From Anthoceros angustus (Eukaryota; Plantae; Anthocerotophyta), in the NCBI GenBank assembly GCA_010909165.1, contig MU008174.1:620001-684000 (forward strand): a DNA stretch of 64,000 nt, given 5' to 3'. Below, in pieces: positions 1 to 64,000 of the stretch. The notes beneath the pieces are model-generated. The model saw nothing but the letters and a program-made list of their open reading frames with translations. It searched no databases and had not been told where the DNA came from. Position 1 is the stretch's first letter, and each line of letters opens with the position of its first letter. Both the position numbers and the translations under genes were made by a program.

Positions 1-3000
1 AGTCTGTCAAACACGGCCTGAGCACATTCCAGGCTTCCGCACTTGGCATACATGTTTACCATGCTGTTGGCTACAGACACATCCCCAGAAGCCCTCGTTC
101 TCTAATCTGTGAATGAAGGTCTTTGCCCTTCTCCAAAGCCGGGTGCCCACACTTGCACATGCCTGCAACATGCACACAAATGTCACAGAATCAGGTGTAA
201 CCGTGCCTTCTTTCTGCATTTTGTTGTAAAGACGAAGTGCTTCCTGGCCCATGCCCTGCTGGGAATAGCCTCTCATAATGGCATTCCAAGTCACCACATC
301 CTTTTTGGCAAGTCCGTCAAAAACTCTCTGAGCGTCTTCCAAGCTGCCACACTTTGCATACATGTTCACCAAGCTGTTGGCCACAAACAAATCAGTCTGA
401 AGCTCTCGTTCTCTGATTTGTGCATGAATCTGCTTCCCATTCTCCAAAGCCGAGGCGCCCACACACACACACGCCTGTAGGAGGGACACAAACGTCACAG
501 AATCGGGTGCTGCCAAGCCGTCTTCTTGCATAGCCCTGTAAAGCTTCAGGGCTTCCTGGCCCATGCCCTGGTGGGAATATGCTGCTATCATGGAACTCCA
601 TGTCACCACATTTTTCTGACCAAGTCCATCAAACACGCCCCGAGCATCTTCTAGGCTCCCACACTTCGCGTACATGTGCACCAAACTGCTAGCTATGAAC
701 TCGCCAGTGTTTACTGCGTCTTCTCTGATTCGTGCATGCAGGTGCTTTCCCATCTCCAAAGACGGGGTGCCGAAACTTGCACATGCTCGGAGGAGGCTCA
801 CATACGTCACAGAATCTGCAACCAAGCCTTCCTCTTCCATAGCACTGTAAAGGCGAAGGGCTTCCAGTCCCATGCCTTGCTGGGAATACCCTCCTATCAT
901 GGCATTCCATGTCACCACATTTTTTTCCCCAAGTCCATCGAACACTCTTTGAGCATCTTCCAAGCTACCACACTTTGCATACATGTTCACCAAACTATTA
1001 GCTACGACCACATCGGCAACATATCCACATTCTGTTATGTGTGCGTGAAGCTGCCGCCCTTTCCCCATCGCTGGGGCGCCCAGATTTGCACTGCTTGCAG
1101 GAGGCACACAAATGTTACAGAATCGGGCACAGCCATGCCTTCTTCTTGCATAGCATTGTAAAGATGAAACGCTTCCTGGGCCATGCCCTGCTGGGAACAC
1201 CCTGCTATCATGGCATTCCATGTCACCACAGTTTTCTTACCAAGTCCGTCAAATACTTGCTTGGCGTCTTCCAAGCTGCCACACTTGGCGTACATGTCCA
1301 CCAACGAGCTACAGACAAACAAATCGGGCTCTACTCCAGTGGCCAGCACATCAGCGTGCACCTGCTTCCCAGCTTGCAAGTCTGCTCCCCTCGCACAGGC
1401 CTGCAGGGCTGCCACAAACACATGCCCATCTGGCTTCACACTTGACTTCCCCATCCGATGATACAGTTCTGCCAAGCTGTCTTCTTGCATAGCCCTGTAA
1501 AGCTTCAGGGCTTCCTGGCCCATGCCCTGGTGGGAATATGCTGCTATCATGGAACTCCATGTCACCACATTTTTCTGACCAAGTCCATCAAACACGCCCT
1601 GAGCATCTTCTAGGCTCCCACACTTCGCGTACATGTGCACCAAACTGCTAGCTATGAACTCGCCAGTGTTTACTGCGTCTTCTCTGATTCGTGCATGCAG
1701 GTGCTTCCCATCTCCAAAGACGGGTGCTGAAACTTGCACATGCTCGGAGGAGGCTCACATACGTCACAGAATCTGCAACCAAGCCTTCCTCTTCCATAGC
1801 ACTGTAAAGGAAGGGCTTCCAGTCCCATGCCTTGCTGGGAATACCTCCTATCATGGCATTCCATGTCACCACATTTTTCCCCAAGTCCATCGAACACTCT
1901 TTGAGCATCTTCCAAGCTACCACACTTTGCATACATGTTCACCAAACTATTAGCTACGACCACATCGGCAACATATCCACATTCTGTTATGTGTGCGTGA
2001 AGCTGCCCTTTCCCCATCGCTGGGGCGCCCAGATTTGCACTGCTTGCAGGAGGCACACAAATGTTACAGAATCGGGCACAGCCATGCCTTCTTCTTGCAT
2101 AGCATTGTAAAGATGAAACGCTTCCTGGCCATGCCCTGCTGGGAACACCCTGCTATCATGGCATTCCATGTCACCACAGTTTTCTTACCAAGTCCGTCAA
2201 ATACTTGCTTGGCGTCTTCCAAGCTGCCACACTTGGCGTACATGTCCACCAACGAGCTACAGACAAACAAATCGGGCTCTACTCCAGTGGCCAGCACATC
2301 AGCGTGCACCTGCTTCCCAGCTTGCAAGTCTGCTCCCCTCGCACAGGCCTGCAGGGCTGCCACAAACACATGCCCATCTGGCTTCACACTTGACTTCCCC
2401 ATCCGATGATACAGTTCTATGGCTTCCTGGCTGCACCATGGTGAACATGTGCAGAAATGATGGAAGACCACATGAAGGAATCTGGTTCGGGAACCATGGT
2501 GAACACATCCATCGCTTCTTGTAACCTGCCATGGGCAACATACATTCGCATAACGTGGTTGCACAAGAACGTATCCGATTCATACCCCGTTTTCACCGTG
2601 CAGGCTTGTACACAGCGAGCCAGAACAAGAGCCTTCTTGACTGCACATTTCTTCAAGACAGAATAAAACAGAGATGTGGAAATCCAACAGTCTGTCTGCA
2701 CCAGAATTCCCAAAGCCTCGACAGCCTCCGTGAGCCGCCCCTCACGACATAGCTCGCTCACAGTTTCAGCCGTAACAGCCCTTTCGTGTCCTGCGGGCCT
2801 ACCAAGGTCACCAGCCTCCAATGCGCTCCAGTTTGATGCAGGGATAGCACAACTCATCTGCATATCCAGAGCAGCCATCGCAGCATCCACCCAAGTTGGC
2901 TTGTTCACCCGGATGTCAGGCGACCGGGACGCAAAACTGCTGCACCTGGTGGCTCCGTTGGTGGCTTACGGTTGGTTCCTAGAAGTCAGGTGAGCGCTAG

Positions 3001-3037
3001 CTCTTCCTAGAATGCCTATTAACCTCAAGACACGCAT
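1..3037 (-). pseudogene. PLS-class PPR gene, paralogue 1 of the WW-type cluster (frameshifted in this assembly; 3' end outside window)
   Basis: ORF pieces 2417..2908, 2064..2564, 1670..2056, 1035..1739 and 7..1221 encode P-L-S motifs (VVTWNAMIxGY / SVTFVxLLQAC / LVxMYAKCGSLEDA). The N-terminus (AHLT...RCSSF, LDMQM..SNW) is homologous to paralogues 2 and 3. In-frame ATG at 3037 with a TAA at 2968-2966; several 1-bp deletions. Confidence 0.85.
511..2418. repeat. ~950-bp tandem duplication inside the PPR array (511-1470 and 1470-2418)
   Basis: tgccaagc(c/t)gtcttcttgcatagccctg recurs at 511 and 1470; cccatccgatgatacagttct ends both units. The junction reads QEDSLA|ELYHRMGK. The right copy has about 10 extra 1-bp deletions. 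Confidence 0.9.
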
Positions 3038-3187
3038 GGCTTGCAGGAGGACACCTGAAACTGGGCATGCATCATGCAGCAATGATCAGATCACCAGTCC
3101 ATCGTCTTGAGCCTTTAGTACGTCTGTCGATTGCCTGCAACGTGTCTGGGCCAGCAAACCTTATCGTTATGCTTCCATATCCGTCCT

Positions 3188-5629
3188 TCATGGTGGAGGG
3201 CACCTGTTTCTTTCAACCGTCCTGGATGCTTCCCCTACCAGGAAACTATGCACCAGACCATCCATATCTGTCCACCAGCTCTGGCCTGGCTGCTTCCATG
3301 CCCTAATTCTTAGTCTCCTCACCTGCATCTCCTGAGCCTGCTCCCACATCTGGGCACCAATGTATACGTTTGACATCAACGCATATGCTGCAGCATCTTT
3401 ACTGTCAAGCTTCACTGCTTCATCGAAAGCATTACAAGCAACCTCCACATTGCTCCACTTTCTACAAGCACCCAATAGAGTGTGCCAAACTGCAGCATTT
3501 GACAGTTCAGACCTTGTTCTTACGAGAGCTAGTGCCTCGTCCAATCGGCCTGCACGACCCAGGAGATCCACCATGCATGTGTAGTGGTCTACTGTGGCAG
3601 TGATGCCATAGTGTCTGCTCATAGCCTCGAAGTACTCTTTCCCCTTGTTCACTAGACCCGCATGACTGCATACTGTCAGTACAGCAATGAACGTGATACC
3701 ATCTGGGTGTATGCCATCCTGCCTCATGTGCTCGACCAAGCCAAAGACCATTGCACTGTCTCCTTGGCGAGTGTATCCTGCAATCAGTGCATTCCATGTG
3801 ACAATATCTATTTCAGGCAATCCCTCGAACACCTGATATGCATCGACCATGCTCCCGGACTTCCCGTACATGTTTATCAGACTGCCGGCTACAAGCAAAT
3901 CAGCTTGAAGCCTTTGTTCTTGAATCTGTGCATGCAGGTGCTTTCCAACCTGCAGAGCTGCCACATCTGCACATGCTTGCAAGAGGCACACAATGTCACA
4001 GAAGTAGGTACAGCAGAACCTTCTTCGACCATTGCAGCATAAACATTAAGGGCTTCCTGACCCATGCCCTGCTGACAATACCCAGCGATCATGGCATTCC
4101 ATGTCACCACATCTTTCTGACCAAGTCCATCAAATACCCTCTGCGCATCTTCCAAGCTGCCACACTTTGCATATGTGTTTACCAAGCTGCTGGCTAGAAA
4201 TGCATCGCCTTCAAGCCCTCGTTCTTTGATTTGTGCATGTAGCTGCCTCCCCTTCTCCAAAGCCATGGTGCCTGAATTTGCATATGCCTGCAGGAGGCAC
4301 ACAAATGTTACGGAATCAGGGGAATCCATGCTGTCAAAAGCCCCTTGGGCATCTTCCAAGCTGCCACACTTTGCATACATGTATACCAAAGTGTTGGCCA
4401 CAAGCACATCAGCTTGATGTCCTCGTTCTCTGACTTGTGCATGAAGGTTCTTTCCTTCTCCAAAGCCAGGAGCCCACACTTGCACATGCCTGCAGGAGGC
4501 ACACGAATGTCACAGAATCAAGTGCAACAAATCCTTCTGTTTCCATAGCACTGTAGAGATGAAGGACTTTCTGTCCCATCCCCTGCTGGGCATACGCTGC
4601 TATCATAGCACTCCACGTCACCACATCTTTGTGATCAACTCCGTCAAACACTCTTTCAGCGTCTTCCAGGCTGCCACACTTCGCATACATATTTATCAAA
4701 CTGTTGGCTAAAATCACATGTGCTTCATGTCCGCGTTCTCTAAGTTGTCCATGAAGCTGCCTCCCTTTCTGCAAAGCCGAGGTGCCCACACTTGCACAAG
4801 CCTGCAGGAGGGACACAAACGTTACAGAATCGGGTGAGGCCACGCCTTCTTCTTCCATAACACTGTAAAGTCTAAGGGCTTCTTCGCCCATGCCCTGCTG
4901 GGAAAACCCAGCTATCATGGCATTCCATGTAACCACATCTTTGTGACCAAGTCCGTCAAATACTCTCTGAGCGTCTTCCAAGCTGCCACACTTTGCATAC
5001 ATGTCCACCAAGGAACTACACACAAACAAATCAAGCTCAGCGCCACCGGCTATCACATCACTGTGCACCTGCTGCCCAGATTCCAAGTCTGCTCCCCTTG
5101 CACAAGCCTGAAGGGCTGCCACAAATACGTGCCCATCTGGCTGCACGCTTGACCTCCGCATTTGATGATACAGCTCTATGGCCTGCTTGTCTTTTCCTTG
5201 TTTGACATGGGCAGAAATTATGGAAGACCACATGAAGACATCTGGTTTGTGGACCACGGTGAAAACATCTATGGCTTCTTGTAACTTGCCATGAGAAGCA
5301 TACATTCTCAGAATGTGGTTGCACAAGAACGTGTCCGACTCGTACCCTTTTCGCACCGTGAGAGCATGGATACGGCGACCCAGGATAAGATCCTTCTGGG
5401 CAACACAGCTCTTGAGGACAGTATAAAGGAGAGATTTAGATATACGTGTGTGTGTCTGCTCTAGAACTCCCAAAGCCTCCACAGCCTCCGTCACATGGCC
5501 GTTTTCACAAAGCTTGCTCACGTTTACGCCGGTTTCATATCCTGCAGGCCTGCGAGGCCCACACTTATCCAGCACGGTCCAGTTGGATGAACCCATCTGC
5601 ATATCCAGAGAAGGAAGCTGTGCATCCAC
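3188..5629 (-). CDS. PLS-class PPR-E/E+ protein, WW type, no DYW deaminase (paralogue 2; two frameshifts)
   Basis: ORFs 4409..5629, 3889..4485 and 3188..3991 join into one PLS array ending in E1/E2 and RAWKQPGQSWWTDMDGLVHSFLV. Frameshifts near 4470 and 3990 are 1-bp losses. Confidence 0.8.
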
Positions 5630-6168
5630 CTACGGTCCTTTAGATAGCCCAAGAGTGAACACAGCCTACAGCCACCGGCAGAACCTCATAACCACATGCA
5701 AAACAACAACGTGTTGCCACACAATTTCTGTGCTTTGCTTGTGTCAAACTCCAGGTGATGGGACTATGTCTAGAGCACGCCATACACTAGAACCTACAAA
5801 AGCACGCTCCTTTGGAGGACGAGCCAGAACTTTATTACAGTCCACTACGGATGGTCTTCCACCATGGACTTACACTAGGATCCTAGGACCCTGTCGGGTG
5901 GGCTAGAAGATTGCTGATAAAAGACGCAATGATCTCACGAATTGTGTCCAAGATCAAATTGCGTAAAGAATGTCGACAGCTGGTACCAACAGCCACGACT
6001 TGTCTGAATCATCCTACTTTTCCAAAGTCTGTTGTACAACTGCTATGCTCCCTTCAGTATCTTAGGTGTGGGGCTGTTGCTCCCAAGGCAACCATTATGC
6101 TGCTCGAGAGATCGTCCAGTATGGATGCCGAGCTGCAGGATGATAGTGAAGCAATAGCAGTTTGGGCC

Positions 6169-8556
6169 TTAGCCGGGGATGCTAACCAAGAAACTGTACA
6201 CCGATCCATCAATGTCTGTCCACCAGCTCTGGCCTGCCTGCTTCCATGCCCTGATCCCTTTCCTACTTGCCTGCATCTCTTCTGCCTGCTCCCACATCCT
6301 GGCACCTGTGTATATGTTGGACATCAAGACATATGCTGAGGCGTCTTGCTCGTCTAGTTTCACAGCTTCCATGAAAGCATGGCGTCCCACCTCTACGTTG
6401 ACCCACTTACAACAAGCACTCAGTAGAGTGTGCCAAATTGCAGCATTAGGCGAGACAGGCATTGTTCTGACCAAAGTCAGTGCCTCAACCAGTTGTCCTG
6501 CACGACCCAGGAGATCCACCATGCAAGTGTAATGGTCCACCGTGGGATTGGTGCCACGCTGTTTGCTCATAGCCAAAAAGTACTCTCTCCCCTTCTCCAC
6601 TAGACCTGCATGACTGCATACTGTCAGTACACTGAGAAATGTGATACCGTTGGGCTGTATTCCCCCCGCTCGCATTCTCTGAACCAAGTCAAAGACAACT
6701 CCACAGTCTCCTCGGCGGGTGTACCCAGCAATCAGTGCATTCCAGGCAACAACGTCCCTTTCAGGCAAGTCCTCGAACACCTGCTGTGCCTCAACCATGC
6801 TCCCGCACTTCCCATACATGTTTATCAAACTGATGGCTACAAGTATTTCAGCTTGGACGCCTTGCTCTTTGATCTGTACATGCAGCTGCCTTCCCACAGG
6901 CAACGCTGCCACATTCGCACAGGCCTGAAGAAGACACACAAATGTCACAGAATTGGGTGCGGCAATGCCTTCTTCTTTCATCTGCCGGTAAAGACAGAGA
7001 GCTTCATGCCCCATGCCCTCCTGGGAATATCCTGCAATCATGGCATTCCATGTCACCACGTCTTTCTTCAAGAGTCCGTCAAACAAGCCCTGAGCATCCA
7101 TTAGGCTGCCGCACTTGGCATACATGGTTACTAAGCTATTGGCTACAAATACATTATCCTGAAGCCCTTCTTCTCTAATTTGTGCATGAAGCTGCTTCCC
7201 CTTCTCCAAAGCCGGAGTGCCCATACTTGCGCACGCCTGCAGGAGGCTCACAAAAGTCATGGAATTGGGTGCAACAATGCCTTCTTCTTGCATAGCGCTG
7301 TAAAGACGAAGGGCATCCTGCCCCAGGCCCTGCTGGGCATACCCTGCTATCATAGCACTCCACGTCACCACATCTTTCTGCTCAAGCCCATCAAACACTC
7401 TTTGAGCGGTACCCAAGTTGCCACACTTTGCATACATGTTTACCAGACTGTTGGCCACAATCACATCAGCTTCATGCCCACGTTCTCTGAGTTGCGCATG
7501 AAGCTGCTTCCCCTTCTCCAACGCCGAGGTGCCCACACTTGCACAAGCCTGCAGGAGGGACACAAACGTCACAGAATCGGGTGCAGCCATGCCTCGGTCT
7601 TGCATAGCATCGTACAGTCCAAGGGCTTCCTTCCCCCTGCCCTGCTGGGAATATCCGGCGATCATGCTATTCCACGTCACTACATCTTTTCTAGCAGTGC
7701 CGTCAAACACTCTCTGGGCGTCTCCCAAGCTGCCGCACTTTGCATACATATCCACCAAGGAATTACACACGAATAAATCAGGCTCAACGCCACCGGCCAA
7801 CACATCAGCATGCACCTGCTGCCCAGCTTTCAAGTCTGCTGCCGTTGCACAAGCCTGGAGGACGGCCACAAACACATGCCCATCTGGCTCCACACATGAT
7901 GTGCTGCGCATGCCCTGATACAGTTGTATGGCCTGCTTGTCTCTCCCCTCTTTAACATGGGCATAGATTATGGAAGACCACATGAAGGCGTCCGGTTGGG
8001 CAACCATGGTGAAGACATCCATGGCTTCTTGTAACCTGCCATGAGAGGAATACATTCGCAGGATGTGATTGCACAGGAACGTATCCGCCTCATACCCCAG
8101 TTTCGTGGTGAAAGCATGGACCCGCCGACCCAGAACAAGAGCCTTCTCAGCTACACATTTCTTGAGGACAACGTAAAACAGACCTGTTGACACAGCACAG
8201 CCCGTCTCCACTAAAACCCCCAAACTCTCGACAGCCTCCCAGACCTGCCCCTGTTCACATAGCCTGCTCACAGTATCAGCCGTCACGTACAAGCCCCTCT
8301 CAGACCCAAAATCCGGCATTTCAGGGGAGCTCTGGTTCTGTTGCCGCCATAAGAGCTGCTGCCCACCACCTCCACCGGATCCAGCTACCAAGCGTCCCCT
8401 TGCAAGAGTACGGGCTGGCTTTGTGGATGAAAAGCTGCTGCACCGGTAGCTCGTGGTTTCCCTAAGATTGTTTGCCAGCTTCCTTGGAGTCAGGTGAGCG
8501 GGATGTTGGCCTGTTCGTGACTCAGTTGCAAAGCTCCCCACATCCATGGATTGCAA
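6169..8556 (-). CDS. PLS-class PPR-E/E+ protein, WW type, intact, truncated before the DYW domain (paralogue 3)
   Basis: Intronless 795-aa ORF with a transit-peptide-like N-terminus, about 6 PLS triplets, E1/E2, and the end RAWKQAGQSWWTDIDGSVYSFLVSIPG*. Confidence 0.92.
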   Translation of the reverse strand: MQSMDVGSFATESRTGQHPAHLTPRKLANNLRETTSYRCSSFSSTKPARTLARGRLVAGSGGGGGQQLLWRQQNQSSPEMPDFGSERGLYVTADTVSRLCEQGQVWEAVESLGVLVETGCAVSTGLFYVVLKKCVAEKALVLGRRVHAFTTKLGYEADTFLCNHILRMYSSHGRLQEAMDVFTMVAQPDAFMWSSIIYAHVKEGRDKQAIQLYQGMRSTSCVEPDGHVFVAVLQACATAADLKAGQQVHADVLAGGVEPDLFVCNSLVDMYAKCGSLGDAQRVFDGTARKDVVTWNSMIAGYSQQGRGKEALGLYDAMQDRGMAAPDSVTFVSLLQACASVGTSALEKGKQLHAQLRERGHEADVIVANSLVNMYAKCGNLGTAQRVFDGLEQKDVVTWSAMIAGYAQQGLGQDALRLYSAMQEEGIVAPNSMTFVSLLQACASMGTPALEKGKQLHAQIREEGLQDNVFVANSLVTMYAKCGSLMDAQGLFDGLLKKDVVTWNAMIAGYSQEGMGHEALCLYRQMKEEGIAAPNSVTFVCLLQACANVAALPVGRQLHVQIKEQGVQAEILVAISLINMYGKCGSMVEAQQVFEDLPERDVVAWNALIAGYTRRGDCGVVFDLVQRMRAGGIQPNGITFLSVLTVCSHAGLVEKGREYFLAMSKQRGTNPTVDHYTCMVDLLGRAGQLVEALTLVRTMPVSPNAAIWHTLLSACCKWVNVEVGRHAFMEAVKLDEQDASAYVLMSNIYTGARMWEQAEEMQASRKGIRAWKQAGQSWWTDIDGSVYSFLVSIPG

Positions 8557-9097
8557 CAGTTAGGCGATGCAATAGTTAAATAACTGCCTGCATTCCGCTG
8601 AAGTGCCAGTCAAAGCTTGCACTCATTTTTCCTTTTTAAACATACATATAGTGGCTCAGTTCTGGACACAAACGTGACAATCTATGGCGACCAAAAGCCC
8701 CTGCCTGGAGCCGGCTGAACAGGAACTGTTCAGGCTTAATGAGTGTTATCAGCTGGTTTGGTTTCATTTTCCAGGCAGCTAATCATACGTTTACACTCGT
8801 CAGCAAGTTCCTCAGAACAAAGTCTGTTGCAGGACCATTTCAACGAATGGTATGTGCTTATACCGGCTTGCCTTGTTCTACAGCTCCAAGAATCAGCGCT
8901 TGCTTTCAAGATGAAAGGCACTGGATGATCGATATTTTCTCTGGTGGCATGCCCAACATGCATGTGAATTAACGTGGTGTCCCCTAAACAATAGATCGCC
9001 CACAGGTCCAATTTCAACAGTCTGCGGAGCAGGAATGAGTCTATATATGTAGATAAATTGGGCTGGAGAAGTGTGTTGTCTCAGGCTAAGAGAAGCC

Positions 9098-10762
9098 ATG
9101 GCGCTGGTGGTGGTGTGCGGGCAGCCCTGCAGCGGCAAGAGCACAGCCTCTGGGTGCCTGGCAAACGCGCTGGAGAAGGATGGCCGCTGTGTGACTGTGA
9201 TCGATGAGCCCTCCCTTAATCTGGATCGGAACCAGAGCTACAAAGGTAGATTATGGGCGCTTCCTGGGTGGGGGTTTCCTGCCGCTGATCGACGCTAATG
9301 AGGGAGGGGAATTTGCAGACATGCCAAGTGAGAAGAATTTGAGAGGAGTGATCAGGTCTGCGGTGGATCGCGCTCTTTCCAAGGATTGTGTGGTCATACT
9401 TGACTCTCTGAACAACATCAAGGTACAAAGCAAGTTCATGACGCGATTTAGGGCAATGACAAAGTCTGTCATTGAGCAACTGGGATCTGTGTGGTACAGG
9501 GTTACAGATATGAGCTGTGGTGCCTGGCAAGGGCAGCGGGATTGCAGTACTGTGTGGTAAGCAGTTGGAATGTTCTGGACTCGGGCTATGTTTTGGCTGC
9601 TATAGGGTAGTCTGTGACATTTGTAGGATGCTGATGAGATTCCAAAATCCTGTAAACACCAATTGTTGTGCTCTCAGCTGCATTGTGATGCAGGAGAGGC
9701 TGTTTGCCGAGCTTGGAATAAAGCCCGGCAGGAAGCTGATCAGCCTTCATACGCCGACCATATGTTCGTGTCTAATCCATTATGCATCCATGACGCTCTT
9801 GCCTGTGATGTTCAGTCTTTTCCGAGCCTTGCAGGCATGCTGATACGTTGTTGTGGTGTGATGGCCACAGATTTGATGACTTGGTTTGTCGATTTGAGAG
9901 GCCAGAGAACCGGAACCGCTGGGACTCTCCCCTTTTTGAATTAAAGCCGGAGCTAGGTTCGTTATGGGTTATTGTTTGAATGAAAAAGCTGCATTTATAC
10001 CTGAGAGGTTCATCTTTCAGCAGTGTCACCTCCTGTCTCTTGTTTTGACAGCGCCAATTGAAGACTCATCTCAGGGCTTAATGGAGGTCTTGTCATTTCT
10101 AAGGGGCACAGGAGGACATGGTGCACGAGGTGGACATCGCTTGCAACCAACAATAGCAACGCAAAATGTAGTGTCTGCTCTCTCCATCCTTGATCGAGAA
10201 TATTGTTTTGTCTTTTGTAAAATTGGTGGTGGAAAGCGTGTGGCTAGCACGCCTGCTTGACGAGTTCTTTGTGTGAACTGCAGGTGAGAGTTTCGGAAAC
10301 CAACTCCCTCTATGAACTGAATCGAGCAACCCAGGTGGAGTTTTGCTTAGCCTCGCCATGTGCACTGTTGAAGGCTAGCAACATCACGGCCTGACACATC
10401 CGCATCTGTGGCGTTTCCAGGAAGTCATAACAACTCTTTTCGAGTCACAGACCGAGGGTTTGGGTGGTGGTGCCAAGACGCTGTCCTTGGGCAAAGGACT
10501 TCCGATCATATCCTTGTAAACTTGCTGATCAAACACTGTTCGTGCGATGATGTTTCCGGACTTGATTTCAGAAGCTCCTTAACTGTGATTGCACATCAGC
10601 TTGGATAGGAGTGTAGGACTACCTGAGCTACGCAGGCATAGAAGAACATTTCTGAAGCTGGCCGGACAATCTGGACTATCAGGGCCACCTCCACCATCAG
10701 ACTTCGAAAATGCAAGAAGGATGTTCGCGGACTACCTTTGTCAAGAGCTAACAAGTAGATAA
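9098..10762 (+). CDS. KTI12: KTI12/DRL1 Elongator-associated P-loop protein (multi-exon)
   Basis: Spliced translation: MALVVVCGQPCSGKS (P-loop) ... DMPSEKNLRGVIRSAVDR ... ILDSLNNIK|GYRYELWCLARA ... FERPENRNRWDSPLF ... TNSLYELNRATQ ... LPELRRHRRTFLK ... MFADYL, with GT-AG introns. Stop TAA at 10760-10762. Confidence 0.92.
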
Positions 10763-11111
10763 CTGGTAAATTAAAGGCTCCAAGAACCCCTTGCACCATG
10801 ATATCTCGAGGTGTCCCTGTACCAAGTAGATAGTTAACAATAGAATAAACTGTGTCTGCTGTCTGAGAGTACTTTTTGCGTCAATGTGATAAGCTTCTTG
10901 GTACTTCCACCCTCTCTCTCAGCTATCCGCCATTGAACCCTACTCTCACGTTAATTTAGATCAGTTATCACGACTTCAGGGAGCTAGCATCGTCATTGTT
11001 TCGAATAGCAAGGGACACGGGCAAAGGTGGAGACGGTCACGGACGGGGAAAACTGGGGCATCTCGGTGGTGCCTTGCTACCGCGTTGGTACTTCAATGGC
11101 TTCTCTTCCAC

Positions 11112-14100
11112 CTAACCTGTAATTTCGCTGGGGGCATGGAACGTCCTGCCCCGACAAATTTCTTCTAAGCCTTCCCCAGCATAGGAGAGAAGCGGGGACA
11201 CCTCCAGTCCTGCACGAATTTATACATTTAATCAATAGCCAGGTCATGCAGAAAAGCCTTTCAGTGAAGCGAAAAGAAATCCAAAAAGCGTACCAGTTGC
11301 AGAGATTGGTACGGTGTGGGCCACGAGACCACCAGTAGCGACGACCCAGCGCATATGCAACCTCAGAAGAAGAAGCCTAGCACTTTCAGGAGTGTCTGTT
11401 GGTGAACCTGACGCATTCTTTACAGGCGCAAATTCCTCATCCCTCAATACCTGCAGACGGTGACAAAGCCATCACTTTTAACATGGGCAACCTTTCACGA
11501 GACACGACCCAAGGATCGATCCTCGCAGAATGAAGAGATGAACTGATATTCATCAGTGGCATAGAAAGGGAGAACCTCAAAAAGGCCGACTGAAGATGAA
11601 TAAGGGAACACATCAAATATGAACTGCTCCAACTTGATGCCATCTACTATGCCATCAACAGAAGCGATCTTCTTTTGAGCACAGTGATATCTGGATGTCC
11701 AAACAAAAGCAAAATCGACGAACAGCATCAGACAGACCTCAGGAACTGCAAAAAGCTTTAAGTGCATCGAAAGCTGGACTACATGCTACATACAACATAA
11801 GAACAAACTGCGAAGAGATTACCGACATGCTGTCCCTTTCGAGCTCTTCAATGACTGAGCTGAGGAAGTCAACTGAGAACATATGCAAGCAGATCTACAG
11901 GTACCAATAAAGGTTATCAAGGACTAGAGTCAAAATCATCCAAATCGTGATGCAAGATGATTGCTAGCCAAGAGTTATCGCATACATTTGCCCACTTGTA
12001 CAACAAACGTCCAGTGTCCTGATTTATCGCATGCTGAGCTTTGCTGTCAAGCTCACTGTATTCCAGTACAGCTACAGGGCCTCCCTTACCACGCTGAACA
12101 AATACTCCCACTTTTTCTTGAGGATATGCCTGCATATTTGGAAGCATGAGAAGACACACAGGCATACTATGCACTTCTCAGAGTAATCAAGAGAACTCCC
12201 GATAGGGACCATCACTGGATTACTGGCTCTACCTTCTGGATCACTTTTGCCGCACACGAGACGCCCTTGTCAATAAAATAACCCAAAAATAAAGGGTCTG
12301 CCACTCGAACCTAATACAAAAGCATGGACAGTTGGCATCACTATGTGCAAGTAAGATGCGGAATCACAATCAACCGTACTTTGAGACTTGGAACAACAAA
12401 CAGCTGCGAAGTCTTGTCAAACAGTTACCAGTGCATTGTCAACGCTATAGCAGTCCACATACTTCACACCCCTGTTGATCATAGCTTGTAAACCCTTTGA
12501 ATGCTTGAGTGCTGCAGAGGCAATTTCAATCAAAACTACTGGTCAGATATGATAAAGCAACCAAGCTGCTAGCTTGACCACAAGGGAAAAGCTATGTCTG
12601 AGAAGCCCTGCTGAGTTCTGACTCACGGCAATAACAGACTCGTGGGTCCAAAAGAAAAATAAAGAAACAAAGAAACATTCTACCTGAATAAACACCTCCG
12701 TTCCCATCAGGAGCCCTGGCCACCTGCCACCCGACAAAAGCAGTTAGAGACAGGTACCCGGAACCTGGGTTTCAAATGATTATCATGGCACCTAGACAAG
12801 CTTCAAAAATCCTAAACCTAGCTGCTCACTGTGGAATTAAGCAACATGCACACAAAGTACCTTGAAGGGACTTTCCATAATTACTCTACCCTCCTTGGAC
12901 AGGCATGGTAGAGTGGCTTGCTGGAAAAAGAAAACCTGCCAAGCCCAGAAAGAAAACTCAGCTATCTCGTCAGTTAATGGCAAGTACCCACACACATCGT
13001 GTCAAAACTTCAAATCTGACATGCCTGTTCTGGTTGCAGCCCAAAGTACTTGTGCGTATCAAAGAACTTTTTTGTTGCGGCATCTGTGAATGGGCTCGTA
13101 AGAATGAACCATGGGATTTGAGGACGTTTCTCTGCAAACAGGATTGATATGTTTAAATATGGACAACCTTGGAAGATAAAGTTTAAGTCACCGAAAGCCA
13201 GAATGAATGATCAATGTGACCAGAATGAATGATCAATGTGAATCGACAGCATTCCACCCTTTACCACTTGGAAACAACTGTGATGCAAGCATCTGTACAC
13301 GAAGAATGCGTTCTGCCTGCAGTCGAAATAATGATTTTCCTGAGGGAAGCCCAATGCCTGCTCAGACATGATCACGTCAGCAGTTAACATTGGTAAGGTG
13401 TGCATACTTCAAGAAGCATGTTCCAACGTATCGGCAAAAGCAAGAACTTCTTGCAACCAGCATACCGAAACAGCCTTTAGGGTCCGAGCTTCCCAATCGT
13501 GTGCCCTGTGGAACATCGGCATCAAGGGATATGAGAACAGGCTTCAAGCAAACGGTCAGCAAACATTGAAGTGACTGTATTTCTCATATACCTGGCCACC
13601 AGACAGAAGCAAAACTGCCAACTTTCCTTCTGCAATGGCTCTCAACCCAATCTTCCACCACCTTTCAATCTCCTCGGGCGTACGGTCTTCCATGGTGGCC
13701 ACACCGGTCACAGCCGTTGGCTCGCCATACATGAGATCTGCAGAAACGTTCGTACTCAGCGGGACCGCACGGGACGTTGATGTGAAATCCCTGACCCAAA
13801 TGGGAGCCCAGAGCCCATCTTACCATAAGACACCAAAGACTGCTTCAATATACGATCCACTCGAGGCAGATCAAGCGCCTGCACCCAATACGCTGAATTA
13901 AAGTCCCATCCACACAGCGTGCACCAAAACTACTCGTAACAGAAACACCATTCCAGCTGCAATTAGCTCTCTCATAACCGCAGCTCGCATCGCAACAAGC
14001 AACGCTAGCGCGAAACACAAGCAAACGAAACGCTCAATTTCCGACGCCCCCGACCGCCACCCGACCCAGCCCCGGACCAACCGCTACTCCGATCAATTCA

Positions 14101-14381
14101 GGACGCCGCGGCCATGACACAGCTGAAGCCACAAATTTCCCTCGGCCGTCCATCGGCCATTAAACAGCTGGGACCAATGGAGCAAGCAGCGCGCCTGCCA
14201 CGCACAACTTCAACGACAGCGGTTTCGAGAGAATGGCAGCCACCTCGAGATCTCGGACGAGCAAATCCCGCTCCTCGTAGCTAAGTTCTTGCCAGTGCGC
14301 AAGCGTCTGTTCCTGGCCGAAATCCTTGAGCCGCTCCAGCAGCGCCTGAGGCGGAGCAGTCTCCTCTGCCGCTTCCCCCAT
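11112..14381 (-). CDS. UAP1: UDP-N-acetylglucosamine diphosphorylase (GlcNAc1pUT/UAP), multi-exon
   Basis: Exon peptides QALLERLKDFGQEQ..WQELS.EERDLLVRDLE, AYPQEKVGVFVQRGKGGP..LEYSELD..GRLLY.WANVC, RDEEFAPVKNASG..DTPESARLLLLRLH, and last exon GLEVSPLLSYAGEGLEEICRGRTFHAPSEITG*. Confidence 0.92.
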
Positions 14382-14689
14382 CCTGACCGTCCGGTGGCAA
14401 CAGCACCGCGCGTTTCAACCCATGCAAGTCCCTACACCGCCAGCACGCGCGCAACCACGGCCTCCTCCACACCTCAGTCTGCCACACCTGCAGCCACAGG
14501 CGATCACAGAGCCACTCAGCTAACAACAACACGCACCAGGCTCCATCACTGCCTGCATCCGCAACCTTCCGCAACTCCGTTCTCACAAGGAAAACTCCAC
14601 ACTCGCAACATCCTGCACACCTCTCGGCCTCAAACAACAAAAAACACACAACACGCTCCAACCTTCCCTTCTCGCTTCTCCCTTCCCCT

Positions 14690-14780
14690 TCCCCTGCCTC
14701 TTTCCCTTCCTCCTCCACTCCCACTCCCACTCCTCCTCCTCCTCCTCCTCCTCCTCCTTCCTTCCTTCCTTCCTTCCTAC
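14690..14780. repeat. Pyrimidine-rich microsatellite (CTC)n/(CTTC)n
   Basis: Direct reading of the sequence upstream of the UAP start. Confidence 0.85.
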
Positions 14781-15061
14781 CTACCTCACTCTGCGCCTAC
14801 TGCACCGCTCAACACACACCGCACCGCAATCCGGACAGACAAAACCGAGGCAAAATTGCGCGCATTGCAGGCGCAGCAATGAGGCACGCTGGGGCGATGC
14901 TCGGGAGCAGGCGGATCCGATGCGGTGCAGAACGGGAGGATCGAGCTGGCGAAGAAGGGAATCGAAGCAGGCAGGCGGGCAGGCAGGCAGGCGCAAACAA
15001 GAAGAGCAGAAGAGGGTGGCACTGACAGGAAGGCGTGATGGGAACGGGAAGAAGCGCACGC

Positions 15062-15071
15062 AGCTGCTGCA

Positions 15072-15107
<36 letters not shown>

Positions 15108-15125
15108 TCTGCTCCTGCCTCCAGC
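15062..15125. repeat. (GCTCCT)n hexamer microsatellite
   Basis: About 7 tandem gctcct units. Confidence 0.85.
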
Positions 15126-17722
15126 TCTCCTCTCCCTTCTCGGCTACTCGACAGTCTGTGTCCGCCTTGCCCAGAGCTCAGCCTCCCAAGAAAAATCACT
15201 CCACCCTGTACATCACCTGCTTATACATTCTCTCTCCTGGTAAACAAAGATGGTCACCATCTAACACACCTTCCCAAGATTAAACATTGTACAAACCATC
15301 ACAAAACCAATTACCATCATAACCGATCATTATAATTCCCGGAAATATTCGATCACAGGATGGATCAACGTTGCAATGGATCACCGCAACTCCTGGAAAT
15401 ATTCGTTTCTTCAGAACCTTCTCGAACAAATGCGGCTCTGTTCAGAGCATATGCTACCACGTGAACGTGGGATTATTCAAAGCATTGAAACTGAACATTA
15501 ACGTACATTTATTCAAAGCATCTAGACAATCTTACGTGTGTATGACGCATCTTGTACAAATACATCCGTATATGTTTGATGTTCGGTATCATACATCTTC
15601 CTTTCTACACTTTTTGGACACAGCACAACACTTGAGCCCGTACTCTACAACGACGGGGGTTACTCAGTACTCACTACACATAAGAAATTAGACCTCTCTT
15701 ATATTAGAGATAAAGATCAGATCAGTACTTGCAATTCCACAAACTTCTCCACTCACTAACATCCTTCCACATATTTGTGGGAGAGTTTACCTCTCATCTT
15801 ACTTCAATGACACATGTGTAATCAGTTTTAGATTATATAGTACTTGTTCCAAATGAGTTTGAGATCACCTCATACTTATACTAAATAAATCTAGGACTGC
15901 AACCAAGTGAAATTTTTATTTTTATTTGAGTGTACAAAATATTTACAACAAAATTTCATGACTTATATTATATATTAGAGAAAAAAAGAACATCTTATAA
16001 AAATACTTGAATCCTACCAAAATTGGTATCAATCAAATTCCATGTGGTTGTGAAATTGATTTCATTGGTTATATACAATTTTATGATATATTATTAAAAG
16101 TCAAGGTATAGGCATATGTCTGGTCCTGATGTCAGACAAACATAAAGGAGGTGATGTTTGATAGGCGTGAATCTGCTAGCATTTATATATGCTATTTCTT
16201 ACTATTGGTAATTTGATATTGGTACAGAATATATAGATACAACATGCGTAGGCATATGCCAGGGTCCACCACTGGGGTCAAGGGGAGGGCGGGGTGAAGT
16301 AAAACGGTGCAAGGAAAACGTGACAGTGTAAGACGCAGTGCCACCTGCCACTGTCCAGGAGCTTCATAATGCGCCACGTGGCGCAGTTCCCTTCGCAGTC
16401 GAAACTCGGGCGCGCAGAATATATGTACAAAGACATGGCGGATTGGGCCAACTCAAAATGACGCGAGTGAAACAGAGCACGCCTCTACAGTGCCACCATG
16501 TGGAAGTCCACCCTCTCGGCTGGCGGAAAGGTGCGAAATCGGGGCCCAGACAGGGCCGGACCAGACCACTCCAGCCCGGCCCGACCGCGCACCAAAATCT
16601 CGGTGATGGCTCTGGCCGGCAGCGGCACGAGGGCAGCACTTGCACGACGCATGCTAGGCTGGGCTGGGCCTGGGCTGTGCTAGCCTACCACTTGAAGCGA
16701 GGAGGGTGGTTGGAGAGCAGTTCGTGGATTTGACACTCCTGGCTGTCTTGGTGCCCTCTTTGCTGGCATCATGTTGTGCTGATGATTATCAGTCAGCCAT
16801 CGCGGTCCAGAGCGACGGGAGATGCAACGGAGAACAGACATTGGTGGTAGACGTTTTTTAAGGACCCGGTGCCGGCGACGTCCGTTTCTGCGCAATATGG
16901 GTTATATATTTCGGACGAGGAAGTTCCTAGAGTCAGCACACGCTAGCACTCGCAGCCCCCGGGCCCAGCGTTTTTGAGACGGCTCCAGCGCGGTGAGACG
17001 AGACAGGAGACGGGCATGTCGATGGCAGCAAGACAAGAAGGCAGTTACGCAACGAAGGGAGGGAGACGGCGTGCTGGTTGTCGCTTGCAGGAGGGGAAGC
17101 TTTCTTTACGGAGTTGACCTAATGGAATGCTTTTCTTTTGATGGAATGTTTTCTTTAATGGAGGCCGTGACAGGAACCAGGATGGCGGGCTGGGTTTGCT
17201 GCCTCGGCTATGGGGAGACTTGGAAACTGGAGGGCACTACAAGGGTACATTTGTTTGTGGGACATAATGGTGGGGAGAGAACGTTGTTCATCAGGATGCT
17301 CTCTTGCATCAACCGGCCATCCGAAGGGGAAAGTGGCAACCAGCGGGAGCCAGAGCAGCAGGAGCAGAAGTTGGGAGTGGCGACAAGGAGAAGAGAGCCT
17401 GCCTGGGTGTATGCCTGCCTACTGCAATCATTGGATACCAGGTAACAAGCAGGTGCCTGAGTCGTGACGCTTCCTACCATGTGCAGGTTGAATGTGCGTA
17501 CGTGCAACCGTTATCCAGTCGCACAGTCCCTTCTCACGTTCCGGGTTCATTGCCATTCCGGCTTCTGCACGAGTCCGTGGGCCGTTTAATGAGAGGCTAC
17601 GAATCTCATACATAACTTGTCTTCAAGCAAGATACATATGCAATGCTGTGCATATGTACATGCGAACCTCCATGCTATGACATACATACCTGTGTATGGT
17701 CGTGGAGCAGCCCTCTGGGGAG

Positions 17723-20700
17723 TCACAGATCCGATTCACTGGTGATCAGACGGAGGAACTCTGAGCACAGAAGATCGGTGCCCAGTTGGAGGGTGCTGAG
17801 GGATGGGGTCCTGGGCTCACATGCTCCGATGTCGAGCTTTCTCTTCGAGCCAGGTTGAGGGTGGGAAGATTCGGGTGTGCCCATCCTCTTCAGCTCCTGG
17901 AGGAACTGGGCTGCAAACTTGGAAACTTGGGTTGACATGTTCGGGGAGCATTGCCTCGGGAGAAACTTGAACTGTGGTCTGCAGCACACACACAAGGAGG
18001 AAGATGAGATTGCAGGAATGGTTATCAGGACAACATTATTGAAGTTGCACTTGATACTGGCAATGGATTTATGACAGGGAGAGGATTTCGTACAGCAAAT
18101 GCATCCGTAGACACCGCTCCATGAGAACAAGTTGCCTGGAGTCTTCGGCTCGAAGACTGAGAACCGCTTCTGTGTTGAAGCATACGACAGTTATCTCAGC
18201 CCATGGTAGGCCTGGTGGGGCGAGGAATTTATGCACCTGCGCAGCATGGGCATTGTTTGGTAAGTCGACTTTGATGTTCAGTTTGTCTCGGCATTGCACC
18301 CAGACCGTAAGACAATGTACCCTGTTATCAAGATGCTCGGAGTCATGTCTGTCTTCCATTCCCAGAGCCAACTTGACCTTAGATGGTAGACCTGACAGCT
18401 GTTCCTCAGTGGCGGTGGAGACCACTAGCTGGTCCTCTCTGGCCACTGTTAGACAAAAGAAGAGATGAATAATCAGTAGGCACAAGTATGGTATGATGTA
18501 CCCAGGATTTATCTACGGAGAGGAAAACCCGTATCAACCATATCAGAACCCCAAGATCAATACCTGTCTCACAGTCGATGCTCCTCTGTGCCTGATAGGC
18601 ATCGCTCAACTGGTAGATTGCAAGCTCAATCCTCGATAACCATTGTGTGAAGGTGTGATTCTTTGGTAGATTGCCCTGTCCAGCTGCTACCGAGCGTGAA
18701 CAGACCTCATAGGCACTCAGGTACAAACACTCACGGCAGCACCAATTTCTTTACCTTTGACGGATGTATCCTTGTTGCTTGAGGCCGTTGCCGTCACCAA
18801 TAGATTCACATCTGCTGACGGTAAATACGAGAAACCCAAAAGAGGGGCAGCTGCCACCAGTCTCCCAGTATCTCCAGGTAGGAGTGAGCCCAAGACAGAA
18901 GATTGCCCCATAGTTGCACCATGTTGTGTGGTTACGATGAGGCTCAAGTCCCTAAGTATTCTCCCCCTGATCAACGGGTGTGAGGGTGAAAACCATGAAA
19001 ACCACATAGCTTGAACGGAATAAGATGCTCATGTGAAGGAACAAGATGCTCACATGGGGAGCCCGTTTTCCAAGTCAACAATAAGAAACCATGTGTGACC
19101 ATGAACTCTCTGGTAGATTCCGGTGGCTCGGACAAGTTCAACATCAACCTCAACCCCGTCATGGCCATTATCCACATGATACAGATCAGTTCCCATCCTC
19201 TGCATGCTCTGCAGACAAGTGCGTGCGGATCAGCTAGTGTCACACTAGAATAATGGATAACAGCTGCATAATTGCGACAGAATTTGACCTGAACCAATCT
19301 GCAAGAGGAGCCTAGCAGCTCTGTCTTTCTTGACATCTGATACCACAAACCAGAACTAGTAAGCAATCATCCTTCTCTTCTTGAGCTGAAAAGTGAAAAC
19401 ACATACTCAAGGTACAAACCTCTCGCTGAGCATCAGACAACTCCAATATCCCAGCCTCCAGTCTTGAGTTCAAGGAGTTCAAAATAGAATCCGTAACGAA
19501 AGTGGGCATATCTTGGGGAACGACCGTCTCTGCAAACATTGGATTTGAAGAGCAGAACAAGTTAGCATAACAGATATATTGCTGGCTGGGGACCACTAGT
19601 GCCTACTGTCACGCCTGCAACGCAAAGGGAATCATTTTCTTACCTGACTGTGAAAGCAGCACATTTGATCCAAGTTGGACAGAGGTTATGAGATCTGTGA
19701 CTACTATGTAGTTCTGCTCTTCTATGTAGCTTACGGAGTTCCAGTATTCTGATCTCGGAAAGAGTATGATTTGGTCATGTCCCAGCATTCGTACGTCACT
19801 CAGTACCACTCCGGATATGCCTGTCCAAGCTGTCATCCAGAGAGCGTCGATCCTCATCTGTTAGGTCTGGAACCAAAACGTAGGACCCCAGACACATACG
19901 ACAATTGTATGAAGGCACACTGACGAAATGAAACCCAAAAAACACTAACACTGTAGCTTCTCAAGTGTCTCCGCACATATTGCTGACACAGTCGATGCTG
20001 AATCCTTGAACTCTACAAGTAATATCCCTTGCCCACCTCCCACAACTGCAAAACGCCTACAGTCCTCAGAATGTCATGGATCACAGACAGAAAACCGAAT
20101 TGATGCAGCAGAGGAATTGACAAGGATTGAAGAGGAGACTCACACACTCAATGGAACCTCCTCCAACTCCAGTGTGACCAACACTTTGCCATTACTGTAT
20201 CTGATGAGAGTCTTATCCAGAGTCCCAAGAACAACATCAACCTCACAACCAGCCGTAAGCCCACAACTATAGCCCTTTGGAGATGGCACAGCAACGATAC
20301 AGGATATTGACGAGGGCTTGAGGCCGGCTGGACTCAGAGCATCACAGCTTCCTGTTACTAGATCAAGGGCAGCAGTCTTCCAGCCAGCAAGGATAATAGG
20401 ATCAGCACAAGAACTGGCCATGACAGCTGAGTCCCCCAGACAATCAAGACGTAGGCTAAACCATGAGGAGTCTTCTGCATCACTCTGTTCAGCTACACGA
20501 GAGCCCTTCACACTACCATATGGACCTAAGACACATACAGCTTCCATTCCAACATCACGCCCCAAATCACCACAGAACAGGAGCTTAAGGTCTATCCTAT
20601 CCTTTGCATGAGGTAGCAGCACTTGCGCCTTCCAGAGGAAACCAGCCACGCCATGAATGCTCGGTGCAGGCCTACTGTGGCTAGCTTCTCCACATGCCAT

Positions 20701-21411
20701 ACTGTGAGCAGAGGCAACCAGAATCCTTCCATGACACATTGCCACAACAGTGGGTCCATCCACAATCCAGCAGTCTGCATACAACAAGAATACCCAACAC
20801 TTTACACAAACCTGCCCCTCAGCATACACGACCCTGCAAAAGCTCAACATTTCACGACCCAGCAGTAACCTTCGATGATCTTCTCCGGGTTTGCCACAAA
20901 CTTCTTCTTCTCACGGGGAAAGCAACCATGCAACGATATTTCGGCCACCACATCAAACTGCTCCTGTTCGACATCAACCAGCCCCACCACAACTGACAAG
21001 CCTCGTTGCAGTGCAACATATGGCTGCAATCTGCACAGCTTGTCCGTCAGAACAAGAATAAAAATACGAAAAGAACGTCGTTCCCACCCAAAGCTGACAT
21101 GGAGCAGAATCATACAATCCAGTCTCGTGGTTAGCCACCAAGCCCGCAGCCAGGAGTCCATCTTCCTCTGCAAGTGCACAAAGCATGGTCACGAATCACC
21201 ATGGGTCTCCAGAAGGAGCAACTATTCAAACGCATAGATGCAGCTTACGTTGCAGTCCTGGAAGAGGAAAAAGCCGCCAGGGCAGAAGGCAGTCCCCAGT
21301 GTGGTCCCAGCAGCTATACCGGAGCTCCACAGGGGGGCCCGGGAGTGCCACAGCCACAACACCCGGTCCGCAGGAAAACGTTACTGCATCTTTCCTACGT
21401 TTCTTCGCCAT
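17723..21411 (-). CDS. Fanconi anaemia group B (FANCB)-like protein, multi-exon
   Basis: Spliceable exons: MAKKRRKD...PGLQ|QEDGLL...; beta-propeller-like region; WTGISGVVLSDVRMLGHDQIILF (resembles the FANCB DDF.G.G.EQ.LLLF motif); coiled coil DSILNSLNSRLEAGILELSDAQR; C-terminus LQLGTDLLCSEFL. Family assignment is from recalled motifs only. Confidence 0.5.
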
Positions 21412-21527
21412 TGCCTTGAAACAACTCAGATACGCACATAGTCTAAGTCGTCAGTTCAAGTTTATTGGGCTGTTCCCTGCCTGAGATAATCGGGCCCAAC
21501 AGACGCAGAACGGGCATAGGTACAAAT

Positions 21528-22904
21528 GGCTTAGGCCAAATGGACACATTTATAAGAACGCCGTTCGTAAGCATCCTGCGCTTAGATCGGTACTTATATG
21601 GGGTCCTTAGAAGGGAGTGGATGCCCTTGGTGCAAGTAGCTTGGTCACACCATAGTACAAGCTGTCAAAGTATCCAGTCCATGACAGGAAAATTCTATCA
21701 AAGTGGATTATAATATATTTTTCTTCTTCTACACCATTATGCCTTAGGTCGGTACTTAAATGGGGTGCCTAGAGGGAGTGGATGCCCTTGGTGCAATAGC
21801 TTAGGCACACCACGGTACAAGTTGTTAAGTATTAAGTCGCATGATGGAAAATTTCGTCCAAGTGGATTATAATAGATTGTTTTTCTTCGTCTCCTTATAA
21901 TCTTGTGATTATAACAACCTTGTGATTATAACAACATATGCCGGTCCTGATGCTTCAATCTAGCCATCCACTACTTACTAAGTACAGCGATCCTCCACAA
22001 GGCGGCAACAAGTACGGCGATCCTCCACAAGGCGGCGACAGTAGGTGACGGCATCTTCCTCTACCTCCGTGGTTTGCAGGCCGTTTATTCCTCCTGCATA
22101 TGACATTGTGGGTGCAGTAGGTGACTTTAGGTAGGGAGCTTAGTTGCTCCTCTCCACCTCGACCCCCGGTCCCCTTTGGTTGTCCCCTCCTAGATGGGCT
22201 TTTCCCATCGTTTTTTCACCTCAATAAAAACCTCGTGCTCACTAGGTACTAGACTAGGCATTTATGTGTAACGCGCAGGGGTGGGAGGGCGATAACATAT
22301 TTTGGCATAAATGCACTCTCCAATGTTCGGTACGTGGGTATATTTTTGCACACGAGGATGCTAATTTATTGGTAGGTATATCCTTCCCACACGTAGAGTG
22401 CACTGTTTAATATTCACTAAAGATTGAATGGAATTTTAATGAGGAAGGGGAATAGGAGATGGGAGAGTTTATTTGTCGAATTAGAATGAAACTTTATTGA
22501 GGGAGGAGAGATGGGCTGGGGCTCTTAGAGGGATGGGTAGAGCCCATCTACTAGAGGACACATGGGCAAATATGTATCAGTATTTGGTTTCCTCTTCCAT
22601 TTGTAACTTTTATGTAGATATGGAAAAAATTATATAAATTATACAGTTTTTTATCACTCTAGTACAAACCATAAGTTTAAGAGAAGGCGCGTGATGACAA
22701 GAAGAAGAAGAAGAATTTTATTTAAGTCCACTAAGGACGGATTTCCGTCATGGGATTTGGTACTTAACAACTTGTACATGGTATGCCTAAGCTAGTTGCA
22801 CCAAGGGCATCCATTCCCTTTACGCACCCCATCTAAGTACCGATCCAAGCGCAGGATGCTTAATAACCACGTGCTTATAAATGTGTGTCCATTTGGCCTA
22901 AGCC
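21528..22904. mobile_element. Non-autonomous element with ~170-bp terminal inverted repeats (MITE/foldback-like)
   Basis: ggcttaggccaaatggacac...gatgcccttggtgcaa...catgac at 21528 is the reverse complement of 22735-22904. An extra direct copy of the arm lies at ~21745-21885. No ORF and no clear TSD. Confidence 0.65.
22045..22240 (+). repeat. Dispersed repeat ending in ctcaataaaa; inverted copies at ~41405-41595 and ~58165-58270
   Basis: Shared core ttttattgag..aaaa.cgatgg.aa...ggtc.aggtg.a..gagca.ctaa....c.tacctaaagt.acc when read on the opposite strand. Confidence 0.7.
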
Positions 22905-22915
22905 ACATACGAAGA

Positions 22916-23099
22916 CATACGTTATGAACAACGATGAAAATGGTCCCACTAACCCAGATTGAAGTATTAACCCATATGAAAGTGGTCCATAGAAGTTATC
23001 TCTAGAGCATACGTTATGAACAACGATGAAAATGGTCCCACTAACCTAGATTGAAGTATTAACCCATATGAAAGTGGTCCATGGAAGTTATCTCTAGAA
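22916..23099. repeat. 92-bp tandem duplication (2 copies)
   Basis: catacgttatgaacaacgatgaaaatggtccc... at 22916 and 23008. Confidence 0.9.
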
Positions 23100-23722
23100 C
23101 GTTTAGTAAGAGCCTATTACATACAGTGGGATAACATTCCAAGGAGACCCACACAAGAAAATCGATGAGCTACACCTTGTAATTCTTCCAGACTTCTTCT
23201 TCCGAGCTCGTTCCATTTTATGTACACCATGACATGTGGTTCCGATAATTTTTAATGCACCTTAAAAACCACGCTTATCTACGCATATGGATGAATACCA
23301 ATGCAGGAGTTCTAAATACCAATATAATAATTAGATTAAAATATAATAATATTTATTTGTTATTTTAAATTTATAAAATAGAGAAAGCAAATACGGATGC
23401 TTGGCCCCAGCATATGTATGTTGCTTTAGAGGGGGCCTCTAGAGATTGTTCCCATCGCCCGGGGTAGATGGGACTTCCCAATCTCAGCATATTCATAAAG
23501 TCTCCACGTTTATTATTATTTCATTGGGATGTACAATTATATGTATGTACATTCCTTTTGGAAGTCGACGCCATGCAAAGACCGGAGTTGCATGCGGAAG
23601 ATGAACGTAGTGGTGGACCTTGGGAGGGACTATCTCCTTGTCGCCACTGATCAGGAAGGAGTGAACGTGTCACAAACGGGAAATCGTGAATCAAGGCGGC
23701 TGGGAATGAATTCGAAGACGTC

Positions 23723-26576
23723 TCACGAACGGGGTGTCGTGAAGAGATTGTAGGAGAGGTCGAGAACCTCGAGATCCGGGAGGTGATAGATCGCGTTGGG
23801 GACTTGGCCGGCGAATCGGTTGTGGGCGAGGCGGAGGACGTGGAGGCCTTCGAGCTGGGCGATGGCGGGATCGAGGGGGCCGGAGAGCTTGTTGTAGGAG
23901 AGGTCGATGGCGTTGGTGGCCAGAACGGAGTCCTGTTGGAGCGTGACGGAGCCGAGGTAGCCCAGGTCGAGGATGAGGCGGGCGCGGAAGTAGGCCGGGA
24001 ACGTATCCTTGTATGGAGCCCCGGTCCCTTGGGTTCGGATGGTGAGGAATCCCGCTGCCAGCTGCTTGAATGGCACGGGGCCGGAGAGGGCGTTCCGTGA
24101 CAGGTCCAGGACCTGGAGGGAATGGAGGGAGGCCAGGAAGCTGCCCACGCCTCCGGTGAGGGAGTTGTTGGCGAGGTCCAGGACGCGGAGGCTGGGGGAT
24201 GCGGCGGCGGAAGCGGGGATGGGGCCGGAGAGCAGGTTGGAGCTTGCGGAGAACACGACCAGGGAGGGGCAGGATGGTGGGAAGCGGAGGGGGCCTGAGA
24301 GGCGGTTGTTGGAGAGGATGATGGTGTCGAGGAGGTTGGTGGAGCATGCCGGGGTGAGGTCTGGGATAGGGCCGGATAGGGCGTTGTGGGCGATGTTGAG
24401 GAGGAGGAGCGGGGCGGAGAGCGGGGGGATGGGACCCGAGAAGAGGTTGTGGCTCAGGTCCAGGGTCGGGGTGGAGAGGAGGCCGGGGGGGATGGGGCCT
24501 GAGAGGTGGTTGTAGGAGAGGTCGAGGATGGAGAGGGAGGAGGGAGGGAGAGAGGAGTCTAATGGACCGGTGAAGAGGTTGCTGCTCAGGTCCAGGATGA
24601 AGAGGGAGATGGAGTTGTCCAGGAGGGCGGTGGGGATGGGGCCGGCGATGGCGTTGTGGGAGAGGTTGAGGATGTGGGCGGAGAAGGGGAGGGATGGGGG
24701 GAGGGCGGTGAGGTGGTTGTCGGAAAGGTCGATTAGGGATGTCAATGGGAGCTGGAAGACCCATTGCGGGATGGGACCTGGAAGGGAAGGGTGGAACACA
24801 TGGTTAGAGTGAGTAGGGCGATGGAGGAATCGTTGGAAGAGGAGAGGTGTGGAAGTGGGAGTGGAGGGTTACCTGAGAGCTTGTTGGAGTGGGCGTCGAA
24901 GACTTTGAAGTTGTCGGCGGTGCTGCCGGTGACGCTGCCGGAGCCCAAGCTGGTGAGCTGGTTGTGCTGGAGGGAGAGCTGGAAGAGCGTGTAGAGTGAT
25001 GGCGGGTTGAGGGAGCCGGTGAGTTGGTTGTAGGAGAGGTCGAGGGTGCCTTGAGGCTGCAGGGCCAGGTTTTCGGGGATGGAGCCAGTGAGTCTGTTGG
25101 AGGAGAAGTTGAGGAGGATTAGCTGGTTCAGCTGCGAGAGTTGAGGTGGGATGGGGCCTGCACGTTTTGCGATGGAGGATTAGATTGGGGAGTGATGATG
25201 GGATGGAAGAAGTGGATGGAAAGGAGAGAAAGATGCTCGTACCTGATAACAGGTTGGTTGATGCATCCAGCTCCGTCAGATTCGCCAGGTTTCCTAGTGA
25301 ACTTGGGATGAAGCCTGTTAGGTGGTTGTCGTTGAGAAACAAGGTGAACAGGTTTGTGCTGCCCAGTCCTTGGGGGATTCCGCCGGTGAGCTTGTTCTGG
25401 TTCAGCTCCAAGTCCTCGAGGTTTACCAGTTGGCTTCCGAAGGTATTCGGCAAAGCACCGAATATGGATGTTCCTCGAATAATCAACACCTGCAAAAGAG
25501 GCAAAGGAAAGACGCCCAGCTGAAATGTCCTTGCCTCGTTCACTGAGGGTAGACAGGTTTATGGAATGGTGAACATCTGTGTTACTACGCACCTTGAGAT
25601 TGGTGAGAGTCTGCAAGAAGCTTGGAAACGGTCCCGACAGTGGGCTGGGGATGATTCTCCCCAGACTGAATCCATTATAAGGGTTGTTGAGATCCTCGAA
25701 TCCTCCCAGCCGAAGTTCTTGAAGGGAAGCCAGCCGGGCGTACGATCTGGGAACTGAGCCAGAGAAGTCGTTCCCCTGCAAATACAGCAGCTGGAGGCCG
25801 GGCTGCCCCAATTCCGGTAGAGGGCCAGAAAACTTGTTGCCTGAAAGCTTCAGCACCTGCAAATCAGGCAACGTGGAGAGGGAACGGGGAACCGGGCCTG
25901 AGAATTGGTTGTATTCCAGCACCAGGGTCTGCAGCTGTAGCACATTGCCTAGGCAGGCGGGGATGGGCCCGGTCTTGGAACCCAATGCCGTGGGCTCGAA
26001 CCCACTCTCGCTCAAGTCCAGAGTCTGGAGCTTCCTCAGATTGCAGACCGTGGTGGGGATAGGGCCTGTGACTTTCCTGTTATCGAAGCGCAGCACCAGG
26101 GTCTGGAGGTTGCGGATGCTCCCGATGTCGGCCGGGATGGGGCCTTGGAAATTGCTGTACTCGAAGAAGAACACCTGCAGGTTGGGCAGCACGCTGAGCC
26201 CTGTGGGCACCACATCCTGGTTGAAGTTCACCGCGGAGAAGCTCAGCACCTGCAATGCCGGCAGCTGGGAGAATGTCCTCCCTACCAGGTTCCCTTGCCC
26301 CGAGCTCTTCCTCTGCAGGGCCTGGTACACGGGGCTCACCAAGGTCACGTTGATCACATGCCCTTGCGAGTTGCACGTGACGTACTGGAATTCACAGCAG
26401 TTGCCCCCATCCTCCCAGGAAGCTAGAACATTCTGGGAGTCGCTCAGCTGGTTTCTGAACTCGATCAAGGCAGCCTGGTCCCGCGGATTGCAGGCGGCAG
26501 CTGCAACCCTCCCTACTCCCAAGGAGATCTGGATCAAGAGCAGCACCAAGCCCCATGTCCAAGCCCCCCTCTCCAT
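23723..26576 (-). CDS. Extracellular LRR protein (RLP-like; signal peptide, LRRNT, many LRRs, island domain; no TM seen), 4 exons
   Basis: Signal peptide, then CNPRDQAAL...SW...NCC.F.YVTC, then xLxxLxLxxNxLSGxIP repeats. Exons approximately 26576-25593, 25492-25243, 25158-24873 and 24780-23723, with GT-AG introns. Confidence 0.88.
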
Positions 26577-27226
26577 GATCCTTCTCCCCTTGCTGTTGTG
26601 GGCTGTGGGTGCTCCCGCTGCTCAGAATCCGAAACGTTCTGGGTGCCTCGCTTTCCTGCTCCTGCAAGGTATCTATCCTGTGGCCAGATGTTCCAGCCAG
26701 GACTTCCAGCAGCCATGCTAAGATAAGTGCTCCTGGGTCAACGCCCAGGCTCCATCTGCACCGGTACATCCTCCTTTCTTCTCCATGACGTCTCTGTGAC
26801 GGTCTCTCCCTAATAATTCTATCGCCCATAAGGCAACACAACATCGAGCAGGGATCAATACCCAATGTGGGTGCCCCAGCAGATTGAAGGAGCTTCCCAT
26901 GCCAGTAAGTGATGCTCTTCCCGTGAATATTTGAACATGTGTTTCAAATGCCTTTCCAAACCCAGCATCGGCTGTGTCTTCGGCGACACACTCTAGTTCA
27001 TTAACAAGCCGGATTGATAAGCAGGAATTTGGTTACTTCCAGTGTTCATCCGAGGTTCTTCAAGTCGTTTGAGTCATGTAGTCTAACACGTAAACACTGA
27101 CCGTTGCAGGGAACATCTTGGGGACTCAAAATTTCATCCGAGCAAGAGCTCTTCCAGGATACACTACTTGTTGCAAAACCTTGCAAGCAGCTGTGAATTC
27201 TCTACTGCAAACCACCCTACTCCTAC

Positions 27227-27523
<297 letters not shown>

Positions 27524-27654
27524 TCAGCCGCAGGCGAGAAGAACGTCAGACGTTTTAGTAGATGCCACTACCGACGTGACCGTCAGCAGGATGGTGAAGG
27601 GTTTTAGGTCTATGGAAGGAAGGCTTCGAACTACGATTCCGTCACAGAACGATC

Positions 27655-27668
27655 TAGGGTTAGGGTTT
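27655..27668 (-). promoter_or_regulatory. Telo-box (AAACCCTAACCCTA) upstream of RPL37a
   Basis: TAGGGTTAGGGTTT on the + strand, ~150 bp upstream of the ATG. Telo-boxes are typical of plant translation-machinery promoters. Confidence 0.75.
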
Positions 27669-29172
27669 CGGATGACGATTAAGGTGTTACGTTTCCCTCC
27701 ATGCTACCCAGTTACCGAAGGTGCTAGCTGTGGTTCTATTGCGCTCACCGATGTCTCCAGTGTCCCCAGTGAAGATCGTGCTTACGGCAGGTGGGCGCTG
27801 GGGGACACTGGATGCGTCGATGAGGCCAATGGAGACACTGGCCATGGGCGTGGAGCACGTGCTGTCAGCTGTTGGAGCTTTCGGTTCTTTACCCAGGTGA
27901 ACCCAAGGTTTGAGTTGAGCTTCTGGGAACGATGGTCGGGGGTAGGTCTGAGAGACGGTGCGCCCCCTTTGCTGGCAGGTGAGTCGTGAAGAAAGGTTTG
28001 ATGAGTTTCCCTCGTCAGGATGGTTTCCTTCTTGACCACCTTCTCCGCGATGTGAGGCTTCCCCTCTCTCTCGAACACAGGACATGTCAACAAATGGAGT
28101 CTGAAAGCAAGTACTTTGACGCTAGTAGTAATCGTTTGGGCTGCTAGTGCCTGGTGTCTCATTTCGTTTCCTGTAGTGGCATTACCTTCTGCGGACAGCT
28201 TGTCGTGTAACATAAGTTATGGTGCAATGGTACTGCTCGGTGCTATCGAAGGCTCTCGTATTCTCCCAACAGTGTGCTGCAGCTGGGTGTCCTCTAAGGT
28301 CACGAATGAAGTTCCAACTTCTGGATCGAACTATCCGAACTTCACCCTAGCTTTCGAAGAAAGCTGGTCGAACTTCATCTCCTCGAGTCAAACAGATTCA
28401 GATTGCAGTCTCTTGTCGCTACCAATGTACATTGAAGATATCTCTTACCTTTGTCCATCTTTCCTGTTTAGTGGTGTAGCCACGAACATTGTGAAAGCCC
28501 ATGGGACTCGCGGAGCACAGCTCAGCCTTGCAAACTGGCTGATAAATTTGCCACTCATCTGGAGGTCTATGTGAGATGCGAGCCTGTGCACAGTAGATGA
28601 AGTTCATACTCAACTACCATTATAGATGAAGCTCATACTCGATTACCACTACAGCAGACATGTTAAAGGTCATTACATAGCTGAGAAGCCTTGGATCTCG
28701 ACAGCAGATGGATGAAGAGACGTACGCAGTCCTTTGCCCCTGCACACAGCATATTAGCGCTCAAGAATCTTCTAAACATGGGGGACCAGCAGTTTTCGTG
28801 AAATAAGACTAGGCGCCAAGAAAGTTTCCCAGATCCTCAAGGAGGATGCACAAGTGACAACTACGTATACACTCCAGAACAAACGTACTGAAGGTTTCGG
28901 AGATGGTTGATCTGGAGAACAAAAAGATCTGCAGGCAGCTCAGGGCGGTGTGGGGGTCATGAGCAATAAGTAGGCTCCCCCATATAGAACATGCATATGA
29001 AACTCGGTTAAGCACGGTCGTTTTGCATTGTGGGTCTGGCTATCGTCTTTAGCTCATCTCATGCCCGGGCATCTTCAGGAGACTCAACGCCTACGTTGGT
29101 GAAGACCTGGATGCTAAGTGAACAACATCCGTGCAGGTATCAGCGCTTGATTCGCTGAACTCCACATGGCAG

Positions 29173-32100
29173 CTAGAAGGTAGCTTCTCCATTCGGCTCA
29201 ATAGGAAGCATGTCCTCAGTGATTGCGTTCAGACTCCCCTTGCTACTCCTTGACAAACTTGAACTTGGACTTGGTGGAACACTGTACTGAGTATGAAGAA
29301 ATGGATGTTCCAGCAGTTGTGCTGCAGTTGGGCGCTTTGCTGGGTCCACTTCAAAACACTGTCGAATAAAGTCCTTCATATCCTCATTTAGATCTTCAGG
29401 TATTGGGGGTGACTCGCCCTTTCCCACCTTCCAAAACACCATAATCTACAGGTGGAAACGGCCAACCTATAGTTAAGGGTGACGAGGAGCATGTGCAGAA
29501 AACTTTCTTAAGACCTCTGCAAAGACCAGCTCTGCTACTTACAGAGAAACATGGAAACAAATCAAAGAAAATGCTTACAGATTATATCAGCGAACAAGCA
29601 GTTCATACCCATTCAAGATTGGCAAACGGAGGTGCTCCAGTAGCCATCTCAAGGACAGTGCAGCCAAGACTCCAAATGTCAGCTGGCAAATGATACTCCT
29701 TACTTGGATTAACCACCTGATACACAGAGTTCTGTTACGCTCCACCACAATCTTTGAAGCAGCATCGACAGGATTGAGGAGCACTCCGAAATGGGCTTCC
29801 ACACAGCAGGAGTGCTGAAAGAAACTGAAAATTGCTATTTCCACCTTACCTCAGGTGCCATCCAATTTGCACTCCCTTTGCAGGACTTCAGTTGTTCAAG
29901 TTTACTGATCTGCAAATAACATATGGCTAGCCTGAGAGAGGAAATCTTACAAGATGACAACCCCAGAAACCAGTTTATCCTTACCTGTTTTGCCATACCA
30001 AAATCAGCAAGCTTGACCTTAGAATGGGTGTCAACCAAGATATTGGCACATTTCACATCCCTGCAAGAAACATGATATCAAAAGATGATTGAACCAGTGT
30101 AGCGGGCCATCTGTACCACCAATTGTTGAACACATCAGAGCGCTTGACTCCCAGACATGCTTCATGGTCATCACATTGCACCATCAGCTATGGATGGCAG
30201 AAATACACTGCACCTGTGAAGAATGCTCCTGTCATGGAGGTACTTGAGGCCTCGGAGTATCTGTCTGGTGTAACTTTGTATTTGCTCCACATATAGCTTG
30301 TACTTTTTGTAAAGTGACACTAAAGAGCCTTTTGTGACAAGCTCTAGGAAGATGTAAAGTGCCTCGTCTGTCTGTGGAAATATGTCAAGAAACACAGAGT
30401 ATAAGTGGACCATCGAACATGCTGCAAATAAGCTACTGCTGCCAATTTTTCCAAAGGGACAGGATTATGCATCAGGTTGTGCACCATCGCAACACTTGAA
30501 AGAACTTCCCTTATAAGTCCTTGCAGTAACTAGGGTGTGAATCATTTTCCATGGCACTCAAGAGGATTATCATGACACTGAGCAGCCTTGCAAAACCTGT
30601 TGAGACCTTCGTAGGTAGCCCTTGTAGTAATCAAGGTATTACAAAGTTGCAATGACAATAAGTTCCAAAAGTGAAAATACAGGTGATTTTCCTTACCCTT
30701 TCTGTCCCTAGATATTGTACGATGTTCTCATGCCTGAAATGACTAAGCATAGTGATTTCCTGGGAACACATGGGAACCAGACAACAGATAAGAAAGAAGC
30801 ATAATACTCCTGCGAAATTTTGCTTCAAACAGCTGAGATTCAGAAGGTAAACAGTCAAACGCACCTGTTCCAGCTGTGTGATGGACTGACTGGAGTCCAT
30901 ATCGAGAGGCACCTCCTTCACTGCAAAATACGTTCCATCACTGCAAAGAACATAGATGCCAAGACAGTGTTAACCTCACAATAGACCAAGCTATTCGAAT
31001 GAGACACAGCAAACGCCAAGGGAAAATTGTTAACGATTAAGCCCCTGGTGGGGCCCCTGTCTGTGCATCAGTTCATGGCAACATAAAAACCAACATCAAA
31101 ACTCAGAAAGAAGCATCAAATGAATCATGATAGAAGCCTACCTGCTCACAGCCTCGTATACAGTGCCGAATGAACCACGACCAAGGAACTCCACCTTCCG
31201 CCAGGATCTCCATGGAGTTCTAGGTTGCAGAGTTCGGATGCCATCATCTACAACAGTGCTGAGAGAATCATCTGTTAAGGTTGATTCATCAGCACTTAGA
31301 TCACTCCCAGCAGGAATTGCTCCACCTTTATCCAGATTTGCAGGCATGCTAGTAGCTCTGGGCTCTGGAGAAATGGTCCTAGTCGGGTCAACCATCACAG
31401 GGGATTCTTGAGGCTCCCTGCCAGATCTCCCAGGTGGCATGGGAGATGGCAGCAAGTCATTGTGAGTGGCTGGACTAGTTACAAGAGATGCTGAGTGTGC
31501 CCGGTCGTAACTGCTGTAATCCACATAACGGGGTGGGCTTAACACGATGTCTTTCACCCCTGGTTCTCTGACTTCTGAGTGGCTGGCGATTGTAAGACCC
31601 TGTGATGGACCTGAAACAGTATTCTGTGGACCATTATCTCCAGTAGATATCCTGGATCCACGATTAGATCCAGGTGACGACTCCCGCGGATCTGGAAGTG
31701 TCTCAGCTGGCCAGGGAGCCTTGAATCTTGGAGTTCGAGGGCTTTCTGCTTCTCGGGGGGGAGTTCCCCTGAACCCTGTAAAATCCCTGCTCCTGGAAGT
31801 CTCCGGCCTCCCCTCCGTTACCCAAGTCGGGTTCAATTCACTAGACTTAGACTGGCGGTGAGAACGAACTGTTCGATCATACGAGGTCGAAGGAACAGAA
31901 GATTCCACATTCTGAGAATTTCGGCCCCAAGAAGGCCTATACGTGCCAGACGGGAAATCCCTATGGCCCTTCGCTGCCACTGGGTCGTATGAGGGAGGAG
32001 CAGCAGGAGAACCCCCAGCCGGAGAGCTTCGGCCATGAGAAGACCCGTATCTCCCAGGCAGAGAATCTGTACGAACCCTCGGCACAGGTGATGCTGGAGA

Positions 32101-32418
32101 CCTCGAAGGAGAAGACCTGAAATGAGGTGCCCCTGAATCCGGTGTCAACGGAGTCGGGAACTGCGGAGTTGTTGACCCAGGCGAAGAGCCGTGGCGTGAT
32201 CTTCCGGATTCCCATTCATCAGGAGTGATAGACAGCAGGCCAATCTTCTCACACATCCTCTGGAAGGATTGGAAATTGCCAACTCCATAAAGCATGAGAT
32301 CCTCCTCCAAAATGTCCTCCGGCCCCGCTAAGTCTGAGTCTGAGTCGGATCCATCGCGTGAAGGATGATACGGTATGTGCTTATGGGCATTCTTCCGTTC
32401 CAGTTTCCTCTCGGCCAT
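29173..32418 (-). CDS. MEKK1-like MAP kinase kinase kinase, multi-exon
   Basis: N-terminal [14 protein letters not shown] motif (MEKK1-like RRLERR..A.NI.Y). Kinase exons [18 protein letters not shown]|[79 protein letters not shown]. Confidence 0.92.
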
Positions 32419-34836
32419 AGGATAAACCCCCCTGTCCTGAGGCACAGTCACCACCTGCGCCTAAGACTAAACGGGCATCCACAACCCACAACTCCACCCT
32501 CCTGCACACCCAATGCCCAGCAAAATTCGCAAACATTCAGCACAAACACCCCAACTCCTCCCCACACAAACCCAACAAAACGAACACGACCCAACACCCA
32601 GAAACACACCCCACAACCAACCCATCACCTCCTAACCCACCATCGCAAGGGCACCCGCAACAAAATCCACCCATTCGAACCATTTCTTTCCACAGAATCA
32701 GCTACACACCAGCTGGGAGCACCTCCTCACACCCGCCCAGCTCCTGCCGGAGCTGCAGAAGCCAGCAAAATCCCCTAACAAACAGGGTCACCTCCTGTGA
32801 GGCGCGGCCAGGGAATTACAAATTTCCCTCACAGCGATTCTGGTGAGATAAGCAGAATCCAGCACCACAACTCCGGCCGGGGAGCCCGCCGACATGGTTG
32901 CCTCCCGCGGCAGCGCGCGACAGATCCAGGTTCAAGAAGGCCCACTGATGAATCGATGAAACGCCCAGAGCGCGATTCGCGGAATCCAGAAGGAGCGCCG
33001 TCGTCCGGCAGGCTTCCGGCAGAAAGCCACCTTCCTCGCACCTGCAGCCGCAAGCCACGCTGCTGCACTGCGGATTCCCAGAGTGCACTTTCAACTGGCC
33101 TATCTAGCCCAAGAAGGAGGACTGTGTCTCTAATCTCCCCACGGTCATTGATTTCACGACTGCGGGGTCAGGTAAACCCGCGGGCATTTTGATCCAGAAC
33201 CCAGAGACTAAATTTTTCCGAACGTTTGATACAGGGGACTACATTTGCTACTCTTTTTCTTCTTTATTTGGGTAGATGACAGGCCCGCTGAGGTCTGCTT
33301 GTCCTTTGTGATGGATTGTTACAGCAGCGCGCTTGGGTAGGAGCGTGGGGGAACTTCGAAGTCTTGCGCGTGCTTGGTCAAAGTAGGATTTGCATCACCC
33401 TAATTCCCTCTTAGACTATCTTTGCACCTATTCATAGGTTATTAATTATATTACCTATCTAATTTAGAATATATAGAAAAACTTTGCAGGTTATCGGGAC
33501 TCTCCGATGATAGGGTCTTGCGGTTTCGAGAGCATTGGCATTTGTGGCAGCAGCAATGGTTGCTTTGGTCGGTTGCAACATCAGGGTGTCACAATGCGTA
33601 GCTTCAGAGTTCCAGTCGCATGTATTTTAAGAAAGATTAAGATTCACACGAATGTTTGCATCCGTTAAAAGAAGGTTTTGGCTTCGACGGCGTGCCAAGA
33701 TAAGAGGGGATGCAAGTAAGCATAGAGAGCAAAGAAATTTATGTCAACAAAGAAATTTAGAAGTATAATAATTGTTGATAGATGTAAGTAATGAGAAAGT
33801 AACCTCAAACACAATCTTAAGTATGCCCAACTAGGACAAAGCATAGACCCAAGGGTGTTTGGGCTATTGAGTAATTTGTAGGTCAAGATAGTTTCATTAT
33901 AAAAATATTTAAATAATAATACTAAAACTAAAAATAAATGCCTGTGTCGTCATAGTCATGAAGTGTTGCTCTATGTCCACTCCCAAACTGGGGGTCTTTC
34001 GGTATCATAAAGAAATAATGTGTGCCGGGTAAAACACCGTGCCAAACGAAACGAACTTTTGGCGACAAAGAATTCAAGCAATAGGTAGGTGATAAGGGAA
34101 GCAAACATTGAAATAGGTACATATGGTATATATTTATGTAGATACGTATATAGTGTACCTCGATGTCAAAGGAAGTACGATGTACAATGTACAATGTACA
34201 TATGTAGTCGTCACCATCCGCGTGTGTGAGCAGTCACTATCAAGCTCACGCTTGCGCTCACGCTCAGCTGCTGAGCCGTCGCCACCATCCCACTACTCTC
34301 GCTCATTTTCTTGTTCTTGGTTCTTTGTCCACCACCAACGAATTTGGCAGGTTCCGTATTGAAAATTTCTGCATGAAGGCTGCTGAGATGGAGACCCTGC
34401 AGCGCAATTGCATGGTCTGGCGAAGAGGCCGGGAACGGGGACTGTGGGGACAAGCTGGAATGCATGAAGACTGGTGGTGGGATCGCCTGCCTGGTCCAAA
34501 GGGAGCTCGGTACTCGCAGCCATTTGAAGGACTGGAGCAGATTTATATCGTCGTTGCGAGGTGTGACGGAGCCTCGGAGGTCTGCGACTTCGACTTGTGA
34601 GTGCTTGGCTGCATTGCAAAATTTGAAATTCAGGTCCGTTGTGCAAGATTGCGTGTCACAACCGCATGCTTAGCTGAATTGCAGTGAAGAGAGAGTACGT
34701 GAGGGAAGAATTCCTGGCCGATTCTTCCCATAAATGGGGAAACAGCAGCTCGTCACAACAGGTTGAATTGAACTCTGTGACACACAGTCCTGCGTTTCGG
34801 AAATGTGGTGGTTAGCACTGTCAGCACTAAATCAAT

Positions 34837-37800
34837 GTGTCAACGGTGCAGGAGCTTCGCGACTTGTTGAGCAGTAGAACTAGAGAGTGCGTTTGGGATG
34901 GCGCGCAGCTTTCCCGTATGGATGAGAAAGCACAGGCCTGCCAGCGTGATGGACATCATTCTCGTGATTCTCGTGCATCTGGACCTTGCAAGTCTGTTGT
35001 AACTCCATTCCGTGTTTGGAGATTTGATTTTTTTGTTCAGGAGGTGCTTGTAATTATGGAGCTCAGATGTGGGCAAGCTTGTACTCTTTGTTTTGACGAG
35101 ATTGATCCTTGCAGGATGAAGGAGGATTCGGGAGTTGAAGTTGGAGTTGGAGTCTGGAGTAAATTATCTGAGGGGGGACAGGTTAGTGAGTCCGTCCAAG
35201 CCTTGGAGCTCCTGGTGCGAAAAGATGAATATGTTCCAGATTCTGTTTTCTATCGGGTTCTCAAGGGGTGCATTGCGAGAAAAGATCTGGTTGCTGGCAG
35301 GCGTCTCCATGCTCTTGCTCTTAAAGCTGGTTACGTTTCAAACACGTTCTTGGCCAACAACCTTATCCGGATGTATGCGTCTCTGGGGAGGTTGGACGAA
35401 GCAACAGCTGTCTTTGATGCACTGGCGGCACCAAGCAAGAAGTGCATGTGGGCTTCCATCATTTTAGCACATGCTGAAAATGGAGAGCACTTGCAGGCCA
35501 TTAAACTGTATGAGCAAATGCGACGTTCAAATGTGGATCCTGATAGCCATGTAGTTGTGGCAGTCCTCAAGGCGTGTGTCCGCGCAGCGGATTTGGCAAC
35601 TGGCAAGCAGGTTCATGCTGATTGGTTAGGAAGCGGGACCCAGCCTAGTCTGTTCGTGGGCAGCAGCCTGGTGGGCATGTATGTGAAATGTGGCAGCTTA
35701 GATGATGCTCGCTTAGTGTTCGACAGCCTGCCGGAAAGAGATGTGGTGATCTGGACTGCCATGATTGCAGGGTATGCTAACCAGGGGCTTGTTCAAGAAG
35801 CTCTCACGCTATACGTGCGTATGCAGAAAGAAGGCTTCAGTGTAGCAAATCACTTCACATTTGTTTGCCTACTCAAGGCATGTGCAAGTGCGGGGGCTTT
35901 GCGTGAAGGGAAGCAGCTGCATTCACACATTCAGGAAAGGGGTCTGGAAGCTTATGTGTTTGTTGGCAGCAGCTTGGTGGAAATGTACGCAAAATGTGGG
36001 AGCTTGGAAGATGCACGGAGACTGTTTGATCGATTGCCAATCAAAGATACATCAACATGGAATGCCATGATTGGTGGTTATGCACGGCATGGACATGGTC
36101 AAGAAGCCATTTCACTCTATGCAAGCATGCAACAGGTGGGCCTGAATCCTGCTGATCAGGTGACAGTTCTGTGTCTCCTGAAAGCTTGTGCAAGCATCAG
36201 AGATCTAGAAAATGGGAAGGAGCTCATATCCCAGCTTCAAGTAAGAGGACTGGAAGCTGACATGATGGTTGGCAGCGGCCTGGTCAACATGTATGTGAAA
36301 TGTGGGAGCCTAGATGATGCCCAGAGGGTGTTTGACAACCTGCCCACAAGGGATGTGGTGACGTGGACTGCTATGATTGCAGGTTATGTAGAGCACGGAC
36401 GTTTTGAAGAAGCCCTGTCTCTGTACAATTGTATGGAAGATGGAGCTTGCATCCAACCTGATCAAGTTACATTTGTGTGTCTCCTAAGAGCATGTGCCGG
36501 CGTCAGAGCTCTGAACCAAGGGAGGCTGCTTCACTTGAAAATCCGAGATCGGCAACTGGAAACTGATCTGGTGGTCAGTACCAGCCTGATAGACATGTAT
36601 GCGAAATGTGGCAGCTTAGAAGAGGCTTACGGAGTTTTTGACAAGGTAAACAGAAAAGATTTGGGAATTTGGAATACTATGATCACAGTGCATATGCAAC
36701 ATGGGGACTGTCAGGGAGCACTTGCTCTATATGCAAGGATGCGACAGGAGGGAACGACTCCCGACCCAGCTACCTTTGTATGCCTTCTGCAAGCTTGTGC
36801 CAGCACTGGCGCTCTGCATGATGGCAAGGAGCTTCATTCCGAGATTCAAGGTCAAGGGATGGACGTTGATATGGCAGCAGGCAACAGTCTGATAAATATG
36901 TATGCCAAATGTGGCAGCCTAGAAGATGCTCGCAGAGTATTTGACAAATTGCCCTCAAAGGATGTTATAACATGGACAACAATCATTGCTGGATATGCTC
37001 ATCATGGCCTAGGTGAGGAAGCCCTTTGTCTTTATGAGGACATGCTCAAGGAAGGCTCAAATCTGGCTGATGACGTGACGTTTGCATGCCTTCTGAAAGC
37101 ATGTGCAAATGTTGGAGATATCCAACAGGGGCAGAAGCTTCATTCTGAGATCCAGAAAAGAGGACTGGAGGGTGATGTGGTTGTGGGCACCTCTCTTGTG
37201 GAGATGTACTTAAAGCATAGAAAGTTTGAGCATGCCCAACATGTGTTTGATAGGTTGTGCTTGAAGAGCGTGGCTGCTTGGAATGCAATGATCACAGGAT
37301 TTCTTCAGCATGGGCTCGACGAGGAAGTCCTCAATCTTTATACAAGAATGCAAGACGAGGCTATCACCGCACCCGATCATGTTACATATCTGAGCATCCT
37401 AAAAGCATGTTCCAGAACTGGAAATTTGCGGCAGGGTCAGCAACTTCACTCGCAACTTCAGCACAAGGGATTTGAAGCTGATCTTGCTATAGGCAGTAGC
37501 CTGGTGGACATGTACGCTAAATGTGGCAGTGTAGAGGATGCTCGCAGGGTGTTTGACAGATTGCCCACAAAAGATGCAGTGACGTGGAGTTCCTTGATTG
37601 CAGGATATGCTCAGCAAGGACTTGGTCAGGAAGCTCTAGCGCTTTACAAAATGATGCAACAGGAGGACCTGCCTCCAGCAGATCCTGTTACATATGTGTC
37701 CCTCCTAAGAGCGTGTGCCAGTGTTGGGGCTTTGCATCTGGGAATGCATCTTCACGCCGAGATTCGGGAAAGAGGACACGAAGTTGATGCAGTGGTTGGC

Positions 37801-38793
37801 AACAGCCTGGTGGACATGTATGCAAAATGTGGCAGCTTACAGGATGCTCGTAGAGTGTTCGACAGATTGCCCAAACCAGATGTAGTGACATGGACTGCGC
37901 TTATAACTGGTTATGCCCAACACTGTGGGAGCCACATGGCAATCCAATGTTTCGAAGAGATGGTGCAGCACGGGGTTGAGCCCACTGATGTGACTTTTAC
38001 CTGTCTTCTCGCAGCATGCAGTCATGAGGGCCTAGTGAACCCTGCCCAGCAGTACTTCAAGATGATGGTGGAGGACCATGGCATCAGCCCCAGTGTTCAA
38101 CATTACAGTTGCATGGTCGACATTCTTGGGCGATCAGGCCACCTGGACGAGGCTGAGATGATGCTGACACATCTGCCTGTAAAATATTCTTTGGGGTGGA
38201 GAACTTTGCTAAATGCTTGCAAAATCCATGGTGACATAGAACGAGGACAGCGATGTTTTGACCATCTTGTTGAGCTAGAACCTGAACACTCTGCTGCATA
38301 CACGCTCTTGGCAAGTACGTATGCAACCGCTGGCAGGTGGAGAGATGCAGAGAGGATAGAAGACTTGAGAAAAGCGGCAGGTGCTTCCAAAAAGCCTGCA
38401 AGGGCATGGATTGAGGTGAACAAAAGACTTCAAACATTCATTGTCGGGGAAGAGAGGGATGACATCTCTTCCAAGCTCGAGAGTATGAATCTGCAGTTGG
38501 TGCAACAAGGGGGCCACGTTCCACACACAGGACTGGTACTCAAGCCAGTCTCAGAAACAGAAAAAGAAGACTCCTTGTGTGGTCACGCTGAGAAACTAGC
38601 ACTGGCGTACGGAATGCTTAACACTGCCGATGGCTCCACTCTCCGAGTCACCAAGAATCTTCGAATGTGCAATGACTGCCATAATGGGACCAAGATTCTG
38701 TCCCGGATAGAGAAGAGAGAAATCATTGTCCGCGATGATCATCGTGTTCATCATTTTGTGAATGGCATCTGTTCATGTGGGGATGCACTGTGA
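34837..38793 (+). CDS. PLS-class PPR-DYW:KP protein (candidate U-to-C editing factor), C-terminus DAL
   Basis: About 30 PPR motifs (10 PLS triplets), E1/E2, KKPARAWIE, CGHAEKLALAYG, KNLRMCNDCH, HHFVNGICSCGDAL*. The true start is uncertain; the first ~90 aa may include UTR or intron. Confidence 0.92.
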   Translation: MSTVQELRDLLSSRTRECVWDGAQLSRMDEKAQACQRDGHHSRDSRASGPCKSVVTPFRVWRFDFFVQEVLVIMELRCGQACTLCFDEIDPCRMKEDSGVEVGVGVWSKLSEGGQVSESVQALELLVRKDEYVPDSVFYRVLKGCIARKDLVAGRRLHALALKAGYVSNTFLANNLIRMYASLGRLDEATAVFDALAAPSKKCMWASIILAHAENGEHLQAIKLYEQMRRSNVDPDSHVVVAVLKACVRAADLATGKQVHADWLGSGTQPSLFVGSSLVGMYVKCGSLDDARLVFDSLPERDVVIWTAMIAGYANQGLVQEALTLYVRMQKEGFSVANHFTFVCLLKACASAGALREGKQLHSHIQERGLEAYVFVGSSLVEMYAKCGSLEDARRLFDRLPIKDTSTWNAMIGGYARHGHGQEAISLYASMQQVGLNPADQVTVLCLLKACASIRDLENGKELISQLQVRGLEADMMVGSGLVNMYVKCGSLDDAQRVFDNLPTRDVVTWTAMIAGYVEHGRFEEALSLYNCMEDGACIQPDQVTFVCLLRACAGVRALNQGRLLHLKIRDRQLETDLVVSTSLIDMYAKCGSLEEAYGVFDKVNRKDLGIWNTMITVHMQHGDCQGALALYARMRQEGTTPDPATFVCLLQACASTGALHDGKELHSEIQGQGMDVDMAAGNSLINMYAKCGSLEDARRVFDKLPSKDVITWTTIIAGYAHHGLGEEALCLYEDMLKEGSNLADDVTFACLLKACANVGDIQQGQKLHSEIQKRGLEGDVVVGTSLVEMYLKHRKFEHAQHVFDRLCLKSVAAWNAMITGFLQHGLDEEVLNLYTRMQDEAITAPDHVTYLSILKACSRTGNLRQGQQLHSQLQHKGFEADLAIGSSLVDMYAKCGSVEDARRVFDRLPTKDAVTWSSLIAGYAQQGLGQEALALYKMMQQEDLPPADPVTYVSLLRACASVGALHLGMHLHAEIRERGHEVDAVVGNSLVDMYAKCGSLQDARRVFDRLPKPDVVTWTALITGYAQHCGSHMAIQCFEEMVQHGVEPTDVTFTCLLAACSHEGLVNPAQQYFKMMVEDHGISPSVQHYSCMVDILGRSGHLDEAEMMLTHLPVKYSLGWRTLLNACKIHGDIERGQRCFDHLVELEPEHSAAYTLLASTYATAGRWRDAERIEDLRKAAGASKKPARAWIEVNKRLQTFIVGEERDDISSKLESMNLQLVQQGGHVPHTGLVLKPVSETEKEDSLCGHAEKLALAYGMLNTADGSTLRVTKNLRMCNDCHNGTKILSRIEKREIIVRDDHRVHHFVNGICSCGDAL

Positions 38794-39310
38794 GACGGAT
38801 GCTGGCAATAAAACTGTTCGTCTAGAGATCTCGGACTCTTGCCAGAAAGTCCCCACTGCAGCCGTCGATACCAACAGATGCCGCGTACAAGCTTCCCACA
38901 GTTTCAGGCAGAAGAGCCCAACATCCCCTGATGATTTCGCAAATTACACCTCTTCGTTCTACGAATCCTTATGCTGTGATCTCTCATTTTGGGTTGGGTC
39001 ATTTTGTGAATGGTATCTGGTATGTGGGGATGTACTGTGAGATGGGATGCCTGTAATTTAACTGCTAGGGGACTCTTAGAATTCTTCCACCCAACATGGT
39101 TTTACAATATGTCGAACATAGTAGGAAATGGTTGTCAATAATCTCTGTTGTGTCAGAGCGCTCATTGGCCATTATACATATTCCATTTCTCACGCATCTT
39201 CGCTAATGGGATGCGTTTGCATTTCTCGTCACACTTGTTACAATAGCCTAGGGATGGCTGTCAGTATTGCTTGTGGACCCATTACCAGTACGAGGAGATA
39301 GGTCCCTCAA

Positions 39311-39416
39311 GGCTCGCATCTCGCACAAATTAACCAAGCGAGTGGCTCGCATCTCGCACAAATTAACCAAGCGAGTCACAAATTAACCAAGCGAGTTTGT
39401 GGCAGTCGCTTGGTTA
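39311..39416. repeat. 33-bp tandem repeat (2 copies plus a 20-bp partial) followed by an inverted copy of its core
   Basis: ggctcgcatctcgcacaaattaaccaagcgagt x2; taaccaagcga...tcgcttggtta hairpin. Confidence 0.85.
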
Positions 39417-39830
39417 GATGGACACACATTTATAACACGCCTCGCCCCTATTAAGCATCCTGTTCTTAGGTCGGTACTTAGATAGGGTGTCTAGAGGAAA
39501 TGGATGCCCTTGGTGCAAGTAGCTTAGGCACAACATATGTACTACAAACACAACGTAGTACAAGTTGTTAGGCACAACATGGTGCAAGTCGTTTAAGTAC
39601 CAAGTCTCATGGTACAAGTTATTAGATGCAACATGGTACAAGTTATCAAAGTACCAAAGTCCCATGATTGGAAAAATTCTTTTCTTCCAATCACACACTC
39701 TTGGCCTCATTTGGGACATGGACGGCCTGTCCTGATTTGGGTATATCAGCCCGTTCGGCTTCTTAACCCAGTGCCCACGGACATACCATTTGTGTGCCTT
39801 GTAGCGACCCTTGGGTGGGAAAAAAATTAA
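39417..39830 (+). mobile_element. Solo copy of the TIR-arm repeat family of 21528-22904
   Basis: atggacacacatttataa...aagcatcctg...ggtcggtacttag...ggatgcccttggtgcaagtagcttaggcac...gtcccatga. Shares taacccagtgcccac with the 41.9-42.6 kb copy. Confidence 0.65.
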
Positions 39831-39994
39831 CAATCAACGACAGCAGGAGGGAACAAGCATCCGGAGGGGAGCTTGAACCTCAGACATGTTGCGCATTGCG
39901 CATGTCTGCCGGATCTAGCCAAGTGAGCTACTCCGAGTGGAATGACAGGAGGTACCGTCTAGTAATCTTTTTGGTGTAAGACATACTTCCTCCA

Positions 39995-40500
39995 CGAAGA
40001 AGATATCGTGAAGCTGCAGCACGGGACTGCTGTCTGCTGCTGCATAGACTTCACTCATTCATTTTTCGTCTTCTTCTGCAGCACGGGGAGTACGTGTCGT
40101 TGGGGAAAGTGGAGGCGGCTCTGGTGTTGAGCCCGTTTGTGGACAATTTTACGCTGCACGCAGATCCCTTTTAAAGCGGTGCGGTGGTTTTGGTTGTGGC
40201 GGCTGAGGCGGCTTTGCAGGCTTGGGCTAGGAGGACCGCGGGTGCAGTTTGGGGATTTAGCGGATCTGTGTACAAGTATGGATGCTACGCAGGACGTACC
40301 GGTGCTGCGGTCTTTGGCTCACGCGGGGAAGCGGGCCAAGTTGCAGAGAATCGAGATTCCGACTGGCAAGATTAGGTTGCTGCCTGAGGAATGGACGCCG
40401 GAGATTGGGATTGTGACCGGCCGCCTTGAAGCTGAAGCGGGAGGCTGCGAAGGAGGCATTCGCTAGCATTCTGTATGCGTAGGCTAGAAGAGGAAGGATG
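39995..40500 (+). pseudogene. Inverted, degenerate copy of the LACS 3' end (corresponds to ~47245-47690)
   Basis: (K)DIVKLQHG[insert][18 protein letters not shown]...[20 protein letters not shown]; frameshifts; a 50-bp insert flanked by a 12-bp direct repeat ctgcagcacggg (40014-40025, 40076-40087). Confidence 0.9.
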
Positions 40501-41049
40501 AAGTATTTGGTCATGGACTCTGTTAGATGTTTCAGAGGCGGGATCCGTTTGGAGTGCGCTGCCGAGCTGCCGAGATCGATCCCTTCGGTAAGGATCTTCG
40601 CTCTTGGTCGCTTACTTGACGACCGGGTGTTCTGTCGTGTAATGCTTCGACGCAACTCCCATTTTGTCGTAGCAGGTTTGCTATCCTATGTGGCTGTGAA
40701 CAAGCAGGGATTGAGAACATCTCTATCCTTAATAGCCAAGGCATTGCAAAGCATTACGTAGCATTACCAAGAGTTATCCATGAACGATGTCGTATTGGAA
40801 CTGGCATCTTTCCCATACATTCACGGCTTTATACATTCACAATGATTCTTATTTGAATTGCTATTCACAAGTACACACATGTTGTGAAGTTCTGTATGTA
40901 TCATATTTGAAGTAAAGTAAGCAAAAGAACCAACCTAGCCTGACCTTGACGCCACATGTTAGCAGAGTCGTACTTTATTAGAGCATGGACAACGATATGC
41001 CACATGCTGCTTTCGACCCTCAAAACGTTTCGTTCCTGGGCTGGATCTG

Positions 41050-41240
41050 GAGGACTGCTACCTCACGGATCACTAGCAGTCCTCACGGATCACAGATCGA
41101 TATACCTGAAGGACGGCTACCTCACATATCACAGATCGATATATCTGGAGGACGGCTACCTCACAGATCACAAACCGACTGCTACCTCACAGATCACTAG
41201 CAGTCCTCACGGATCACAAACCGATCGCTACCTCTGGATC
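41050..41240. repeat. Modular minisatellite built on ctcac(g/a)gatcac with embedded hairpins
   Basis: About 7 ctcacNNatcac cores joined by alternating linkers; stems gaggactgcta/tagcagtcctc and gactgcta/tagcagtc. Confidence 0.8.
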
Positions 41241-41854
41241 ATGTAATCACATATCTAGAGAACTGCTACATCATTGATCGACTCGACTCGTCTTGCAGGG
41301 TTCACAGCTCGCTTGGATTGGATTGTTGCACATTCCAAGCATATGGCAGCCCCTTGGCCCGAGGAACCCGGTACGCACAAATGCATTCTTGCCTTCCATG
41401 AGATCATATTTTATTGAGGTGAAAAAAACGATGGGAAGAGCCTATCTAAAAGGGGACAACCTAAGGGGACTCGGAGGTCGAGGTGGAGGAGAGCAACTAA
41501 ACTCCCTACCTAAAGTCACCTACCGCACCCACAATGTTTTATGCAGGAAGAATTAAAAGGCCTGTAAACCACAAAGGTAGAGGAAAATGCGTCACTTACT
41601 ATTGTTGCCTTGTGGAGGATTGCTGTTAAGAGTGCCCGTTGAAGGACAATTCCCGGTCTCGTTCTGTGCCTTCTAAATATGTCATCCAAACATAATCTTG
41701 AAAAAGGGAAAAAAATATTATCAAAATTAACTACATTCACTTTCTTTCCAAATTTTGAAAGAACTGGGGAAGGGCCAACATGGACCTTCCATCTAGCGGG
41801 TAGGAGCCACACGCTCTGACCAACAGAGCTACTCCAGCCGTGCAACCAAGTACC

Positions 41855-42560
41855 TTAGGCCAAATGAAAAGAAATCAATACAAACGGCATAGCATCCATT
41901 GTTACTTGGATTGGGGTGCCTTGAGAGAGTGGATGCCCTTGGTGCTAGTAGCTTAAGTACACCATGGTAAAAATTGTCAAGTACCAAGTCCCATGGCGTT
42001 GGACTTCAATAATATTCTTCTTCCTTTTTCCTCTTCCATAGATCTTTTTTTAATTTTGTTGTTATTAGATGATGAATTAACTCATGGATTATCAATATTA
42101 TATTATCATCTGGCATTAGCACTATGTATGTATGTAGTTGGCATCAAACATACAATGGCACCAAATATGTATGTAGTTGGCATCAAACATTCGATGGCAC
42201 CAAGTATGTATGTAGTTGGCATCAAACATACGATGACACCAAGTATATATGTAGTTGGCATCAAACATTCGATGGCACCAAGTATGTATGTAGTTGGCAT
42301 CAAACATACGATGGCACCATGTATGTATGTAGTTGGCATCAAACACACGGTAACATACTTGAAAACTATCAAATCAAAATCCCAGGGCGAAACTTCAATG
42401 TACACTTTAAAATATCTAATAAGTCTCTGAATTCAATAATAAAGTCTTCAAGCTTCAATATATGCTTTGAAATATCTATAAAGTCTTTGAATTCGTTAAT
42501 CAAGTTTCTGAATTTGACAATCATCAGACCCTTCACCTTAGTAACCCAGTGCCCACCGAC
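41855..42560 (+). mobile_element. Further copy of the TIR-arm family carrying an internal 39-bp minisatellite
   Basis: ttaggccaaatg...gagagagtggatgcccttggtgc...aagtaccaagtcccatgg, then the minisatellite, then taacccagtgcccac. Confidence 0.55.
42127..42350. repeat. 39-bp tandem minisatellite, about 6 units
   Basis: tatgtatgtagttggcatcaaacatacgatggcaccaag at 42127, 42166, 42205, 42244, 42283 and 42322; isolated partial unit near 42733. Confidence 0.95.
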
Positions 42561-42815
42561 ACACCTTCTAGAGTTTTCTCTAACCATTTTTTTCTGGATA
42601 ATTAATTAATTCATTCATTCAAAAGTTAAACATATTATTATTATTATCATCCGCCAGTGGTAATCAATCCGCTCCATGTTCCTCCACATATGGGGGACCA
42701 GGTGGGTAGCATACGTGTTGGCCCCTGCAAGTTTGGCATCAAACACACGATGGCGGAGCTTTGTTGTCTCTTGACGTTAAGAGAAACTGCCTGTGGAAAG
42801 CAAGTTCAAAATCTG

Positions 42816-45653
42816 TCAATTGCGATCCCCACAAGAACAGAATCCATTCACAAAATGGTGAACACGGTGCTCATCTCTAATGATGATCTCTCTCTGTTCT
42901 ATTCTCGACATGATCTTGGTGCCACTGTGGCAGTCATTGCACATACGGAGGTTCTTAGTGACTAGCAAAACTGCCCCATCCGGGGTGTTGAGGAGGCCAT
43001 ATGCCAGTGCCAGTTTCTCCGCATGTCCACACAGGGAATCTTCCTTCTCCCTCTCTGACGATGGCTTCATCACCAGCTCCGTGTGTGGAACATGGCCTCC
43101 CTGTTGCTTCAACTGGAGATTCACGCTGCTCAGTTTGGAATGGATGTCATCTCTTTCGTCCCCCACGACGAAGGAGTGGGTTCTGTTGTTGACTTCGATC
43201 CAGGCTCTTGCCGGCTTCTTGTATGCACCAGCAGATATTCTTAAGCTTTCTATCCGCTCTACGTCCCTCCACATATGGAAGGTAGCATACATGTTTGCCA
43301 ACAGCACATAAGCCCCTGCATTTTGAGGTTCGAGTTTGATGAGACAGTCAAAGCATCGGGTTGCACGTTGGATATCACCGTGTGCTCTGCAGGCGCTCAG
43401 CAGTGACGTCCATCCCACCACATTGCTCTCAAACGGCAAAGTTTCCAGCATGCTTTCTGCCTCGTCGAGGTGGCCTGCCCGACCCAGGACATCAACCATG
43501 GTGTTGCAGTGATGCACACTGGCTGGGATGCCAAAGTCTTGTACCATCGCTCTGAAATACTCCCGAGCCTCATGGACGAGGCCGTTGTGACTGCATGCCA
43601 CAAGGAGACACAGAAAAGTAGCATCGTTGGGCTCGACCCCCTGGTGCTGCATCTCTTGATAACACCGGAATGCCATGGTGCTGTTGCTGTGCTGGCTATA
43701 GCCATTTAGCAGTGCATTCCATGTCACCACGTTCTTTGAGGGTAGTCTGTCAAACACCTTTCGGGCACCGTCTAAGCTTCCACATTTTGCAAACATGTCT
43801 ACAAGGCTGCTGCCGACAGCCACATCTGCTTCCAGCCCCCTTTCCTGTATCTGTAAATGAAGGTGCCTCCCCTGGTTTAAGGCTCCAACACTAGCACATG
43901 CTTTCAGCAGGCAGATAAACGTGACAGTATTGGGTGGTTTTATGGCCTCCTGTTGCATCTGTGCAAATAGAGTAAGGGCCTCCTGGCCAAGCCCATGCTG
44001 CGCATACCCTGCAATCAGAACATTCCATGTGACCACATCTTTCGTTGGCAGTCTATCAAACACTGCACGAGCATCCTCTAAGCTGCCACATCTTGCATAC
44101 ATATCCACCAGGCTGCTGCCAACACCAGCATCAGCTTCCAGTCCTCTTGCTTGAACCTCGCAGTGCAGCTCCTTGCCCTTACTCAACGCTTCAGCGCCGG
44201 AGCATGCATTCAGGAGGCAGACGAATGTAACTGGATCCGCTAAAATCATTCCTTCTCGCTGCATATCTGCATAGAGATCGAAGGCCTCTTGACAAAAGCC
44301 CCATTGAGCATATGCAGTGAGCATAGCATTCCATGTGACAACATTCTTGGTTGACAGGTGGTCAAACACTTTGCGAGCAGCCTCTAGGCTTCCACATTTA
44401 GCATACATAGCCACCAGGCTGCTGCCCAGAGCAACATCAGCTTCGAGTCCCCTTTCCACAATATGGAGATGAAGCTGCTTGCCCTGATGCACAGCTCCAA
44501 TGCTAGCACATGCTTTCAGAAGGGACCCCAATGTCGCAGGATCAGCTGAAACCACACCCTTCTCCAGCATATGTTCGTACAACAAGAGGGCTTCTTGACC
44601 AAGCCCATGCTGCACATATCCCGCAATCATCACATTCCATGTCACGACATCTCTCGTAGGCATCCTATCAAACACCCTGCGAGCTTCCTCTAAGCTGCTG
44701 CACTTAGCATACATATCGACCACGCAGTTGCCAACAGTCACATCAGCTTCAAAGCCTCTTTCCTGAATCTCGAGGTGAAGCTCCCTCCCTTCACACAAGG
44801 CTCCAGCACTGGCACATGCTTTAAAAAGGCAAACAAATGTGACATGATTAGCCGTAGTCTTACTCTCCTGCTGCATATGTCTGTACAACCCAAGGGCCTC
44901 TTTAAAGAGACCATGGTGGGCATATCCCGTGATCATAGAATTCCATGTCACAACATCTCTCGTGCCCAAACTGTCAAATACTCTTCGTGCATCCTCTAAG
45001 CTACCACATTTCGCATACATGTCCACCAGCGAGTTGCCCACGAATACATTAGGCTCAAGCACACTTCTTAGAACATCTGCATGCACCTGCTTGCCAGACG
45101 TTAAATCCACTGCACTCGAACACGCCTTAAGGACTGCTACAAAAATATGGTTGTTGGGCTTCACATTCGACTGCCGCATCTGCTGGTACAGCTGCACAGC
45201 CTGCGCTGGCTGCTCATGTTCAGCATGTGCCAAAATCATGAATGCCCATGAAAAGCTGTCCGGCGCCGTCAAGCTGCTGAACACCAGGGCTGCCTCCTGC
45301 AATTTCCCATGAGCAGCATACATGCGGATGATATGGTTGGCCAAGAATGTGCTCGACAGGTGCCCACTTTTCTTGCTAAGAGCATGCACCCGCCTTCCAA
45401 CCACCAAGCCATTCTTTGCACTGCACGCTTTGAGCACACTGTACAAGAGAAAGTCAGGAACATAAGACTCTTGCCGGACCATCAGGTCCAAAGCTTCCAC
45501 AGCCTCAGTAGTTTGTCCCTCGAGGCATACTTTGCTCCAGCTTCCAAACTCTGATGGCCCATCATCTGGCAGGCACGTCACCTTGTTCCAACTCCTGTCC
45601 CAACAGTTGTCCAGAAAGACGTCACACAAGGCCTCTGGTCGATTTGGTTCCAC
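42816..45653 (-). CDS. PLS-class PPR-DYW:KP protein (candidate U-to-C editing factor), C-terminus DRN
   Basis: Intact intronless 945-aa ORF; 7 PLS triplets, E1/E2, KKPARAWIE, CGHAEKLALAYG, MCNDCH, HHFVNGFCSCGDRN*. Confidence 0.93.
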   Translation of the reverse strand: MEPNRPEALCDVFLDNCWDRSWNKVTCLPDDGPSEFGSWSKVCLEGQTTEAVEALDLMVRQESYVPDFLLYSVLKACSAKNGLVVGRRVHALSKKSGHLSSTFLANHIIRMYAAHGKLQEAALVFSSLTAPDSFSWAFMILAHAEHEQPAQAVQLYQQMRQSNVKPNNHIFVAVLKACSSAVDLTSGKQVHADVLRSVLEPNVFVGNSLVDMYAKCGSLEDARRVFDSLGTRDVVTWNSMITGYAHHGLFKEALGLYRHMQQESKTTANHVTFVCLFKACASAGALCEGRELHLEIQERGFEADVTVGNCVVDMYAKCSSLEEARRVFDRMPTRDVVTWNVMIAGYVQHGLGQEALLLYEHMLEKGVVSADPATLGSLLKACASIGAVHQGKQLHLHIVERGLEADVALGSSLVAMYAKCGSLEAARKVFDHLSTKNVVTWNAMLTAYAQWGFCQEAFDLYADMQREGMILADPVTFVCLLNACSGAEALSKGKELHCEVQARGLEADAGVGSSLVDMYARCGSLEDARAVFDRLPTKDVVTWNVLIAGYAQHGLGQEALTLFAQMQQEAIKPPNTVTFICLLKACASVGALNQGRHLHLQIQERGLEADVAVGSSLVDMFAKCGSLDGARKVFDRLPSKNVVTWNALLNGYSQHSNSTMAFRCYQEMQHQGVEPNDATFLCLLVACSHNGLVHEAREYFRAMVQDFGIPASVHHCNTMVDVLGRAGHLDEAESMLETLPFESNVVGWTSLLSACRAHGDIQRATRCFDCLIKLEPQNAGAYVLLANMYATFHMWRDVERIESLRISAGAYKKPARAWIEVNNRTHSFVVGDERDDIHSKLSSVNLQLKQQGGHVPHTELVMKPSSEREKEDSLCGHAEKLALAYGLLNTPDGAVLLVTKNLRMCNDCHSGTKIMSRIEQREIIIRDEHRVHHFVNGFCSCGDRN

Positions 45654-46034
45654 TGCAAGCCCAGTTCAGCATGAGAATTCCTCCCGCCACCCACAACAGA
45701 ATGTCCCACGCGTAATCGGCACTCACCGGGGCCAGCAACGGAGTCTCGTTGCTCCGCTGCCCCTTGCAGCGATGACAGATGTCTGAACCATTCCTCCATC
45801 TGGCTACAGGATCGTGGTCTGCACTTGAACAGGCTCGACGCAACCGGGACAACTCCGCCCAGACCAACCCTTCTCATTTCACTTGTGCAGCCACTCAGTC
45901 AGCCTCCGCGGACAGAGTTGAGCACAAGGGAGCTCCGATCGTGACCAAGTTCACTTACAACCTTCTCTGATTTTGGACGAACTGGCTGATCTGGCCAACC
46001 TTTCAAGGGCGTTGGTGCTGTGAAGATGTCATTG

Positions 46035-47244
46035 ATGACCCAACCCAACCAAAACGAGCGATCGCATCACAAGGATCCGTAGAACGAAGAGATGTAAGTT
46101 GCGAAGTCATCAGGGGATGTTAGGCCCTTTCGCCTGAAGCTGTGGAAACTTGTTCTTGGACGCGGCATCCGTTGGTATCGAGGGCTGCACTAGGAACTTT
46201 TGGGCAAGAGCTTGAGACTTGACACATTACCAGGAAAAGAGAACAGTTTAATTGCAGGCATCCATCTCACAATGCATCCTCACATGAAGAGATGCCTTTC
46301 ACAAAATGGTGAACACGATGATTATCGCGGACAATGATTTCTCTCCTCTCAATCCGGGACAAAATCTTGGTCCCACTGTGACAAGTCATTGCACATTCTA
46401 AGATTCTCCGTCATTGCACATTCTAAGATTCTTGGTGACGGAGAGTGGAGCCATCGGCAGTGCTTAGCAATCCATACGCCAATGCTAGTTCCTCAGCGTG
46501 ACCACACAAGGCGTTTTCTTTGTTTGTTTCTGAGTCTGGATTGGGTACCAGTCCTGTGTGTGGAACGTGGCCCCCTTGTTGCACCGAACTGCAGATTCTT
46601 ACTCTTGAGCTTGGAGGAAATGTCATCCCTTTCTTTCCCAACACTGAATGTTTGAAGTTTTCTGCCACCTCAATCCATGCCCTTGCAGGCTTCTTGGTCA
46701 CCTGCCGCATTTCTCAGGTCTTCTAGTTGCCAACCACTGCTTCAACTTCGAGTCCTCTTTCCCGAATCTTGGCGTGAAGATGCATTCCTAGATGCAACAC
46801 TGGCACTGGCACACGCTGTTACGAGGGACCCGTATGTAACAGGATCTCCTGCAGGCAGATCCCCCTGTTGCATCATTTTGTGGGCAATCCGTCAGACACC
46901 CTGCGAGCATCCTCTACACTGCCACATTTGGCATACATGTATGTCCACCAGGCTACATTTGGCATATATGTATGTCCACCAGGCTACTGCCTATAGCAAG
47001 ATCAGCTTCTAAACCCTTGTGCTGAAGTTGCGAGTGAAGCTGCTGACCCTGCCGCAGATTTCCAATACTGCAAATCCTTTTAGGATGCTCAGATGTCACA
47101 TGATCGGGTGCGGTGACAGCCTCGTCTAGCATTCTTGTTTAAAGATAAGGGACTTAATCATCGAGCCCGTGCTGAAGAAATCCGGGGCATTCCAAGTAGC
47201 CACGCTCTTCAAGCACACCCTATCAAACACACGTTGAACACGCT
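46035..47244 (-). pseudogene. Inverted, internally deleted copy of the 3' part (37228-39002) of the DAL-type KP gene
   Basis: Colinear match from tgtgtttgatagg.tgtgcttgaagagcgtggct (37240) through the KP-DYW domain and into the 3' flank (gggttgggtcat at 39002), with internal deletions and small duplications. Confidence 0.92.
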
Positions 47245-47267
47245 GCCTCCATCCTCCTTCTGCTTGC

Positions 47268-49379
47268 CTAAGCATACAGCGCTTTCAAGTCGTTAGCGAA
47301 TGCCTTCTTCACAGCCTCCCGCTTCAGCTTCAATGCTGCCGTGACAAGCCCAGTCTCGGGAGTCCATGCCTCAGGCAGCAACCTAATCTTGGTCGGAATC
47401 TCAAACCTCTGCAACTTAGCCTGCTTGCCCGCTTGAGCCAAAGACTTCAGCACCTCCTGCGCAGCATCCTTACTTCTACACAAATCCTTCAGATCCCCAA
47501 ACTGCACCCCGGTCCTCCTAGCCCAATCCTGCAACGCCGCCTCAGCCGCCACAACCAAGGCCACTACAAAGCTGTGGAACGGATCCGCATGCAGCATAAT
47601 ATTATCCACATACGGGCTCACCACCAACGCCGCCTCCACCTTCCCCAACGACACATACTCCCCATGCTGCAACTTCACGATATCCTTCTTCCTGTCGATG
47701 ATCTCCAAGCACCCATCAGGATGAAACCGCCCGATATCCCCAGTATAAAACCATCTCACCCCTGTTGAATCCGTCCTGTAAACCTCCTCCGTCTTGGCGT
47801 CGTTCTTGAAGTACCCCAGAGTCACGCTCGGGCCGCCCACCACAATCTCCCCTCTCGGGCAGGGCGAATCCGACACCCGGTACCCACCTTCCTCCCAATC
47901 CACCAACCTCACATAGCAATGCGGCACCGGCGGCCCCACCCGACCCACAGACGTATCATCCCACTCACTGAACGTCGCTCCCGCGCAGGTTTCTGTCAAC
48001 CCATATCCCTGCCCGATGGGAGCTCCAAAGCACACATTGATGAACCGCTGCGTGTCCCCAGACAAGGGCGCCCCTCCGGACAACAGCCCCCTCACTCTCC
48101 CTCCCAGCACAGCCCGAATCTTCCTGAACACCAGAGCATTCCACAACACCTTCTCCAACCCCCAAGCTCCCCCCCAACTCCCCTCCACAGCCGCCAGCCT
48201 TCTCTTATACGCCAGATTGAACAAACCCTTAGCCAATCCTCCCTTCCCCTCCACCTGCTTCCTCACCCCGTCCCGAACCCGATCCAAAATGGCGGGCACG
48301 GCCGTCATCAGCGTCGGCCTGAGCTCCGACGCGTCCCCCTTGCTCCCCTTCTTGATCTTGCTGCTGGTGTCTGTCAATGTGAGGGGAGAACCATACCCAA
48401 TACCAGCCCCCTTTGCACACATCGTCACCTCCGCCTCCAGCTCCAGCACATGCGCAAGAGGGAGGTAAGCAATGTAGACATCCTTGGGCCCCAGACCAGG
48501 CACCAGCTGCGAAACCCCGCCCACGGTTGCCACGATATTGCGATGCGACATCACCACCCCCTTCGGCATCCCTGTGCTCCCGCTGGTGTACATGATGACA
48601 GCAACATCCGAGTCTGACGGCAGATCGGCCTCTGCCGGGCTCCTTTCCCCCAGGCTCTCCACTCCAGAAAAACCCACTACGCTCCACGCAGAGCTCCGCC
48701 CATTTCTCCCCTCCTGCTCCAGCTCCTGCCCGGGATCCTCCATGAACACCACCCGCTGCACGAAGTGGAGCTGTTCCCCGAGACCCACCAGCTTGGAGAA
48801 CTGCTTCCCGTCGCAGATGATGGTGGAGGCCTCGGTCTCGTTGAGGGAGAATGCGAGGGCGTCCTCGCCCAACGAGGCGTAGATGGTGACCACGGGCGCA
48901 TTCCTGCGGAAGCAAGCCTGGGCTGCGATGAACCATTCCGCTCTGGTTTCCGCGAAGATGGCCACCCGCTCGCCCTTGCCGTGCCCGATGGCGGCCAGGC
49001 CGGAGGAGAAATTGCACACCCGCTGGAAGACCTGGGCGTACGAGAGCCAGAGGTACGGCCCGAGGTGAAGCTTCTCCACCGGGCGCCCGTCCGGGCCTGT
49101 CGAGACCTCCCGGGAGAGCACCTTCCTCGTGCCCAGGAGGCGATGGTGGGCGAACCTCTCCTTGCATGCCTGCTCGAAAAGCGCGGCTATGGTAACCGCG
49201 CCCTCGCTGTCCTCAACCAGGGTGAAGAACCTGCCGTTGCGGAAGGTGATGGCGTCCGGGGGGGAGGCCCCGAGCTCGGCTGCTGGAACTCCCCGCTGCT
49301 TGCGTTTCTTGCTTCCCTGCCGCCACGCCATGGCGGCCGCCAGTGCGGCCGCCACCCCTGCCACCACGCCTGCTGCCAT
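47268..49379 (-). CDS. LACS: Long-chain acyl-CoA synthetase, LACS8/9-like, intronless
   Basis: [54 protein letters not shown]. First in-frame ATG is at 49379 (MAAGVVAG, N-terminal hydrophobic anchor); the 49571 ORF-track start is GTG. Confidence 0.93.
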
Positions 49380-49619
49380 GGGCGGTCTGAATGCCGGAAT
49401 TGGGCCCCGGAATTGGGCTGGAGCCTGCGGTTGTTGCTGCTGCTGGTGGGCTGGGTACGAGGCCGAGGGCAACGAGGATGCGGATGCTAACGGGAACGGA
49501 AGGAAGCAGGCGAGGCCACGGGGGACGCAGAGACACAGGCAGAGGCTGGCACGGAAGCCATGACGCAGCACCAGGCTGCCAGGCTGATTTGCTGCCTTAA
49601 CAAAGCTGCCTTAATAACG

Positions 49620-50150
49620 TCTTACAAGAAAGTAACGCAACAGAAGACAAGCACCCGTCGGGACAAAGAGGCTGCAGGCAGCTTTGACTTTGTAACGTCT
49701 TACAAAGACAAGCTCTAAACAAGAGGCTGCAGGCAGACAAGCACGAGACAAAAGGTTGCAGGCAGCTTTGCTAGTAACTCAACAGACCAGACAAAAGGCT
49801 GCAGGCAGCTTTGCTGGTAACTCAACAGAAGACAAGCATTGCACAAAAGGCTGCAGGCAGCTTTGCTGGTAAAGCAACAGAAGCTAGTAACCCAACAGAA
49901 GACAAGCACTAGACAAGAGGCTGCAGGCAGCCTTGGTGGTAACTCAACAGAAGACGAGCACTACACTAGCACAGGACAAAGAGGCTGCAGGCAGCAAAAT
50001 GTCCGAGCTCCCAAACGTTTTGCTGGGTCCTAGCTCTCCCCGCAGGCAGCTTTGCTAGTAACTCAACAGAAGACGAGCACTACACAAGCTCTGGACAAAG
50101 AGGCTGCAGGCAGCAAAACGTCCGAGCTCCTAAACGTTTTGCTGGTCCCT
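49620..50150. repeat. Degenerate minisatellite upstream of LACS (about 9 copies of gctgcaggcagctttgctggtaactcaacagaagac-like units)
   Basis: gcaggcag core recurs at ~49673, 49724, 49757, 49798, 49850, 49919, 49983, 50041 and 50102. Confidence 0.85.
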
Positions 50151-50239
50151 CGCATAGGGAAGGAACCCTTCCCAACATACACCTACAGCCTTAATCTCTA
50201 TATGGTATGATGATTTTACGCCACTCAACCTAAAATGCT

Positions 50240-51310
50240 ATGATATATCATTACGCAACCATGCGGTTAGGTGATGGTGGTTGTCTTGTGGCCCGGCACC
50301 ACACAATGCAAGCGCTGGTGCCCAATGGGGAAGCTCGACAGCTCGACTTGGAAGCAGCTGTGAGGCGAGAATTGTTTGTGGCGGACGATAGGCTGTTGTG
50401 GGTCTGGCTGGCGTGTAAGCCTGCAATTTGGGGCAGAGATCCCACTTCTTTCCTGACAGGCTGACGAAGCATGGGTGTTGTTTTTCAGAATCATGTGCCC
50501 GGCTCCCAAGAGAGCCTCTCTGAAGGCGATCATGTGTGCCGGGGTTTACTGTCCACTTACGTTGTCTGTAGTTTCCGCTTTCCAGCCATGGTTGGTTCAG
50601 TCACATGGATTTAGAAATGGACTGGTCCAGGTACGTGATATCCTGTATGTCCGAATGTGATAGGTTGATATCCCGTAGGCCCGAAGGTAACAGCTTATGT
50701 CTGTTGAATCGTTCTCAGGACATGTGCGGGACGATGGAACTCTGCAACCAACAACAACTGCTTCATGATGTCGACCTGCCAACCTGCAGCTTAACAAGTA
50801 TGGTCGATTCTGCTTGGCGTTGCAGGAGGCACACTGGTGGCTGCTACACAGGAGCTGACGAGCCGCGGTGTGGACCATAAGGTTATTCGTGTGGTATGTG
50901 TGGATGCGGCAATAGCTTTGAGTGTCTGGTGAGTGTTGACAAGAACCGCCAGTAAAAAATGTAAATCCGGTACTTGCAGCTTTCTGCAGTGGCTGCACCT
51001 CCAGCACTTACAAAACTGAGCGAGGATTTCCTTGGTTGCTCGGCTGCTTCTTGCAACTTACATTCTTTTTCCGTTGTTGCATCCTTGTAGAAGCTGGGAG
51101 TCTACTTGGCTGAGATTCTTTATCCGTTGTTGCATCCATGAAGGACTGGTAGACTACGTGGCTGTTGTTTTTGGTCACTGGAGCTTGCGCATCATCAACC
51201 CAGAGTTCAACGACCAAGGGTACGTTTGGCATGTGGGGGCCCTTCCATGCCCTCACCGAACAAATGACGTGTCCATGGTCCATGTGTGTCATGACCTTGC
51301 ATGCATGCAA
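50240..51310 (-). mobile_element. Degenerate retroelement coding remnant (gag-like?)
   Basis: Interrupted ORFs downstream of an LTR-PBS; a CFVSLSGKKWDLCPK segment weakly resembles a zinc knuckle. Weak support. Confidence 0.3.
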
Positions 51311-51360
51311 ATGACGTGACCATGCTGGTCATGATTTACGTGACCATGCATGGTCATGGT

Positions 51361-52822
51361 CACAGTCATGTCTTAACGGTTTGTGTTATCGGTTATGCCA
51401 GTCGTTTGAACAGGTCCATTGTTTAGATCAACTTAGGTCTGTCTTGGTGGCTCCAGTTCAAGTAACAAGATGTTGGCGGACCACCGGTGGGGACTTGCGT
51501 TCGAACCCCAGATGTCACATAGCAAAACGTAGACAAGTAAATCTACAGGAGGTTAATAATTTTCAGCGTCATATCAAATTTCAAAGTGCACCAAAAAAAA
51601 TGTGGAGGTCGCAATAGAACATACGGATGAAGTATCATAAGAAAGGATTAAGAGGTAATGAAGTATCATGAGAACGCATTAAGAGGTAATTAACTCCTGT
51701 TCCTGCCTACAGTCATTGCTCCTCCAAAGCTTTTTGGTGCGTCCCCTTGTTGAACTACTTTTGCTGACGGCCAGCCAGGCATACACCGATCCCGTGTCGT
51801 TATGGTATGGGGTCAAGGGAATGACTTTCCCGTTCGCTTGCAATTTCCTACTCGGCTCACCTATCTTACCCTTTGTCTACGTTCAGCTACTCGCCACAAC
51901 CTCCAGCTGCGCTCGACACCATCTGTCTTCGCCGCCTTTCTCGCGCGGACTCTATAGGGCAGCACCGGAGCACTAGAGCGTAGGGTCGAAGGAACCACCC
52001 CGAGGTTGGATCGTCTGCGCCGATCCGGTCCGCTAATCGCTACACTCACGCCAGATCACTACCTAGTTAAACTGCGCAATTACGCTATGCGTCTCACCGA
52101 TCATCACCGTCACAGTCATGTCTTAACGGTTTGTGTTATCGGTTATGCCAGTCGTTTGAACAGGTCCATTGTTTAGATCAACTTAGGTCTGTCTTGGTGG
52201 CTCCAGTTCAAGTAACAAGATGTTGGCGGACCACCGGTGGGGACTTGCGTTCGAACCCCAGATGTCACATAGCAAAACGTAGACAAGTAAATCTGTGGAG
52301 GTTAATAATTTTCAGCGTCATATCAAATTTCAAAGTGCACCAAAAAAAATGTGGAGGTCGCAATAGAACATACGGATGAAGTATCATAAGAAAGGATTAA
52401 GAGGTAATGAAGTATCATGAGAACGCATTAAGAGGTAATTAACTCTGCCTCGCCATACCATTGCTCCTCCAAAGCTTTTGGTGCGTCCCCTTGTTGAACT
52501 ACTTTTCGACCGAGCATACACCGATCCTGTCGTTATGGTATGGGGTCAAGGGAATGACTTTCCGTTCGCTTGCAACTCGGCTCACCTATCTTACCCTTTG
52601 TCTACGCTCGCCACAACCTCCACAAGGCCGACACCATCTCTCGCCGCCTTTCTCGCGCGGACTCTATAGGGCAGCACCGGAGCACTAGAGCGTAGGGTCG
52701 AAGGAACCACCCCGAGGTTGACTGTCCGCTGCGGCCGATCCGGTCCGCTTAATCACACTCACTCAGGGCCGTATCACTACCTAGTTAAATGCGCAATTAC
52801 GCTATGCCTCACCTATCATCAG
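51361..52822. repeat. ~750-bp tandem duplication (2 copies)
   Basis: cacagtcatgtcttaacggtttgtgttatcgg... at 51361 and 52111; colinear throughout, and the second copy has many small deletions. Confidence 0.92.
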
Positions 52823-53090
52823 TCTGCCCGGTATGGCCAAACGTTTAAGGACCCATTCTCGTCCCAAGATTCTCTCTCTCTCTCTCTCTTGGCTCCTTCG
52901 CCCTTCTCCTCTGTGTCCCCGCACCTGTGGTGCCAGCCTTGAAATTGCGTGTCCGGTGTGTGGGTTGCGACTGCTGCGCTCACTGTGCCATCCACCTGTG
53001 TTCTACATGCCTCCTCGTGGATCGTTAGCTACGCCTGCCCGGCCCGGCCGAGATCCCGCCTGGAAGAGCAGGGGTCCTGAGTTCTCCACA

Positions 53091-53568
53091 CCTGCACTCA
53101 CCACCACACGTTAGGGTCCGTCACCAGAACCTGGATCAGTCTCTCCGGAGTAGTCCGCCCGCTCGGTGACTTGTGACTTGCAATAGTACTAGACTCACAA
53201 AGATCTGCAAGTGTAACGTGGCATCAACCCCAAAAGAAAGATCACTTTGCTGGGATAGCAACCCCCCTCTTATACTACGTTCCGAGATAGTGCCTTTATT
53301 ATACTCCTAATTCGTCCTTATTGCCAGCTCACTATGCACGCGCTGAAAGTGGCCCTGGGCCCCAAGTGGTCCTATCTAAGTTCTACTGGGGTCGATCACG
53401 ACTAACTCCGGACACTGGCAGCCCAATCCCCAACTCTGGCGCCTGAGGAGCACCCAATCGGATTATCCCGACTCAAGTCCCACCTGAGGCCCTTCCCTAC
53501 CTCTACAGCCAGTTGCGCCACTAGGTGGGTGGACCAACATTATTAAGTCCTCCTCCTCGCTGTCCCCC
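53091..53568 (-). mobile_element. LTR of a Ty3/gypsy-like element (~53539-53109) with upstream PPT and downstream PBS-like motif
   Basis: Minus strand: purine tract gggggacagcgaggaggaggac (53568-53547), LTR start TGTTGGTCC, TATA-like gtataagagggggg, LTR end GGACCCTAACG, then TGGTGGTGAGTGCAGG (53106-53091). Confidence 0.55.
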
Positions 53569-55359
53569 GCTGTGCTAGTGGGATCCCGCCCCTCAGGTCC
53601 GTCCGAGGTTCGTTCGTCCTAGGCTGGTCGAGCCTGACCCCCAACTAAGTCCACCCCCAGACTATCGGGTCCTCCCTCAAACTCTTGGAGTGGACAGCCT
53701 TGCTCGCCGCCGCCAACATTTTCCGGGCGTACTCCCGGACCAGCACCACGCTGTCGTAAGTCCACACCGCCTGGAAGATGTCCAGGAGCCACTCCTGCAC
53801 CAGCTCGTCCGCTTCGGCAAGCCATGGGCCGAAATCAGGGTAGCGCCGGGTTACGATGTTCTTCTCCACCAAGCGCCAGAGCTCCCAGACTTCTGCCGCC
53901 TTCTTTGGCCCCATGTGCGCTCGCTGCTCGTTCTACTGCTGAGGTATGGCGGGCTATGATGCTCTACGCGGCGCTCCTAAACCCCGGAGAGATTGACGCG
54001 TCGGAAGGGGTCGAAGGCCACCGGGAGTTGTGCTCAAACCTCGGGAGAGAAAGCGCCAAAGAGGGGGTGCCTAAGCGCCAGCGACTGCGAGAACTGCCGA
54101 GAAGTCGACTAGAGAGATGACCTTCTCTCAACAACGGGGTGTAGGGCGTAATCGATGCATGGGAAGACGTCGTTTTGCTGCCAGTAACTGCCAAAGTCAT
54201 GCATCGTGTACTGCAACTTCACGCCCGCCGCATCCTTAGCGCATGTCCTTGGGTCGTGGTTACCTGCTTATAACGGCCGCTGACACTCTGGGTCCTGGTC
54301 CGCTGCATGTTAGTCTTCCACTCGGCACCGTCCACGTGTCATGCTTGCCCATTATGCTCCACCCCCGCTCCGCAGTTACTCCTTCCATCGGACTTACCTT
54401 AGTCCGCTCTTGGGTTTTTCCGAAGTTTACTCTGGAGTTCTCCGGAGTCCACTCCGAAGTTCCTGACGTTGTCCGGCACGGGCCCTTCCTTCAGTCCTTC
54501 CCCTCCGTCATAATCCGGTCTGTTCAGCCTTATTTCCCCCTTTTCCACCTTATTCCTCACACCAAACACTAAAAAAAAACAAAAACCACTCCTATTACCT
54601 TCCTAAGGGGGAGTCTACCGTTCTTCCCTTGTCCACACCCCCCTTTCAATAGCTGGGTCCTCTGGCACTCGATCACTCCCTGTGTCCGCAACCTTTTTAT
54701 ATCCCTGGCAAGATTCCCGATGGCGTGTCTCTTGATCAAAGACCAGTCAACATGTCAACTATTTCACATCTTGATGAGGTTCCCGTTTACCATTTTCTTA
54801 TGGGATTTGATGTAATGAACTTTGACACATGGCTGTCCAGGTCGAGTGTTTCCATTGCAAGGGATCGTTGTCTTCAAGGCAAGTTGTCGCATGTAACGAT
54901 AAGGGTTGTGGGAGGGTATACTATTATTCATGTGCTCGATCTATTAAGGTTTTTCTTGGAGAAGAAATGAAAAGCTTATTTGCCCTCACCATGTATATAG
55001 TCTGGGAGCCTTTGTGCACTGTTTATTGATGAGAAAGTTTTCATAGCTATTTTCATGGATCTTAATGTCTCAATCTACCCATATCGATAGTGGGCGTTCC
55101 TTTTTTATTGTGTGGTTTTGGGGTGCCGGCCTACTCTCACTAGAGGTTTCTTCCCTGGCGGCTTTTTTAGGCAGCTGGGCCTTATCTGCTCTTGTTTTGG
55201 CCTCTCACTTCATCCTCCAGGACAGGCCCTTTCTGGAGGATCTTGTGTCTAGTGTGGAGGAGGAACCTTCCCTCTGTGTTCTAGGGGCTGCGTGCAGCGG
55301 AATTGAATTGCTTTTGTGGAGAGCCTCGGTACTTCGATTTCGTTGGCTGACACAAGATT

Positions 55360-56473
55360 TTGGGGAAGTCATACTTCCACTTCCCTTTGGTGGAACGTAT
55401 TAGGCAGATCTTTAGGTGCCCCGCCATGGCTGCTGATATGACATGGTGGGCGTGCAATCGAAGTCGGGATGGTAAGATGCGGATAATGGGTGACACTCCT
55501 TCCTGGGTTGCTCTAGATGGCATGGATAATTTTGGTGCTGACGATAGGAACGTTCGACTCTCCATTTGTACAAATGGCCTCAACCCGTCGGGCCATCGCT
55601 CATGCTCCAACTCAATATGGCCAGTGCTTCTAGTGCTCCAAAACCTTCCACCCTAGCTATCCACCAAAAAGGAACGCATTTTGATGTCTCTGGTGATTCC
55701 AGGAGCCAAGCAGGTGCCAAACATGGACGTGTACTTGCAACCATTGGTTGCGGAATTAGCAGAGCTATGGATATGTGTGGATTGTGAGGACTTCTCCAAG
55801 CCAACTGATAATACCGCAAGATTTTTCAACCTTCGTGCAGCGCCGGTGGTTGCAACATGTGATTATCCTGGACTGGGAAATTTGCTTGGCCTGCAAGTTC
55901 GGGGTCACTCTGCGTGTATAGACTGTGGTCTAGGCCTGGAGCCATGTTGGTTAGCGGACTCAAACAAACTGTTATACACTGGTGCCCGGCGATGGTGTAG
56001 CGACTTGGCTGACACCCGCCGGTTGTTTCAGATCGATGCTTTCGATAACACATGCGAAATGCAACCACGCCCTCCCCTTCGCAGTGTCCCGGATGTTCTC
56101 TTGGAAATGCAGCGTTGGACAGCGGCTGATGCACGACAAATGAGGAACACCATAGTGTAGGGAGTCACTAATCCTACGCACTCTGCCTTATCTCACCCAC
56201 ATACACAAGCTATGGGCGAAGGATGTAATGCATGTAGAAGTGAACAATGCCAAGGCCATATGTAGAATTTTGACCGCTCAGAGTGACACCATTGCAACCC
56301 ATTTAGATATAGAGACCCATGATTCCAAGCCATGGTTATGGTCAGTGGAGGAGGATCACGTGTTGCATTTGCCAGAGGCCTCTTATGCCTTGAAGCCAAA
56401 TGACCTTCAAGTAGTGAAGGATGAGATATGTGCAATGAGGCCACCTATGGACTTTGGGGCTAACATTCCGTAA
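55360..56473 (+). mobile_element. CACTA/EnSpm Tnp2-type transposase pseudogene
   Basis: YFHFPLVERIRQIF, DDRNVRLSICTNGLNP, SIWPVLLVLQNLPP, MSLVIPG.KQVPNMDVYLQPLVAEL.ELW, FNLRAA..ATCDYPGLGNL.G, AC.DC, MHVEVNNAK. Frameshifts and stops. Confidence 0.85.
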
Positions 56474-58819
56474 CGACAAAGCCGTGGCCCATTGCATAGA
56501 GCCTTAATGTTAGCGAAATTTGGGTTGTCATTCCATGCCCCTTCCGTAAGGCCTGCCTCGAGCCACGTCTTGAAATCCACCTCATCATCTCTCGTACTGC
56601 TCACAACATCATAATTTTTGAAGGGGGTGAATAATCTCGAAGGGGGTTTTCCGTAAATAATCTCTGAAGGGGGTTTTTGATGGGCCCTAAAACAGTGTTT
56701 TTAAGTCATTCCGGAAAACATCTCCGAAAAAAAGGGTGTCACCCACTAAAGTTCCTACTTTTCATCCAGCAATATTTCTGTCGAATGGTGGTCGCAAACT
56801 CGAACCTATGGGATTAATGCAAAGTAGGAGCAGTGAAGGCCGTTCCTTCCGGAAGGGACGATCAGAATTCGATTTTGGGAGGAAAATGTGGTTTAGTAAG
56901 GATACAACAAAAGCCACGGACAGGGTATTTCCAAAACACAGTAACATCTGGGACCAGACGTACAACTATATGGGAACGTCTCCAAGAATGACATGGGAGT
57001 GACAGGATTTCGATTGACTGTAGAAAACGGAGAGATTTTTGGCATCTTTTTCAATGTCCTCCTGGTTGGTTGTGTAGGCGAGAGCAATTGCACATAACAA
57101 CAAACGTATCCAATCCATTTTGTTAAGCAACAAGGGAAGCAATCCATTCAGAGTATCAACAAGACACATCAAAGTTAGAACAGTCAAGGCAAGGCTTTCT
57201 GCTTAGAACAAGCATTCTTTCAAGTCTTTTATTCAGAAGAACCATTGGAACAAATGGCGGCTACTGAAAGCTTCCTAAGCAAGACGAGCATTTGAGCAAA
57301 TGCTGGTTTGGGCTGGGGGAACATCGTGCACTCGGTGATCGATGAAAATGAGGCATCCAGCTTGGAGATGCACGTATGGCGAGTCCATGTTTATGTGATA
57401 GTCTATCTAAGCAGCAAGATCAGCACCAAGCATATGCCAATTGTTTCCCGTCATGTCACACAGGCGCAGGGGATGGATCTGGAACGGGAGGGGGAGACTC
57501 TGGAAAAGGAGGTGAAGACTCATCGCTGGACGGTCGGATGCTCACAGTGTTGCCGCCTCCGACAAGGAAGGGCGTGGAAGTGTTGGCGGGTTTTCCGAAT
57601 ACGGCTTGGCATTCATTCGGAATTACAACGAGCGCATCGGCAATTTTGCTGCAGGGATAGCAAGCGTTCACCGAGTCTGTGCAGATGGCGATTGCCGCGC
57701 TGCCGATTGTCTTCGTGACAATGCATCCGGAGGTGAATTGCTGGCAGCAGTTTGCGCTAAGGGGGAGGGAATAAGTGACTCCAGAATTGAAGTACCCACA
57801 GCCATGGCCGCATCCGAGACTAGTGGACTAGTGGCCGCGGTATCGCACAATAGGCCTAGTTGTGGCACGTCACCCATGCGGCCAGCTGCGTAGCCAGAGC
57901 CATCACAATTGAGGCCGCCACCAGCATGTCCGCCATTACAAGCCATCTGAGAGAGGTCTTCATCGCAGTTAGTCACTCCGGGAGACAAGAGCATGCTTTC
58001 ACATGATATTTTATAATAAATAGTAAAATAGGAAGAAATATCCCCCATGACCCCGGTCACCCGGGCTCATCGATGCAAAAAAATACTCTTAGGATTTTGC
58101 CCCTCGTCGCTGCTATTCAACTACTCCCGGGTCCTCCCAAGAACTGACTTGAGAAAAAAAGTATGTTTTATTGAGAGAAAAACCGATGGAAAAAACCCCA
58201 TCCTACAGGGAATAACCAAGGTAGACCCGGGGGTCAAGGTGAAAAGGAGCACCTAAGTTTCTTACCTAAAGTTACCAACTGTTCCTAGAGCATCATATGC
58301 AAAAAGAACAAATGGCCTGCAAACTGCGGAGGAAAGGGAAGAAGCGTTTATTACTTGTGTCCTTGGACTTTGAAGTCAAAGAACACAAGTAGCAATTAAA
58401 GACCAAGGATCAAAGTAAAAAAACAATTATGATTATAAAGAAGTGGCCGGTTAAGACCATGGATCAAAGTAATTGACTTAGCTCGCTTAGACATATGTTA
58501 AAGACCAAGAATCAAAGTAAAAATATGTATGATTATAAAAAGTGGTTGTTAAAGACCAAGGATCAAACTAATTAACTTAACTCGCTTAGACATACATTAA
58601 CTTATGATCGAAAAGAAACAAGTGGTCATACATTAACTTAGCGTACCAATACATGGAGGAGTGGGTATACCATATTGATTATGTTTGTTTACTTTGAGTT
58701 TCACAAGGGCTTATACAATGACGTCAAAGATAGAACTATGTGTTGCATTTTATATGACCTTGTTTTTTCGCTTTGTGCAATGGCATGAACACCAAGATGA
58801 CAAATATGTTGCAATTTAT

Positions 58820-59330
58820 ATGAACTTTCTTTTTTGGCTTTGTGCAATAGCATGAACACCAAAGTAAAATCACCCTTGGATGATGAGATCACATCCATTC
58901 AAGGTTTCCAACATTTCTATCAAAACACCATAGTGGCTATGCGGATATAGATGAGATGAATGGAAGATCTCTCTATTACTATTTTATAGAGTCTCCGTGG
59001 AACATTTCCATCAAAACATAGTGGTGGCTAGGTGGATATAGATGAGATGAATGGAAGATCTCTCTTTTACTATTTTACAGCGTATGAAGACAATCCTCAA
59101 GAAGACCCTGTTGTTCTTCAGCTTAACGGAGGACCGGATGCTCTAGCTTTGATGGTTGGATATATGCACATGGGCCATTCAACTTTGTACCATCCAACCA
59201 ATATGGAGGGTTGCCAAATTTGGAAATGAGTCCAAATAGCTTATCCAAAGCATAATGTCATATAGTTTGATATTGGTGGTAGAGTAGGCTTTCCGTTTTC
59301 GAAAACAAAGTTTCATTGCAACACTAGCGA
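58820..59330 (+). pseudogene. SCPL N-terminal fragment (copy 1)
   Basis: MNFLFLALC...ITSIQGF..KHHSGYADIDEMNGRSLFYYF..EDNPQEDPVVLQLNGGP; internal duplication of gatatagatgagatgaatggaagatctctc; no catalytic 3' half. Confidence 0.75.
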
Positions 59331-60045
59331 AAGATGTCCTTGAAAAATGTAGTAGATAGCCAATCGAAATCCTATTGTTCCGAATGTCATTCTTGGATAT
59401 TCAAGAAGCGCAAAATGTACCTCAAACAAACCTCAAGGCGCATGAATGTCCCACAACTAGGGCAACAATGGTAGTAGTGTTATCTCGGTCCTTTTAATTT
59501 CAAACATCTATCCTAATCAAACTAAAATCCTAATGATTTTCATTTAAAACTAACTATTCTTAATTATGATGCCTTTCGCTATTGGGCTAATATTGGAGCA
59601 TTATCATCTAGAGTTATTGATTTCAAACTAAGTCATGTTAACAATAAACTAATGATCTAAAAGAAGCAAGTAGTGGTCAAGACCAAACACTTCAAAAACA
59701 AAAACAAATATTTATTATGATCTAAAAGAAATAAGTGGTCAGTCGAGATTGATGATAAAGGACACAAGTAATACCCTTGGCTCACTAACTCATAGTAAAA
59801 TCAATCTATAATAACAAAAATGAGTGGTTACCAAAGACCAAGGACCAAAGTAACGAACTTAAATTGCTTATTCATATGAAAAATATTTATCATTATCGAA
59901 AAGAAATAAAGTGGTTATCGAGGACTAAGAGAACTTACTACTATATATGGAGGAGTGGGGATGCCATATTTATTATCTTTGTTTACTCGACTTTCTCAAG
60001 GGCTTATACAATGGCGACAAAGATAGGACTAGGCGTTGCATTTTG

Positions 60046-61557
60046 ATGACCTTGTTTTTGGCTTTGTGCAATGGCATGAACACCAAGCTGAGATTACATC
60101 CATTCCGTGTTTCCATGGAACATTTCCATCGAAACACTATGGTGGGTATGTGGATATAGATGAGAGGAATGGAAGATCTCTCTATTATTATTTTTAGAAT
60201 CAAGGCAATCCTCAAAAGACCACATTGTTCTTGGCTAAACGGAGGACCGGATGCTCTAGCTTTGATGGTTGGATATATGCACATGGGCCATTCAACTTTG
60301 TACCATCCAAGCAACATGGAGGGTTGCCCGATCCGAAATCAATCCAAATAGCTTATCGAAGCATAATGTTATATATTTGGACAACTGGAGTAGGCTTTTC
60401 GTTGAAAACAAATTGATTACAACACTAGCGACACAAAGACCGCCAAGATACCCATGAGTTTCTCTTAAAGTGGTTCATGCTTTTCCTCAATTTCAAGTAT
60501 GTTTCTCTCTTTGCAATATATGTCTTTGTTTTTGTTCTTTACGTGGTATATGAAACTAATAAGCTAATACGGTCTGGTTTATTTATTTGGTTTTGCAGTC
60601 CAACCCTCCTCAGATTTGAGTGGTGAATCTTGGGCGGTGTATATATACCTACTTTGGCAACACAGTTGACATTGGGATTAAAAGGAGTGCATCCAGTCTT
60701 GAACTTGAAAGGTTATGTCGTGGAAATCCTTGGACAGATGATGTATTAGATACCAATTCATATATTCCATGTCTTTATGGCATGGCTTTGATGTCACCTC
60801 AACAATATGAAGTACCAAGACAGATCAGAATAACAGCTTATTTACCGCCATACACTCAAGTGTTTTGCAACATTAACGCAGATTGATGATAGCACTACGA
60901 TATTAATGAGTATAATATCTTACAGCCTTGTTTCCATGATCCGGTACTCGGACATCGATGCGCAACCAACCAAGAAGAATTTGAAAGTGGCCTTCAAATA
61001 AAGTAGTGAAGGCTTCTCGCAACATACAATTTGGCGGGCAGGGGCGTTTGGAATTGAAGGATGCTCTTATTCCACCAAGCTAGAAGCGGGTCCTATTAAT
61101 GCTAAGCGAGTCATCGGGTGATGGTCCGTGTTTTGACGATAGTCTTGCGACAAAGTGGTTGAACAATGACGCAATGGTGCTATTCATGCACAACCCACTC
61201 TATTGGTCAACCATGGGTTTTATGCAGATATCTTAACTTACAACCATGATGCGGGAAGTATGATACCCTTTCACAAAGAATTGACCGAAACCTTAGGTTA
61301 TGTGGCTTTACTATTTAGTGGTGACCATGATTGTAATGTGCCTTACATAGGTACAAGAACATGGATCAAGGATCGGACTATAAGACCATCAAAGCTTGGC
61401 GCCGTGGTATGCCAATCAACAAGTGGTGGCTTTGTAGTAGCATATGATCCGACCTATCTTTTTTATGATTAAAAGGTGCTGGACACGAGTAGCACAATGG
61501 AAACTCATGGAGTTCTTGGCTATGATTCAACGCTGGTTACAAACAAAGGAGCTTTGA
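60046..61557 (+). pseudogene. Serine carboxypeptidase-like (SCPL20/21-like) gene, near full length, frameshifted
   Basis: FPSKHYGGYVDIDE..G, WLNGGP(G)CSS, HGPFNF, intron 60497-60598, SGES.GGVYIPTLA, NLKGYVVGNPWTD, FSGDHDCNVPYIGTRTWI, KGAGH-like. Many 1-bp indels. Confidence 0.8.
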
Positions 61558-61619
61558 ATATAGATTAGAGGTCCAAGGTAGCAAGCATGATATCACTTCT
61601 ATTCGGATAGTTGCTCTAC

Positions 61620-61940
61620 CTAGTAGAAAGTTGAGAACTGTTCCTATTTGTCTGCTGCTCATTCTCCAAAGCAATTGGAACTAATAACAATCAGCAGTAG
61701 CAATCCAACAAAGATGTCTTCCATTTGTGAATCTGATGATTTGTCTTTGGCACAAAATTAAACATGAATTGTACGATACCTAGTACAAAGTTGAGAAATT
61801 GTTCTATTTGTCTGCTGCTCATTCTCCCTAGCAGTTGGAACTAATCACAATCAGCGTAGCAATCCAAGAGCATGTCTTTTATTTGTGACCGATGATTTCT
61901 CTTTGGCACAAAATTAAACATGAATTGTGCGATTGTTGTC
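61620..61940. repeat. ~160-bp tandem duplication
   Basis: ctagta(g/c)aaagttgagaa.tgtt...tttgtctgctgctcattctcc at ~61620 and ~61780. Confidence 0.8.
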
Positions 61941-61941
61941 G

Positions 61942-62340
61942 TCAATGTCGATCCCCACGAACACGACCCATCTATGAACGGTGTACTCGATGTATATCTC
62001 GGACTATAATCTCTCGGTTTCAAGCCTTGACAAGACCTTGGTACCGCTGTGACAGTCATCACACATACGAAGGTTCTTCGTCACTAGCAAAGGCGTGCCA
62101 TCACGTGTGTTGAGGAGCCCAAACGCCAGGCCAATTTCTCGGCATGGCCACACAATGCATCTTCCTTTTCACTCGGACATTGCCTCCGGCACCAACTCGG
62201 TATGCGGCACATGACCTCCGCCCTTGACCTCTCATTCAAGTCGAGCTTTGATGATATTTGTGGTCTCTCCTCCCCAACGGTGAACTCGTGGACTTTGTTA
62301 TTTAGTTCGATGCAGCCCGGCAGCTTCTTCTTATTATGCT
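61942..62340 (-). pseudogene. Isolated DYW:KP domain fragment with DRH C-terminus
   Basis: KKK..GCIELNNKVHEFTVGEER..ISSKL, EKEDALCGHAEKLA, then across frameshifts KNLRM..DCH.GTK, RVHR..DGSCS.GDRH* (stop 61944-61942). No PPR array upstream. Confidence 0.85.
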
Positions 62341-62845
62341 CTAAAAAAATTAGTTTGACTTCAAAGTCCAAGGACACAAGTAATACACTTTGTTCGCTAA
62401 GACATACAAAAAATATCTATGATTATAAAAAGTAGTTGTTAAAGACCAAGGATCAAAGTAAAAAACAATTATGATTATAAAGAAGTGGCGGTTAAGACCA
62501 TGGATCAAAGTAATTGACTTATGTTAAAGACCAAGAATCAAAGTAAAAATATGTATGATTATAAAAAGTGGTTGTTAAAGACCAAGGATCAAACTAATTA
62601 ACTTAACTCGCTTAGACATACATTAACTTATGATCGAAAAGAAACAAGTGGTCATACATTAACTTAGCGGTACCAATACATGGAGGAGTGGGTATACCAT
62701 ATTGATTATGTTTGTTTACTTTGAGTTTCACAAGGGCTTATACAATGACGTCAAAGATAGAACTATGTGTTGCATTTTATATGACCTTGTTTTTGGCTTT
62801 GTGCAATGGCATGAACACCAAGATGACAAATATGTTGCAATTTAT

Positions 62846-63360
62846 ATGAACTTTCTTTTTTTGGCTTTGTGCAATAGCATGAACACCAAAGTAAAATCAC
62901 CCTTGGATGATGAGATCACATCCATTCAAGGTTTCCGCATATTTCTATCAAAACACCATAGTGGCTATGCGGATATAGATGAGATGAATGGAAGATCTCT
63001 ATTACTATTTTATAGAGTCTCCGTGGAACATTTCCATCAAAACATAGTGGTGGCTAGGTGGATATAGATGAGATGAATGGAAGATCTCTCTTTTACTATT
63101 TTACAAAGATATGAAGACAATCCTCAAGAAGACCTGTTGTTCTTCAACGGAGGACACGGATGCTCTAGCTTTGATGGTTGGATATATGCACATGGGCCAT
63201 TCAACTTTGTACCATCCAACCAATATGGAGGGTTGCCAAATTTGGAAATGAGTCCAAATAGCTTATCCAAAGCATTAATGTCATATAGTTTGATATTGGT
63301 GGTAGAGTAGGCTTTCCGTTTTCGAAAACAAAGTTTCATTGCAACACTAGCGAAGATGTC
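62846..63360 (+). pseudogene. SCPL N-terminal fragment (copy in the second repeat unit)
   Basis: Same sequence as 58820-59330; NGGHGCSSFDGWIYAHGPFNF is in frame here. Confidence 0.75.
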
Positions 63361-64000
63361 CTTGAAAAATGTAGTAGATAGCCAATCGAAATCCTATTGT
63401 TCGAATGTCATTCTTGGATATTCAAACGTAACTGCAAAATGTACCTCAAACAAACCTCAAGGCGCATGAATGTCCCACAACTAGGGCAACAATGGTAGTA
63501 GTGTTATCTCGGTCCTTTTAATTTCAAACATCTATCCTAATCAAACTAAAATCCTAATGATTTTCATTTAAAACTAACTATTCTTAATTATGATGCCTTT
63601 CGCTATTGGGCTAATATTGGAGCATTATCATCTAGAGTTATTGATTTCAAACTAAGTCATGTTAACAATAAACTAATGATCTAAAAGAAGCAAGTAGTGG
63701 TCAAGACCAAACACTTCAAAAACAAAAACAAATATTTATTATGATCTAAAAGAAATAAGTGGCCGTCAAGATTGATGATAAAGGACACAAGTAATACCCT
63801 TGGCTCACTAACTCATATTAAAAATCAATCTATAATAACAAAAAATGAGTGGTTACCAAAGACCAAGGACCAAAGTAACGAACTTAAATTGCTTATTCAT
63901 ATGAAAAATATTTATCATCATCGAAAAGAAATAAAGTGGTTATCGAGGACTAAGAGAACTTACTACTATATATGGAGGAGTGGGGATGCCATATTTATTA

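Follow-up and report, generated by a model that had tools for sequence, protein, structure and literature searches.

A likely inversion with inverted duplicates of both breakpoints beside two PPR editing-factor genes of the hornwort Anthoceros angustus

Within a stretch of 64,000 nt from Anthoceros angustus (contig MU008174.1, positions 620,001 to 684,000; hereafter the window), two genes for PPR editing factors face each other, and the 3′-end of one of them and the 3′-end of a neighboring acyl-CoA synthetase gene each recur, in inverted orientation, near the other gene. How did so reciprocal an arrangement arise? A preliminary description of this DNA read it as the trace of a staggered-break inversion that turned round one member of a former tandem pair of editing genes. 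We find that the locus is best modelled by one event that combined inversion with duplication, and we consider this model likely to be the correct one.

The three genes (Table 1) were read as open reading frames, without a spliced gene model. PPR1 and PPR2 each contain Pfam PPR families, an E_motif and a DYW_deaminase domain, and their arrays have a PLS periodicity of 306 nt (102 aa). The translations carry the box KKPARAWIEV, with KP and not PG, the motif CGHAEKLA, with HAE and not HSE, and CNDCH. DYW:KP proteins are recognised by KP for PG in the N-terminal box, by HAE for HSE at the active site and by a C-terminal triplet other than DYW (PMC9478123). The triplets found here, DAL and DRN, differ from the named DRH and GRP triplets. 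The DAL-type and DRN-type KP genes of the preliminary description can thus be read directly in the domains, the KP box, the HAE motif and the GDAL and GDRN endings, and judged from sequence the two proteins are putative DYW:KP editing factors with putative U-to-C activity on an organelle transcript. PPR1 and PPR2 are 56% identical in amino acids and about 68% in nucleotides, and were sisters with 99/92 support in a tree limited to 40 sampled C-terminal domains, without the other DYW:KP paralogues of this genome, a placement that fits a former tandem pair. The third gene, LACS, matches the Pfam family AMP-binding (PF00501, E 5e-86), and its best database matches are 63–69% identical over 94–100% of the length; many of them bear the name long chain acyl-CoA synthetase 9, chloroplastic, in their sources.

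Table 1. Features of the locus, in positions of the window.
Feature	Position	Strand	Description
PPR1	34837–38793	+	Intact PLS-E-DYW:KP editing-factor ORF, 1318 aa, first ATG 34918, ends GDAL (editing function putative)
Block a (B in the model)	37229–39002	+	Last 521 codons of PPR1 and 209 nt of 3′ flank; retained, functional copy (BLAST, boundary alignments)
66-nt templated filler	38999–39064	+	Third copy of the last codons, stop and first flank bases of PPR1; source 38751–38816
Left-junction filler	39003–39992		990 nt between a and b′
Dispersed element fragment	39405–39690		From an element that has terminal inverted repeats; within the filler
Block b′	39993–40503	+	Inverted pseudogene copy of the end of LACS, with its final ~140 codons, the stop and a further 21 nt (BLAST, tblastn in three frames)
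Segment C	40504–46034	-	Single-copy, probably inverted; holds PPR2; between b′ and a′
Segment C, probable ancestral LACS 3′ UTR side	40504 onward
PPR2	42816–45653	-	Intact PLS-E-DYW:KP editing-factor ORF, 945 aa, first ATG 45482, ends GDRN (editing function putative)
Segment C, probable ancestral PPR1-PPR2 spacer	45654–46034
Block a′	46035–47244	-	Inverted pseudogene copy of block a, with 553 nt deleted at 46725/46726
Right junction	47245–47246		a′ homology stops at 47244, b homology begins at 47247 (both pairs aligned base by base)
Block b (D in the model)	47247–47694	-	3′-end of the working LACS gene; retained copy (BLAST)
LACS	47268–49571	-	LACS9-type long-chain acyl-CoA synthetase; uninterrupted ORF, 767 aa; 703 aa from first ATG 49379

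Self-BLAST of 30–54 kb together with a repeat search recovered two inverted repeat pairs, both at almost exactly the coordinates first reported for them. In the pair a/a′, 37229–37803 corresponds to 47244–46726 (77%, E 1e-118 to 1e-126) and 38357–39002 to 46725–46035 (81%, E 1e-173), and the 553 nt that lie between these parts in a (37804–38356) are missing from a′. In the pair b′/b, 40077–40503 corresponds to 47671–47247 (82%, E 1e-109 to 1e-119), with an extra piece of 33 nt (39993–40025, matching 47694–47661). The similarity of a and a′ is not noise from PPR repeats, because it lies well over the nucleotide background of the two paralogues (~68%) and because the homology reaches 209 nt beyond the PPR1 stop codon, into non-coding flank. 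Among 122 proteins tested a′ is nearest to PPR1, and it stems from this very locus, as indicated by the homologous 209-nt flank and by its end, which still reads EDAL and stop where PPR1 reads GDAL. Sequence of LACS, the gene itself aside, is found again only at b′.

Along the locus the order is a, b′, the 5.5-kb segment with PPR2, a′ and b. Written with B, C and D for a, the segment and b, order and strands become B, -D, -C, -B, D, with both spare copies inside the interval that would have been inverted. Base-level alignments confirmed how the copies were said to face, a′ turning its 3′-flank end (46035), and b′ its stop-codon end (40503), toward the central segment. A simple inverted copy of the block formed by a and b′ would put b and then a′ on the right, unlike the order observed. 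The non-genic part of the segment holds dispersed repeats and 39-nt tandem repeats.

From this order we infer an ancestral one of PPR1(+), a 760-nt spacer, PPR2(+), about 2.3 kb and the 3′-end of LACS(-). A first pair of breaks would have bracketed 37229–39002 (block B, within and just past PPR1) and a second pair the terminal 448 nt of the LACS gene (block D), and one old rearrangement would have flipped the 5.5-kb segment 40504–46034 with PPR2, the same event duplicating both breakpoint sequences in inverted orientation. Its predicted product, B, inverted D, inverted C, inverted B and D, corresponds to the observed a, b′, segment, a′ and b. The copies attached to genes (a in PPR1, b in LACS) would have been kept by selection and the orphans a′ and b′ left to decay. 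PPR2 would have kept its upstream spacer and turned convergent with PPR1, and LACS, left with 21 nt of its former 3′ flank, would now read into a sense-oriented PPR1 fragment. Staggered nicks could have been filled in and their ends joined, or replication could have switched template twice. With the segment turned back, PPR2 follows PPR1 head-to-tail at a distance of about 760 nt, which, with the sister placement of the two, supports the preliminary description in so far as it made them a former tandem pair; that the pair began by tandem duplication is plausible on the same grounds.

At the right junction, which lies 21 nt past the LACS stop codon (47270–47268), two independent homologies end 2 nt apart. 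Such agreement is predicted if one event made the junction, whereas separate duplications would have to produce it by coincidence. It could also have been produced secondarily. If PPR2 has lain on the minus strand throughout, a gene resembling PPR1 may formerly have stood downstream of LACS or have been copied there inverted, the LACS end may have been copied separately behind PPR1, and a later deletion from the LACS stop to the middle of the PPR copy would have aligned both homology ends. One deletion at 47245/47246 alone would then explain the shared end of homology, but the history as a whole calls for at least three events, each setting an inverted copy beside the other gene, and no copy of the LACS 3′ UTR was found beyond a′. 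Nor did the stretch that follows b′ show homology to the stretch beyond a′, and there is thus no support for an insertion of a′ into an intact LACS 3′ UTR.

Both spare copies are dead pseudogene pieces. Block a′ has 12 frameshifting indels and 2 in-frame stops, and b′ has 6 frameshifting indels, 1 stop and an insertion of 62 nt (40026–40087) bounded by a 12-nt direct repeat. When lineage-specific changes were assigned by means of outgroups, 56 fell in a′ versus 13 in a, and about 33 in b′ versus about 10 in b. Decay of this extent makes it scarcely credible that the inverted copies, or the way the segment is oriented, are products of a chimeric or fold-back join in the assembly: artefactual copies would be near-identical, but the copies here are separated by 10–15% differences, 24 indels and the 553-nt deletion. 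The local sequence quality is moreover good, since the long ORFs of all three genes (PPR1, PPR2, LACS) are intact.

The two repeat pairs are of equal age outside CpG sites, with a non-CpG divergence of 0.093 for a/a′ (n=1018) and 0.106 for b/b′ (n=348; z=0.7), so that the comparison proposed as a check in the preliminary description came out in favor of the inversion that it had suggested. At codon positions 1+2 the values are 0.087 and 0.106. Over all sites the raw divergence of b/b′ is about 1.4 to 1.5-fold that of a/a′ (z about 2–2.8), an excess that is located at CpG sites and gone once these are excluded, and that would also fit slightly different ages or an early gene conversion between a and a′. 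Identity in a sliding comparison along a/a′ is even, and no gene-conversion tract was seen. For a history of several independent events the raw difference of about 1.4-fold is a point in favor, but the equal non-CpG age is left unexplained by it.

The even identity of a and a′ also bears on a route in which the inversion came later than the duplications. Recombination between inverted repeats of 1.2–1.8 kb at a distance of 7 kb can turn round the intervening DNA for as long as the repeats are nearly identical. An inverted PPR1 fragment might accordingly have been inserted in the 3′-end of LACS, with a target duplication of 448 nt, and recombination between a and a′ might have flipped the interval afterwards; reversing 39003–46034 would indeed set b′ beside the filler and a′. 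We consider this route very unlikely, since it takes two events, since the target duplication in the first of them would be unusually long, and since the sliding identity of a and a′ is without an exchange tract. The inversion of PPR2 would still be implied by it, and only the route would differ.

The left junction is untidy. Blocks a and b′ do not abut, the ends of homology at 39002 and 39993 lying 990 nt apart, and the filler between them is only partly accounted for. Its 66-nt templated piece begins exactly at the end of the a/a′ homology and is 83.6% identical to 38751–38816 in a and 83.3% identical to 46308–46244 in a′. A three-way alignment is star-like, with 4 private changes in a, 5 in a′ and 8 in the filler, and the piece, being equidistant from a and a′, appears to be about as old as the a/a′ duplication, as expected of filler copied in the same event. 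Apart from this piece of PPR1 and the 33 nt with which b′ begins, a search of the 990 nt for remnants of LACS or PPR sequence found none, and most of the filler is without a template anywhere in the window. The untidiness would suit several independent events, but these leave unexplained why the homology end of a and block b′ share one left site and why a filler piece is coeval with a/a′. Taking all the evidence together, we think such a history unlikely.

The dispersed element fragment in the filler matches 21527–21855 and 22703–22906 (77–90%) as well as 41903–41996, and its source element, at 21527–22905, has inverted ends of about 204 nt. These relatives, at 21.5–22.9 kb and 41.9 kb, have no counterpart at the right junction, and a search for a repeat common to both breakpoints and able to mediate ectopic recombination found none. 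Neither junction coincides with the end of an element, and a transposon-mediated origin (alternative transposition) was rejected for that reason. The filler further contains perfect 33-nt and 20-nt tandem repeats at 39311–39396. Its 139-aa ORF has no Pfam match, and an Rfam scan of 38800–42900 found nothing; the region 39880–39960 looks tRNA-like by eye, an appearance that was unconfirmed by a tRNA scan of 38000–48000, in which nothing was found.

The templated piece also raises the question of the route by which the favored single event took place. A replicative event (a dupINVdup of the FoSTeS/MMBIR type) would yield the same product at once, and rivals the mechanism only, not the inversion. 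Copying would have run through PPR1 to 39002, slipped back 250 nt, copied 66 nt and switched to the opposite template in LACS, and D, C and B would have been copied backwards before a switch back, after which replication went on. The 66-nt insert, whose template lies 250 nt upstream, sits precisely at the left junction and matches a/a′ in age; it resembles the additional short template switches known from replicative rearrangements, and suits template switching at least as well as staggered breaks. DupINVdup is a recognised class among complex human variants (PMC5338099; PMC6286558). On the other side, most of the filler has no template in the window, and the microhomology at the junctions is no longer scorable, having become unreadable through about 10% divergence since the event. 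Plant end joining, too, yields templated filler. We therefore regard the replicative route as a reasonable possibility that stops short of being probable. The inversion put forward in the preliminary description is thus upheld by the topology, the 2-nt junction, the dead copies and the equal non-CpG age; its staggered mechanism is not, as template switching gives an identical product, and the two cannot be told apart.

Our searches for relatives of the locus returned distant sequences. A metagenome scan with the LACS protein gave 36 loci and no orthologous hornwort locus with flanks, the best being short, cDNA-like contigs of 66–72% identity. A protein word search with the C-terminal half of PPR1 was swamped by PPR repeats; the best relative among the matches listed was 59% identical, and neither close PPR1 orthologues nor the window's own proteins were among those matches. 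The same kind of search with the LACS protein gave nothing above 69% identity, which indicates that the protein database holds no close relative of this genome.

We suggest that the locus most likely represents, cleanly and in a plant, a kind of inversion that is already known, and not a new mechanism. Inversions of this kind are documented mainly in flies, bacteria and human patients (PMC1885836; bioRxiv 10.1101/2025.09.20.677491; PMC5338099), and the present locus would add a cleanly readable one from a seedless plant, on the scale of a single gene and with both breakpoints duplicated in inverted orientation. It would mean that the orientation of a PPR editing gene in a cluster can change without harm to the three genes involved, and that a gene such as LACS can gain a foreign 3′-end; it has no bearing on the mechanism of U-to-C editing. 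The main practical use lies in a′ and b′ as a presence/absence marker for dating the event among hornwort accessions. One might further speculate, although we are doubtful of it, that kilobase inversions duplicating both breakpoints regularly reshuffle the very large tandem families of PPR editing genes in hornworts, this locus being one probable case. Head-to-tail neighbors would in that way become convergent pairs, neighboring genes would receive new 3′-ends, and the locus described here would be the first dissected example in a bryophyte.

The closest known counterparts are the inversions of Drosophila for which the staggered-break model, or "DNA duplication associated with inversion", was formulated (Ranz et al., 2007, PLoS Biol; PMC1885836). 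In these, as here, each breakpoint carries an inverted duplicate of non-repetitive, mostly genic sequence from the other, and the spare copies decay through substitutions and small indels. The duplications in Drosophila measure 46 nt to 1.9 kb with an identity of 88 ± 5%, and six inversions carry duplicates from both breakpoints (PMC1885836); our blocks of 448 and 1774 nt fall inside that range of sizes, and their BLAST identity of about 77–82% lies near the low end of the identities. The Drosophila cases are cytologically visible, lie between species and were checked with outgroups, whereas ours would be a plant micro-inversion of 5.5 kb whose un-inverted state we infer, and unlike them it has one junction with 990 nt of filler that includes a 66-nt templated copy. 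For DFR2 of Fagopyrum, also a plant case, an inverted gene copy has been ascribed to inversion and end joining after a single-strand break with staggered ends (bioRxiv 10.1101/2025.09.20.677491). There only one end was staggered and the duplicate is still a working gene, whereas here both ends are duplicated, neither spare copy is complete or functional, and PPR2, whose orientation would have changed, is not itself duplicated. Human dupINVdup variants have the identical product, an inversion flanked by duplicated breakpoint regions (Collins et al., 2017; PMC5338099), but they are recent, mostly large, detected by read pairs and usually ascribed to replication, whereas the present event appears old and presumably fixed, and is read from decayed copies. 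Ectopic recombination between inverted copies of a transposon or other repeat likewise leaves inverted repeats on both sides of an inverted segment; in our locus, by contrast, no transposon is common to both breakpoints, and the repeats are pieces of two neighboring unique genes, one pair per side, in reciprocal arrangement.

Two PLS-E-DYW:KP editing-factor genes, PPR1 and PPR2, and the LACS9-type acyl-CoA synthetase gene LACS frame a locus with two reciprocal inverted repeat pairs. Block B, here a, is the 3′ part of PPR1 with its flank, and a′ is its inverted copy; block D, here b, is the 3′ end of LACS, with b′ as its inverted copy. The single-copy segment C carries PPR2, and a filler lies between a and b′. 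From left to right the order is B in forward orientation, the inverted copy of D, C, the inverted copy of B, and D, in precise agreement with A B -D -C -B D E. C is adjoined by the b′ end at 40503, the counterpart of the position 21 nt past the LACS stop, and by the a′ end at 46035, the counterpart of the far 3′ flank of PPR1. Had a and b′ simply been copied together as one inverted block, the right side would read b, a′; it reads a′, b. This order, and the facing of both copies toward the segment, had been given in the preliminary description and is borne out by alignments at the block ends; its repeat coordinates agree with self-BLAST of window 30-54 kb to within a few bases. Absent from it were the 553 nt of a that are missing from a′ and the distance between a and b′.

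Features of the rearranged locus and its surroundings (window positions)
Feature	Position	Strand	Description
PPR1	34837-38793	+	intact ORF, 1318 aa
PPR2	42816-45653	-	intact ORF, 945 aa
LACS	47268-49571	-	single intact ORF, 767 aa
a (block B)	37229-39002		
a′	46035-47244		
b (block D)	47247-47694		
b′	39993-40503		
C	40504-46034		single copy, 5.5 kb
Filler	39003-39992		
a/a′ part 1	37229-37803 vs 47244-46726	inverted	77%, self-BLAST
a/a′ part 2	38357-39002 vs 46725-46035	inverted	81%, self-BLAST
b′/b	40077-40503 vs 47671-47247	inverted	82%, self-BLAST
66-nt piece	first part of filler, exactly at end of a		copy of 38751-38816
Transposon fragment in filler	39405-39690		part of dispersed element
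Dispersed element, fuller copy	21527-22905		~1.4 kb; ~204-nt terminal inverted repeats, 81% alike; internal 150-nt tandem units; further fragments at 39405-39690 and 41903-42023
Second dispersed family	22014-22229, 41409-41626, 58163-58365		
LRR protein ORF	25128-26576	-	482 aa; LRRNT_2 domain, leucine-rich repeats
Tandem PPR genes	7-8556	-	three PLS-class genes, E motif at end, without DYW domain
Intact ORF among these	6169-8556	-	795 aa; other two split over several frames
AT-rich stretch	42081-42505		38% G+C, just downstream of PPR2 stop; 39-nt tandem repeat (5.9 copies, 92% matches) and 60-nt repeat
Degenerate repeat array	49662-50153		directly upstream of LACS ORF; 43-70-nt spacing, ~125-nt self-match
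~750-nt tandem unit	51359-52821		51359-52106 and 52109-52821, 90% identical, downstream of rearranged locus

Pfam finds PPR repeats, an E motif and a DYW deaminase domain in both PPR1 and PPR2, and an AMP-binding domain in LACS. The translations of both PPR genes contain KKPARAWIEV, HAE and CNDCH, and end in GDAL (PPR1) and GDRN (PPR2); marks of this type and the C-terminal ends set DYW:KP apart from DYW:PG domains, and DYW:KP genes are known from hornworts, lycophytes and ferns (PMC9478123). Such genes, together with the compact spacing of genes here, suggest that the DNA comes from a hornwort. LACS is 63-69% identical to many plant proteins named LACS9 and by this resemblance is LACS9-like. 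Its ORF has no interruption (703 aa counted from the first ATG), and its 5′ half has 60-66% G+C vs ~48% in the surroundings. A plant LACS relative on metagenomic contig L021 has introns, since its 233 residues span 2.6 kb, and the uninterrupted gene here could be a case of intron loss or a retrocopy.

The a/a′ and b/b′ matches have E-values of 1e-109 to 1e-173, and the identity of a and a′ is well above the PPR1/PPR2 background of ~68%, with homology running 209 nt past the PPR1 stop. An additional 33-nt match between b′ and b (39993-40025 vs 47694-47661) sets the start of b′ at 39993. Within b′, a perfect 12-nt direct repeat (CTGCAGCACGGG, at 40014-40025 and 40076-40087) delimits an insertion of 62 nt that interrupts the copy. 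With no GT at its start, this insertion resembles a product of repair or slippage more than an intron.

At the right junction b′ homology stops at 47247 and a homology starts at 47244, 21 nt beyond the LACS stop codon; a single novel joint would be expected to bring the ends of two independent homologies this close together, 2 nt apart. At the left junction 990 nt separate the end of a (39002) from the start of b′ (39993). The 66-nt piece opening this filler holds the last PPR1 codons, the stop and the first flank bases. In a three-way alignment, a small sample, a has 4 private differences, a′ 5 and the piece 8, a star pattern that suggests about equal dates for all three, and we interpret the piece, on this small sample, as filler made in the course of the event from a template 250 nt upstream. 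Apart from the transposon fragment, the remaining filler matches nothing else in the window, shows no trace of LACS or PPR sequence, and gives no Pfam, tRNA or Rfam hits. Perfect tandem repeats at 39311-39396 (33 nt twice and 20 nt twice) pair with 39403-39416 as small inverted repeats, and must be much younger than the inversion.

The gene-attached copies a and b are conserved and the orphans a′ and b′ are decaying. Besides its 553-nt deletion, a′ has 12 frameshifting indels and 2 in-frame stops, and b′ has 6 frameshifting indels and 1 stop. Polarised with PPR2 for a, and with two metagenomic LACS sequences (L001, L002) for b, changes number 56 in a′ vs 13 in a, and ~33 in b′ vs ~10 in b. The a′ end, EDAL, resembles GDAL of PPR1 and not GDRN of PPR2, and a′ is nearer PPR1 than PPR2 or any of 120 database relatives. 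That the copies differ by 10-15% with many indels, and that three intact long ORFs adjoin them, makes an assembly artefact scarcely credible.

Kimura distances over all sites are 0.10-0.12 for a/a′ (0.166 in the non-coding flank) and 0.158 for b/b′; the respective values are about 0.12 and 0.23 at third codon positions, and 0.087 and 0.106 at positions 1+2, which reflect mostly the pseudogene branch. The raw excess in b/b′ stems from CpG sites: the LACS end, being richer in GC, has more of them, and a larger share of them has changed (0.32 vs 0.22). Very different ages, which the preliminary description held to be fatal to its reading, were not found: at non-CpG sites the values are 0.093 (n=1018) and 0.106 (n=348; z = 0.7), and the two duplications are, by these distances, of the same age within error. 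No obvious conversion tract was seen along a/a′ or b/b′, identity being even in both. From a neutral distance of about 0.1-0.16, and a rate of 5-10 x 10^-9 substitutions/site/year that is purely our assumption, the event might very roughly be dated to some 5-16 million years ago.

We conclude that one inversion event, duplicating both breakpoints, probably produced the locus. Separate inverted duplications followed by a deletion are unlikely, and an inverted insertion with later recombination of a with a′ very unlikely; such histories require two or three events, and turn the equal ages and paired boundaries into coincidences. The inversion that had been proposed from the sequence, with its consequence for gene order, is largely upheld, but the specific staggered-break route is not established. 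The single event could have proceeded by staggered single-strand or chromatid breaks, fill-in and end joining (PMC1885836), or by two template switches during replication, and the product is identical. The 66-nt insert, being templated, is in keeping both with iterative template switching and with templated filler at end-joined breaks, and ~10% divergence since the event has made microhomology at the junctions illegible, so that either biochemical route may apply.

With 40504-46034 reversed, PPR1 and PPR2 would share a strand, the first ATG of PPR2 lying ~760 nt beyond the stop of PPR1, and PPR2 and LACS would converge with their stops ~2.3 kb apart; sequence from 40504 onward would be the former LACS 3′ flank. 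All three genes survive the event intact. The upstream spacer of PPR2 would have moved along with it, being kept because block B was copied; PPR1 would retain 209 nt of its own flank, and LACS 21 nt only before reading into the PPR1 fragment. No functional effect of the rearrangement is demonstrated.

A maximum-likelihood tree built from the last 300 residues of 40 proteins joins PPR1 and PPR2 as sisters (support 99/92) among the relatives listed, a sample in which they are the only paralogues from this genome. This is compatible with, and not proof of, a local duplication, so the tandem origin proposed for the pair is plausible and not established. In Anthoceros angustus about 7.9% of the genes are PPR genes of the PLS class, and almost 10% of the genes lie in tandem clusters (PMC7027989). 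Protein database relatives reach at most 59% for PPR1 and 69% for LACS among the matches listed, and a metagenome scan for an orthologous locus with LACS found none. A 30-nt piece (42664-42693), lying some 120-150 nt past the stop of PPR2, is 87% like PPR2-internal 43249-43278, with a weak tblastn match too; it may recall the PPR1-end copy behind PPR1, or be due to chance. The LRR ORF elsewhere in the window is of the receptor-like protein or kinase ectodomain type.

The arrangement A B -D -C -B D E is the product drawn both for staggered-break inversions (PMC1885836) and for human dupINVdup variants (PMC5338099). The kind of rearrangement is already known, and the present instance is a tidy and instructive one.
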